DNA of 64,000 nucleotides from Octopus bimaculoides (taxonomy: Eukaryota). Under the pieces are notes generated by a model that was given only the letters and a program-made list of their open reading frames with translations, ran no database searches and had not been told where the DNA came from. Position numbers and translations under genes: made by a program. The DNA is taken from assembly GCF_001194135.2 (NCBI RefSeq), contig NC_068993.1:44745460-44809459 (forward strand), read 5' to 3'. Positions 1-64,000 of this stretch are shown here, in pieces (positions within the stretch are counted from its first letter, which is position 1; the number at the start of each line of letters is the position of its first letter).

Positions 1-201
1 CAAAGACAAAATAATAAAATTATTTTTGTGATTGCAATCTCAATTTGAATATCTAAATATGAGCAGATTAGTAACATGGAAATGGTAAAGTGTCTTGGAT
101 GGGTTTGTGTGAAAAAGATTAAATCACATTTAGGATACTCAAGTTGTTTTGCTTCGTGTACTTTTTAAAAATCTTATTAGCTGTTTGGTTTGTTGTTCCA
201 G

Positions 202-454
202 AGTAAAAACATTGTTACAGGAAGCCTTGATGTGTTAGAAAGTTTAGGGAGGAAAACATTTGATGCAATCAATGAACATGATCCAGTAGGAATCAGGGAT
301 AAAACCAAAATGTTATTCGAGAGAGGTGATTCACCACAGCTTGCTGATCTGCTGAAGGAAGCTAAAGAGAAATCAGAAATGGAGGAAAAAATTGCTCAAG
401 AAACTACCGAAGCATTGAAGTTTGATTTTGGAGCTTTGTTTGAAGATTACCAAG
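202..454 (+). CDS. FAM114A2: FAM114A exon (SKNIVTGSLDVLE...FEDYQ)
   Basis: ttccag| acceptor, CAAG|gtttct donor, phase 0-1, within ORF 190-462. Confidence 0.9.
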
Positions 455-2411
455 GTTTCTAAATATTTTTCATTTATAATATTGCATTTATAATGATTGT
501 TCTATCCTATGTCATGTTTTTTTTTTGTATGTGTTAACTTTATTGGATTGGGAATCACTCCTTGAAGTTTCCTTTTGTTAAGTATTAGCAAACAAAGCTG
601 CCAGCTGAGTCTCTATGCAGTTACTTTATCTGATTTGAATAGTAACTAATCTCTGTCAAATCATATATCATCTTAAAAAAGAAAGGGTTGTTAGGCTAGA
701 TAATGTATTCCCTAACCCGCAAAAGGAGAGGATGGTCACTAGTAGAACAGCTTTGATAGGTCTGCTCAATCTGGGCTGTCTATTACAAAACAAAGCAGTA
801 AGGTGGTAACAATTCAAAGTGAATTACTCCTTTGCAATCCCACCAGATAGAGAGAAGAACCTTTTTCCCATGAAGTTCCCTTCTCGGTTGTGGTTGAGCT
901 TTTTCCCTTTTACCAAGCCACTGTTTACGATGTTTAACATTTTGATAGAAGATCCATTTTTCATCACGAGTCACAAGTCTATCCAAAAAAGGGGAAAGAA
1001 TAAAAGTGAAACAATATTACACAATGGTCTTCGATAGAGGGAGAAATGTAAATAGTGTATTTGAATAGACGGAGTGCAAAAAATTTTAAATAAGTGATGT
1101 AGGGAGAATATACAAATAGCGTGAAGACGAAGATATNNNNNNNNNNNNNNNNNNNNNNNNNNNNNNNNNNNNNNNNNNNNNNNNNNNNNNNNNNNNNATT
1201 TACGCATGACAAAACTGAAATACACTGAAGTCAATTTTCAGAGAGAGAGAGAGAGAGAAACATATCTAAGTTTGTGAAAGTGAGAAAAAGAAAGAGAAGA
1301 AATAAATAGGGAGAGAAAGAAAAGGGAGAGAAAACTGCAGAAATCAAAGGGAGAGAATTGGTTGAGAACTGCAGTTTTTAGAGAAAAACCCATGTCAAAA
1401 ACTTTTTTTGATGGTCAGTTTCTCGCATTACACGGGAGCTCTGGGCAAAATGTTATAGTGCATGACCATCCATGGCACATAAGTAATGTATGTGTAAAGC
1501 TTGGTGAAAATTGGTTGAAAACTGTAGAAATGCATATGTATCACACACAGACATCCTTTATTTTATATATATACATATATATTTAGAAATAGCTGATGAT
1601 TCACTGCTGTTATTCAGTTTTCCTACTATGTGGTGTAGTTGTTTATGTTTGTGTCACCTGAATAACAGCATGTCGTGAGAAACTCTTTGAATCATCAGCT
1701 GTTGTTAAATATATGAACATTACAGCATATATTAAATACATTTTCATTTGTAAACAAAGCGTGTGTATGCTCACACACATTCTGTTGTGGTAATGGTCTA
1801 AGGAGTAGCATTTGGTAGCAGCTGCTAAGTCTGCAAGTGATTGCAAATGAGTAACAGCTTGTTTCTCAGGTATATTTTTTCTTGCATGCTGATTGCAGTG
1901 TGTCATGTTAAAATTTAGGCTGTTGTAAAATATAATGTTTGTTATTCTCAAAAATGTTATTGATATCTATGTGGTTAAGACGTTTGTTTTCCAACCACAA
2001 AGTATCTCAAGTTCAGTTTACTTGTATGGCACCTTGGGAAAGTGTTTTCTACTTTAGCCCTAGGTTGAAAAAGTTTTGTGGGTGGATTTGGTTGACAAAA
2101 ACTGAAAGAAGTCCATCATAAATATGTGTGTGTGTGTGTGTGTTTCCTTAACTTGACATAGTGTGATTGTTGTAAATGAATGTTTTTTTTTATTTCCAGT
2201 GTTATAATATAATGAACTTATTGTATACAGTGCTCAGATACATTACAACACATCAGAAAAAGTAACCGTCTCTGGAAACATGTCAAGGGAAATAGTACCT
2301 TTCTTGGAATCAGCCAAAAGTTGGTGACAGCAGAGGCGTCTGGCCATAGAAAATCTGTCTTAATAAACTTGGTCTGACCCATGAAAGTATGGAAAAGTGG
2401 ATGTGAAAATT

Positions 2412-2445
<34 letters not shown>

Positions 2446-5400
2446 CTGTTTAGTCTGGTTTTGGAGTTTCTGTATGTTGTACATTGTATATTTCAGGGCA
2501 AGCTCATATGGATGCTTTACGGTTGCTCTCTCAACAAAGTGAAGCTAAGTTAAGTGCATTGCTTGAATACCACTCTTCTAATGCTGGCAAGGAAGAAGAA
2601 GAAGAAGAAGCCATGAAAAACGAACTTCTAAAAGTGAGGGATGCTTTTGAAGTGGCTATAGAAGATGAAGGTATTTTAAATTTGTTTATTTGTTTATTAA
2701 TGATCTCAAAAAATGTTGAGCATTGGACTTAATTGTCATCGTCATCTGGTTGGGCAATTTGCCTGGACCAATAAGTTATATTGTTCTTTTGTTAGGTGAA
2801 TGTTTCATCTGTGCACATCATGACTACAAATGTTAGCAGTGGTTCACTAAGTGAACTGGTTGACCCTGGCTGTTGACTATATATAAGGTCTGACTCATGC
2901 AAGCGTGGAAAAGTGGAAGCTAAATGATGATGACACTGGTGATGATAATACACACTAGCTCTCTAAATTGGAAAATTACATTTTATCGTTATAGAAAATG
3001 TCATCTATATAGGCATTGCCAGGCTGCTTGGAATTGGGACAGGCATGGCTGTGTGCTTAAGAAGCTTGCTTTGTGACTGCATGGTTTTGGGTACAATCCC
3101 ACTGCATGCCACCTTGAGCAAATGTCTTCTACTATGGTCCTAAACCAATCAATGCCTTGTGAGTGAATCCGGAAGATGGAAACTACATGGAAACTGTAGA
3201 AACTCAGCACACACTGTAAAGTGGTTGTCATTAGTGGTTGATTTCTATGGCATCCAGCCATAGAAATCAAGGCAAATCAGCTCTGGTCAAACCATCCAAC
3301 CCATGCCAACATGGAAAATGGGCGTTAAAGGATAATGATGATGATGATGTGTTTGTGTTTGTGTTTGTTTCCCCGCCATTGCTTGACAACCTGTGTTGGT
3401 TTGTTTATGTCCCTGTAACTTAGCAGTTTAGCAAAAGAAACCCATAGAGTAAGTACCAGACATAAGAATAATAAGTACTGAGGTCAATTTGTTTGACTAA
3501 ACCCTTCAGAGTGTTGCTCCAGCATGACTACAGTCCAGTGACTGAAACAAATAAATGATAAAAAAAAAAAGATATATCTCTTACTTCATTAATAGCAATG
3601 GAAATGGTGAAGATGATTGAGTGCTAGACAAGATACTTCACAGTTTGTTGCTTTACTATTTTATATTCAAATCATGCCATGGTTGACTTTGTTTTTCACC
3701 TTTCCAGAAACAATAAAATTATATTTTGTAAACGATTCACCTCAACCGGCCCTTTCTAAAAATGATTGATCTCGTGTCTTTTAAAAAATAGAATCTTACA
3801 TTCTGTCATAAAATCAATGAGAAGCGGAAGTTTATTACAATTCTAACAAGAAATTGTTTTATTTTGTTATGTTTTGCAGAAGATTTTGATAAAGACCACT
3901 TGTTTGTTGGTCTTGTTACTGAGCATTTATCAGATGTCCACCTGGGAGCTCAACCAGACAAACTTAATAAGGTAAGTGGGGTCAGATTTTTCAAATTTAA
4001 AGTTCCTTCTATAGACTCTGGCAAAATCACACTATCAATGCAGCACAACACAGTATTATTAGTTTAGTTTCTTGGGTTCTAATTTCTAAAATCTTGAATA
4101 AGTGGTAAGAAATTCTCAAGATAGCTGAACAGCTGAAGGTCTTCAGAAGAGAAACCCCACTCAAACAGACAAATGTTTTGGCCCTTAGTTTCTTACACTC
4201 AAAGGGGCCAGGCCAGATAGATCTAGGCCACTACTTCTGGGTGCCCTTTTGCTGATACTTTTTAACCTCTTGGACATTGGAGACTTGTGCATTTCAACTG
4301 TATGGAAGTTTGACAAAATGTAGCTAGAACTCTTCACCATTGCCTCTGATTTCAAACTTATCTTTCTCCTTGTATTAAAATAACCTATAGGGTAAATACA
4401 CTCAAATGTACTCATACATGCAGGCACCAACATACATGTGTGCATGTGCACACACACACAAACACATGATGGTTTCCAGCTACCAAATCTACACACAAGG
4501 CTTTGATCAGCCTGAGTCTATAGAAGACAGTTGTCCAAGGTGTTACACTGTGGGACTGAACCTGAAACTATGTGGTTGGGAAGTAAACTTCAAATATTGT
4601 ATTTATACTTGTGAGAATATAGGAAGAAATGAATGATAAAATTATGAACTAGCATTGTTTGCTTTTCTTTTGTAAGGCCTAGCTGTGCAGTCAAGAAGTT
4701 TGCTTTGTAACTACAATGTTTTGGTTTCAAACCAACTGTATGGATCATGGGCAAATATTTTCTATCATAACACTGGATCAATCAAAGCTTTGTGACTGAA
4801 ATTTGGTGGTCAGAAACAACAGAAGCCTGTTCGCAAGACTTACTGTTTTGGGGTGGTAGTCTTAATCCATTGCCCAATTTAACAACACCTGGTCCTTGCC
4901 TTTTGTGGAATTCACTCTGGCCCTTGTGACAGTGGCACGTAAAAAGCACCCACTACACTCTCGGAGTAGTTGGCGTTAGGAAGGGCATCCAGCTGTAGAT
5001 ACTCTGCCAAATCAGATTGGAGTCTGGTGTAACCATCTGATTCGCCAGTCCCCTGTCAAATTGTCCAACCCATGCTAGCATGGAAAGCAGACGTTAAATG
5101 ATGATGATGATTGATGTGCTGTTTCTTATTGTAGCAACCCATTGGCTGAGGTTTTTTTCTCCTTCTTGATAATCTGAGAGACACCGGATAGTTCATGGGC
5201 ACTGATCTTCCCCTCACTAAGCCTTTTAAAAAACAAACGTAAAGAACAAAACAAAGCAAAAATATGTTCTGTTTACCTCACTTTACTTTCTTGCAATTTT
5301 TCTTCAGTGTCAAGCCAACGCAAGGCAATGGATCACGGAGTTTTTTGAAACTCATTCAACAGATGAAGAGAAGAAGGCAGCTGATCCCAAGGTGAAATAT

Positions 5401-8400
5401 ATTCAATATTTTGGAAAAGCCTTTTTTCAAAGTAAATCTGTAATGGAAAAGTTATATAACAACCATGTAACTAAAAAGAAGCTGTAGTTTATTGTTGTTT
5501 GTTTAGTCCCCAGATCAGCTCTGATAAAGTAGGACTATAATTAAAGGAAATCCATCTGTGACCATTCTATATTTTATTCAGACATAGTGCATCTAAGATT
5601 ACATTATTCAGTGTGTCCTTTCTTTTTGTCTTTTGTGTAATTCATTCATGACTGTATTTCTAAAGAAATACACTGCTATTTCTTTTCAACTAATTTTGAA
5701 AATACTCAAGAATTTGGAAGTATCATCATTATAAAGTTGGTATTTGACTAGTTTTCTGATATTTCTCAATTCCTTTGGTATCCACTTTACTAGTATATGA
5801 TATTGCTAAGTCTATGGTCTTATATCATTTTTTATTATTTTTTTTTTTGCCCTCTAAAATCATATCTTGTCTTCTTTCTTCAATGATATGGTCAGTTTTT
5901 ATTGACTGTAATTACTATTCACTATCACAGCCTCTGGCCTGTTCTCATACCATCTATCTGGCTAACATCTCATGCCTATGCTTATATTCTTTTTGTGTTA
6001 GCTTACTGCATCCACTTCAGAGATGGTTACTATTTTCATTGCCTTTTCCACAGATTCTGCTTTTACACTCTGAGTGTTATCAATCTTCACCTTTCTAAAA
6101 TTCATTCTAATTGTTTGTTCCTAGGCAGCTCTGATTTTATCATCATCATTATTTGAAATCATCCTGAACATTTTTTTTAGAAATAATCAATAGTAAATAT
6201 CAATAAAAGTTTTTAATGTTTGTATCTCTTTATTGTTTAAAATGCTCATGTTTTAATTTCTCATTGATAATATTAGTTTCTTTTTTTTTTTTTTCATATA
6301 TACTTGCTCACACAAATAAGACATTTTTTGGTCATGTACAGAATATATTAGTAATAGGGTTAGTTAGAAGAAATGAAGGGACTGTTTCTTGATTTATCTA
6401 TTTATATATAGGTACAGAAAGTCTTCATATTTTCCTTGGAAATGAAATAGAATAAAATAGTAGAGCACAAACGTTCTCAAACATTAGACAAAAGAATTCT
6501 TAAATATAATAGTGTTTATATTCAGCTTTATTTATTTAATTTATTTTCTTAGNNNNNNNNNNNNNNNNNNNNNNNNNNNNNNNNNNNNNNNNNNNNNNNN
6601 NNNNNNNNNNNNNNNNNNNNNNNNNNNNNNNNNNNNNNNNNNNNNNNNNNNNNNNNNNNNNNNNNNNNNNNNNNNNNNNNNNNNNNNNNNNNNNNNNNNN
6701 NNNNNNNNNNNNNNNNNNNNNNNNNNNNNNNNNNNNNNNNNNNNNNNNATGGGTTGGACGATTTGACTGAAGACTGGTGAAACCGGATGGCAACACCAGG
6801 CTCCAGTCCGATTTGGTGTTGCCATCCGGTTTCACCAGTCCTCAGTCAAATCGTCCAACCCATGCTAGCATGGAAAGCGGACGTTAAACGATGATGATGA
6901 TGATGATGATGATACATAATGTTGGCATTTAATATGTATATTTATAATTATAGGAAATTTACACAGTTGCAATCCAGTCAATGGCTGAACTGACAGCCAA
7001 AATAATTGAACAGTTCCACAAAGCTGGGGAACTGATTCTTTTGCAAAGTGATGTTGAACGAAGTGTTGAAGATCGTGCCAAAAACCTTGCCAGGTACATT
7101 GCTCTCTCTCTCTCTCATTTTTCTTTTTTCTCTTTCTCATTTGTTTGTTTTACCTATATTTTTCTTTAATTTCTCTACCTAATTTTATAGAATAGATTCT
7201 AATTTCCTTTTATTCTTTAAATTCATTCCTGTTTGTTTATTGATTATCTTAGATGCATATATTTGCATGCCCACTCAGACAGACTCGCGCACACACACAC
7301 ACACACAAACACATATATTTAGACATGTTTATGTATGAAGACAACTAAATAATATACTGTCGGTTTCATGTATAAGCACAAACTTATAGAAGTCACTATC
7401 ATGTATATCACTTTTCAGGGAAGACTTGTTACAACAATAAGCTTGATTAGCTGCATAAAATTAGTAGTGGAGCATTAATATTATTGTCTACTTTTTATAT
7501 TGTATGTGTCAATCAAATATACAGTTTTTTGTTAGAAGTATATCATTCTTATTTTATAAATTTTTGGAGAAAAAATGTAAACAAATATACCTACTGACTA
7601 TAGGAATATACATAAACACACACAAACAATCCCATAAATAAGGCAGTATTTACACATTAAAACATGTATTCTATAGATAGCTGTGTATCATACTTTATGT
7701 AGGCTTGGCTGTGTGGTAAGAACATTTCTTTCCAATCACATGGTTTCAGGTTCACTCCCACTGTGTGGCATCTTGGGCAAGTATCTTCTACTATAACCTT
7801 GGGCCAACCAAAGCCTTGTAAGTGGATTTGGTAGACCGAAACTGAAAAAAGCCCATTGTGTATGTTTGTGTGTCTTTGTGTGTTTGTCCCTCACCACTAC
7901 TTGGCAACCAGTGTTGGTTCGTTTATGTCCCCATAACTTAGCAGTTCAGCAAAAGACACTGCTAGAATAAGTACCAGGCTTAATGGAAAAGAAAGTATGG
8001 AGGTCAATTCATTCGACTAAAAACTCTTCAAGATAGTGCCTCAGCATAGCTGCAGTCTAATGACTGAAACAAGTGAAAGATAAAAGATATATTCACCGTT
8101 AATAGACCAGTTACTGCAGTATTCATCCTGAGATAACAGCTTTCACACAACACATCTATAAGAGATGTGTTATCTCAGTACATATATTGCAGTAACTGGC
8201 TTATCAATGGGTATGTACATTAAGTATGATACATAAGATCCTTGTAATGAGTAAGAAAAATAATTAAATATGTACATCTTATGCATTTTCTTCCTTGGTC
8301 TTATTGGTCTTCGGTTTAAAATTCAAACTTCTAATCCTGCCAATGTTTATCTTGAAATGATTATCTCCCTTACTCATCACCAGGACACACCATCCATTTG

Positions 8401-11110
8401 AAATACTTATTCGTATATTCTTGCAGAAGCTCGATTTTACTAAAAAATTCCAACAACCAAGTTTTGTATGTATATATGTTTGTTAAAAACAGATTCAGTG
8501 AATAATGTGTCAAAATTCAAATTTTTCATTTTTCATAAATCTAAATAAATATTTTTTTTCTCTCGCTTGTTTCTTCAGTTTGACTAAAATATTCTGGACT
8601 GAAATTAACATTCTATCAACCAAATTCGCCAAATGTCTCAATACAGTCATTGCTGTAAGTATTGCTCTTTTACAGAACTCTCTTTTACTACTACTATTTC
8701 ATACACTGGTATTTCAATGCCATGCAGTGGTGTTCTCTACAAGTTTCTCTGAATTTGCCTGTAATTTCAAAGTCTTGAAATTTTTCATTATTTTATCTTT
8801 TGATATTCCACTTATATAAATTAGTCTTGGAGCACAGATTATTACTTGCAATATGTATTGTTTTTCATTTTAATTTTGACTTGTTTTAATTGTGTTTTAT
8901 ATATATATATATGAGCGTGGCCGTTGTCAGTACCGCTGGACTGGCCCTCGTGCCGGTGGCACGTAAAAAGGACGCACTACACTCTTGGAGTGGTTGGCGT
9001 TAGGAAGTGCATCCAGCTGTTGAAACTCTGCCAGATCAGATTGAAGTCTGGTGTAGCCATCTGGTTCGCTAGTCTCCAGTCAAATCGTCCAACCCATGCT
9101 AGCATGGAAAGTAGACGTTAAATGATGATGATGATGATACTTTCATTATTTGTGATTTGTGACTGAAACAGTTTTAGTTCTGAATAGCAATCTGAAAATC
9201 TTACTTAATGCGAATATACTGTAAGAAAGCCACAATATTGGGATATTTGCATCTTGATAAAGCATCTGATAGACATATAGGGCTAAAAAAAAAAGCACAG
9301 AAAAATCAGTAGAAGATGAAAAGCATCCAGCAAGCCATGATGGAATAATTAGATCCCAGGATTTCTGCATATTTGTGAGTCATTGGTAGAAAGTGTCCAC
9401 TATCAACTACATACTTTGACAAAATTTCACCTCTACTGATATCAAAAAACAATTAAGAAATCCAATTATTGATGTCACAAATAACTACTGGGTTGGGTAA
9501 AAAATCATTATTAACAATAGAGGCAACGTTAGTTCCAAACAGTAATCTGTGTGTCTTACTTAATATAACTGTTAATTATTCAACTGATTTTGTTTACCTC
9601 TTGCAGGAAGAAGAGAGTGAAAAGAAGTCTGTCAACCAATACATAACTAATGTTTATCTTGAAGTAAGAAATGAATGCTTTTTTTATACATTATTTTGAT
9701 ATCTACTGTTTTGTTTGAAAAAATTTATGCATAAGTATTTCTCTATACTGACCTATTTGTATGTAGGTGTGTGTCTCTGTGTGATGTATGCATGTATGTA
9801 TGCACATATTCATGTATGTATGTGTAAATGTGTATATGTATTGACGTTCTCATTTTTTTGGTAAATTTCTTTCAAAATTCCTCACCCATTGGTAAAAAAG
9901 CAACTTTTCAACTAGCTTTTTTTCTACTAGTGTGAAATTTTAAAAGAATTCATTAGAATTCACACCACATTGACTAAAACTTGTCTAGTAATGTAGCTTA
10001 GAGTTAGGGCATTTAAATATTGCATAAAGCTCTTTATTTCTTGCTTCATCCAGTTTATCTTAGTTGAAGGAGAAATGACAGGCTATTGAACTGATTAGTT
10101 AAGTGATTAAGCCATATATTTAGTCGAGGAAGTAAATGTAAGTACAAAAACTATTGAATTGCCAGATAAATTATTTCGTTTTTATCATCTATTTTAATTG
10201 CATTAAGTGAAGGTGTTGGCAATGGTATCTTTAGAGCATCCCATATACCAGGCCAATTCCGCATGGAATGGGCTTGAATACCCTCATGCATGAGTTCATT
10301 CAATCAATTTTCATTGACTGAACAGGTCAACTGGAATGTGAAGAGTCTGAGAGGTCTAATTTCCTTCCTTGAAGTATGAAAACCATTTCTGTTGAGTTCT
10401 TTCAGTAATAACACTTTATCCATACACAGCACAAATGCCTCAAGTGGCTTTGATAGCTTTGTATTCTGCATTGAAAATGAAGAGAAGCAAGTGTTGAAAT
10501 TTCTGACTTTTTCCTACTTGACAGTCTATAGTCATATGTCTGAAAAGTGATAAGATTTATTCAAATTTCTAAAACAATCAACAAAAGTTGTATGACTACA
10601 AAAAAAAAAAAGAGGAAAAATAAAACGTAAAACACTAAAAACATTTCTATGTAATGCAACAACATATATAAACAAACTTTTATTATGTTTTTAATAACGT
10701 TGAATGTGCATCATGTTATATAGACAAGGTAATATTTCAAATGCATTATAGTCATAAAAACAGAAGAAAGATTGGATATTATTACCCTTATAAGATGGGA
10801 AAAGTTGTTAACAAATAGCCAGCTGTTTGTTCACAACTTTTTCTGTTTTATGAGGGTAATAATAATCAATCTTTCTGCTGTTTTCACAGCTATACCGTGT
10901 TTGAAATATTACTTTCTTATCTGTACAATATTTCTGTCCATAAAAAAAAAAAATATTTCCTTCTCTCAATATTACATGCACCTTGCTAATTCTTGTGTTT
11001 TTCATGTACTTGTTTAGGCATCAAATAGCAGTTCATATATTGATGAAGGCTTCCGGGCACTTTTACCCATAATGCAATTGGCTCTACTTGAGAAGTCATC
11101 AGCGTCGTAA
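202..11110 (+). CDS. FAM114A2: FAM114A family (Noxp20-like) protein, 3' part, 8 exons; 5' exons lie outside the window
   Basis: Exons 202-454, 2497-2670, 3880-3971, 5308-5391, 6954-7093, 8579-8654, 9607-9663, 11018-11110. All are AG/GT bounded with continuous phase (969 nt). The peptide resembles vertebrate FAM114A as recalled (LDVLESLGRKT, FEDYQGQAHMDALRLLSQQSE, AIQSMAELTAKIIEQFHK, ITNVYLEASNSSSYI). A1 versus A2 cannot be resolved; likely a single co-ortholog. Confidence 0.88.
790..1000 (-). mobile_element. Mariner (DD34D) transposase fragment, decayed
   Basis: PFLDRLVTRDEKWIFYQN...ELHGKKVLLSIWWDCKGVIHFELLP matches the mariner signature IVTGDEKW...KKVML.VWWD..G....ELL; catalytic-region G changed to R; truncated by a SINE-like tail at about 680-785. 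Confidence 0.9.
1962..2445 (+). mobile_element. tRNA-headed SINE with (GT)n core and (GAT)n tail, old
   Basis: Head gtggttaag...gttcagt...ggcaccttgggaaagtg; tail gacccatgaaagtatggaaaagtggatg...(GAT)11; ends approximate. Confidence 0.7.
2497..2670 (+). CDS. FAM114A2: FAM114A exon (GQAHMDALRLL...AIEDE)
   Basis: tttcag| ... GAAG|gtattt, phase 1-1. Confidence 0.9.
3041..3570 (+). mobile_element. Composite SINE: tRNA head + (GAT)-tail module + second tail module
   Basis: Head 3041-3195; ccaacccatgccaacatgg...gatgat 3200-3350; taagtaccag...gaaacaaataaatgataaaa 3350-3570. Confidence 0.7.
3880..3971 (+). CDS. FAM114A2: FAM114A exon (EDFDKDHLF...PDKLNK)
   Basis: ttgcag| ... AAG|gtaagt, phase 1-0. 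Confidence 0.9.
4890..5110 (+). mobile_element. (GAT)n-tailed retroposon 3' end (RTE-type tail), moderately diverged
   Basis: ggcacgtaaaaagcaccc...ccaacccatgctagcatggaaagcagacgttaaatgatgat. Confidence 0.8.
5308..5391 (+). CDS. FAM114A2: FAM114A exon (CQANARQWITEFF...ADPK)
   Basis: cttcag| ... AAG|gtgaaa, phase 0-0; not in the ORF track. Confidence 0.85.
6749..6913. mobile_element. Fold-back (palindromic) dimer of young (GAT)n-tailed retroposon
   Basis: 6749-6798 is the reverse complement of 6814-6863 with 1 mismatch; left arm runs into the N gap. Confidence 0.8.
6954..7093 (+). CDS. FAM114A2: FAM114A exon (EIYTVAIQSMAELT...KNLA)
   Basis: ttatag| ... CAG|gtacat, phase 0-2. Confidence 0.9.
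7698..8090 (+). mobile_element. Full-length tRNA-headed SINE with gataaaaga tail
   Basis: A/B-box-like tggctgtgtggt / ggttcactccca, (GT) core, aataagtaccagg...gactgaaacaagtgaaagataaaag; similar copies at about 25515-25886, 29245-29650, 44120-44505. Confidence 0.75.
8579..8654 (+). CDS. FAM114A2: FAM114A exon (SLTKIFWTEI...NTVIA)
   Basis: cttcag| ... GCT|gtaagt, phase 2-0. Confidence 0.88.
8913..9138 (+). mobile_element. Young (GAT)n-tailed retroposon, 5'-truncated, adjacent to (TA)n
   Basis: CpG-rich, closely similar to copies at 19432, 55623, 58633, 63363. Confidence 0.85.
9607..9663 (+). CDS. FAM114A2: FAM114A exon (EEESEKKSVNQYITNVYLE)
   Basis: ttgcag| ... GAA|gtaaga, phase 0-0. Confidence 0.9.
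11018..11110 (+). CDS. FAM114A2: FAM114A last coding exon (ASNSSSYIDEGFRALLPIMQLALLEKSSAS*)
   Basis: ttttag-type acceptor (tgtttag|), TAA at 11108-11110. Confidence 0.9.
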   Translation, partial: ASNSSSYIDEGFRALLPIMQLALLEKSSAS

Positions 11111-11289
11111 AGTGCATGCTGCAAACAGTAGCCAATAAACTGATCTTCAACCACCGAATAGGTCTGTAACCAACAATTACATTCAGTTGTTAGCTGACGA
11201 GGATATCTTCTGCTAACTGATGGACATCACTTTCATGTTACTATTTACTTATACCGTATTTTTCTTTTCAGTTGGTTGTCATCTTTTAG

Positions 11290-11453
11290 CATGACTTACT
11301 AAGTGGTAAACATTTAAACACACACATTACACTTACACACACACACACACACACACATGTGCATGTCTGCATACACACAGCATATCCACACACATATGCA
11401 TACACACCTGCACCCACATGTGCATGCCTGCATACACACAATGCATGAACATC

Positions 11454-11482
<29 letters not shown>
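11290..11482. repeat. Compound (CA)n / CACATG low-complexity tract
   Basis: Direct reading. Confidence 0.9.
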
Positions 11483-11485
<3 letters not shown>

Positions 11486-11557
11486 ATATGCATATATTAT
11501 TTATAAGTCCTGGAAAGAAGATTGAGAAGACTACCAGTTTGTAAAGGGCTCAATATG

Positions 11558-11684
11558 TAATAATGTAGAGTATCTGTTCATTTATTATTAAGTATTACAC
11601 ACCTTACAGCTGTTTCAATACATAATAATGTAGAGTATCTATTCATTTATTAAGTATTACATATCTTATAAATATTTCACTACA
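11558..11684. repeat. Two-copy tandem duplication, period about 65 nt
   Basis: taataatgtagagtatct.ttcatttatt...aagtattaca at 11558 and 11623. Confidence 0.85.
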
Positions 11685-11759
11685 TAGTTATCTTTTCAAC
11701 AGTACATTTGAAAATCCATGTGTTGAAGTGCTTGTTCAATTCTAAGGTAGTTAACCTTT

Positions 11760-11765
11760 AATAAA
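11760..11765 (+). terminator. Candidate FAM114A polyadenylation signal
   Basis: AATAAA followed by (GT)n; alternatives at 11134-11139 and about 11946. Confidence 0.3.
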
Positions 11766-13388
11766 TGTGTGTGTGTGTGTGTGTGTATACTTGCTATGCA
11801 GTAAGATCATGCATATTTCCTCTATACATGGAATATGGAAAATTCACATAATACAATTCTATAACATTTGATTGACAATTGAACAGGAAACAAAGATTAT
11901 TGCATGAGAAATGGAGAAAATTATAAATGATAGTTGGAGAAAACAATAAATGAGAGTTGACAAAATCTATAAATGGAATAAGTAGCTTGAAAAGGATTTT
12001 TAGTGATTAAAAATAAAAAGCTAATTAAACGTTATATACTGAGTCACTATGCAATGAGTGATTAGCTAATCATTGCCAAGATTAAAAGCTGAATATTTCT
12101 AGGAATGAATGGTGCAAAATTCTATATTAAATGCACTAAATAAATTTTGCAAGTATATATAAACAGACAACCAATGTCTGTTGGGCTTTATATATATAAA
12201 ATAATAATATTAGGGATAAAAATCCAAAATTACAGGTAAAAACTCAATTAATATCAATTTATTAAAAATTAAAATTAAATTAAGTTTCACAGTATTAAAT
12301 ATATATAAATATATAGTTTTAGGGAAAAGAACCAAGGTTTTCNNNNNNNNNNNNNNNNNNNNNNNNNNNNNNNNNNNNNNNNNNNNNNNNNNNNNNNNNN
12401 NNNNNNNNNNNNAGTATGAAGAAATATAGCTATGTAGCGATAGTGAGTAATAATTGATGCTGTCAGTAATAGAAATATAGCCAACCAATATAAAAGAAAA
12501 TACAAATAGAGAAATATTGTCGCATGAAACAGTGTTGAATATATTTCATTTGTGTAGTTACATTTAACATGTCCAAATGTATTTGAATATGTGAGGACCT
12601 TCCACTGTGGACATTTGTTTGATGTAATTCATTTAATTCTAGCTTGACCAAGCTTTATGAGCATCAGAAAATGTACCATATGCCGTTTTAATAGGAATAA
12701 TTTTCTTCTTGTTGAGCTGTGAATGACAAATTCAGTGTAAAAGGATGCAGAATTGCATGCATCCTGTGATCCAACGAAGTCATTCACAGCCCGTTATGTG
12801 TTTTCAGTCATATCAAGGAGGAGAATTTCCTTCTGAAATTATTTCTGCTGTGAAAGGTCTTACCACATCTGAATGTGCATGAGTGTGTTAAATGTGACAA
12901 ATAAAGAAGTAGAACCAAAAGGAAAAGAAATGCTGGAAGCCATAGGAAAGTGAGATTATACTTTATTGTAGTATGAAATGGTAGGTAAAGTATGGCTGTA
13001 TGGTTAAGCAGTTCACTTCATAACCATGAAGTTTTGGGTTCAATTCCACTGCCTGGCATCTTGGATAAATGCCATTTTCTAAAGCCTAATATATATCTTG
13101 TGAGTGAAATTGGGTGGATGAAAACTGTAGAAAAGCTTGTTCGGGTGGAGAGGATTGTACATGTAATTCAAGAGGTACAACCATGTCACACAGTGTCATG
13201 TTGATTCTTCGGCCCGAACATTATGAGTGTAATACTCAGCCACTTATACATTAATTTAGTTTGTAAAACAATTTAATTCTCATTGTCAAATGACACTAAT
13301 TGGCATTCTCGGTTCTCTTAGCCTTAATTGCCTCAAAAGTCTCGTATTGCCACACACAAGAACAGTGTAAGTAATAAATGTATACACG

Positions 13389-13407
13389 TAGCGCCACCTG
13401 TGGTCAC
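13389..13407 (-). promoter_or_regulatory. Candidate CTCF motif in CpG-retaining intergenic patch
   Basis: Reverse strand GTGACCACAGGTGGCGCTA versus consensus TGGCCACCAGGGGGCGCTA. Confidence 0.4.
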
Positions 13408-14141
13408 ATAGTGAACTAAACTGATGGACACAGGAATTTCAAGTTCTCCCTTGTAATTTATCCCAATTAAACGACGTGACGGACTATTCATTGCAAGAAA
13501 ATCGCTGGTGCACGTGTATCAGTAAAAATTGCAGAGTATAGGGGAGATAAGCAGAGCCGCTGATCGTATCTCAGATGAGACATTACAAATAAATTTAGTT
13601 ACTGGAAAGCGAAATTAAAATAAGCACCAATTAAGTCAAGGTTAGATATAATAATATAAGGCTCACCAGGATGTTATATATACAAATAAACTGGTAAAAG
13701 GCAGAGAGATAAGAAGCATGAGTCTACAAAAAAGGGTCAATATATTTCTTCCAAAAGCAATATATTTATCAGCCTACTTATCTATCATTTATAGTTTTTC
13801 TCCAGTTCTCATGTCACAATATTTGTTCCATGGCCAGCTATCAATCAACCGTTATGATTTTTCCATATTCTGTACTGTATTGTTCTGTTGATGCTTTTCT
13901 GAGATAAGCTTGATTCTTCTTTCTATCAGTTCCATCTTTCTTCTGTTCCATCTTTTCCTCTTCCCTCTTTTAAAATATCTATTGTTGCTTCCAACAAATA
14001 ACCATTTTCCTTTGTTAGTACCATGATGCTGATTATTTTTCCATGTCAACACATGTATAAAAGCCACTGTTTTATAATACATTTATTCTTACCTTGGATA
14101 AGATACATCTATTGAAGCAACTGTAATGTTGTCAGGTATTA

Positions 14142-14184
<43 letters not shown>

Positions 14185-14261
14185 TTACAAATTAAAAGGG
14201 TAAAGGTTTATCAATTTATTAATTTATTAATAAATCAACAATTAATAATTTTTACTAAGCC

Positions 14262-15259
14262 NNNNNNNNNNNNNNNNNNNNNNNNNNNNNNNNNNNNNNN
14301 NNNNNNNNNNNNNNNNNNNNNNNNNNNNNNNNNNNNNNNNNNNNNNNNNNNNNNNNNNNNNNNNNNNNNNNNNNNNNNNNNNNNNNNNNNNNNNNNNNNN
14401 NNNNNNNNNNNNNNNNNNNNNNNNNNNNNNNNNNNNNNNNNNNNNNNNNNNNNNNNNNNNNNNNNNNNNNNNNNNNNNNNNNNNNNNNNNNNNNNNNNNN
14501 NNNNNNNNNNNNNNNNNNNNNNNNNNNNNNNNNNNNNNNNNNNNNNNNNNNNNNNNNNNNNNNNNNNNNNNNNNNNNNNNNNNNNNNNNNNNNNNNNNNN
14601 NNNNNNNNNNNNNNNNNNNNNNNNNNNNNNNNNNNNNNNNNNNNNNNNNNNNNNNNNNNNNNNNNNNNNNNNNNNNNNNNNNNNNNNNNNNNNNNNNNNN
14701 NNNNNNNNNNNNNNNNNNNNNNNNNNNNNNNNNNNNNNNNNNNNNNNNNNNNNNNNNNNNNNNNNNNNNNNNNNNNNNNNNNNNNNNNNNNNNNNNNNNN
14801 NNNNNNNNNNNNNNNNNNNNNNNNNNNNNNNNNNNNNNNNNNNNNNNNNNNNNNNNNNNNNNNNNNNNNNNNNNNNNNNNNNNNNNNNNNNNNNNNNNNN
14901 NNNNNNNNNNNNNNNNNNNNNNNNNNNNNNNNNNNNNNNNNNNNNNNNNNNNNNNNNNNNNNNNNNNNNNNNNNNNNNNNNNNNNNNNNNNNNNNNNNNN
15001 NNNNNNNNNNNNNNNNNNNNNNNNNNNNNNNNNNNNNNNNNNNNNNNNNNNNNNNNNNNNNNNNNNNNNNNNNNNNNNNNNNNNNNNNNNNNNNNNNNNN
15101 NNNNNNNNNNNNNNNNNNNNNNNNNNNNNNNNNNNNNNNNNNNNNNNNNNNNNNNNNNNNNNNNNNNNNNNNNNNNNNNNNNNNNNNNNNNNNNNNNNNN
15201 NNNNNNNNNNNNNNNNNNNNNNNNNNNNNNNNNNNNNNNNNNNNNNNNNNNNNNNNNNN
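14262..15259. other. Assembly gap (largest); others at 1137-1197, 6553-6748, 12343-12412, 38264-38363, 55935-56189, 61787-62528
   Basis: N runs. Confidence 1.
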
Positions 15260-18200
15260 ACTCGGTTTTGCTAAATTCTGTCTTGTAAATAAATTGCTCT
15301 CTGTTTTTTTTTCTTAACTATTTAAAGATGTATTGATTAATTTTTATTTTGTTATCATTGTCAAATTTCCTGCTTTCAGTAATTTTAAATTTAAAAAAAA
15401 AGAAATAAGAACAAAAAGCACCCTCAATCATTGAATAATTGGATCATGCACCTAAATAAGAAGTCGATGCAAATGTTTGATTAAACTGTGAAACTGTATC
15501 CACCCACCAACTGCTTTACCAATCAAAAAATACTGTCTCATATTCTATATATCATATTATAACTTGTTTTATTACTGCTACGTAAGTTGCTTGGATTCTA
15601 CTACACCTGTAAATTCAATATGTTATGCTATAAGTTATGTTATATCATGCATTTCTGACTTGGTTTCTAGATATATTTTGTCCTATTATTTTATTGCAAG
15701 TACTCATTCTTGCCATTATAAAATGAAGCTTTCATTCTTGATGGGCTCCCTGTTAAAATAGTTTCTTGCTCTTCAGTGACTGATTAAATTGATTTCAGTG
15801 TAGGTTTTTTTCATATTTGAAAACTTACACAAAGTTTCTTTTAATATATATCTATATCTAAATATCATTGTGTGGTGAAGAACACTTTAGATTATAAATG
15901 AACTCCTGGCAATCAAAATCTGGGACTTTAGTTTTTATTCCTGCTTGCATCCAATTTATATCAACTTACCTTGATTGCTAATGCTCTTGAGAACAGAATG
16001 ATGAATGTTGCACAGTCTCTTGATTCAAACCCTATAATTGCAAGGTATTATACCAACATGTGTAACAAATTAATATTTAAATATCATTGAAATGTTTGAA
16101 TAATTTTAGATCAATCATATCAACTAATTGTTATTCTTGTTATTATTTTTTTTTAAATAAGATTTATTTCTAAATTTATACAAAAAAAAATATTTAAAGT
16201 TTACATATCAGATTAATATAATTTTACTATTCTGAGAATCTCAGAGTATTTTTTCTAGCAATAGATCTGCCTCCAAAATATGAATTATTTTTGAAATACA
16301 ATACTATTTAGACAATGTCATACTGCTGTGATCTTTTGCATATGAAAGTAAACTCTAATTTGGCAACAATCATCATACAATATAAACCAAATCTATTTAT
16401 TGTTCCTTTTTGAAGATTTACCCCAATAATTTGTTCAGTTGTATTGTGTTGCTCTGTTATTGGATAATGAGAAAATATAGAAGCAATACTATCATCATTT
16501 AATTGCTATACTAATGTTTAATAATTAAGAATGTTCTAGTGTGGTTAGAAGCCTAATAATGTTTAAACCAAACAAAGAACTATTTAATACTGCTTTCTTA
16601 TTAGGAAAGCATCATGGCTCAGCTGTTGAATCACAGCATTCTAAATGGAATGAGATGACTTGGCACAACTGTGTGGACACAGGATTTGACACTGTGAACT
16701 GGACATTCGGTTTGTTTTGGTGACAATGCTTTTTTGGTGCTGGAAGCAAACACTCAATCATATATGTGCAGAAATATACACATACAGATTGAAAGTGAGA
16801 GAGATAGAAAGAGAGAGGAGGGAGAGGGAGACATTACACTTTATTAATTGAATATGATTGGCAAAAACTTTCCCCTCTCCTCATAGATATAGAGAAATAT
16901 GCTAACAGATATAAACACTAAGAGAGAGAGAGAGAGAGAGAGATGGAGGGAAGCATGAGAAAAATATTGAAGATGCATGATGTCAAATAAATCAGTGCTG
17001 GATCAGCTGGTGTCAAATAAGTGGCACCAAAACATCTCATACATGACTCTAAGATAGAGGTTGATAGTTTAGTCCCTCTGCGCAGCTGAGATTTTTTTCA
17101 ATTTGCATTAGCTCTACAATTAAAAGTATAGAGGAGCCAGAATGCTTTATAATGTCTTATTGTTGTTTACAACTTGAAATTTTGTAGCTTAAGGTTTGAT
17201 ATCTGCTTTCGTACTTATATCAGGAAGAAGTAATAATAAATGAAAGACATTATAAGGATTAACTTGATTCCACAAGTTGAGTGTTTAAAAAGGAAAAAAA
17301 ATGATACAGCCTTATATTACTGATTTGGTAATTTAAGTTTGTAGTATTTGGTTAATGTTCTTAATACCCATTCTTGAAACGTTTTTGATAACCTGATCTT
17401 GTCTTATTGTATATAGATTTGTTATAAAAATCCTTTCGAGATTCTTTTTTTTTTCCTAATCTTTACAAGATTTGATATATGCATTTCTATATTTTATCTT
17501 TGTACAGTTTTATTGTTTTAGCAAATATCTCCATTTTCTAACAAATCTATTTTTAAGTGTTTAATGCCCAAATTTGAAGATATATTAATAAGTTGCAGTA
17601 ATATTACAAAAAAAAACAAACAAATAAAACAAAAATTCTAAAAATTAAAATTATTTTATTCATTAAATTACAAAAAAAAAAAAATTGAAAAATAAATCTA
17701 TATTAAAATTTGAAAAAGATCTGACTAAACCCCCCCCCCCCAAACTTGAACGAAAGATCTGATAAAAAGTGGAAGTTTGAGGTGAGGTGATATTCTCTCA
17801 TTGCTTAAATAAAGTTGTGTATATTTGGCTTGTAAATATGAATTACCCTCTTAAATGTAATGTCAATCTGTGAAATAAATATATATATAACATTGCATGG
17901 AATACATATATATCCAAATACATACATATACATACACACATGTTTTGACCAAAGTTTTTTTTACTTGTTTTCTAAATTTTACTTCTGTTTCAAAATACTG
18001 TCACTTAAGTCTTTTACTTCCTATAGAGTATATGCCATCAATGGCTTTTCTTCACTGTTATCGTCTCTAGGCTGTCTTTTCTGCTTCTTTCCTGATGGAC
18101 CCTCTATTTCCTTGCAGCTTTCTATTAGATTTTGCTGCACTGTGTCACATTTTTCTAAGAGAAGACCTTCCTCTCCCAGGTCTTGTTTGTTTTGAATTGT

Positions 18201-19431
18201 TATCAATGCTTCTGTAACATTGCTTTTTTCTAGGTAGGAGTGTTGGCCTTACACAAATCCATTTTTAACTTTGCAAAGAGGTGACCCATATTAGTCTGGC
18301 CTCTATCCACTAACCTGCCCAGAATGGAAGACCCTACCAGGAACTTGCACTCTGCTGGCTTAGCTCTTAGGCTCACTGAGACACACAAACCACCACACCA
18401 CAAGGACTGGACCTTGTGGTAGAACATGTCAGCCAGCCAGCCAATAAAGAACCTCTACATAGCCATTTAACATGTTAGGAATAGCAGCCAACCCCACTCA
18501 AATTACAACCTACCATCTTGAAAAGAAGAGGACACAATCTAATACCTAGATAAGCAATCTCTAAGAAAAGACCAAAGGTGTTCTATTGCTAGAACACCAG
18601 GTCTGCTCAGTTAAGCTAATCTGAGGCTAGACAACAATAGGCTCTTGGACGTCTTTAGGGGACTCAACCCTGCTACAAGCATTCAGATCAGGTCTCTGGT
18701 TTGAGGATAACTCAATTTCTTGCTGTGCTACTTCCTTCTGAAGCAACCCAACCAACCCATGATTTCCCTTACCTGACAAACTATATATAAAAAAATTGTA
18801 TGCACCAGTATACAGTTGTCTTTTTTTTTTTTCTTTGTTGGAAAATGTTTTTACTGTTGAATGTTCTTTCTACAGGAATCACTTAACCAAAATAACTAAG
18901 TGCCGTAATTGTGGTATGATTTGAACTTATGACTGTGTAGCTTTTTTTTTTTTTTTTATCCAAGAACAGGAAGAGTCTGGCTATCAAATTTAACTCATAA
19001 AGCTTTGGTAGACTTTTGCTGAAGGTGCTGTTCGGTGCAACTGAACGAAAACCATATAGTGGTGAAGTAAATTTCTTAACCACATAGCTATGCTTGCATA
19101 AATCTACTCAGCCTGGGGTTAACCAACAACTCTCTACCACTTCATGGTAGATGTTTTAAGCTATGTCTGACTAAACCTGAACAAGGTTGGATATATAGCA
19201 GCAGCTCTTATCAAACACTACAGCTATATCCTGTACTCATCAGTTACAATATTTGTTGAGTTTACTACCAACAGAAAAGAGTTTACATGGAAATCCTTTA
19301 ATAAGTAATCTCAGTGGTTAGTTTGTTTGTTTATTACAAATGTTATTTCTACTATGTTCAACTTGTCTGCTTTTGGTACAGTTTTTGTTCACAATGAACA
19401 TTCTCAGTGCTTTATTTTCCTCAGGATTTTT

Positions 19432-19678
19432 CATCATCATCGTTTAACGTCCGCTTTCCATGCTAGCATGGGTTGGACAATTTGACTGAGGACTGGTGAA
19501 ACCGGATGGCAACACCAGGCTCCAATCTGATTTGGCAGAGTTTCTACAGCTGGATGCCCTTCCTAACGCCAACCACTCAGAGAGTGTAGTGGGTGCTTTT
19601 ACGTGTCACCTGCACGAAGGCCAGTCAGGCGGTACTGGCAACGGCCACGCTCAAAATGGTGCATTTTATGTGCCAGCG
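19432..19678 (-). mobile_element. Young (GAT)n-tailed retroposon
   Basis: catcatcatcgtttaacgtccgctttccatgctagcatgggttgg... near-identical to other young copies. Confidence 0.85.
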
Positions 19679-19869
19679 GAATATTTTTAAATTATTGTTA
19701 CACATTAGTCACATTTTTCTGAAAAGAATTCAAATAATACAAAAAAAAAAACACCACCACAATGATTAAGTGTCTTTGACTAGAACATAGTACAACATTA
19801 ATGAGAAGCTACGCCCTATTGATTCTTAGACCCCTACTTACTCAAACTGTTGATTTCCATGTATGTGGA

Positions 19870-20190
19870 GACCTGTGGTTTTGTGGCTAGGGATATTCGG
19901 GTCATGACAGTAAGGTTGTGAACTTGATTTCTGGTGGTGTATTATGTCCTTGAGCAAGGTACTCATTTTATCTTGCTCCAGTCCACTTAGTTGGCAAAAA
20001 TGAGTTGTAGCTGTAATTCAGAGGGCCAACCATGTCACATTCTGTGTCATGCTGAATTTCCATGAGAACTACTTTAAGGGTACATGTGTCTGTGGAGCGC
20101 TCAGCCTATTACATATTAATTTCATGAGAAGGTTGTTTTGTTGATTGAATCAACTGGAACCCTTGTTGTTACCAACAGAGCCCCAGTTTT
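19870..20190 (+). mobile_element. SINE with Meta/V-like central domain
   Basis: gtccttgagcaagg...ttgctccagtccact.agttggcaaaaatgag; related segments at about 35800-36030, 38893-39110, 42470-42700. Superfamily label is from recall. Confidence 0.6.
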
Positions 20191-20747
20191 ATTTTCATGT
20201 ATTATTTTACTGCTATGTTTATATCATTGTGGTGTTCTTTACATAGTTTAGCCTCTAAATAAAGTAGATTTTCATTGATTCCATCAATGAGGATTCAGTT
20301 GTTTGATCAACTGAATTAATTGCTCATTGATTTAGTTTGTAAGTGGCAAAACAGTCCACAGGCACATGTACACTTAATATAATTCCGTGGGGGAATCAGT
20401 ATGTCACAGTGACAAGGTTGTAACTGAAAATTACAGGGATAATCTAGCCAAAGGGCTTTGATACAGTTTCTGTCTGTCCAATTTCACTTGCAATGTGATA
20501 GTTTTAACCATTTGGCTTACAAAAAATTAGGTACTTTATTTAGAATTTTTAGTTTGTATTACATTTATTAAAAATGAACTAATTATTTTTGGCAGTACAT
20601 CTACCTATACATCATAGCACATTGGTGTGGTACAGTGCAGTGATAAGGATGTACACGGTTGCCAACTGAATTAAGTTTCACTATATGAATATATCAAAAC
20701 TAAACAATAGAAAATTGAGCAACACAGATATGTTGTTAAAAGTTGTT

Positions 20748-20753
20748 TTTATT
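20748..20753 (-). terminator. Candidate NUP58 polyadenylation signal AATAAA
   Basis: About 290 nt after the stop, followed on - by U/GU-rich tgtgttg...ttttctattgttt; further AATAAA at 20564-20569 and 20535-20540. Confidence 0.5.
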
Positions 20754-21039
20754 GTTGAGATGTTTAATGACAAATGGCAAAAATTACAGATGAAGTCAAA
20801 TGGATTCCGTGAGGAAGAAGATACAATGTCTGAGTAATTTTGTTTTTAAATATAAAAATAACACAGAAAAGTATTGTATTTTTTTTTTTTTACTTTTACA
20901 TATAATTATCTTAAAAACAAAGTTAGAATTCAGTGTATTATTAAATTATTAATGTGGATGATAGTAGAAATAGTCAAACATTTTTTATGTATGTACAAAA
21001 TGTGCTTTGTCAGCTGGCTCAGCTTTACATTGTTAAACA

Positions 21040-21278
21040 TTACCGTTTGCCTCGCTTACTGGCTGGTGGAGGTGGTTTTTGTAATTGAAAAGCTCTGTTC
21101 TGGCCTCCAGCTAACTGTTGTCCATCTCCGGTTCCAAAGTTGGGTTGCGTTGTCGACAGATTATTGAATGAGAATGTTGCTCCAGTTGCAGTGTTGGGTT
21201 GTGTACCGAGTAGCCCCGACTGTGTTGTTGTGCTTCCTGATGTACCAAATAGACTTCCTGGTGTGTTGAGGATCGTTC
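21040..21278 (-). CDS. NUP58: NUP58 last coding exon (GTILNTPGSLFG...SKRGKR*)
   Basis: ttttgttag| acceptor, TAA at 21042-21040. Confidence 0.94.
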
Positions 21279-24200
21279 CTAACAAAACAGGTGACAAAAG
21301 AAATTCAAGGATTGTGACGACAACAGAATCAATTCTAATCAAAATGTTATTCATATACAGAAAGATTAATTCACTTCTACAATGTCCACGCACTCACACA
21401 TCAGATTCTAAACATTGTAATACATGCTTTTTAAAGAGAAGCTAAAATTTTAATTGAAGAACATGCGAGCAATGTATTTTACTTAATCGATTTTTTTTTT
21501 CTGTACAACCTGGAAAAAAAAATATTGTAATTAGTCAATAAGGAAACAGAACTTCAACAAATGCATAAACAACAACTTTTCATTTAACCCTTTAGCATCC
21601 AGATTATTCTGTCAAATGTAATGCTTATTTACTCATATTGTTTTTCAATTCGTCATGCATTATCTTCTAGCTTTGAGATGTTGAAGATTGTTTATTTTAG
21701 AGTGAAATTATACTGTAGATGGCAGAGGCCAGATCTGGCCAGTTTGAACATACAACAGAATATTTTGGCTGGATATGGCTGGTTTGAATGCTAAAGGGTT
21801 AAATTGTCCAGATCCAGCTTATCACACTTATCCTACAATGTAATTCTATAAATAAACAATCGCATCATTGAAATCTCATATCTTTGAGATAATGCATGAT
21901 TATTTCATAACGATGTGAATAAATAAGTAAAGCATTACATTGGACAGATCTGAATGCTAAAAGATTAAGGTAAAATTTTGTAAATATTATCATTATTAAA
22001 TTCTTTAAATTGTTTGTGTGAGTGTGAAAGAGAAAAAAATTTAGTTTTTGTCTTGATTTTGTGCAAACTGAAAGATTTTTTGAAACTATTTCTAGTCACC
22101 GACTTAGCGCATTACCATACGTGTTACTAATTATCCTATTTAATTCTGAATGAACTAACATTCGCTAAAGGGTTGAGAATTTCATTTAATCATTAGTACT
22201 GTCTTGTTTCTATATTTTAGATTTGAAAAGTGGGAAACAATTAAGCTCCCTTATACCTTGTTCAGATAAACGTGGAAGTCAAAGAAATGGAATTATTAAT
22301 TCTCCATATCTACCATATTCGATGGCATATAAGATGGACTTTTTCCCCAAAAAAACTTGTCTCAAAAGGATGACCTAGGGTGCTATATGCAAAGTCAGGA
22401 CTCCCATAAGCTTTAATGTACTAATAACATTTTTCCTTGAAATATAGACTGCTACAATTGAGGCAGATCTGATATGCCCATGCATCTTTTATGCCATCAA
22501 ATACAGTAATTCCAGGGACCCTCTGCATCAGTGGTCCTCAACTGTGGGCCATATAAAGATTTTTGTGTAGAAATTTATGTGCAATAAATTGGTTATATCT
22601 CCACAATACACAAAATATTAAAATTTTTTATACATTTCCTATTTAATTATAATGGTATTCTAGGATTTTTTTTTAAACATTGAATAGCTTTGAGGGTTCA
22701 GTTGAGTGAAATAGGAATCAAGGGGGGGGGGGTCCATAGGCAAAAATAATTGAGAACCATGGTTGTTTGGCTTAAAATATCAATCAAATTTTCTTAAATC
22801 ACATTTGTATGTGTAAGACTATGTCATACAAAGATAAACTGGTCATGGCTAGAATGCTTCTAATCATAAATTTGCTCAGGGCTGACCTGGGTCTCATGCA
22901 GAAAAAAACATTGTACAATGAAAGGTAAACCCCGGGCCAGTTTGGTTTGTGCAACTCATTTTCAATTCTTGGTTAAATATTTTATTCCAAGTAACAAATG
23001 CTTTTGATAAAAATCATAACATATGAGCCTTGTAAAGTAGGAATAAAATTTATTTCCTTTCTTGAAGAATTTAAATAAAAAATGTGTTGTGTGCTAATTG
23101 AAGATGGGCAGCCACAGACGGAGAAATGATGAAGTCAGATCTTTGGATGCTGGTGATCTCCAAAGATGAAATCAAAGGCAGTTGGAAACACACTCATCAG
23201 CAGACATGTCAAATGCATATTAGTGCTTTATAGTACTAAATTGAGGCAGAAAAATTATACTACTGGGGATAAGTTTAGTATCAAAATTTCTTGGTAGAAA
23301 AATTTAACAGATTCTTTTCCCTATTGCTTGAGACGTTTAAACTATCTCTTTCCTACCCATCATACCTACTTATAGCTACGCAAACTGGGATATAGAAAAT
23401 TGTCTTGGTCATGAAAACATGGATTCATGTTACAAAATGTTGAGCCTCCAAGGAAAGAGTTTGACTTCCTTTTGAGTTGTTCAGCTAACTGCAAACCGTT
23501 CAACAGTAAGCAAACAGCTTAGTGTATGACTACGACAAGGACAATGAATTGAAAGAATCATTAGAGGGTTGGACAAAATTTCTGGTATTTATTTCCAGTT
23601 CTCAGTTCAAATCCCACTAAGGTTAACTTTGCTTTTAACTCTCTGGATCTTATATAATTGACTGTACTCTTTACAAGCTTTAATTATCTCCATGACCACC
23701 CACCATAATATAAGACAACACTCAAAATTATTTTGCTGGTAACATTACGGTAATTAAGGTTTTGAATTGCGTTTGGGGGGAAAAAAAAAAAAAAAAATCC
23801 AAGGCTACTTCTACTTTAACAATCAAAACATTGTATGTGTTTGATAATACTTATGATACTCCTAGCAATCTGCTGTGGTAATTAGTTAAAAACCATGGTT
23901 ACAGACTAAGCACATATTTTACAAGTAGTTAAGTTGAGGTCCACACCCACCTCCTTTATTGCTGTTATACCTTGCACTTCTCTCCTTATGACAACCAATT
24001 AGTCATAATTTCATACTGATATTACATGTAGACTGAAAAAAAAGTCCGTAACCTTACCGACAATAACATTTTCAGTGTTAGTAGTTTCAACAGTAGGATT
24101 TTCAATTTGATCAGAACTAATGGTCTTGGAGTTTTTGATGTACAAGAGGAGAAAGTCCTGAATACACAGAATTTTAGCTATTCATTTGATTGAGTGAAGT

Positions 24201-27200
24201 TTCAGCTTTAAAACAAATGAATATAAATATATATACATATAACATGGCTACAGTCACTTAATTGCTATATTTTTTTAGTCCCCCCCCCCCGCCGCCACCT
24301 CCTCTCAGATGCTACCTTGTATCAAATCAATAGTCAAGAACCACTTAAATAACTGTTACTAATAAAGTTTGAAGATAATATCAACAAAAAGACAAAGCAT
24401 CCCAATTCATTGAATAAATAAAATGTATAAGAAATAACTAGAAAGTCAAGACATTAGCAAGTTTTAGCTTTGTTATATATATGACAGCAATATTGAAATT
24501 AAACAATCTCTACAAACTAGTCATAGATCAAGCATTTTTTTTTTTCTTTTCTAAGTTATTGCATTTTATCCAGCATTCCAGGACATGCAAATTCTATGAA
24601 AACCAATGAAAGCAACATGCATTACAGCCAGTGCACAATAGACTGTGCGGAAATAGAGAAAATAATATTAAATACTATAATTATAATATATTATTGTTTA
24701 AATCTTTTAGAAAACAAACAAAATGTCCTTTTTTCTTTCTTTAAAAAAAAAGACATCTTAAATTTGTATAATAATTGTTTGGCAATCTTAAGCACACTCA
24801 AAATAGAAAAGAGAACAGCTAGCAGGCCACACTATTATTTGCAAACACAACCTCTCATTTATAAGATATGATGTTTAAAATAATGTTACCCAACCAACTG
24901 GATAGAAAATTGTTAAGTAGTAATGTGTTATATTACTGTTTCTAAACTTGTTTATTGCCAGAAACATGAGATACATTCCAAATGAATACAGAGTCGAAGT
25001 TTCAAACCAGAAGAAAAGAGATTGGTCACACAGGTAAGGGGGTTGATGAGTAGAGTACCAAAAAGAAAGATAGCTGAAGGTGTACTCAGAAGTAAGTAAA
25101 TCAAAAATGAAAAAAAACAAACAAAAACAAAAACCCCCAAAAAAACACCTGATTTATTGGTTGAGTCTAGAATGAAATGTTTTTTGAAGTTTAGAAGAAA
25201 GATAGGGTCTGTTGAAAACAGGTATGTCACACATGCTGTAACAAAGAAGCACCATGACCATAGAGAGAAGAGCAAGATTATAAGAACAATTAATTCTAAC
25301 CTTAGAAAACCATTGAGTGTATTATACATATTATATATATATATATATATATATAAATATATATATATATAAGAGATGGAAATCATCTTCCTCCTACCAG
25401 ACTGAAATTTCAAGAGGTTATAATTGGGATTTTGTTTTCATAAACCGAAATTAAGTTGAGGAAAAAAGGAAAGAAATCTGAAATAATTTTTTGTTTCTAA
25501 CATTTAGAATATCTTGGTTGTGGAGTTAAAAAAGCTCGTTTTGCAACCATGTGGTTATAGGTTTAGTCCTGTCGTGCAGCACATTGGGCAAGTATCTTCT
25601 ATTGAGCTGACCAATGCGTTGTGAGTATATTTGGTAGGCGGAAACTGAGAGGAAGCCTGTCATGTATATGTATGTGTGTGTGTGTGTGTGTGCGTGTTTT
25701 TGCCCCCCCCCCCCAACAACTACCTGATAACTGATGTTGGTTTGTTTACGTCCTCATGATTTAGTGGTTTGACAAAAGAGAGTGATAGAATAAGTACCAG
25801 ACTTAAAAAGAAGTACTGGAGTCAATTTGTTTGACTAAACCCTTCAAGACAGTGCCACAGTTCAATGACTGAAATGAGTAAAAGATGTGTTTATACCTTT
25901 TTCTTTTTAACTGAATTTAATTCAACTTCTTACAGTATTTTTTAAAATGTTTTTATTCATTTCATCACTCTTTCCATTTCAGTTTACAAAAACTAAAATT
26001 TCAAATTTTAATCAACTTCAAAATTTCTAACTGGGAAAGGAATTAAAATGAAGACTGAAGCAAAATTTCCATACTCAATATTTATATATATATATACACA
26101 CACATATGTTTTATTTAATCAGGTGCACACAGAAAGGAAGGAGTAGGGAGGGAGAAAGAAAAAAAACCCTTAATTAGATTAAGTTTACTTAATAAGATAA
26201 TCAACCCAAACTAGAATAAGAAACTCACTTGCACTAGAAGTCAAAAGGCCACAAGAGAACATGCACTGCATTAAAGAACAATGATGGTTCTCTCATGACC
26301 AAAATTTCACAGGAATTTAATATTTTCAACCTGCAAAACAGATTTAAGAAAAAAAATACAAACAAGCTCTGAATAGCTAAAATATCTATTAAACAATATT
26401 TCAAAGGGTTAATATGTTGTGATGGGCAGAGAGGGGAGGCGAAGCGGGTGGTGGGATTAGCTTTATTAGTTAGTCGGTCTTCGAGGATTTTAAAAATATT
26501 ATTTGTAATTTATTTAACGATCTATATGAGTAAACATTATGAATTGGATCATTTGAAGTTAGGAGTTGGTATTTCAGACAAAAACTAAATTAACAGAAAA
26601 AAAACAACAAATAAATAAACAAACAAAAATGGTACAAATGTCTTGAAAATGTTAAAAATTAATAAATGAAGATGACAAGGGAGACAACTGACAATTTAAA
26701 AAAAACAAAACAAAAAAAATTATCAGTTATTGGATGAAAGTTACATATCCGAAAAATATTGAATGAAATGGATTAAAATTTTAACATAAATATGGTATTA
26801 ATTTAAAAGCTAAAAGAAAATCCAAAATTTGCAAAATAAAAATTTAAAAAAATCATTTGCAGAAAAATATTATTTAAGCCCATTGAAAGGTAGTTTTCAA
26901 TAAAGCTACTCAAAATTCTAGTTACTAATGTTAGTAATAATGAAGTTATATCATGAGTGAATTTAGTAAGCACAAATGTCGCAAATATTTCAGCTTAGAT
27001 AATTCTAATGGGTATAACTTTCTAATTTGAAATTGAAAACAAAAAAAAGGGAAGAATGGGGTACAAAGCTCCTAATATTTTTAGTAATGCAAGAAATTTC
27101 AGTTTTAAGTTTTTTTCCTTCTTTTCATAGAAAAAAGAAATATGATAAATTTAATTTATTTTTATGACTTACAAACATATGATAGCATTTATGAACATTT

Positions 27201-30200
27201 CAAACCAACAGGAAAAAAAAAAAAAGGCAATTTCGGGAAAAAAATATGCCACAAGCTTAGATTTTATAAGTTGATATCCGTAACACTTCTTTCAGGGATA
27301 TCTAAGTAAGTCATAAGTCAATTCTACCTTAGCTGAAGGGTGGGTTGTAAGCACAAAGCTCTTCTAAGAACAATACTAATGTTGGTTTGCATTTTATCCC
27401 AGAGAAATTTATTCAATGGACCAGATTTACACACTGGACTTTTTCACCGCTGACAGTATTCTAAACTGACTCTTTTTTCATTTGCTTGACAAAAATAAAA
27501 AAGTGAGAGCAGCCTGATCCTTTAAGAACCAAATTAAATTAATGATAGGTGAAAGCATGGTTGAGTGATAAGAAGTCTGCTTCCCAACCACATGGTTTCA
27601 GGTTCAAGCTCATAGCATAGCAACTTGGGCAGTGGCTTTTACAATAGTTTTAGGCCAACGAATACCCTTGTGAGTGTATTTCAGTTAACAAAAACTGTGT
27701 GGAAGCCCGTTTACAAATATATATTACATACATAAGTATGTGTGTTACTGTCTCTCTGCTTTCACATCATATAATTGTAAATGAGTGTCAGTTATGGTGA
27801 AATATTATCTTACTTGCAAACAGGTGAGGATTGGAGACAGTAAGGGTATGTGGCTATAGAAAATCTGCCTCAATAAAGACTCTCCAACCCATACCAGCAT
27901 GGAAAAGTAGCTGTTGTAATGATGATGATGATAATGATGTATACATACCTACCACCGTTACTAACCTTAATGAATAAAACTGCGATGGCTCTTGGAGAAG
28001 ATTTCAGTAATTTTGTTCAGCATGTCGAAGCAGCTATATATTACAATATGTGAGACAGATCCCACACTTAACAACAGATGGTGTAAATTACACCTAAATT
28101 CCAAACTGAATCTTTCATAAGTAGCTTTTAGATAATCTGGCTTACTGGGATGGTTAGATAGTATAATCTTTATCTTTTACTTGTTTCAGTCATACTGGGG
28201 CACTGTCTTGAAGGGTTTTCTTTGAACACACTGATGCCAGTACTTATCTTGACATATTCTATTGGTCCCTTTTGTTAAACCACTCTACTACAAGAATGTA
28301 AACAAACTAACATTAATTGCCAAATAGTGATGGAGGACACAAGCACATACAGGTGATGGGCAATCACAGTTACCATCTACCAAATTCACCCACCAAGCAT
28401 AGGTCAGTCTAGGGTTATTATAGAAGACACTTGTCCAAGGTGCGGCACTAAGGGACTGAACTCAAAACCAGCTATGCCTATAGTGAATAAAATTTCTTAA
28501 AAAAATATTCACTAGTTTCCATTCACCAAATGTAATCAAGCTATCACAAAATAAGTCACATACACTACTACATTATTCTTATCTTTAGAATTCACAGTTA
28601 ACTCCCCTCAAGATTTCGGTTCAATTGATACAACTCCTTATATTAATATTTAACACCTCTCAATTATTGCATCATATATTTGTTTCAAATTTTGGCACAA
28701 GGCCAGCAATTTTGTGGCAGGGATAAGTCAATTACATTGACCTCCAGTATTCAACTCGTATTTGTTTTATCGACCTCAGAAGGATAAAAGGCAAAGTAGA
28801 CCTTGGTGGAATTTGAACTCAGAATGTAAAGATGGATAAAATGCTAAATATTTTGCCCATTGTGCTAATGATTCTGCCAGTTTGCAGCCTTTTTATTGTA
28901 TCATATATTAAAGAGAAATAACTGGTGTTGCCGTCACTATTAACACATAAATATATCAAAATTTATTTAAATATTTTTTTACATCAGTTTGTAGCTATAT
29001 TCTCTTGAATGTTACACAATCTCATTTCTACTCATACATACCTGTTACATAGGTTTCTGTGCCAGGTAAAAATAAATTGGCCTTACTTGGCATTTAAAAA
29101 AATATGATAAATAAAGGCGTTTTATCAGAACATCTTCAGCACTTCCTGATGGAATTATGAAAAGCAACTGATATATTAATTTTGATGGACAAGTACATTC
29201 TCTCATTGTCTCCGTTAGTGTATAGGATTAGAAATATTTTAATGTTTAGCTGTTAAGAAACTCACTTTGAAACCATATGGTTTTGGGTTCAGTCCTACTG
29301 TGCAGCACCTTGGGCAAGTGTCTTCTACAATAGAGACTGAATTGAACAATGCCTTGTTAGTGAATTTGGTAGATGGAAAGAGTGGTGGGAACCTGTGAAC
29401 CATGGAATAAATGTAACACCATATATGCCACTTTTTACTTATTATATCTGAGAATACGTGTTATAGTGTTTGTCTCTCTCATCATTTGACAAGCAGAGTT
29501 GGTTTGTTTATGTCCCCACCACTTAGCAGTTCAACAAAAGTGACTGAGAGAATAAGTACCAGACTTAGAGAAACATGTACTGCGGTCAATTTATTCAACA
29601 AAGCCCTTCAAATGGTGCCCCAGCATGACCACAATCCAACGACAAACAAGATAACTCAATTATATAATTGAATGGACTGCAGAGGGTGATTTGGTTGAAT
29701 CAGGCGTTTGAAGTGAAACTTAAACATATTAATAACTAGGATGAACAGAAGTCACTTAATGTGATGCTTTTTTCTACAAATTATATTAAGACAAACTTTG
29801 AAGTTAATAAAGATATGTAGGAGAAATCACTAAATAACATTGCACTATAAGTAATATTAAATATTATTTGTAAACAAGACTTTCACATTGAAAATGAGGG
29901 CAAGAAAAAAAAAAAAAGTTCATTATCATTCTTTTAGCCTCAGGTTCTAAGGCTTTCAGTGTGTGGCCATCACTTCTTTTTAGGAGTATCCAGAATTACA
30001 TTGTCTATTTAAGATAAAGTATGTAAAAGAGATTTGGCTGCTATTTCTAGTGACCATGTAGAAAGGTTCTTTGTTATCTAGTATATATTTGAAATGGTTT
30101 GCATGCTGCAAGTGTATCTGTTATGTGTTAATTTCATCACATACACAGAATGTGTATGTATGTATGTATATATAGCAGACAACTCAACCAGGAGTCAACT

Positions 30201-31360
30201 TTGATATAATCAATATATATTATTACAGTGCTGAACGGTGACCTCACTGGGCTGGTTCCACATAAAAAGCACCCGGTACACTCAGTAAAGTGGTTGATGT
30301 TAGGAAGGATACCCAGTCAAAGAAACCATACCAAAGCAGACAGAGGATCTTGGTGCGCTCCTCCGGCTCACCAGCTCCTGCTGAACTGTTCATCCCATGC
30401 CAGCACGGAAAATGGACATTAAATGGTAAGGATTTAGTTAGATCTCTTTCTCGTCAACTCCAGTAGGAGCTGGCTTTGATTTTCATTGCCCTTATGTTTG
30501 ATGAGAATAGAGGAACAGTTATACAATGAGATCAATTCAACTGACTCCTGAAAATTTATAGCCATGTGCTAATCTAAAAAATATTCGTTATTGTTAATAT
30601 TATTAGCCACTGTCATATCACCAAAAATTGAATTTGTGCCACATTTCCTCCAGATTTTCTCTTTAAATGACAATTACACCCCCTACAGTGAATACAGGTA
30701 TTATTTTTAAATGTCAGGATATGAAAGTGAGAGGTGTCAACTGTCACAATCAATATATGTAGGAACATATTAACCACTGGTAGGGACACCGTATTTAGTT
30801 ATCTAACCATAATATTCTATCAAGTACATAGAAGGCTTTATAAGTCAATACCATGTTAGCAGTGTGATTCAATCACTTTTTAAAGTTATCTCAACAGATT
30901 TTCTATAGAAACTAGAGTCAGCACTGAGATTTACGAATGTTTTGTATACTCCCAGTGCTGGCTCTAAATTCTATAGAAAATGTGAAGAGATAACTTTAAA
31001 AAGTGATAGGAATCTATGTACAAGTAAACCCTCAAGTATATGATGAAACAGTATCTACTAGTTTAAAGCGTCATATCATTAGATTTTCTCCTCACAAATA
31101 CTGGGGGATTTAACAGCAAACTTGTTTTTCATAACATTTAATTACCTATATTTATATAATTAATAATATAAGAAATGATTTGGAAATCATCAGCAGTAGC
31201 TAAATGTCATGTTGGTAACTTTACTGAAAGTATCCTGGGCTAATAACCAAAAATCTTAAACTGTTCTGCAAAAATGCATTTCAAAAGTACTTTATAAATC
31301 TATTTCAAAACCTAAATATTAATGCAACAGCACCATTGTCATATCTGATTAGTTAAACTA

Positions 31361-31405
<45 letters not shown>

Positions 31406-34400
31406 CTTCAAATTGGTTCAACATTTGTGTAAAGAAAAGGAAATTTTTATTAAATGAAATGTACCTTCATTCAATACACGCACTTTCACACACAAATTGC
31501 ATACTATCATATAAAAAATTCTTTAAAATTACAGCAATGTAGACACAGAGAAATACAGTTGTAAATGTGCAATATAGAATGGGTGCACACATGTACATAC
31601 AAACACAGACAACATATACAACAATGACAGGAGCTAATGCAAAACTATAGGGACAAACAACCAGAAATACAATTCTAAGCGTCATCACAACGAAGGAAAG
31701 ACAATTACTTCTTTTAGATATTAATGGATGCAGAGAAAATAGGACATGTTTGATTCTTTAAATATTTTTTATTAAAGGAAAAAAAAAATTATTCATCAAT
31801 ACGGTTTTGTAAATATAAACCAGTAACCGTCTAATGCCTAGAATATTTTGCCTTTCTCTTGTTGACAGGTTATAGGAAGAAGTCTATAGCATGATTATAT
31901 TTTTATTTGCTTCCCCTATCTCTTAGTATCAGCAAATGAAGTTAAGCGTACAGGTTTTTTTTTTTTTTGTTGAAGCAGATATATTTGGTTCTTGTTTGTA
32001 AAGAAATGTTTACATTACACAGCACTAATGATTCAATGAGGTTTGAAGGAAGAAAAAAAAAAAACAAAAAAAAAAAACAGCCTAAGGCCAAATTGAAAAC
32101 AGCAGACTCGAAAGCTTGGTTGTTTTTTTCTTTTTGTTTCTTTTATAAGCAGTATATAAAATTATTCTTTATTTTACATGTCTGAATTTGCTGTCATTGA
32201 AGAATACTGGTATGTTGTTGGATATCAAATTTTATTGCTCCAACGAAGGGTCCATCTATCAAACAGCTTATTGATTGATTGTCCGACGGGTGTGGTTTAA
32301 AAAATAAAGAAAATCGAGTGGAAGGCAGAGAGAAAAAGAAGAGGAGGGAGAGATAGAGAGGTGGGGGGGTTGGTGTGTGAGTGAGTGAAAGGAAGAGGGA
32401 AGGAGAAAGAAATGGAAAGATAGAGAAAGATCCAGGAAACCTTACCACCCACTAACCTAGAGGTTTCACAGCAGCAGTATTGGAACCAAAGGAAAAGCCA
32501 CTAGTGGAGCCTTGGCCAAAACATGAAAATCCTGAAATGAATAATAATAATGGAAGGAATTATCAATTTAGTTTCAACAAAGCTGTGAGAAAGGAACCAA
32601 AAGCTGGTCTATGATGAACCACTAAGGACAAAAAGAGTAACCTTTAACAATAGCATGTATTTTGCGGCAGACATTGATTTGTCAACATTAAACTATCTTT
32701 AACCTCAAGTTAGTCCAAATATTCACACCTAGTGTATTATATATGCATAATCCAAAATGATTTGTCATGAAAACCCCAAAAAGAAAAATTTGCTCAAGGT
32801 ATGGTAGTACAGAATGATACATATAGGAAATTTGTAATTATCATGTTGTTATTCTGGTTATCATTTTGGCCTTAACCACAAGGTGAGCAAGTTCTGTCGA
32901 CATGTTGGGCTTGTGATTATAATGATCCTTTGATTTCAGGGCTGGGCAGCAAGTTGTGTCCTTGAACAAGGTATTTCACTTTGAATTGTTTCTGTCTGCT
33001 CAATTGAAAAATGAGTACCAGCTGAGAGCTGGTGCAGCCATTTCTCCCTCTTGCTGTCACATTCTCAACATTCCACCAGCACAAGGGCTGGAGGGGCTGA
33101 GAATGTCTATGACTGCTTGGCACTACATAGGGTTACCAAAAACAAGTAGTGAAAGCATGATGTTTGCTCCCATGTCATACTTACTTGCTTGTGATGGCTA
33201 TGGTTTTTAATCTATTCAATTTTTATTTTGGTCCAATGGATCTTTGAAAATAAGAAAAGGATTAGCTTGCTGTGAAAACTCTCAGTCAGAATAAAGACAC
33301 TACCTTGGTCTGATGCCAAATAGATTGTCAGATGGGGGTTGGGAGTGTTGGTTTGGTTAGCTGGAGTAAAAGTGAAGACAAGTGGGCAAGTTTAAGGTGA
33401 ATGACATCTGAATTATCACACCATCAACAATGGGATCAACACAATACTGAAAAGAATAGGGAAGCACATGATAAACAGTGATCCAATCTGCGCCTGATTA
33501 CTGAATATCTTTTACTTGTTTCAGTCATTGGACTGTGGCTTGATGAATTTAGTTGAAGATAAAAAAAACAAAAAAAAAACTACTTATTTAAGTCCTATTT
33601 TATCTGTCTCTTTCACCAAACTGCTAGATTATGGGATATGAACAAACCAACACCAGTTACCATGTGGTGGGCGTGGACAAACAAAAACACACACACATGA
33701 GGCTTCAGCACAATTTCTGTATACCAAATTCACTAACAAGGCATTTGTTGGCCAGAGGCTATGGTAGAAGACACTTTCCTAAAGCATGCACTGGGACTGT
33801 ACCCAAAAACAGGTGGTCGCAAAGCGAGCTTCTTAACTACAGAGCTGTGTCTGTGGCTATTTGGATAAACAAAAGAAAGGAAAAACTATGCAGAGATAGT
33901 TATAGTTGTAGCTGCTTTAACAGCAGTTAGGAATAATTTGTTAGACCTAAAATTTTGAGTAGATAAACACAAGGCCAGACATTTGTAAGAGAAGGTGCAG
34001 AAGGAGTGACATAAAACACAGTTCATGAAGGGCTTTTACAGACACTGGAAAATGGCACTCCAATATCACAATTCCTTTAGAGCTGGATAAGTTGAATTCA
34101 TGCTGTACCAGTGAAAGTAACTAACTACTACGGTAACTACAATAGTGTTAGACTAGAATCCAAGCAAGACACAAAACTCAAGTGTCAGTTGATAGCTGTT
34201 ATCTTGTCATTGGTTCTGTGAGCAAAGAAAAGAATTCCTTTTCTAACAAGCTTGATGCTCCTACCCTACATAACTGTAAATAAGTATTGGAGTCTGGTGC
34301 TGCTACCCAGCTTGCTAGTTCTAGTCAAACCATCCAATCCATGCCAGCATGGACAACGGACGTTAAACGATGATGCTGCAGTTTAGTTTACTATTGAAAG

Positions 34401-35379
34401 GAGCAGGAGCAATGTATAAAACTGATGAGTGTTTCATTAACTTCTTCTAAGAGTATCTATGACAAGAAATTTGTGTTAAGCTGACATGTCCGACAGTTAT
34501 GGAACTTAACTTAGAAAAGACCAGTTGTTCTAATTAAATCTTAAGTAATTAATTAGCTTTATGCAGCAGCTAGTTTGTAAAATGCTTTATTTTTCAAATC
34601 CTGTCTTTAAAAAATTTTTTTGTTCCAAATATGTGATCTCTAGACATGAAACTATATGATTTTGTTAGTAGAGTTATTTAACCATTTAGCATTTGTACCA
34701 CCCATATCTGGCTCAAATATTCTGTTTTATGTTCAAACCAGCCAGACCCCTCTTCTCACACCTACCCTATAATGTCATTCAAAAGATAAACAATCACAAT
34801 TTTGAAATCTTGAAGCTACAAGATAATACATGATTAAATCCAAATAATGTAAATAAATAAACCATACAGAAATCTGAATGCTAAAGAGTTACAGTGATTA
34901 TTTACAAAATAATGACTAATGCAACAGTGAAAACTCAGGAGTTCCCTTTTCTTATACTAATCCGTTATGTCATTATTAGTTTCCCTACTCGTCTCAATCC
35001 CAATATGTTACTGGTACTTGACAGGCTGAAAGAGCAATTTCAACAGCCACACACATGCTGGGATTTAAATTCAGAGTAGAAAAAAAAAGAAGATATAATA
35101 GAATATTGAACTGTCTTGGCTGCCTCCATTGTTGAGATAAAAGTTTGGGAAAGAGACTGAGTAAACAGAACAGAGGTTGTTTGAGTTAGTATACTTGTAG
35201 CTGACATGTTAATCTTTTACGCACATCATTTATACAAAATAGTAATAGAGATGGGTGCAGGCTTGGCTGTGCGGTTTGAGAGGTTTGGGCACCACATCTT
35301 GGGTATAATCTTCTACTATAGCCTCAGGCTGACCAAAACCTTATGGGTAGATTTACAGGACAGAAACTGAAAGAAGCCT

Positions 35380-35478
<99 letters not shown>

Positions 35479-38400
35479 CAGGACTAATGACAATTAGTTT
35501 TCTTTAACTTAAAGTTAAAGTGTTCCTTGATGATCCATTCTAGTTAAGCATCCAAAAGCACTTGGAACCCTAATGCAGGGTTCCAAGCAACCACAATGGT
35601 GGAATGTACATAGAAACTAATAATATTGACTTGTGTGTTTATTTTAATTTCTCCTACATTTGCTCTGCATTTCATAACTAGTAATACAACTGAGTATAGT
35701 AGTTACTTAACCACTACACACTGGGAGCAGACTGGAATAAAATAAGCTACCTGGAGCTCTGAACATAACTATAGCAGTCATGTGCACACACACACAGGAG
35801 TGTGAGTTTGTTTACATCTGTTGGACTCACGATTCTAAGATTGTGGTTTTGATTCCTGGACTGGGCGATGCATTGTGTTCTTGAGCAAAACACTCCATTT
35901 CATACTGCTCCAGTCCACTAAGCTAGTAAAGATGAGTAATCCTGCAACAGACTGGTGTCCTGTCCAGGTGGGGAATATATACGCTACAAAAACGGCCCTT
36001 ATAAGTTGGTATGACTCGAAAAGGTAACTTTACTCTATTTTTATTTTAAGGTAGTTAGCAAAAAATGTCTAGCAGGAGACAAACTTTAATCAGCATTAAG
36101 TTGTTAGGTCAACATCATAGTAAACTGGCTAGCTTCCAGATTAAATACAAGCATCTGTCTGACTGTAATGAAAGGCATTGGTTCATCACTAACCCATGAA
36201 TATTACTAGCACTCATAAGGTTGGTCACCTGGCTTCTGTGATGTATAAATGGCTTAAATGATAACATTTCCCCTGAATGGGATGCCAGTCCATTGCAGGG
36301 TTACTCATTTACAGCCAAGAGGACTGGAGCAATGTGAAATGAAAGGTTTTGCTCAAGTACCCCCACCCCCTAGTTTGGGTAATCAAAATCACAATCTTGA
36401 GATTATGATTGCCATACCCCTTCAACCACTAGTTCACTTATCTTCACTAAAGGCACTGGCTAAAGACCTTTTTACTCTTTAGCACTTAAACCAGCTATAT
36501 CCGACCAAAATATGCCTCCTGTTTTTAATGTTCAAACTGGCCTGATCTAACCCCACACCTACCCTACAATGCCATTCTAAAAATAGACACTAATATCATC
36601 AAAATTTCAAATCTATGAGACAATCCATGATTAATTCAAAACAATATGAATAAATAAGCTTTACATTTGGCAGAGTAATTTGAGTGCTACAGGGTTAAAT
36701 TGCTGAAAATTTTGGTACATTAGTAAAATAGTTCTAGAATGTCTAAGGAATGCTATTTCTAGCAATTAAGCAAGTGTTTGGAGGCTCTATATGCTATCAG
36801 AAGCTTGCCTGCTACATAGTGAAAAGAAAAGCTGCTATACTAAGAAAAAATAAACCCGGTTTAATTTCAAAAAAATTAGCACATTATTACAATGTTATGC
36901 AGAAATCTACGAAAGAAAATGTAAATGCAAGTTAAACAGATAGCCATATTTACATCTATATATTTAAGTAACAACCAGTGAATAATAATTCACTGGTTAC
37001 AGGTTTACAATGGGCTATCAATGGCTCACTACATTTCTGAATGAGAAGGCAGTGTTTGTAATTCATTGCAGAAAACATCCCAAGGCACCAGCTTTTTCAG
37101 TATGTTTATTTCCTCCACTGTTATGAATCAGTCAAATACATAGACCCACAGACAAACTTTTGCAAAGATTCAGTCAACAAAATTCCATTTACGTAGTATT
37201 AGTAGACCAGTGGCTATAGAAGAGATTCCTAACCAAAGGTGTTGCGCAGTGAGAGTGAACCAGAAACCACATGTTTGTGAAGCAAACTTCTTACCTACTT
37301 AGCCATACCTGTATTCATCTATTAATACAAGCCTTTAAGTCATAAGCGCAAGGCTCAATATAGCTTTATGGCAATGTCATTGATTATAAAATCATTATTT
37401 ACTTGAGCCACAGTTGACCTGACCAACAAACAGACAATTTGTTTCCATTCGACTAATAAGCAGTTTTACATTTGGAAGAAAATACAATAACAAAGCAACA
37501 AGGATAGTAGAATTCTGAATTTTTCATACCTGGTAAATTAAATATACACAAACCATAGTTTTGTTTACAATTTAAAAGAGGTAAAACGTAAATACTCTAT
37601 ACATATGCAGAGCAAATATACAGAGACTAATTTGCAAATGTATACACAAACGTACATTAATTCCAAATCATGACTCCATGTCAAAATCCAAATGATCAAG
37701 TTTCTTGGATATCTGTGATGCAAACGGCCTACTCAACCTTTATAACAGTTTCCAAAAACTGGTCATCTGCCTTATCACCCAACACTCAGACAAGTACACA
37801 GAGCAGCTACACTTCATACTCACCAGGAAATGAAACAGAAACAAAACAGATGGCTGGTTGTGAATACTAAGTCTTTATTTTGGTGAAAATTTATTCAGCA
37901 ATATTGACCAGTGGTTAGTTACATGAGAAACAGAGAGAGAGAACCAGAGATACAAGACAACATGAAGAAGGAAGGCATGGAAACTGAAAGATACCTCTGC
38001 AATATGTGAGTGATATGCATAAGGAGGTGAGCTGGCTGAATCATTAGCGTACCAGACAAAATGCTTAGCAGTATTTTGTTTGATTTTATGTTCTAAGTTC
38101 AATTTCTGCTGAAGCCAACTTTGCCTCTCGTCCTTTTGGGGGTCAATAAAATAAGTACCAATTGAGCATTGGGGCTGATGATGTAATTGACTCACCACAT
38201 TCCCCATAATTCTGGAATTTGGGGCTAAAATGTGAAACCAATATGTAATGATATGTATGTTGANNNNNNNNNNNNNNNNNNNNNNNNNNNNNNNNNNNNN
38301 NNNNNNNNNNNNNNNNNNNNNNNNNNNNNNNNNNNNNNNNNNNNNNNNNNNNNNNNNNNNNNNNGGGGGGGGGGAAGAGATAGAGCCCTATAACACAAGA

Positions 38401-41400
38401 CAACTGGGAATTTCTACCAGACAGCCTGCTACAAGCCAAAGACAAAATCTGTAGACAGAGTAAGGTACCAACCAAGTGGAAGGTGATATGGTGGTGCAAT
38501 GGTAGAGAAATGGAAAGAATCGCAGTTGAGGAGCAGAGAACGATAATCAAGTGGTTAGAAGAAAAACTGAAATTAAGAGTTTACCAATGTTCTGTGATGT
38601 GAGGTATGAGGTGCTCCACATTGCGAAATAGTGTATCAGTACGAATCAGGACACTGTTGATGGAAAGTATTTAACTACTGATAGCCATATACTCCACCTC
38701 AGTGGTATTGAGAAGGAAGAGGAAACAGAAATGCTACAACACAAAGTTACTGAATGAGGAGAATTTGAAGGAAACAGAAGAACTAGAATCGTCCAAGTAT
38801 ACTCAATAAGGAAGCCAGCCACTGACAATGGAAAGAAACCATTAAGAACATGAAGGTAGGGAAAGTATCCAGAAGTGAAAGTATCCAGATGCATGGCCTA
38901 ATGGTTAGGGTGTAGCACCATAAGTTTCGATTCCTGGAATGGGCAGTGTATTGTGTTCTTGAGCAAAACACTGTTTCATGTTGCTTCAGTCCACTCAGTT
39001 GTGAATGAGTAATCCTGTGATGGACTGGTGTCCAGTTCAGAGGGGAATGTTGTGATCTCAGTCACTTGTATGACAAGGAAACTGGGTAACTGGCCCTGTA
39101 AGTTTTGAGGTCTTGATAAAATAAACATAGCTAAGGCAGAAGTTTTAATTAGCAAGAAAGACAAGACTCTGCTACTATCATGGAAGGTGGCCATGCTTGA
39201 TATGCAGAAAAGTATGTAGAGATTCCATATGCTGCTCTCAGTACTATGGGTGTGTGTACAAGATATTCAGTGGGATCACAGACTGGCTGATAGAAAAGAA
39301 GGGCTTTGTATGTAGCAGATATGCAAGAGTAAGCAGTCAATGCATAATCCCCATTATCATTTTTTTATGTCTATTTTCTCCTGTTTACATGTTGCAGTCA
39401 CTTGTCATATCTCCTAAGATTAACCACCATCACTTCTTCCCATATCTTTGTTAGACTTTTTCTTCCACAGGCTTTTTTCACTTGATTCTCTTAGCAATTC
39501 TTTACTCATCTATTATCCCCCATATACATCATGCTTATGTCAGTGCAGTGTTCTGTTTTGCCTTATTATATCTGATTACTTTTACACCAGATAATGTTCC
39601 TTTCAATCCATTTTCCTCAGATGTGCTTCTTAGCTGTTATAGCTCGCTTAATTTCCTGCAGTAAAAAGTCTCTTTATAAATTTCCTACTGTCTCCTCCTC
39701 CATATACACATCACCTACAATCTCTCTGAATCTTTATGTCAAACAGAGGGATCTTTCAGTTTCCCCATTTTCATATATATCTAGGTTTGTCTAGCTCTTA
39801 CTCTGGTGTCACTAATCATTAACCTATGTTGAGTGGTATATGAAAGATAATTCATAACCAGTTGCCTATCCAATTTCCTGGACAGTATGAAATCTATCTA
39901 GCTTACATGTTCACTTGATTAAAAGATGATCAAGTAGCAAGTTAGTTTCCTGGAGTTAATGTTGTAAATGGTTAGGTCATTTACATTACAAAATTCCAAG
40001 AGCCTTGATTTCTCTCCATTTCTTGTACTGTGCCCATTAGCCACTATATATGTCAGAGTTGTCAGTATGGTGCTGCCCTACATAACCATTAAAATCACCA
40101 GATTGCTGCCATTTAATATGAAGAAGATCTGCAAGAGCGTTTCATAGAAACATATTTTGACTCATTGAATAAATTCTCTCAAATGTTTGGAGGTTTCCAT
40201 AGAAGTAATTGATAGCTTCTGTAACCAAGGTGACAAAATTGACAGTGGAGGAAGGTGATCTGAAAACTTAGTAGTTAGAATAAGAATTAGATGTAAAACA
40301 GCAAGTGAGCTGTTACTGCTGCTAGTATCAAAGGGATTTCCTACGCAAGGGATTAGCATATTGTGTGATGCTTACATATCAAACGGTGTTGCATTGGTAG
40401 CAAAAGATGACCAGTGAATGCAGAAGATGTGTTTGGGGGCAGGAAAGAAATGAGACAAGAACAATCTGTTGGATGGATAAGGGTAGTGGGAATAAATGAC
40501 AGAGTGGAAATTAGCTGAAAGAAAAAGTGAATCTAAGAGGAATCAACTGAAGTAATCAAGGGAGCAGACAGAACAGGTACAGACAAATGGAGATGATATG
40601 CAAGTTAAATGAGGGTGTGTCAAGTATTCCAAATAGAAGAAAAAAAAAAAACTGCAGAAGAATTCCAAAGAAAACAGGGGAAAGAGTGGCAAGGGGTGAT
40701 CTCGGGGTGCTGAACCTCCCAATGGAGATGAAAAAGAACTGCAACAAGTCATAAAACATTAGAGTGGAGAAAATACATACAGGCCTTGCAAGCATAGAAA
40801 AACAGATGTAATGATGATGACAATATCTACGATCTTTTGTGGAAATGAAATGTAGATAATATTTCCAAAGTTTAAAAAAAAGGAAAAAAAACAAAACAAT
40901 CTGTCATCCAATTAATGCAGGTTGTTGAACAGTCACCACAAGTCATAAAATATAACCATGCAAAATAGGACAATGAACAGATAAATAAATGAAAAAAAAA
41001 ACATAACATCAACAACAAAAGATGTGTGTGTGTGTGATGTGACACAATGACATTACTGTTATTTCACAATAGAGTCACATAAATGTAGCAGATTTGGTTG
41101 ATGGAGAAAGATAGGAAATAAAGTGGAAATATATTTAGAAATTAAAAAGGCTGAAATGTAATGGTGGTTGTTGTTAAGTTCACATTATTCCAGACTGAAC
41201 AGACCTATAATCAAAACTGCTCCAGTATGACCATCCTGTTCATCTCTTGAGCATTGCATATCTAGCCCTCTATGTTCCCCTATATTTTTATAACAGATAT
41301 AGAAGCTGAAATCTCAGAGAATAAGGACATGATGGAAAACATGTGCCAGTCTCTTCAATAGCACAGTCTTACCCGTGCTTTTATAAGCAAATGGGCTGCT

Positions 41401-44400
41401 ACAAAATGTGGGGAAAACATCAATTAGCTGTGACAAAAAAAAAAAAGAAGGCCATGGAAAGATCCATTCTGGGAATATCATGTCCGAAACAAAGTAATTC
41501 AATAATGGAATGGAGTGAGCATGATTGCAGAACACTGAAAGTACCAGTACTGCTAGGCTAGACATGTCACATCGTTTACAGACAACAGGTGGACCTGTGC
41601 AGTATCCAAGAGATCGGAAATGGCCATGCAGAGCCCCTACCTACTCCCTGAAGACATTAAGCTAAGATGGAAAAGAAGGGTGCAATAAAAAAAGAATTTA
41701 AAGCACATAGTGACCAGCGGTGTATAAAAACATCTGATAATCTGGTTGATACAGTGTTTAATTTGACAGAGAATTGACTGCCATTTCCAGCAAGTAGAGT
41801 TACCATAGAGAGGTAGCCTTTTTAATTATTGAGATATTACTTGCCACTGTTGTGAGGGTTAGGAGTTGAAAACCTAGCAGTGTTTGAGTGGGCAAGAGGA
41901 AGAAGATAAAAGGAGGAGGAGGAGAAATAAAAAGACACAAAATAATATAACAATGACTAGTTAATAGGAAAACTGGATTGTGTAAAATACATTGTTGGAT
42001 ATTTGTCAAAATGAAGTCAAGAAAGTCAGTTACAAAGTTAATTGGTTAAATATTTACAGACTATGCTTTACTAATATGCAATATCACATTTTCACACAAC
42101 TACCCCACTTTTTTGGTCTTTAAGGCAGGAATGAAGGTTTTCCAATCCTCTCTGTCCTGGGGGAGATGACTCTGGAAGTTCCACTATATACAGGGTGTCC
42201 ACAAAGTCTGTGTACATGGGGATTAACATACATTAAGAAATTCTTTCTTTCTTATATCTAATTGTTTATGTTATGATTTTATTTACTCCATGTATCCCCA
42301 TGGGGATTAACACATACTTTAAGAAATTATTATTTCTTATATCTAATTGTTTATGTTATGATTTTATTTACTCCATGTACCCAGACTTTGTGGACACCCT
42401 GTACAATTGTGTAGACTTGTTTTGTTACTGTTTCTGTAACAAAGCTATTATTACAAGGCTTGGTTGTTAGCATGAAGGCATGTGGCCTAGTGATTATTGC
42501 ACTCATAATCACAAAATTGTGGTTTCAATTCCCAGACTGGATGGAGCATTGTTCTCTTGAGCAAAACACTATTTCATGTTGCTCCAGTTCACTCAGCTGT
42601 AAATGAGAAATCCTGTGACACACTGGTATCTTGTTCAACAGGAATGTTGTGATCTTGGCTGCTTATATGCCATGCAAACTGGGCAATCAGTTTTATGACT
42701 CCTAGGACTAGGAGCTGATGATGATGGTGATGTTAACCCTGTATCCAATCCCTAAACCTGGAGAGCCAGTGGATCAAACTCTGAAGTTGCATCAATATGA
42801 AGAGGGCATCTGGAATACAGCAAGCTGGCAGAATCTTTAGCATGCTGGGCAAAATGCCACCAAGCATTTTGCCTGACTTTATGTTCTGAGTTCAAATGTT
42901 GCCATGGTTGATTTTGTCTTGTATCTTTTATGGGTTGATAAAATAAGTACCAGTTGAATACTGGGTCAATCTAATCGACTTAACCCCCTGCCCCGAAATT
43001 GATGGCCTTGTGCCAAAATTTGAAACCAATATGTAGAGATCATCTGTGGTGACCATCCCTCATCTCATCCAGTTATTGAGGAAAAACACCAACATTTACC
43101 TCTACTACCTGACTGTCCATGTAAGTGATTAGCATGTGCCCTAACTCTACATCATTGGATATTTTTAGTGTCTCAGTAACTATCTCAGATGGTCTGGTTG
43201 GCTTCTCTTTCTTCATATCCTTAGATACTATCAAACTTCACAGCTGGATGGAGTTACTTGGGGTAGTCCCTATCTCCCTTACACATTCTCCATATTCAGC
43301 AACCTTTCATACGGTTTGAAGTGGATTTTCTATGGCTTGATGCCTTTCCTATCATCAACCCTCACCTGTTACTAAGTAAGCTAATATTTCTCAATGACTA
43401 AATGTGTTTTTACAGAAGTTTGAAAATGAAGAACAGCACTTGCATGATGGTGACATTCATTTACAACTACCCACTATCAGTAGCATCCTATGAATTTCAA
43501 ATTTGTGTCATCACAAGTCTAAGGCAGCTCAAAAGTGCACAAACTCAGCCTAGGACAGGATTCTTTAACCAGACTAACCTTCACCACCAACCTATGCACA
43601 AATACACTCACAAATATAGAGTGCATATATCTGGGTTTTAGCACATGCTATAAGAAATGACTGAAAGAGCTGGCATCACGATGGGCATATCCTAACTGTA
43701 AAATACTACCTTAACAAAAAAAAAAAAAACCTATTCCAACCCATACCAGCATGGAAAAGAAGATGTAAAATGATGATGGCATATTTGTGGTTACATTAAT
43801 ACGTGCATCATTTCTCAAAATTCAAGTAGGACATATTCTCTGTATTATAAATTTATAGAACACATACAAAGTGCTTAGTAGTTGTGTATAAATTGTTTTC
43901 AGTGTTCTCTACTTGCTATTATATATATTATTATTGTATCTTCTTTTTCTTCTATCCTTTTACTTGTTTCAGATACTGTAAGTGCCCCATCATACGAGGG
44001 CACTCACAGCCTTTGAAGGGTTTTAGTCAGACAAATTGACTCAAGCTTGGTCTATCAGATTTTTCTTTCTAAACTGCTAAGTTATAGAGAACAAACAAAC
44101 ACAAACAGGTGCAAGATTGGTTGTGTGATAGAAGTTTGCTTCCTATCCACATGGTTCCAGGTTTAGTCCCAATGCATGGCATCTTGGGCAAGTGTCTACT
44201 ACTATAGTCCCAGGCCAACCAAAGTCTTATGAGTGGATTTGGTAGACAGAATCTTAAAGAAGACCATTACACACACACACACCTATGCCTGTGTGTCTTT
44301 GTGCTTGTCCCCAGCCATCCCCTTACAACCACTGCTGGTTTGTTTACATTCCTGTCGTTTAGTATTCAGCAAAAGAGTCCAATAGAATAAGTACCAGGCT

Positions 44401-47400
44401 TTAAAAAAAATAATAATTACTAGAGTTGATTTGTTCAACAAAAAACCCTTCAAGGCAGTGCCCCAGAATGACCACAGTCCAATGATTGAAACAAGTAAAA
44501 GATAAAACACACAAAAAAAGACACTATGGACTTCCATATGGTTTCTGTCTTCCAATTCTCTCACAACACACTGGTTGGCCTGGGACTATAGTAAGAGACA
44601 ATTGCCCAAGGCAGCATGCAGTGGAACTGTGTGGTTGCAAAACAAGCTTCTTAACCACAAAGCCTTCCTCTGTCTTATTGTCTTCACTGGAATACCTTTA
44701 GTTATAAGACTGCTTAGTCATCTGGATTGACCCAGGGTTAAACAAAAATATTAAGCATGGTGATACACAATGCTTAAATACAAAAAAAAAAAAAAAAAAA
44801 AAAAATCGCTGGTCATGGAGTTGAATGTCTTGATCACAGGTCTATTAAATCACAGCTGGCTCAGGGTTAAACAACAATAATTCCATATACAGACAATATG
44901 ACAGGAATTAAACTGAGTGCTAACATTAGTCTGTCTTCTGTATTTATGTTCTAAACGTACAAATATGCTCTTCAGTCACCTCTTGCTTCGCAAAAATTTA
45001 ATCACACATACACACACAATTACATTACTTGTGTGTTAACAAGGTTTTTGTTTCTTTGCTATAAAATACTACAGAACGTCTCAAGAAATATTTTTAGCCA
45101 ACACTGTTACAACTATTGTAAACATTTTGTCTGCTCATCTAAAATATGAGTTGTCAGGTTGCTAAGAAACCTGTTCTACTCTGGCCCCTTTCTCTTGCAC
45201 TCCCATCTTTACTCCTTGCATAAAGTTGCCCTGTCAGGGTTCATAATCTTACAAGTTGCATGGTAACCTCACTAGAGCTTGTGGCAAAAAAAAAAAAAAA
45301 AAAAAAAAAGCTTCCAGTTATATGCTGTAAAGTGGTTGGCATTAAGGACATCCAACTGCAGAAACCATGTCAAACCAGGCATTGGAGTATGATGAAGTCC
45401 CTGGGCCCATTGGATCTTGTCAATCTGTTTAACCCATGCAACATGGACATATGATGATGACGAATATGTGAGTGGATAGAAAAAGGGACACCTTGGTTAA
45501 TGGCTGTGTACTATACTTAACTATTCAAACATATTGCACTATAACCTACCAGAAATTCAATATTTATTCAGTCAAGAAAGCGCATTAAAGATGCCAGTTT
45601 ATCCAGTTTACTTCAGCCTCTAATATTACTAAGTTTATAAATGTAGTGTCATCATCATTTAATGTCTACTGTGCTTACATGGATAAGACAGAATTTGTTG
45701 AGGTAAATGTTTATGGCCAGATGCCCCTTCTGTGACCTACCCTCACCTGTTTCCAAGCAAGGGTGAATATTTCCCTATAGCCCGACAGGTTTGTCACAGA
45801 AGACTGGAAATGAACAACTTTAACCATCATGTGATGTCAAGACAAGGGTATATATACACACACACACACACACACACATCAAGCTTCTTTCAGTTTCTGT
45901 CAACAAAATCCACTTACAAGGCTTTTGGCAGGCCTGGAATTAAAGTAGAAGACAATTGCCCAAGGTGCAATACAGTGGGACAGAACCCAAGACAAGATGG
46001 TTGGGGAGCAACCTTCTTAACCACACAGCTACACCTACGGAATGTGTAGATGAATTGTTTACAATTGTTGCAACACACAACATCAGCTGATAGCTAATAA
46101 ACCTGTAAACAATAGTAACCAGACACGGGATTTTGATGCAAATTTTCTTAATTTTTTCGTTTCTTTTAGTTTGAAATTTCAAAATTCATAAAACTGAAAT
46201 GCTTTCCCATAAATTGCCTAACATGCCAAAGTTTAAATTTAAATTCAAACAAATGAAAAATAACATTACGATATATGTTTACACTCAATTTGCCACTACC
46301 CTGTGTTTCTTTATGAACAGCTACTCAGTTTTATCATTTTAAAATTTAAAATATATATAAAAAACAAACAACCCCCAAAACACAGACTCCACACTTCAAC
46401 TTAGATAAAAAAAAACCCTCAAAAATCTACCCATGACGAGAGGATTTAAAATACATACCTGTTTTGGCAGTAGTGTTTCCAAATAGACTAGTATTGTTCA
46501 TATTTGTTCCAAATGTAGTGCCAGTGCCTGCATTTCCAAACAAACTACCCTGATTATTGAATGGGGTACCAAAACACCTGTGTTGACCAAGAGTGTTTGT
46601 ACCAAGACCAATATTGGGTGGTCCAGCTGAAAATATAAAAATAAATATTAGATGACATCTTGAGTGACAAATCGTAGCAGTATACTGTATTTATATTGTG
46701 AAACTATGCTTACATATCTCTGATGCTTGCAATGTGCATGTATATCTTTACATTGTTTCAAATTGACCTTTGACCACACCCTCATTTTTATTCACTCTTA
46801 TGCACCTACTTCTCATTCTCCTTTATACTCTTGCACCCATTACCACCTCATTGACCTATCTCTCACCTCAACTCATCTATTGTAGTATTCTACTGCTCAT
46901 CCTTTCTGTACAGCCAGCTAGATCAGTGTTTCCTGCATTAAGTCTGGAATCCAGACAATTGAAGAAAACCATCAAGGAGAAAGGCATTGCTGAAACTAGC
47001 CCAAGTGGCTATGGTTGATAAGAGTCTGCAAATGGAACCCTTCTGAAGATGAAGACTAGTTCAGTCCTTGCTGCCCCACTCAGGTGAATGAAGCATACCG
47101 AGCTAAGAGGCAAAACGCATGCAACTCAAGACACCTGCTGACAATAAGGGTTTTCAGCATTACAATGGACTTAGAAGAGCTCACAAAACCCCTGAGTAGC
47201 TCCTGCAGTTTCTGCATGGGATAAAGCATCTCTGCTGTTTATTTCATCTAAAAGGAAAAAAGTAGTTGAGTATAGTGATACTTACAAGGAGCCTGTTGGT
47301 TACGACTAAGAGCAGCGGCAAGAGCAATTGCAGTGGTGCTGGGGAACCCTGTGAAGGGGTTTGGTCCTTGCTGAGATTCAATGCCGGGAATCTCCAAACG

Positions 47401-49832
47401 TTTTGTTAACTTCCGTTTGCTTTCAAACACATCTTTCGTGTCTCCGAGGAATATACGTCGATAATTCAGGTATTTCTCTTTTAAAGTCTACAGAACCAGA
47501 AAACAAAGACAGGATGGTTAGAAGAAAAGCTTTGTTATGAAGAGACTACATTACATAGAATATGACTAGCATATATAGGAGGAACAGCTGATAAACATAG
47601 ACAGTAAAACGTTTTAGATAACATTTTAAACAAGAATATAAAACATCGGACTGATCGGTAAATGTTCATTAAGCTGACCTGTTGCATTTATTACCCAAAC
47701 GTCAGCATAGGTGTGGCCGTGTGATTAAGACACTTGCTTCGCAATCATGAGATCTTGGGTTCAGTTCTATTGTACAGCACTTAGGTTAAGTGGCTTCTAC
47801 TATAGTCCTGAGCTGACCAAAACCTTGTGAGTGGAAATTGAAAGAAGGTTGTTGTGTGGGTGTTAGTATATAACCTTGTCTAAGCAATACAGGGTTGTTG
47901 TAAATGAGCAACAACATCATCATCAGAGAAGTGAGGTTGATAGCTCCCAGTCTTCTATTAAAAAAAAAAAGGAAAACCTCTCTGGCTGTAGTAAATCTAC
48001 CTCAACAAATTCCATCTAACCCATGCAAGCATGAGAAATTGGACATTGAATGGTGAGGATGGTTACAGCTAGCAGTTGTTAAAATAGTTCCAGCTAGCAA
48101 CGTACCACTATCTTTGCAGAAACTAACACATCATCCCTGTTGTATCTTATTCCTGAAACCCCATATCGAACACTTTTACCTATCCTGCCTCCCGAGAACC
48201 ACAACTCTCTGGAACTCAACCTCTCTGGTCATGTTTTCTTTACAGACATCAACAAGTTCATCATCATTTTATTGCCCACTTTCCCATGCTTGCATGAGTC
48301 AGACAGAATTAGTTGAGGCAGCTTTCTATGGACAAATGCTCTTCCTGTTGCCAATCCTCACCTATTTCCAAGCAAGGTAATATTTCCCCAGGACCAGACA
48401 TGTGCTTTATAGAAGACTGGATGTGAACAACACTGCTACTGGTATGATGATAACGTTCATTTACAATCTTCATGCGATATCAAGACAATGGGACACACAA
48501 ACATGCATCCACACATATATACACATACATCTACCTATCTATATGTACAGTTAAATGAGAGAGGGAGGGGTGAGGACAAAAGGATAAAAAGGAAACACAG
48601 GTAAGTTATTCACACAATGCAATTGGAGTTAATAATCAAACAAGACATAGCTTACTTTTACAGATTCATGAACTTGGTGAAAGTGGGCTGCAAGTGCAAG
48701 GAAATTTTCATGTGATTTGTGAAGCAACATTGTTAATTCTGAAATAGAATTTGACAACATTTATAAATTGTTATTGCAAATGTAGAGAAGGTAAGAAAAA
48801 AAAAGAAAGAAAACAAAAGCAGTTTCATATTTTTTGAATACATAAAATGAAAGGCTTATGAGATCAATAATGTCCACTTTTTCATGCTTGCATGGATTGG
48901 ACAGGATTTGATGAGACAAATCTTCTACATAGGGATGTCCTTCCTGTCATCAACCCTTACCCATCTCATGGTAAGGTAATATTTCCTCATGACCAGGCAT
49001 GTTTTCACAAGACTGGAAGTGAAGGATACGGCTGTACAATGGTGATATTCATCTACAACTACCATGAAATTTCAAAATTAGGAGACGCCAACTTATTCTA
49101 GGAGTAAATATAACAACTCAAAAGTACAGCTACACAGATAATAAAGCTTTCACACAGGATCTCGCTCTCTTGGAAACATTCACCCAGCTGTAAATAGATG
49201 ATACAGTTTTTTTTGCTATAAGAAAGAGAGAATACTGTTTAATTCAGTATGTTGCAGTTCTAGAGAAGAAAGACAGTGTGAACCGTTTAGTGTAGGGGTT
49301 GGGAGACAGCCAAGATGAGTTAAGTAGGCCTGATTGGAGAGGGTATGTAGCTAACCACTTCAGATGAGCAGATGTAAAATAAACGAACTGTAAGGGCACA
49401 TCTGGTAAGGAAAAGTCAAGCAATAAAACAACCACTCCTGCAGGAAATGTATTAAAAAGGTATTGATTAAATGGTATTGTCTTTTAATGTTCCTTTTCCA
49501 CACTGGTATGGGTTGGATGGTTTGACAGGAACTAAGGAGTCTTAGGGCAGTGTCAAACTCCAGTGTCTACTCTGACATGGTTTTTAACCACTCGATGCCC
49601 TTCCTAATGCAAACTGCTTTAAAGAGTGTACTTGGTGCTTTTTATAGTATCAGCATTGGTAAGGACACTAAGTACTCACAAGACAAGACCCACTCCCCAA
49701 ACTGAGTAGAGAGTAGTACTGAAGGATGTGAAAGCATGATAGAAGGACAGGAGTAGGTGTCCTGCTGAAGAGGTGAATATATGGTTTATCTGTCTGAAAG
49801 AGATGAAGATGTGAAGTCAAGGTATAAGTTAA

Positions 49833-49867
<35 letters not shown>

Positions 49868-50225
49868 GAGATATAGTGAAAAGAGTGTGATAGATGATTA
49901 GAGAGGAGGACTCAGATGGACACAGTGAATATCAGTTTGGGGAAGGGGAAATGAAAAAAGAAATAAGAGTGGTTTGGGAAAGAAGATGTGATAAGGGACA
50001 ATAGTAAGGATACAGTGTGAAAATTAGTTTTGTCTTTTTAATGACAGAAATAAAAATTAGAATAAGTGATAAAGTAGTAATGAAAGATATTAACCTTCAG
50101 GAGAGAGCCTACTTGGTTGATGTAGGGAAAGGATGTGACTCTCCAAGTTCTGGATTTCACCTTTATAGGCTTTCATCTGGATTTCAAAATCTTCAAAGAG
50201 ACTCTGAAAATATCTAGAAAAGATG

Positions 50226-50257
<32 letters not shown>

Positions 50258-53200
50258 GTTTATTGTTTTCTTTACACAGACAATAAATCAAGAAATCATC
50301 TTTAGCATTGAAACTAGTCACATCAAGCATCTCACATTTACCCCACAATGTCATTCTAAAAATAACCAATCACATTAGTGAAACCTCAAAGCTATGAGAT
50401 AATGTGAACAAATAAGCATTACATTTGACAGATTAATTTGATTGCTAAAGGATTAAATAATTTCATTAAGTTAACAAAATGTGTTTATTAAAAGCCAACA
50501 TAACACATAATATAATCACAGTTGATTAAAATTGTTACTCCCAATTACACCACCTCTAGTATATAGAAACACCAGTTCGAGTCTAGTAGTAAAATGTTTA
50601 TAGGCGAATAGGAGAGCAACAAATGGCTGAGTTGATAGAAAACTGATCAAATAGAAGAAAGATCAGATATACACATCCGGTCATTTTGTCTCTCTCTCTC
50701 TCTCTGACAGACAAAGAATTGGCGATTAATGTAATAATAAAAATTGGCAAACAACAATCAAAATTTATTTATTTTATTTTTTATTGTCTGGTTTGCTGAT
50801 GTACAAGGGTGGCAGGAGAAATTATCCAAGTTTAAAAGGGGCTGACTGCCTACATTTGAAAGAGGAAATGGATACAAATAAAGAAGGGGATACTTAACAA
50901 AAACTAGAACAGTAAATGAAATAAAGCAAAGTAAAAAAGAAAGCATATAAAATAAACAAATTTCCATCAAATACCAGAAATTTCCAACAAACTAGCATAA
51001 AAGTGAAACTATGTTTAACAAAAAAAAAAAAAGAAGTAAAAAAAAAAACGAAGAAAAAACACCAACTTACTCAGTTGGGGCAACATTCTCGTCTTGAAGA
51101 ACAGCAGACATATCTTCTGTTCGTTGACCCATTTCAGTATTTTTCAGTTCCTGCAAAAGAGTAGTAAATATCAAAGCAAGTTAACAAACAGCTTAACATA
51201 TATGGAATGTGTTGTATCCCTTTATAATATCCACTGTGTCACTTCAATTTAAAGATAGTAAGTAGAGTATGATTTGAAAGAGATTTTGCTGCTATCTTTA
51301 GCAGACCAAGTGACCATATAAAGACATGATTGATTGCATTAAAGACAGCACTGAAAAAGCTAGGAGATTCACTGAAATAGATGAAGGGCTTCAAGTGACA
51401 TACCTGTACTGACTCTTTCTTCAGTTTTTCAATCAACACAGCATTCCTCTGTACACCATTAGACACACTTCCAAGGATCTGTCGCAATGCTGTTAGGTCT
51501 GTCTGTACCTTTATCATAGATTTTGTAGACATTCGAGAAATGTTTTCTCGTATAGCTTTCTCTGATTTTATATATTTTCTATAAAAACGACAAAAAAAGA
51601 TGACAAAAAGAAAAGGTTAACAGGCTTTTAAATTAAAGAAAAAATAAACAAACAAAAACCAAAAACATTTTTAAACTGAAGAATTTTTCTATTTAAAAAT
51701 GCAATTGATATTCTTATAACAAAGGTAGCATGCTGGGCAAGATGCTTAGCAGCATTTTGTTCATCTTTACTTTCTAAGTTCAAATTCTGCTGAGGTCAAC
51801 TTCGTCTTTCATCCTTTTGGGGGGTCAATAAAATAAGTACCAGTTGAGTACTGGGGTCAATGTAATTGACTTAGTCTCTCCCTGGAGATTGTTGGCTTTG
51901 TGCCAAATTTTGAAACCAATATTCTTATTAAAACAAAGGTGGCAAACTGGCAGAATTGTAAGCAACTAGGACAAAATTATTTAATGACATTTCCTTCTGA
52001 CTCATTATGTTCCGAGTTCAAATTCAACCAAGGTCAGCTCTACCTTTCATCCTTTTGGAGGACAATAAAAAAAAGTACCAGTTGAACACTGACTGAGGTC
52101 AATGTAACAGACTTGTTCTGCACTCCCTAAAAATTTGCTGGCCTTGTGCCAAAATTTGAAACCAATATTCTTATTATAATATTTTCTATAAGATAGTCAG
52201 AGGATGGAGGCGAAAGCCTATGACCATTGCAGCCCACTCAGTAAACTGGTGAGATTAATATGGCTGATGGTCAAACGTGGTAGGGAAGAAAGCTAACAAC
52301 AGAGTAAATTCACCCAACAAAATTAAATAGAAAAGAGGATCAGATCTACCATGTCTAGTATATTAGGAGTCAATGAGGAAGCCTCTACAACTTCACTCAA
52401 TCTGCTTGAAACAACAGCCAAATCTTTCCCAAACCATACGTTATTGTCACATTTACAGAAACAAATTGCAAATTTGGTTATGTGCATCTGGAAATTTTAC
52501 AGATTTTACTATGGATTAAAAATGCAAGCTTGGTAATGAGGGTAGAATCTTTAGTTTTTAGGGAAATATTAAGAATAAAAAAAGTCCCTGAAAAACTTAC
52601 TTTAGGGGTTCTACACAAACTAGCAGCTGCTGTGGTAATTGTGTTTCTTTCAAAACTTTGGAATTCCTTAAAAAATAGAAACATAAAAAACATAAGTTAA
52701 AACAACACAAAATTTACAGAATATAACTAGGTTCAAACTTGATAGAATTGGATTAAAAGATGTCTAGGTCTATTCTATTCTATCGATATTTTATATTGTT
52801 TCAAACAAAACCTTTCTATGTTTCCAGTCAGGTTATAAATGTATACATGTATAAACAGGCATAGCTGTGAAGTGCAGGTGTAGCAGAGTAGTTAAGAAGT
52901 TTGCTTCTCAACCACATAGTCTTGGGTCCAGTCTCACTGCATAGCACCTTGGGTGAATGAATTCTATAACCTAAAGAAACTGAAAGAAGCCTGTTGTATA
53001 TATTTATTTATATGTGTGTGTGTGCATGCAAATGTGTATGTTTGTATCTCTTGACATTGCTTAATAGCTGCAAAAGATTGTCATACAAGCAATGTCATTC
53101 ATTTTCAATATTCTGCGAGAATATACAAAGGGAAATATTACCCTGCTCGTTAACAGGTGTGGGGTTGGTGATAAGAAAAGCATCCAGCTGATGAAAACCT

Positions 53201-56200
53201 GCCTCAATAAATTGTCTCAACCATGGAAGCATAAGAAAGAGGACACTAATATAGTGATGAAGATGATGATTATGGTAAAAGAAGCATTTATGAAATAAAT
53301 GTAGAACAGCTATGAATGATAACTAAATGGGATATCTAGGGTACACTGTACAAAGGCAAAACTATTTTGAGTTAAAGAAGTACTCTACTTAACCTCTCTA
53401 CAAAGGTTAGCTAATAGTTGAGATACATAAGCTGTAATGCTTGAGGAATCTTGGGGACTTAGTAAAATTTGTCAGTTCTATTAAGCAAAAGTGGTAGCTT
53501 CTATGAAGTCACTTAAGACAGTAGGATGTGATATGAGAGAAATCTAACTACTACTTCTAGCTTATCTAAACAGACTGATGCAACATAACAAATACTATTT
53601 CACCAATGAATTTGGTGATCAACAACCTCTGCAAGATATTGCTGCACTAAATAGCGTGTGTTGCAGAGAGAGGAGGAGTGATACTCAGGAACATCATCAT
53701 TGTTGGTTTTAATGTCCACTTTTCCATGTTTGCATAGATCAGATAGAATTTGTTGGAGCAGGTTTTTTTTTTAATTTTATAACTGGATGCGTTTCTTGTC
53801 ACCATCCCTCACTTGTTTCCAAGCAAGGTAATATTTCTCCATTGAAAATAAATAAGCAACTTTGCTTGTATGATTGATATTTATTTATAATCACATGATA
53901 TGAAAACAAGGATACATACAAACATATACGACAAACATCCTTCAGTTTCCAACTACCAGATGCACTCACAAGGCTTTGGTCAGCCAGTAGAAGATACTTG
54001 CCCAAAGTGTCGCACAGTGTGACTAAACCCAAGACCACATGGTTAAGAAGTAAGCATCTCAACAAAGTCATACCTGCAATAAATAAAGTTCCTCTAGTCT
54101 CCAATTCAGATTCCTTCCATTGGTTGGAGAGCTGTCGACAGAGCAATTAATGTACCAAGATTTTCGCTCTAAACACAATCATCACTTCTCACAGATGCCT
54201 TTTTCGCTAACAAAACTGTCTAATATTTTCCTCTTAAAAATAAGGCTCTACATTGGTAAACTTCTGTGTGTAAGTGGTTCTCAACCTTTTGTAAGTCACT
54301 TGTTTTACAGAATGGCATTTTACAAACACTCCACATATTACAAAAGAACACCTTATCAAAAAATAAAAACTCCATCAGGAACTCATTTTGCAAAGTGATT
54401 TATAAATCCTATATTCTTATATTCTCCTGCCCAGTTCCAGTATGTACTTGATATTTGTGTGGAATAGTGCCCTGTACATTGCAATTTTATGGAAATTACT
54501 GAAGGAAAAGATTTATGCAATGAAATCATAACGGACTTTGGGTGCATCACCAGTCATATTTCTGCTCACTGATAACATGGTGTCAATCTGTATACTAATG
54601 CTGGCAAAGACTACTTTTGAAAATGTATTCAAGATATAAGTATTGCAACTGGCTTAAATATTTTACGTCAAAGAAAAATCTTGACCTCTCTAAAGCCCAG
54701 AGCCCATCACCCGTACATAACAACCACCTCCTTGTGATTTCACAATGCCCCTGGCCAAGGAACTAATATTGTCCAGATTAAGAACCATTGTGCAAGATAC
54801 AGTTAACATCTAATAAAGATTAGTTTCTTTTGATAGGTATGTAAGGCAAATTGAACCACAGCTATACAACAACAGGAGATGATAGTCAATACATATAAAG
54901 ATATACTTACGCTTGTTTACCATTAGGTCCAGTTCCATCTGTACAATAGAAATGTAGGAATGACAATGAAGACAATAAAATATGTTGACAGCAAATTTCA
55001 TAAAGTGTTAAAATATCAAATAGGACAAGCAATAGAGTAGTTCTTAAAATAAATTGTGGCTAAAATCAAATCCTCATATTTATCTATTGAATGACTTTTA
55101 AAAACTTAAACAGGCCCAATGTCTGCTTGGTATGGTTTCTATGGCTGGATGTCTGTAGTGAGACAGAAAAGAGCTATTTTGTTGTGGTGGCATAGCGAAG
55201 TTGTGCTATGGCCACTTCATCCAATCAGAGCTGGCTGTGGAAGGATACATGTGGCAACTTCTGCTCAACAGTATCTGTGCCTTTTGCAAATAGCTAAACG
55301 AGTTGCGGATTTGACAGCGAGGAAGCAACATCGCTTTCATCAAAATGGCACATCTATGTTCAACACCAGCTTAGAGAGTTGCAGCATTGATGGCCTTAGA
55401 ACAACATCACCCCTTCTGATATGCAACTATGACAGTGTACACTACCAATGCTGTGCAACTCATTTCACTTATATCTGTTTACACTCTGTGGCATTGAAGC
55501 CACCCAAAAGAAATACATCGTAGGTCATGTGAATTTCTTCAGGTCTTGTTACACTAATTGTTTAACATTCACACATCAATACAAGTTAAATAAATATTAT
55601 ATAGATTTTTCCTTTCCTGAAGTCATCATCATCATCGTTTAACATCTGCTTTCCATGCTAGCATGGGTTGGACGATTTGACTGAAGACTGGTGAAACCGG
55701 ATGGCAACACCAGGCTCCAATCTAATTTGGCAGAGTTTCTACAGCTGGATGCCCTTCCTAACGCCAACCACTCAGAGAGTGTAGTGGGTGCTTTTACGTG
55801 TCACCCGCACGAAGGCCAGTCAGGCGGTACTGGCAACGGCCACGCTCGAAATGGTGTCTTTTAGTGTGTATACATTTTTCTGGCAGACTGTATGTGTGTG
55901 CTATGATCATCATCATCAGCAGCATCATTTTAACNNNNNNNNNNNNNNNNNNNNNNNNNNNNNNNNNNNNNNNNNNNNNNNNNNNNNNNNNNNNNNNNNN
56001 NNNNNNNNNNNNNNNNNNNNNNNNNNNNNNNNNNNNNNNNNNNNNNNNNNNNNNNNNNNNNNNNNNNNNNNNNNNNNNNNNNNNNNNNNNNNNNNNNNNN
56101 NNNNNNNNNNNNNNNNNNNNNNNNNNNNNNNNNNNNNNNNNNNNNNNNNNNNNNNNNNNNNNNNNNNNNNNNNNNNNNNNNNNNNNNNNAAAATCCACTC

Positions 56201-57865
56201 ACAAGGCTTTGGTCAGCCAAGGGCTATAATAGAAGACACTTGCCAAGAGTGTCACACAGTGGGACTGAAACCAAAACATGGTTGGGAAGCTGACTTAACA
56301 CCTGTGTGGAAATAAGTGTGTAAGAAAAAAAAAAAAGCAATCAACTCAAAACTAAGTTTGATTTAGATTTGTTACTAAAAGTTTCATAGATGCTGTTTGC
56401 ACTGTGAAACTTTTATAAGAAACTAGGTAAATATAACATTGTCACACAAAGATATTTGGTCCCTTATATATACGGGTACATTATACTGGTTAATGCTCAC
56501 CCCTAATGACAAAAAGATAAAACAGACAACTTACCTGAAGCTGCAATGGACACTTTTGGATCAACACCGCCCAAGCCTTTTGAAGCTATTTGAGAACTAG
56601 GAATGCTGCCTGTAATAGATGTTGTGCTTGTTGTGGTTGAAAACAAGCCAAAACCTGAAGTTCCAAGACCGAAGCCACTGCTGCCTCCAAGTGTTGAAGA
56701 TTGCACACCTAAGATTGGCATAAAAAAAAAAAAAGAAAAAATAATAATAAATAAAACCAAAAATTTAACAGAAACAATAGATTTTTCTGATACAAACATT
56801 GTTCATGCAAACTTAAATTATCCTATTTTCTCATCCACAGCCATAAATAACTAAAATGTTATTTTCCCTCTTTCCAGCAGGAATATCTCCTCTACAGCAT
56901 GACACCAGTTCCTCCTGGTATAAAGACACCTTCCTCAATACTGCACCTCATTTTCAGCTGAAGGGTCTTATCTTGCAAGTTATTAAGCGGTGACCTCACT
57001 AGTGCCACTGCTGTGTAAAAGGCACCAATTACATTCTCTAAAGTGGTTGGTATTAGGAAGGGGCATCCAGATGTAGGAAACACGCTAAAGAAGACAGCGC
57101 TCAGCTTGTCAGATCCTGTTGAACCATTCAATTCACACCAGCATGGGAGTAGGATGATGGTGATGATAAATCACAATCAACTGACTTAAAGGGTCAATGT
57201 AATGTAGGAATGCCTTTGAGCCTAAAAACATTCAACCCTTTAGCATTCAGATTAAAAAATCAAATGTAGTACTTATTTATTCACATTGTTTTACTTTTAG
57301 AATGACATTGTAAGGTAGGTGTGAGAGGCCAGATCTGGTCAGTTTAAACATAAAAAGGTAAAATACTTGGGCTGGATATGGCTAGTTTGTATGCTAAAGA
57401 GATAAAACAGTATCTATATATTTTTTAATTACTGAAATCAATTTGCCAGACATACTTGGTCTGGTGAATCCCTCGTAATTTGATCACCTACTGTTTTTAA
57501 TCAGTTACTGCTAATCCACAAGGTATTGATCAGCCCAAGTCTATATTAGAAGATGCCTTGCAGTGAAACTGATCCCAAAACCATGTGGTTGCAAAGTGAG
57601 CTTCATAGCTACACAGTCATGCCTACACTTTTCCACAACAATTCAAACTAAAGACTAGCCATATTACCTGCCCCAGCTGATAATTGTATCCCCATCCTAG
57701 GATGATGTAAAATGAGCATGGGCATTTCCATGCTCATTCCCTTTCAAATGCGTGCATGCACACACACAAACACAAATGCATACATACCAAAACCAGCACT
57801 GGTAGTTGCAGGACCACTCAAACCAGAGAAAGAAAAACCAGTTGCAGGCGCGGTGCTTGTTAGAC
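21040..57865 (-). CDS. NUP58: Nucleoporin Nup58/p58-p45 (NUPL1), 12 exons, N-terminus not found in window
   Basis: Exons in transcript order: 57865-57788, 56708-56535, 54938-54911, 52666-52601, 51578-51404, 51150-51071, 50213-50095, 48738-48656, 47487-47286, 46626-46459, 32531-32457, 21278-21040. All GT-AG, continuous phase, 1487 nt. FG regions flank a coiled coil resembling Nup58 as recalled (ISRMSTKSMIKVQ, ELKNTE, LKEKYLNYRRIFLGDTKDVFE, GPNPF) and it ends FQLQKPPPPASKRGKR*, like the vertebrate LQLKKPPAGNKRGKR* end. Confidence 0.93.
21588..21798. mobile_element. piggyBac-like MITE family 1 (TTAA target site)
   Basis: TTAA-CCCTTTAGCATCC ... GAATGCTAAAGGG-TTAA; related copies 21808-21966 (inverted, partial), 34682-34888, 36475-36694, about 50340-50452, 57236-57401, about 58532-59060. 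Confidence 0.8.
22313..22506. mobile_element. Tc1/mariner-superfamily (pogo/Tc2-like) MITE
   Basis: TA flanks at 22311-12 and 22507-08; 26-bp TIRs CCATATTCGATGGCATATAAGATGGA / CTGTATTTGATGGCATAAAAGATGCA (5 mismatches). Confidence 0.75.
22529..22762. mobile_element. Degenerate hAT-like MITE
   Basis: CAGTGGTCCTCAAC ... TTGAGAACCATGG termini; no TSD verified. Confidence 0.5.
24058..24157 (-). other. Candidate 100-nt cassette exon in NUP58 last intron
   Basis: tgtgtattcag| ... TCG|gtaagg; open in the phase-0 frame for 33 codons, early TAG in the phase-1 frame. Confidence 0.35.
27553..27940 (+). mobile_element. Full-length tRNA-headed SINE with (GAT)n tail
   Basis: Same head as 7698 copy but different tail (ccaacccataccagcatggaaaag...gatgat); similar at 47706-48060, 52877-53272; minus copies about 45652-46030, 53692-54075. 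Confidence 0.75.
30866..31014. other. Long inverted repeat / hairpin in NUP58 intron
   Basis: Stems of 21, 12 and 13 bp; see findings. Confidence 0.9.
32457..32531 (-). CDS. NUP58: NUP58 FG exon (GFSCFGQGSTSGFSFGSNTAAVKPL), two candidate donors
   Basis: tttcag| acceptor; proximal donor TAG|gttagt (75 nt, phase 1-1); distal donor GTG|gtaagg after 32446. Confidence 0.85.
35382..35476. repeat. (GT)~47 microsatellite at the end of a SINE head
   Basis: Direct reading. Confidence 0.97.
38450..40820 (+). mobile_element. Decayed RTE-clade LINE ORF2, interrupted by a SINE and by an inverted RTE copy
   Basis: TIKNMKVGKVS (about 38835-38875); ICRKVCRDSICCSQ...FVCSR zinc-finger-like segment (39197-39330); SLKCLEVSIEVIDSFCNQGD...VRIRI...ELLLLLVSKG...LHGS (40175-40420); ends in GAT tail at 40786-40820. 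Confidence 0.8.
39345..40135 (-). mobile_element. Decayed RTE LINE (endonuclease + C-terminal remnants), inverted nested copy
   Basis: GDFNGYVGQH at 40099-40070; RLLEFCNVNDLTIYNINSRK at about 40005-39945; GRKSLTKIWEEV near 39470-39430. Confidence 0.8.
41385..41660 (+). mobile_element. Second RTE-type LINE C-terminal remnant
   Basis: LAVT..AMERSILGIS, HVTSFTDNRWT, YPRDRKWP resemble the RTE C-terminal motif GHV.R.TDNRWT...WYPR..KR..GRP; frameshifted. Confidence 0.75.
42191..42401. mobile_element. Tc1/mariner-type MITE with internal tandem duplication
   Basis: TA flanks; 29-bp TIR CAGGGTGTCCACAAAGTCTG(T/G)GTACATGG with 1 mismatch. Confidence 0.88.
43085..43260 (-). mobile_element. RTE LINE RT-proximal remnant
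   Basis: KDMKKEKPTRPSEIVTETLKIS resembles the RT-preceding motif K.MK.GKAPGPSGI.AEMLK. Confidence 0.65.
46459..46626 (-). CDS. NUP58: NUP58 C-terminal FG exon (GPPNIGLG...SLFGNTTAKT)
   Basis: tttcag| ... CAG|gtatgt, 168 nt, phase 1-1. Confidence 0.9.
47286..47487 (-). CDS. NUP58: NUP58 exon (TLKEKYLNYRRIFLGD...RNQQAP)
   Basis: ctgtag| ... CTT|gtaagt, phase 0-1. Confidence 0.94.
48656..48738 (-). CDS. NUP58: NUP58 exon (ELTMLLHKSHENFLALAAHFHQVHESVK)
   Basis: tttcag| ... AAA|gtaagc, phase 1-0. Confidence 0.92.
50095..50213 (-). CDS. NUP58: NUP58 exon (YFQSLFEDFEIQM...RLSPE)
   Basis: ttctag| ... AAG|gttaat, phase 2-1. Confidence 0.88.
51071..51150 (-). CDS. NUP58: NUP58 exon (ELKNTEMGQR...NVAPT)
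   Basis: ttgcag| ... TGA|gtaagt, phase 0-2. Confidence 0.92.
51404..51578 (-). CDS. NUP58: NUP58 coiled-coil exon (KYIKSEKAIRENISRM...KKESVQ)
   Basis: ttatag| ... CAG|gtatgt, phase 2-0. Confidence 0.93.
51722..52175 (+). mobile_element. Tandem dimer of Nin/Deu-domain-like SINE
   Basis: Two direct copies, each with ctttcatccttt.gg...aataa...gtaccagttga and ending gtgccaaa.tttgaaaccaatattcttatt; single copies at about 38020-38245, 42820-43032, 28685-28880 (-). Domain label is from recall. Confidence 0.7.
52601..52666 (-). CDS. NUP58: NUP58 exon (NSKVLKETQLPQQLLVCVEPL)
   Basis: tttaag| ... TAAA|gtaagt, phase 2-2; resembles vertebrate DSKALKDENLP. Confidence 0.88.
54911..54938 (-). CDS. NUP58: NUP58 28-nt microexon (DGTGPNGKQ)
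   Basis: gtacag| ... AGC|gtaagt; supplies the phase 1->2 shift required between its neighbours. Confidence 0.8.
55623..55868 (-). mobile_element. Young (GAT)n-tailed retroposon
   Basis: About 6 mismatches over about 190 nt to the reverse complement of the 58633 copy. Confidence 0.88.
56535..56708 (-). CDS. NUP58: NUP58 exon (GVQSSTLGGSSGFG...KGLGGVDPKVSIAAS)
   Basis: tcttag| ... CAG|gtaagt, 174 nt, phase 1-1. Confidence 0.92.
57788..57865 (-). CDS. NUP58: NUP58 FG exon (GLTSTAPATGFSFSG...SAGF)
   Basis: ttgcag| ... TTG|gtatgt, 78 nt, phase 1-1. Confidence 0.85.
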
Positions 57866-58094
57866 CTGCAAATTAAAATAAAACAATTATTAAACTTAAT
57901 AATTACAAGTGTGTATGAGAGAGAGAGAGACAGACAGACAGACAGAAGAGGAGGAAACATTGTTATGCTTTAATATTTTTTTCTAAATTCATTAAGTGTG
58001 CAGTGATTCCAATGAAAAACTGAAATAGTATTTATTGATAACAGATCCAATTAAGTAAGAACTCAATATAGCATCACAATGGCAGCCACATCAA

Positions 58095-58095
<1 letters not shown>

Positions 58096-58176
<81 letters not shown>
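58096..58176. repeat. (GA)~40 microsatellite, (CU)n in NUP58 pre-mRNA
   Basis: Direct reading; one interruption. Confidence 0.97.
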
Positions 58177-58177
<1 letters not shown>

Positions 58178-58229
58178 ATATGAAACTTAACAGGGAATCA
58201 ATCAATATTTTAAATATTTACAGAAGTCA

Positions 58230-58440
58230 CCTAAGTGAGGGAACCTCCACATGGTCATTCACCCTGCTAGAAATGAAAGCCAAATTTCTTTCAAATCAAA
58301 CTCCAATGTTTTAAACCAGGAACAACACACTGAATAATGTAGTTCAAGGTACAACAAAAAGACAGGATGGTTGATTACAGCTAGAACGGTTTTGACAATA
58401 GGTATGTTCAATCCAGGTTGACTGGGGTTAAACAATCAGA
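58230..58440 (+). mobile_element. Interspersed repeat family with ggggctaaacaac-type end
   Basis: ctgctagaaat..agccaaat...aagacaggatgg...ctggggttaaacaa recurs at about 680-785, 5490-5625 (-), 18440-18640, 22790-22900, 30000-30070 (-), 41170-41330 (-), 60760-60820 (-); class unassigned. Confidence 0.6.
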
Positions 58441-58632
58441 ATTAAATGCCAGTTCAAGCCACCGTCTTGTAAAATCAATCTGACTGAGAAAGGAAACTAA
58501 AGTAGTAAAGGCCTTGCTAGCTGGAGGCTTACCTATTTTACCATTCAGATTACTTTGGTCAAGTGTAATGCTTACTTATTCACATTGTTTTGAATTAATC
58601 ATGCGTTATCTCATAGATTAAAGATTTTTGAT

Positions 58633-58947
58633 GGCCGTTGCCAGTACCGCCTGACTGGCTCCCGTAGGATTTTCGAGTGAGATCGTTGCCAGTGCCCCTG
58701 GACTGGCTTGTGCGGGTGGCACATAAAAGACACCATTTCGAGCGTGGCCGTTTTCGTGCGGGTGACACGTAAAAGCATCCACTACACTCTCTGAGTGGTT
58801 GGCGTTAGGAAGGGCATCCAGCTATAGAAACTCTGCCAAATTAGATTGGAGCCTGGTGTTGCCATCCGGTTTCACCAGTCCTCAGTTAAATCGTCCAACC
58901 CATGCTAGCATGGAAAGCGGACGTTAAACGATGATGATGATGATGAT
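58633..58947 (+). mobile_element. Young (GAT)n-tailed retroposon inserted inside a piggyBac-like MITE
   Basis: MITE halves at about 58532-58632 and 58948-59060 rejoin; element has repeated internal modules. Confidence 0.88.
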
Positions 58948-61413
58948 TTATTTTTCAGAATGACATTGAAGGGTAGGTGTAAAAGACCGGATCTGGACAT
59001 TTTTAACATAAAACAGGTGGAATATTTGGGCCTGGCATGGCTGGTTTAAATGCCAAAGGGGTAGGAGCTGTTCAATAATAGAAACATACAAACACAAAGG
59101 AGTTGATTTGAGCAGCATTCACCTGTATATTTTGAAGAAGAAAAAAAAGAAAAAAGAAAGACGATGCTCCTAAAGACAAATATGACTCCTCAGTCAATAT
59201 TAGAATTCCCTTTCTGACATAGGTGGGTTGGATAGAACTGCAAATTTCATAGTATTTTATGTAAATCATTTCAATGTTTAATAATTTCCAATTCTGGTAT
59301 GGCTTAGTCAAGTCACTTAAGCAGTATCTGAATACCTCATTAACCACATTTTTGAGGGGGCTGGATGTTCTTGTGCTAGACAATATAAGTCTTCCCATAC
59401 AGCTACTTCCATCTGGCATGCACAAATCAGCCGTCATGACTGAAACAAGCTGTATTGGTTTTTGAAATATATTTTATGGATGCAGGTGTGGCTTGTGTGG
59501 TAGAGAAGCTTGCTTCCCAACCATGTGGTCTTGAGTTCAGTCACAATCAGTGGCACCTTGGGCAATGTCTTCGACTATAGCTCCAGGCTGAGGGTGGATA
59601 TGGTAGACAGAAACTGAAAGCAGTCTGTTATGTCTTCCACACTGAATTAGCTAGGAGAATTCATTGAAATAAACCTTATTCTAGTCTATTGTGAACTTAT
59701 TCACTCTAGAAAGAGTGAAATCAGTAATGCCCAATTGTAAATTTTTTAAATTCATACTGTTAGAAATTCATCATAATTTTACTGGCTAAATGCATGTTTA
59801 TATGTATTATATATAAATTACATGGAGATCATAATGGATGGAAACCCCTGTAATGGTTGCTGCGATTTTTGATGCAAGGATTTCCCCGTCATTGCCTATT
59901 TCCAATCCACATCTGCAGCTGGGTATGAACTCATTACTACAAGATAGCAAAAACACTGATAACTACTGCTGCTGATAAATGAATTGCTACATTAGTTCCA
60001 ATACAAAACACTGGAATTTTTACAGCCCTGGTTGCTGAATGAATTATACTATCCTCTAAGTTAGTTGTTGCATATTGCCAGGTAGGCCTGTAAGAATAGA
60101 TTTGTGACTAAAGGTTTTCCAACCATGACCACCCTGTTCAACTGTTTCTTCACTATCTTGGAGGTCTACCCTAACATTTTATCACTTTCTGCCCCCATGT
60201 CTTTTAAAATGTGAGAAGTCCTGTCGCTGCTCTACAGCAAGAATCCTTATTCAGCTCTGACCCTTTCTCTCATATTTTACCCCTTTATCCCTTATACTCC
60301 AAGCATAAAGTTCCTCCCTTCCCACTCAGGGTTTGTAACCTTGCAAACTGCAAGGTGACCTCACTGGTGCCATGAAAAAATTTACCAAATACACACTACA
60401 AAATGGTTGGCATTAAGAAGCTGTAGAAACCATACTAAACAGACACTGAAATATTGGGTTATTGCAACAAATTTTATTCAACAAAAACATCTTTAAATGA
60501 CAGTCTGACCGTCTGCCAAGCAAATGGGAAGTAGTAATTGAAGTAGATGGTGAATATGCTCCAGAATAATCATTTAAAGATGTTTTTATTGAATAAAATT
60601 TGTTGAAAAAAAGCTGCAATAATTATGCACCAACCCAATACAATGTGGTTCTTGGGTCCATCAAATCCTGTCATTGTCTAACCCATACCAGCAAGGAACA
60701 GAGATGTCAAATGATGATGATGATGGCAATTATCCATTGCCTTTTCATTTTGAAGATAGGATTATTTTGAAAGAAATTTGACTGCTATTTCTAGAAAGCC
60801 AAGCAACCACACAGAAGCCTCCTTATTGGCTCAAGGTGAATAGCTGTGGTGGTAGATCCAATGTTTTACATGGGGGTTGGAGGGAGGGCTAGAAGGACTG
60901 AAAAGGAGGCAGACAAATTGCCATGTCTAATAAAATTAAGAAAACTTTCAGTTATCTTTAAAATACCATGATGAAGAGAGAATTAGATAAGGAAGGGTAC
61001 CATAAAATTTTACTAATATTTTCAGATGGCTCTGGTATTCATTAGTTTGAGAACTGCTGATAGAGTTGTTACTGTACTGCTAAAGATCACAATCCTCGCT
61101 TAAAATTTCTGAGTTGTTTCCCTACCCTCACCTTTTTTTTTTTTTTTTTTTTTTTAGCTATAATTAAGTCTAAGATAATCACTGATTTCATTGCTAAGGG
61201 TGTGATTTAAAAATTTGAAATACATCACATTTCTCAGAAGATAATGAAGGCTATTAAACCTAATGTACACTTTCAACTTGTTATTTATGTTGTTTTGACC
61301 ACACTTTATCTCAATCAAATGCATCAACATAATTTAACACCCGTTTTTAATGTTGACATGGGTTGGACACTTTGACAGAGCTCAATGAGCTGCATCAGGC
61401 TCCAATGTCTTAA

Positions 61414-61690
61414 CCCATTACCTACCAGTGATCTCATATGAGATCACTTAAAAATTACAAATTTCGTAATTATCTGTCAATATTTACACATATCTAACCT
61501 TTTTGCTATAACTACTAGGTATATTTCTCTGATATTCAAATGAGGTTTGCTAATTTTTCACCCAATATCTTGCTTATTTCTATTTAAAATGTTATTTTGA
61601 TCATTCCAGTGTGTTTCTAAGGCTGTTTTATGCTAGAAATCAAAGTTTCATAAAAAAATTCCAGTTAATAGAATTATGGGAGGTAATGGG
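61414..61690. mobile_element. piggyBac-like MITE family 2
   Basis: TTAA-CCCATTACCTACC ... GGGAGGTAATGGG-TTAA; 22-bp perfect palindrome at 61427-61448. Confidence 0.8.
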
Positions 61691-62528
61691 TTAATGTCAA
61701 CCATCTTTTTTTTTTTTCATGACACTGTCTTTAGTGAGGTTGCCAAGTAACATGCAAGACAAAATAAAAAAGAGTAAAAGAAAAAANNNNNNNNNNNNNN
61801 NNNNNNNNNNNNNNNNNNNNNNNNNNNNNNNNNNNNNNNNNNNNNNNNNNNNNNNNNNNNNNNNNNNNNNNNNNNNNNNNNNNNNNNNNNNNNNNNNNNN
61901 NNNNNNNNNNNNNNNNNNNNNNNNNNNNNNNNNNNNNNNNNNNNNNNNNNNNNNNNNNNNNNNNNNNNNNNNNNNNNNNNNNNNNNNNNNNNNNNNNNNN
62001 NNNNNNNNNNNNNNNNNNNNNNNNNNNNNNNNNNNNNNNNNNNNNNNNNNNNNNNNNNNNNNNNNNNNNNNNNNNNNNNNNNNNNNNNNNNNNNNNNNNN
62101 NNNNNNNNNNNNNNNNNNNNNNNNNNNNNNNNNNNNNNNNNNNNNNNNNNNNNNNNNNNNNNNNNNNNNNNNNNNNNNNNNNNNNNNNNNNNNNNNNNNN
62201 NNNNNNNNNNNNNNNNNNNNNNNNNNNNNNNNNNNNNNNNNNNNNNNNNNNNNNNNNNNNNNNNNNNNNNNNNNNNNNNNNNNNNNNNNNNNNNNNNNNN
62301 NNNNNNNNNNNNNNNNNNNNNNNNNNNNNNNNNNNNNNNNNNNNNNNNNNNNNNNNNNNNNNNNNNNNNNNNNNNNNNNNNNNNNNNNNNNNNNNNNNNN
62401 NNNNNNNNNNNNNNNNNNNNNNNNNNNNNNNNNNNNNNNNNNNNNNNNNNNNNNNNNNNNNNNNNNNNNNNNNNNNNNNNNNNNNNNNNNNNNNNNNNNN
62501 NNNNNNNNNNNNNNNNNNNNNNNNNNNN

Positions 62529-62556
<28 letters not shown>

Positions 62557-62559
<3 letters not shown>

Positions 62560-62778
62560 GGTGCAATGTTCAGAATAATAAATGAATAAATTGTTGTCTA
62601 AATTACACAAAAATGAAAATAACACTGACATCTCATTTTAACAGATATATTTACCAAAATGACAGAAAAATATCTTGAAATGCTAAAGAGTAAATTTATT
62701 TAATAAAATCACCATTGGGCTCGTGCAGCATTGATTTTGGCAAGAAAAAAAAATTGGATAGTTTTTGAATGCACCTCA
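62557..62778. mobile_element. Possible mariner-derived MITE
   Basis: TA-CAGGGTGCA ... TGCACCTCA-TA; TIRs poorly matched. Confidence 0.4.
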
Positions 62779-63330
62779 TAAATGCATACAAATATGTATC
62801 TGTGTTTTTGTGTGCATATATAGTATGTGAAAAAAACCTGTAATGAAGTTTTAATTAAAACTTCTTATGGCTATTTTGTTAAGAACATTGCTCCCCAGTC
62901 AAACAGGTTTTGGACTCAGTTCCACTGTAGGGCACTGTGGGCAAGTGTCTTCTACCAAACATTTCTGAGTTGATTTGTTTGAGGGAAACTTTAGTCAATC
63001 TGAGGCTATGGTGAAGGACACTTGCCCCTAGAACTGCACAATGAGAAGTCCACACCTAGACTTATGCTAATCCTAAGAACCTGTAAAGGTTACTTGAACA
63101 AGTGAAAGCAGTGAGGACTTTTACATAGAGTATTTGAGGACCTCACTTGTGCTGGTGGAATGAAAAAAAGCACCCAATACACACTGTAAAGTGGTTGGTA
63201 TTAGGAAGGACATCCGGCCATAGAAATCATGCCAAAGTAGACAATGGAGCCTGGTGAAGCTTTCTTTCTTTGCAAGCTCCTATCAAACTATCCAACCCAT
63301 GCTACATGGAAGACTGATGTTTGATGATGA

Positions 63331-63362
<32 letters not shown>

Positions 63363-63364
<2 letters not shown>

Positions 63365-63581
63365 CATCATCATCATCGTTTAACGTCCGCTTTCCATGCT
63401 AGCATGGGTTGGACGATTTGACTGAGGACTGGTAAAACCGGATGGCAAAGCCAGGCTCCAATCTGATTTGGCAGAGTTTCTACAGCTGGATGCCCTTCCT
63501 AAAGCCAACCACTCAGAGAGTGTAGTGGGTGCTTTTATGTGTCACCCGCACGAAGGCCAGTCAGGCAGTACTGGCAACGGC
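63363..63581 (-). mobile_element. Young (GAT)n-tailed retroposon within a (TA)n tract
   Basis: Near-identical to the 55623 copy; (TA)n on both sides; older opposite-orientation tail copy at about 63140-63330. Confidence 0.85.
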
Positions 63582-64000
63582 ATATATATATATAAATTTC
63601 ATTCATGTGTAACTCTGGAACTTACTCCTTTGAACTCATTCATCAGCAAGTACAGGCTATCAAATGGTCAATTTTTTGCAGATTATATTTCCAAAAAATC
63701 CATAATATCATAGAAATAAATACAATTATCAATAAGAGTGAAGTGAGCAAATCGTTTTATAACATAAATTTACAACTGTTTTGCTGGTATTGTAACTCAG
63801 AATATTGGTATTTTATTATGACATATGCAACAATTAAATTCAAGGTGAATCATTATCTCCAGGATTCTGATGAGCTGACACTCTACTCACTTTGCTAATA
63901 AATTCCATCTGACCCATGCAAGCATAGAAAAGTGGATGTTAAAATGATTATGAAGATAATATATATTTACACACACAAACTGTCAGTTAATGGTAGGGCA

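What the first reader, a model, noticed from the sequence alone, without database searches (positions are those of the whole stretch)
32446..32531. Two competing donors bracket an in-frame UAG in a NUP58 FG exon: candidate Nup45-like short isoform
Seen: on the - strand the exon ends ...AAA CCT CTA G|GT TAG TGG GTG|gtaagg. The proximal donor (gttagt) gives the full-length frame. The distal donor 11 nt on (gtaagg) is about equally consensus-like and includes TAG. The protein would end ...VKPLG*, losing the last 79 aa (FG tract and KRGKR tail). Spliced to the last exon, the stop is only 6 nt before the final junction, so by the 50-55 nt rule it should escape NMD. Known: vertebrate NUP58 yields Nup58 and a C-terminally shorter Nup45 by alternative splicing. 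Inference: a cephalopod may have a parallel or ancient switch. This exon also sits between the two giant introns (11,178 and 13,927 nt), while the other introns are about 0.25-2.3 kb.
Basis: partly seen in the sequence, partly recalled or inferred. Interest (0 to 1): 0.7.

Follow-up and report, generated by a model that had tools for sequence, protein, structure and literature searches.

The report
Conserved twin splice donors truncating octopus NUP58
The octopus nuclear-pore gene NUP58 has two splice donors 11 bases apart with a stop codon between them, which can produce a shorter protein that is already annotated in the database, and the same arrangement is present in brachiopod, ribbon-worm and scorpion genomes.

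Summary
On the minus strand the 75-nt exon 32531-32457 ends CTAG|GTTAGTGGGTG|GTAAGG. TAG (32454-32452) is in frame.

The window is Octopus bimaculoides NUP58. RefSeq already lists the predicted short protein for this species: isoform X3, 714 aa, ending ...AAVKPLG. X1 is the full-length form (792 aa). X2 skips this exon.

No transcript of the octopus itself could be read. Sepia contigs reach the same truncation by running on into the intron or by including an 83-nt exon with a stop.

The twin-donor-plus-stop arrangement is also present in the genomes of Lingula, Tubulanus and the scorpion Centruroides, with a 10-nt spacer. It is absent in Lymnaea, Dreissena, a frog and a bat. The Octopus and Sepia introns are no more alike than shuffled sequence from 46 nt into the intron onward, so chance is very unlikely.

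Best reading: an old alternative-donor switch that removes the last 78 aa, which hold the distal FG tract and the conserved KRGKR tail. It resembles vertebrate Nup45 but probably uses a different junction. The isoform is already annotated. I found no paper describing the mechanism or its deep conservation.

The parts
32457..32531 (-). Penultimate coding exon of NUP58: 75 nt, phase 1 at both ends, encoding ...GFSCFGQGSTSGFSFGSNTAAVKPL(G). It is itself a cassette exon.
   Evidence: sequence and frame. (tblastn of X1). RefSeq X2 (P0207) joins ...TTAKTG directly to TILNTPGS, which skips exactly these 25 codons.
32451..32456 (-). Upstream donor D1 (GTTAGT). Its use gives the full-length frame (X1).
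   Evidence: X1 (P0212) reads VKPLG|TILNT. Predicted U1 duplex -7.7 kcal/mol, with a mismatch at +3.
32452..32454 (-). In-frame TAG formed by intron positions +3 to +5 of D1. It ends the protein at ...VKPLG in any RNA that is not cut at D1.
   Evidence: Read-through peptide 'G*'. X3 (P0117) ends ...AAVKPLG.
32446..32456 (-). 11-nt spacer GTTAGTGGGTG between the two donors.
   Evidence: 11 of 11 bases identical in Octopus, Sepia (L001, L004) and the L002 species. It is retained in the spliced L002 mRNA.
32440..32445 (-). Downstream donor D2 (GTAAGG). Its use keeps the TAG, 6 nt before the last exon junction.
   Evidence: Six contiguous base pairs with U1, -8.5 kcal/mol. L002 is spliced exactly here to the last exon. 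GTAAG is conserved 10-11 nt after D1 in four phyla.
32300..32439 (-). Pyrimidine-rich (C/T) tract that begins directly after D2. Possible binding platform for splicing regulators (inferred).
   Evidence: sequence. 87% pyrimidine in the 60 nt that start at the last base of the D2 hexamer. Partly shared with Sepia over about 28 nt (17 of 28).
21279..32445 (-). Last intron: 11,167 nt measured from D2, 11,178 nt from D1.
   Evidence: From 46 nt into the intron onward, similarity to the Sepia intron equals that of shuffled sequence (0.479 against 0.479).
21040..21278 (-). Coding part of the last exon: (G)TILNTPGSLFG...FQLQKPPPPASKRGKR plus stop TAA at 21042-21040. These are the 78 aa missing from the short isoform. 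In a D2-spliced mRNA this exon becomes 3' UTR.
   Evidence: The tail ...QLQKPP..KRGKR is nearly invariant across animal NUP58.
46459..46626 (-). Preceding C-terminal FG exon (GPPNIGLG...NTTAKT). It is followed by the 13,927-nt intron 46458-32532.
47284..57866 (-). Upstream NUP58 exons present in the window. Approximate bounds from tblastn: 57866-57783, 56709-56536, 52665-52600, 51580-51404, 51156-51070, 50218-50096, 48748-48656 and 47487-47284. Residues 1-297 of X1 were not located in the window.
   Evidence: Pfam PF15967.

Best explanation
Exon 32531-32457 of Octopus bimaculoides NUP58 ends in two competing 5' splice sites that use the same acceptor at 21279/21278.

Cutting at the upstream site D1 (TAG|GTTAGT) joins ...VKPLG to the last exon. 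This gives full-length Nup58 (X1, 792 aa).

Cutting 11 nt downstream at D2 (GTG|GTAAGG) keeps the in-frame TAG. This gives a 714-aa protein (X3) with the N-terminal FG region, the coiled-coil core and about half of the C-terminal FG region. It lacks the distal FG tract and the conserved basic QLQKPP..KRGKR tail.

The stop lies 6 nt before the last junction. The mRNA should therefore be translated rather than degraded, and it keeps the normal 3' end.

Shown: the sequence anatomy, the annotated short and long proteins in this species, D2 splicing in a related decapodiform, and genomic conservation of the arrangement in four phyla.

Inferred: that D2 is the route used in the octopus, that the two sites compete for U1, that the downstream pyrimidine tract regulates the choice, that the mRNA escapes NMD, and that loss of the tail changes pore function.
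For: - Anatomy and frames.
- Species and isoforms. X1 is full length, X3 ends VKPLG*, X2 skips the exon. O. sinensis X5 and O. vulgaris CAI9732025.1 have the same short ending.
- Direct D2-to-last-exon junction: contig L002 reads ...TTAG GTTAGTGGGTG|GCTCCC... followed, out of frame, by ...FQLQKPPPPASKRGKR*. The last exon starts at the same base as in Sepia L003.
- Constraint: spacer plus D2 are 17 of 17 identical between Octopus and Sepia, while the intron from +46 onward is at shuffled-sequence similarity.
- Genomic twin donors with an in-frame stop: Lingula TAG|GTTAGTTGTG|GTAAGC, Tubulanus TAG|GTTAGTTTTG|GTAAGC, Centruroides TAG|GTAAATAGCG|GTAAGA. RefSeq short isoforms end exactly there: KPLG* in Lingula and Tubulanus, KPLGK* in Centruroides.
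- Further short isoforms ending RPLG*, KPLGK* or NPLGK* in oysters, a scallop, a spider and insects.
- Chance co-occurrence across four lineages is about 1e-11.
- U1 pairing is comparable in every species: D1 -6.6 to -7.7, D2 -8.0 to -8.5 kcal/mol.
Against: - No octopus transcript or junction read could be examined. X3 is known here only as a protein. Read-through of D1 without any splicing gives the identical protein.
- Two independent Sepia contigs (L001, L004) run past both donors into the intron. A third (L003) uses D1 and then an 83-nt stop-containing exon. So D2 is not the only route and may not be the main one.
- RefSeq X isoforms are computational models.
- The arrangement is missing in the gastropod and bivalve loci examined, so it is dispensable in some molluscs.
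- The 50-55-nt NMD rule was established in mammals and is untested in cephalopods.
- No protein-level evidence is available.
Confidence: 0.72

Rival explanations
1. The short isoform comes mainly from failure to splice the last intron, by intron retention or by cleavage and polyadenylation inside the 11-kb intron. The TAG at +3 to +5 of D1 ends translation. D2 is conserved for another reason, for example as a U1 binding site that suppresses premature polyadenylation or supports recognition of the weak D1.
For: - Sepia contigs L001 and L004, from two separate runs, continue about 300 and about 160 nt into the intron past both donors.
- AATAAA motifs occur within about 300 nt in L001 and in the octopus intron.
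- Read-through gives exactly G*.
Against: - L002 shows a clean D2 splice.
- Neither Sepia contig ends in poly(A), so both could be pre-mRNA.
- AATAAA is common in AT-rich introns.
- The spacing of D2 is kept at 10-11 nt in four phyla.
- This rival can coexist with D2 splicing.
Confidence: 0.2
2. D2 is only a helper. U1 binds the strong GGTAAG and cleavage is then placed at the nearby D1. The D2-spliced RNA is a rare by-product without function. The TAG is a fail-safe stop for unspliced RNA.
For: - D1 has a rare T at +3 and interrupted U1 pairing, while D2 has six contiguous pairs.
- From general knowledge, U1 bound at one site can activate cleavage at a neighbouring site.
Against: - Short isoforms ending at this junction are annotated independently in cephalopods, a brachiopod, a nemertean, chelicerates, bivalves and insects.
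- None of the four decapodiform contigs that span the junction shows the plain D1-to-last-exon splice.
- In Sepia a separate stop-containing exon also places its stop within 39 nt of the last junction. That points to selection for a translated truncated product.
Confidence: 0.08

Closest known systems
Vertebrate Nup58/Nup45 (rat p58/p45; Hu, Guan and Gerace 1996, PMC2120945; Hu and Gerace 1998 as cited in PMC2674657)
   Same: One NUP58 gene gives a full-length form and a C-terminally shorter form by alternative splicing. The short form keeps the N-terminal FG region and the coiled-coil core that builds the Nup62 complex.
   Different: Rat p45 is described as the N-terminal FG region plus the coiled coil only. 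Some vertebrate models end right after ...QQQQPATG (Rhinatrema X6, carp), which is further upstream. The octopus form keeps about half of the C-terminal FG region. The bat and frog last-intron donors have no second GTAAG. Frog X3 does end at the last junction (...SLSAG*), but genomic read-through would give GLYFN*, so it must arise another way.
RefSeq isoform X3 of O. bimaculoides NUP58 (XP_014786233.1), with O. sinensis X5 and O. vulgaris CAI9732025.1
   Different: This is a pipeline annotation only. The transcript structure (D2 splice or intron end) could not be seen here, and no paper on it was found.
Short NUP58 isoforms of Lingula anatina (X2), Tubulanus polymorphus (X3) and Centruroides (X3/X4)
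   Same: They end at the homologous KPLG junction. Their genomes carry the same TAG|GT.A.T...G|GTAAG twin donor with an in-frame TAG.
   Different: The spacer is 10 nt instead of 11. In the scorpion D1 is GTAAAT and the product ends GK*.
Tandem alternative 5' splice sites as a general class
   Same: Two GT donors a few nucleotides apart share one acceptor. Their U1 binding sites overlap, so they should compete (the competition is inferred).
   Different: The spacing is not a multiple of three, and the outcome is set by a stop codon built into the upstream donor itself. Nucleotide-level conservation across phyla is unusual for this class (my own knowledge, not tested here).

Membership tests
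NUP58 / Nucleoporin_FG2 (PF15967) | Match to the Pfam family above its curated cut-off | tested here: met
   Protein encoded by the window: PF15967, E 2.3e-73, 248 bits against a cut-off of 32.3.
NUP58 / Nucleoporin_FG2 (PF15967) | Orthology to annotated NUP58, with FG regions flanking a coiled-coil core and the ...QLQKPP..KRGKR end | tested here: met
   Exons are 100% identical, or nearly so where tblastn ran past an exon end, to O. bimaculoides XP_014786213.1. The tail is nearly invariant in an alignment of 22 animal sequences.
Nup45-type short isoform | Made from the same gene as Nup58 by alternative RNA processing | tested here: met
   X1 and X3 differ only after ...VKPLG. Transcript variants at this junction are seen in relatives.
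Nup45-type short isoform | Keeps the N-terminal FG region and coiled coil, and lacks the C-terminal FG region | tested here: inconclusive
   The N-terminal FG region and coiled coil are kept. Only the last 78 aa are lost, and about 80 aa of C-terminal FG sequence remain. Rat p45 is described as lacking the C-terminal FG region.
Nup45-type short isoform | Truncation at the same intron as vertebrate p45 | tested here: inconclusive
   The end of rat p45 could not be read. Vertebrate models truncate at two different junctions. The bat and frog loci lack the twin donor.
Nup45-type short isoform | Truncated protein present in nuclear pores | not testable with these tools
   Needs a blot, proteomics or imaging.
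Tandem alternative 5' splice sites | Two donors with U1-consensus match sharing one acceptor | tested here: met
   D1 TAG|GTTAGT and D2 GTG|GTAAGG, -7.7 and -8.5 kcal/mol. The same acceptor is used after D2 in L002 and after the cassette exon in L003.
Tandem alternative 5' splice sites | Both junctions observed in RNA of this species | not testable with these tools
   No octopus transcript contigs were in the collections searched. D2 use is seen in the L002 species and D1 use in Sepia L003.
Stop codon exempt from NMD by position | Stop less than 50-55 nt upstream of the last exon junction | tested here: met
   The gap is 6 nt in Octopus, Sepia and L002, 5 nt in Lingula and Tubulanus, and 2 nt in Centruroides. 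It is 39 nt for the Sepia cassette exon. Actual mRNA stability was not tested.

The most novel reading that the evidence does not exclude
The twin-donor-plus-stop arrangement at the KPLG junction may be an ancestral protostome splicing switch. It would have been kept at nucleotide level for more than half a billion years in cephalopods, brachiopods, nemerteans and chelicerates. Isoform endings suggest it also exists in pteriomorph bivalves and insects. It would tune how many Nup58 copies in the pore carry the distal FG tract and the basic KRGKR tail. If so, the Nup58/Nup45 duality is not a vertebrate peculiarity but an old, regulated feature of pore composition.
Probability: 0.55. Interest if true: 0.7.

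Novelty: new member of a known kind. Interest (0 to 1): 0.5.

Why it matters
Why animals make a long and a short Nup58 has been unclear since p45 was cloned in the 1990s. Here the short form turns out to be hard-wired into the donor site itself: a rare T at +3 creates the stop, and a second donor sits 10-11 nt further on. This wiring is shared by distant invertebrate phyla. That argues the short form is functional rather than noise. It also identifies what is regulated, namely the distal FG tract and the conserved basic tail. It gives a compact element of about 20 nt that can be mutated to force one isoform or the other in tractable invertebrates. For genome annotation, it explains why RefSeq lists isoforms ending ...PLG or ...PLGK in many species.

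Tried and rejected
- Conserved RNA structure around the donors: RNAalifold on five species gave -2.6 kcal/mol and no compensatory pairs. Rejected.
- Sepia 83-nt stop-containing exon: no recognisable copy in the octopus intron (blastn-short). It is therefore treated as lineage-specific or too diverged to detect.
- Recoding of the TAG followed by a conserved alternative frame in the last exon: the +2 frame is open for 55 codons in octopus. My by-eye translation of L002 stops after about 29 codons with unrelated sequence. No support.
- Identifying the end of rat or human p45: full-text searches gave only general statements. The held text of PMC2120945 is little more than the abstract.
- A role for the KRGKR tail, for example as a nuclear localisation signal: the literature search was uninformative.
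- SRA accessions: only SRR25114243 could be tied to a species, Sepia esculenta larvae. The species of L002 (SRR27666088) remains unknown.
- The first homology search missed the octopus RefSeq proteins. They appeared only with the profile search.
- The look-up of frog isoform X3 failed because only the longest product of a gene is indexed.

Full report
OBSERVATION. On the minus strand the acceptor ...tcatttcag|G opens a 75-nt exon, 32531-32457, in phase 1 at both ends. It encodes ...GFSCFGQGSTSGFSFGSNTAAVKPL and ends CTA G|GT TAG TGG GTG|GTAAGG. The in-frame TAG is 32454-32452. The last exon starts at 21278 and ends ...FQLQKPPPPASKRGKR, with TAA at 21042-21040. The upstream exon is 46626-46459. 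Splicing D1 to 21278 gives one open frame. The only correction is that the net loss is 78 residues, not 79.

GENE AND SPECIES. The encoded protein matches Pfam Nucleoporin_FG2 (PF15967, E 2e-73). A profile search returned 'nucleoporin p58/p45' of Octopus bimaculoides. tblastn of its isoform X1 (XP_014786213.1, 792 aa) maps residues 298-792 onto the window's minus strand. Identity is 100% where the match stays inside an exon and lower only where it runs past an exon end. The window is therefore O. bimaculoides NUP58. Residues 1-297 were not located; they lie outside the window or in its N-gaps.

THE SHORT ISOFORM IS ALREADY ANNOTATED. RefSeq isoform X3 of the same gene (XP_014786233.1, 714 aa) is identical to X1 up to ...AAVKPLG and stops there. 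O. sinensis X5 and the O. vulgaris model CAI9732025.1 end in the same way. A third form skips exactly this 75-nt exon (...TTAKTG|TILNTPGS): O. bimaculoides X2, O. sinensis X4 and O. vulgaris CAI9732024.1. So the exon sits at a three-way choice. These records show the product, not the RNA route. Cutting at D2 and not splicing at all both give ...VKPLG*.

TRANSCRIPTS IN RELATIVES. The database held four RNA-seq contigs from decapodiform cephalopods that cross this junction.
- L002 (SRR27666088, species unknown) reads ...AAA CCT TTA G GT TAG TGG GTG|GCTCCCTCC.... It continues through the last exon, which carries ...FQLQKPPPPASKRGKR* out of frame.
- L003 is from Sepia esculenta larvae (SRR25114243; PMC10442824). 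It uses D1 and then inserts an 83-nt exon with an in-frame TAA 39 nt before its end. It then joins the last exon at the same base as L002. The product ends ...VKPLDGKPSVDLFSQGNT*.
- L001 and L004 come from two other runs and encode the same protein sequence as L003 over the shared region. They run past both donors into the intron.

None of the four shows the plain D1-to-last-exon junction. Assembly paths are not quantitative. Still, this suggests the truncating forms are not rare.

CONSTRAINT. Between Octopus and Sepia the last 45 nt of the exon are 42 of 45 identical. The 11-nt spacer is 11 of 11 and D2 is 6 of 6. The next 28 nt are 17 of 28. From +46 onward the introns are exactly as similar as shuffled sequence, 0.479 against 0.479.

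The homologous junction was then read in other genomes:
- Lingula anatina: AAACCATTAG|GTTAGTTGTG|GTAAGC
- Tubulanus polymorphus: AAACCTTTAG|GTTAGTTTTG|GTAAGC
- Centruroides sculpturatus: AAACCCCTAG|GTAAATAGCG|GTAAGA

Each has an in-frame TAG between the donors. Each also has a RefSeq isoform ending at that point: KPLG* in Lingula and Tubulanus, KPLGK* in Centruroides. In each locus the NUP58 junction is the only AGGT[AT]A site with GTAAG 10-11 nt downstream. GTAAG occurs at about 0.0009 per base. Four independent coincidences therefore have a probability near 1e-11.

Protein endings ...RPLG* (Saccostrea, Ylistrum)...KPLGK* (Argiope) and ...NPLGK* (Anabrus, an unnamed insect contig) suggest the same design in bivalves, spiders and insects. 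The arrangement is absent in Lymnaea, Dreissena, Nanorana and Hipposideros.

MECHANISM. Shown by sequence: D1 owes its stop to a T at +3 (GT-TAG-T) or, in the scorpion, to GT-AAA-TAG. This interrupts pairing with the U1 5' end (-6.6 to -7.7 kcal/mol). D2 always offers six contiguous pairs, GGUAAG (-8.0 to -8.5 kcal/mol). Inferred:
- At 10-11 nt apart the two sites cannot both hold a U1 snRNP, so they compete.
- The balance could be set by factors that bind the pyrimidine-rich tract starting right after D2. That tract is 87% C/T over 60 nt in the octopus and runs on for about 140 nt.
- The stop lies 2-6 nt before the last junction in every species. The D2 mRNA should therefore escape junction-dependent NMD and keep the normal 3' end.

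No conserved RNA fold was found. The product keeps the part of Nup58 that builds the Nup62 complex. It loses the distal FG tract and the basic tail ...QLQKPP..KRGKR, which is nearly invariant across animals. What that tail does is not known to me.

RIVALS. Intron read-through or intronic polyadenylation gives the same protein and is what two Sepia contigs look like. It may coexist with D2 splicing or dominate in the octopus. D2 might alternatively be only a U1 landing site that helps D1. The independent annotation of short isoforms in many phyla argues against that. So does the second NMD-exempt stop in the Sepia cassette exon.

COMPARISON WITH WHAT IS KNOWN. Rat p45 and p58 arise by alternative splicing, and p45 contains the N-terminal FG region and the coiled coil (PMC2120945). 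[quoted passage not shown] The octopus form is similar in outcome but keeps part of the C-terminal FG region. Vertebrate models truncate at two places. One is after ...QQQQPATG, in Rhinatrema X6 and carp. The other is at the last junction, in Nanorana X3 (...SLSAG*). Neither vertebrate locus examined has a twin donor. Homology with the Nup45 junction is therefore not established. No paper linking Nup58 and cephalopods was found.

VERDICT. The isoform itself is already in RefSeq. Direct D2 use in the octopus remains to be shown. What I add is the mechanism, seen in a relative, and its nucleotide-level conservation across protostome phyla. I found no paper describing either. Interest is moderate: a new, well-supported member of a known kind, with a testable claim of great age.

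Noticed in passing
window 32457-32531 (-): The 75-nt exon that carries the twin donors is itself skipped in annotated isoforms: O. bimaculoides X2, O. sinensis X4 and O. vulgaris CAI9732024.1 (...TTAKTG|TILNTPGS). The locus therefore has at least three outcomes.
   Followed up: partly
L003 3191-3273 (Sepia esculenta RNA-seq contig): An 83-nt exon between D1 and the last exon carries an in-frame TAA 39 nt before its 3' end and gives ...VKPLDGKPSVDLFSQGNT*. No recognisable copy was found in the octopus intron.
   Followed up: yes
L001 2186-2488 and L004 1819-1982: Sepia contigs from two separate runs continue past both donors into the intron. Several AATAAA motifs are present but no poly(A) end. 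This could be intron retention, intronic polyadenylation or pre-mRNA.
   Followed up: partly
window 32300-32439 (-): About 140 nt of almost pure C/T on the transcribed strand start directly after the downstream donor. Shorter pyrimidine-rich stretches follow D2 in Lingula, Sepia and Centruroides.
   Followed up: partly
window 786-1016 (-): An open frame matches the mariner-type transposase DDE domain (PF01359, E 1e-17). It is probably a transposon remnant downstream of NUP58.
   Followed up: partly
window 63383-63541 (-) and 55642-55800 (-): Two copies of a repeat give nearly identical 53-aa frames (H.KAPTTLSEWLALGRASSCRNSAK...). Other recurrent frames (RQPLRECSGCF... at about 58804, 8999 and 4975) point to interspersed repeat families in and around the gene.
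   Followed up: no
window 1137-1197, 6553-6748, 12343-12412, 14262-15259, 38264-38364, 55935-56189, 61787-62528: Seven runs of N (2,423 bases in all) are assembly gaps. Two lie in the 5' part of the gene, so some N-terminal FG exons may be hidden.
   Followed up: no
L003 232-1242 (-): The Sepia contig carries a glutamine synthetase reading frame, antisense and upstream of NUP58. It is most likely a chimeric assembly of two transcripts.
   Followed up: no
L010 46655-46680 (Nanorana) and proteins P0029, P0010: Frog isoform X3 ends ...SLSAG* at the last junction, but genomic read-through would give GLYFN*. It must therefore use another exon. Lithobates X1 has an 11-aa insert (AHSPKRMLASS) at the same junction. 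This junction is an alternative-splicing hotspot in vertebrates too.
   Followed up: partly
proteins P0122 and P0216 (Argonauta hians): Both annotated Argonauta proteins end ...AAVKPLR instead of ...KPLG, and no full-length model was seen. The junction sequence may differ there or the model may be off by a base.
   Followed up: no
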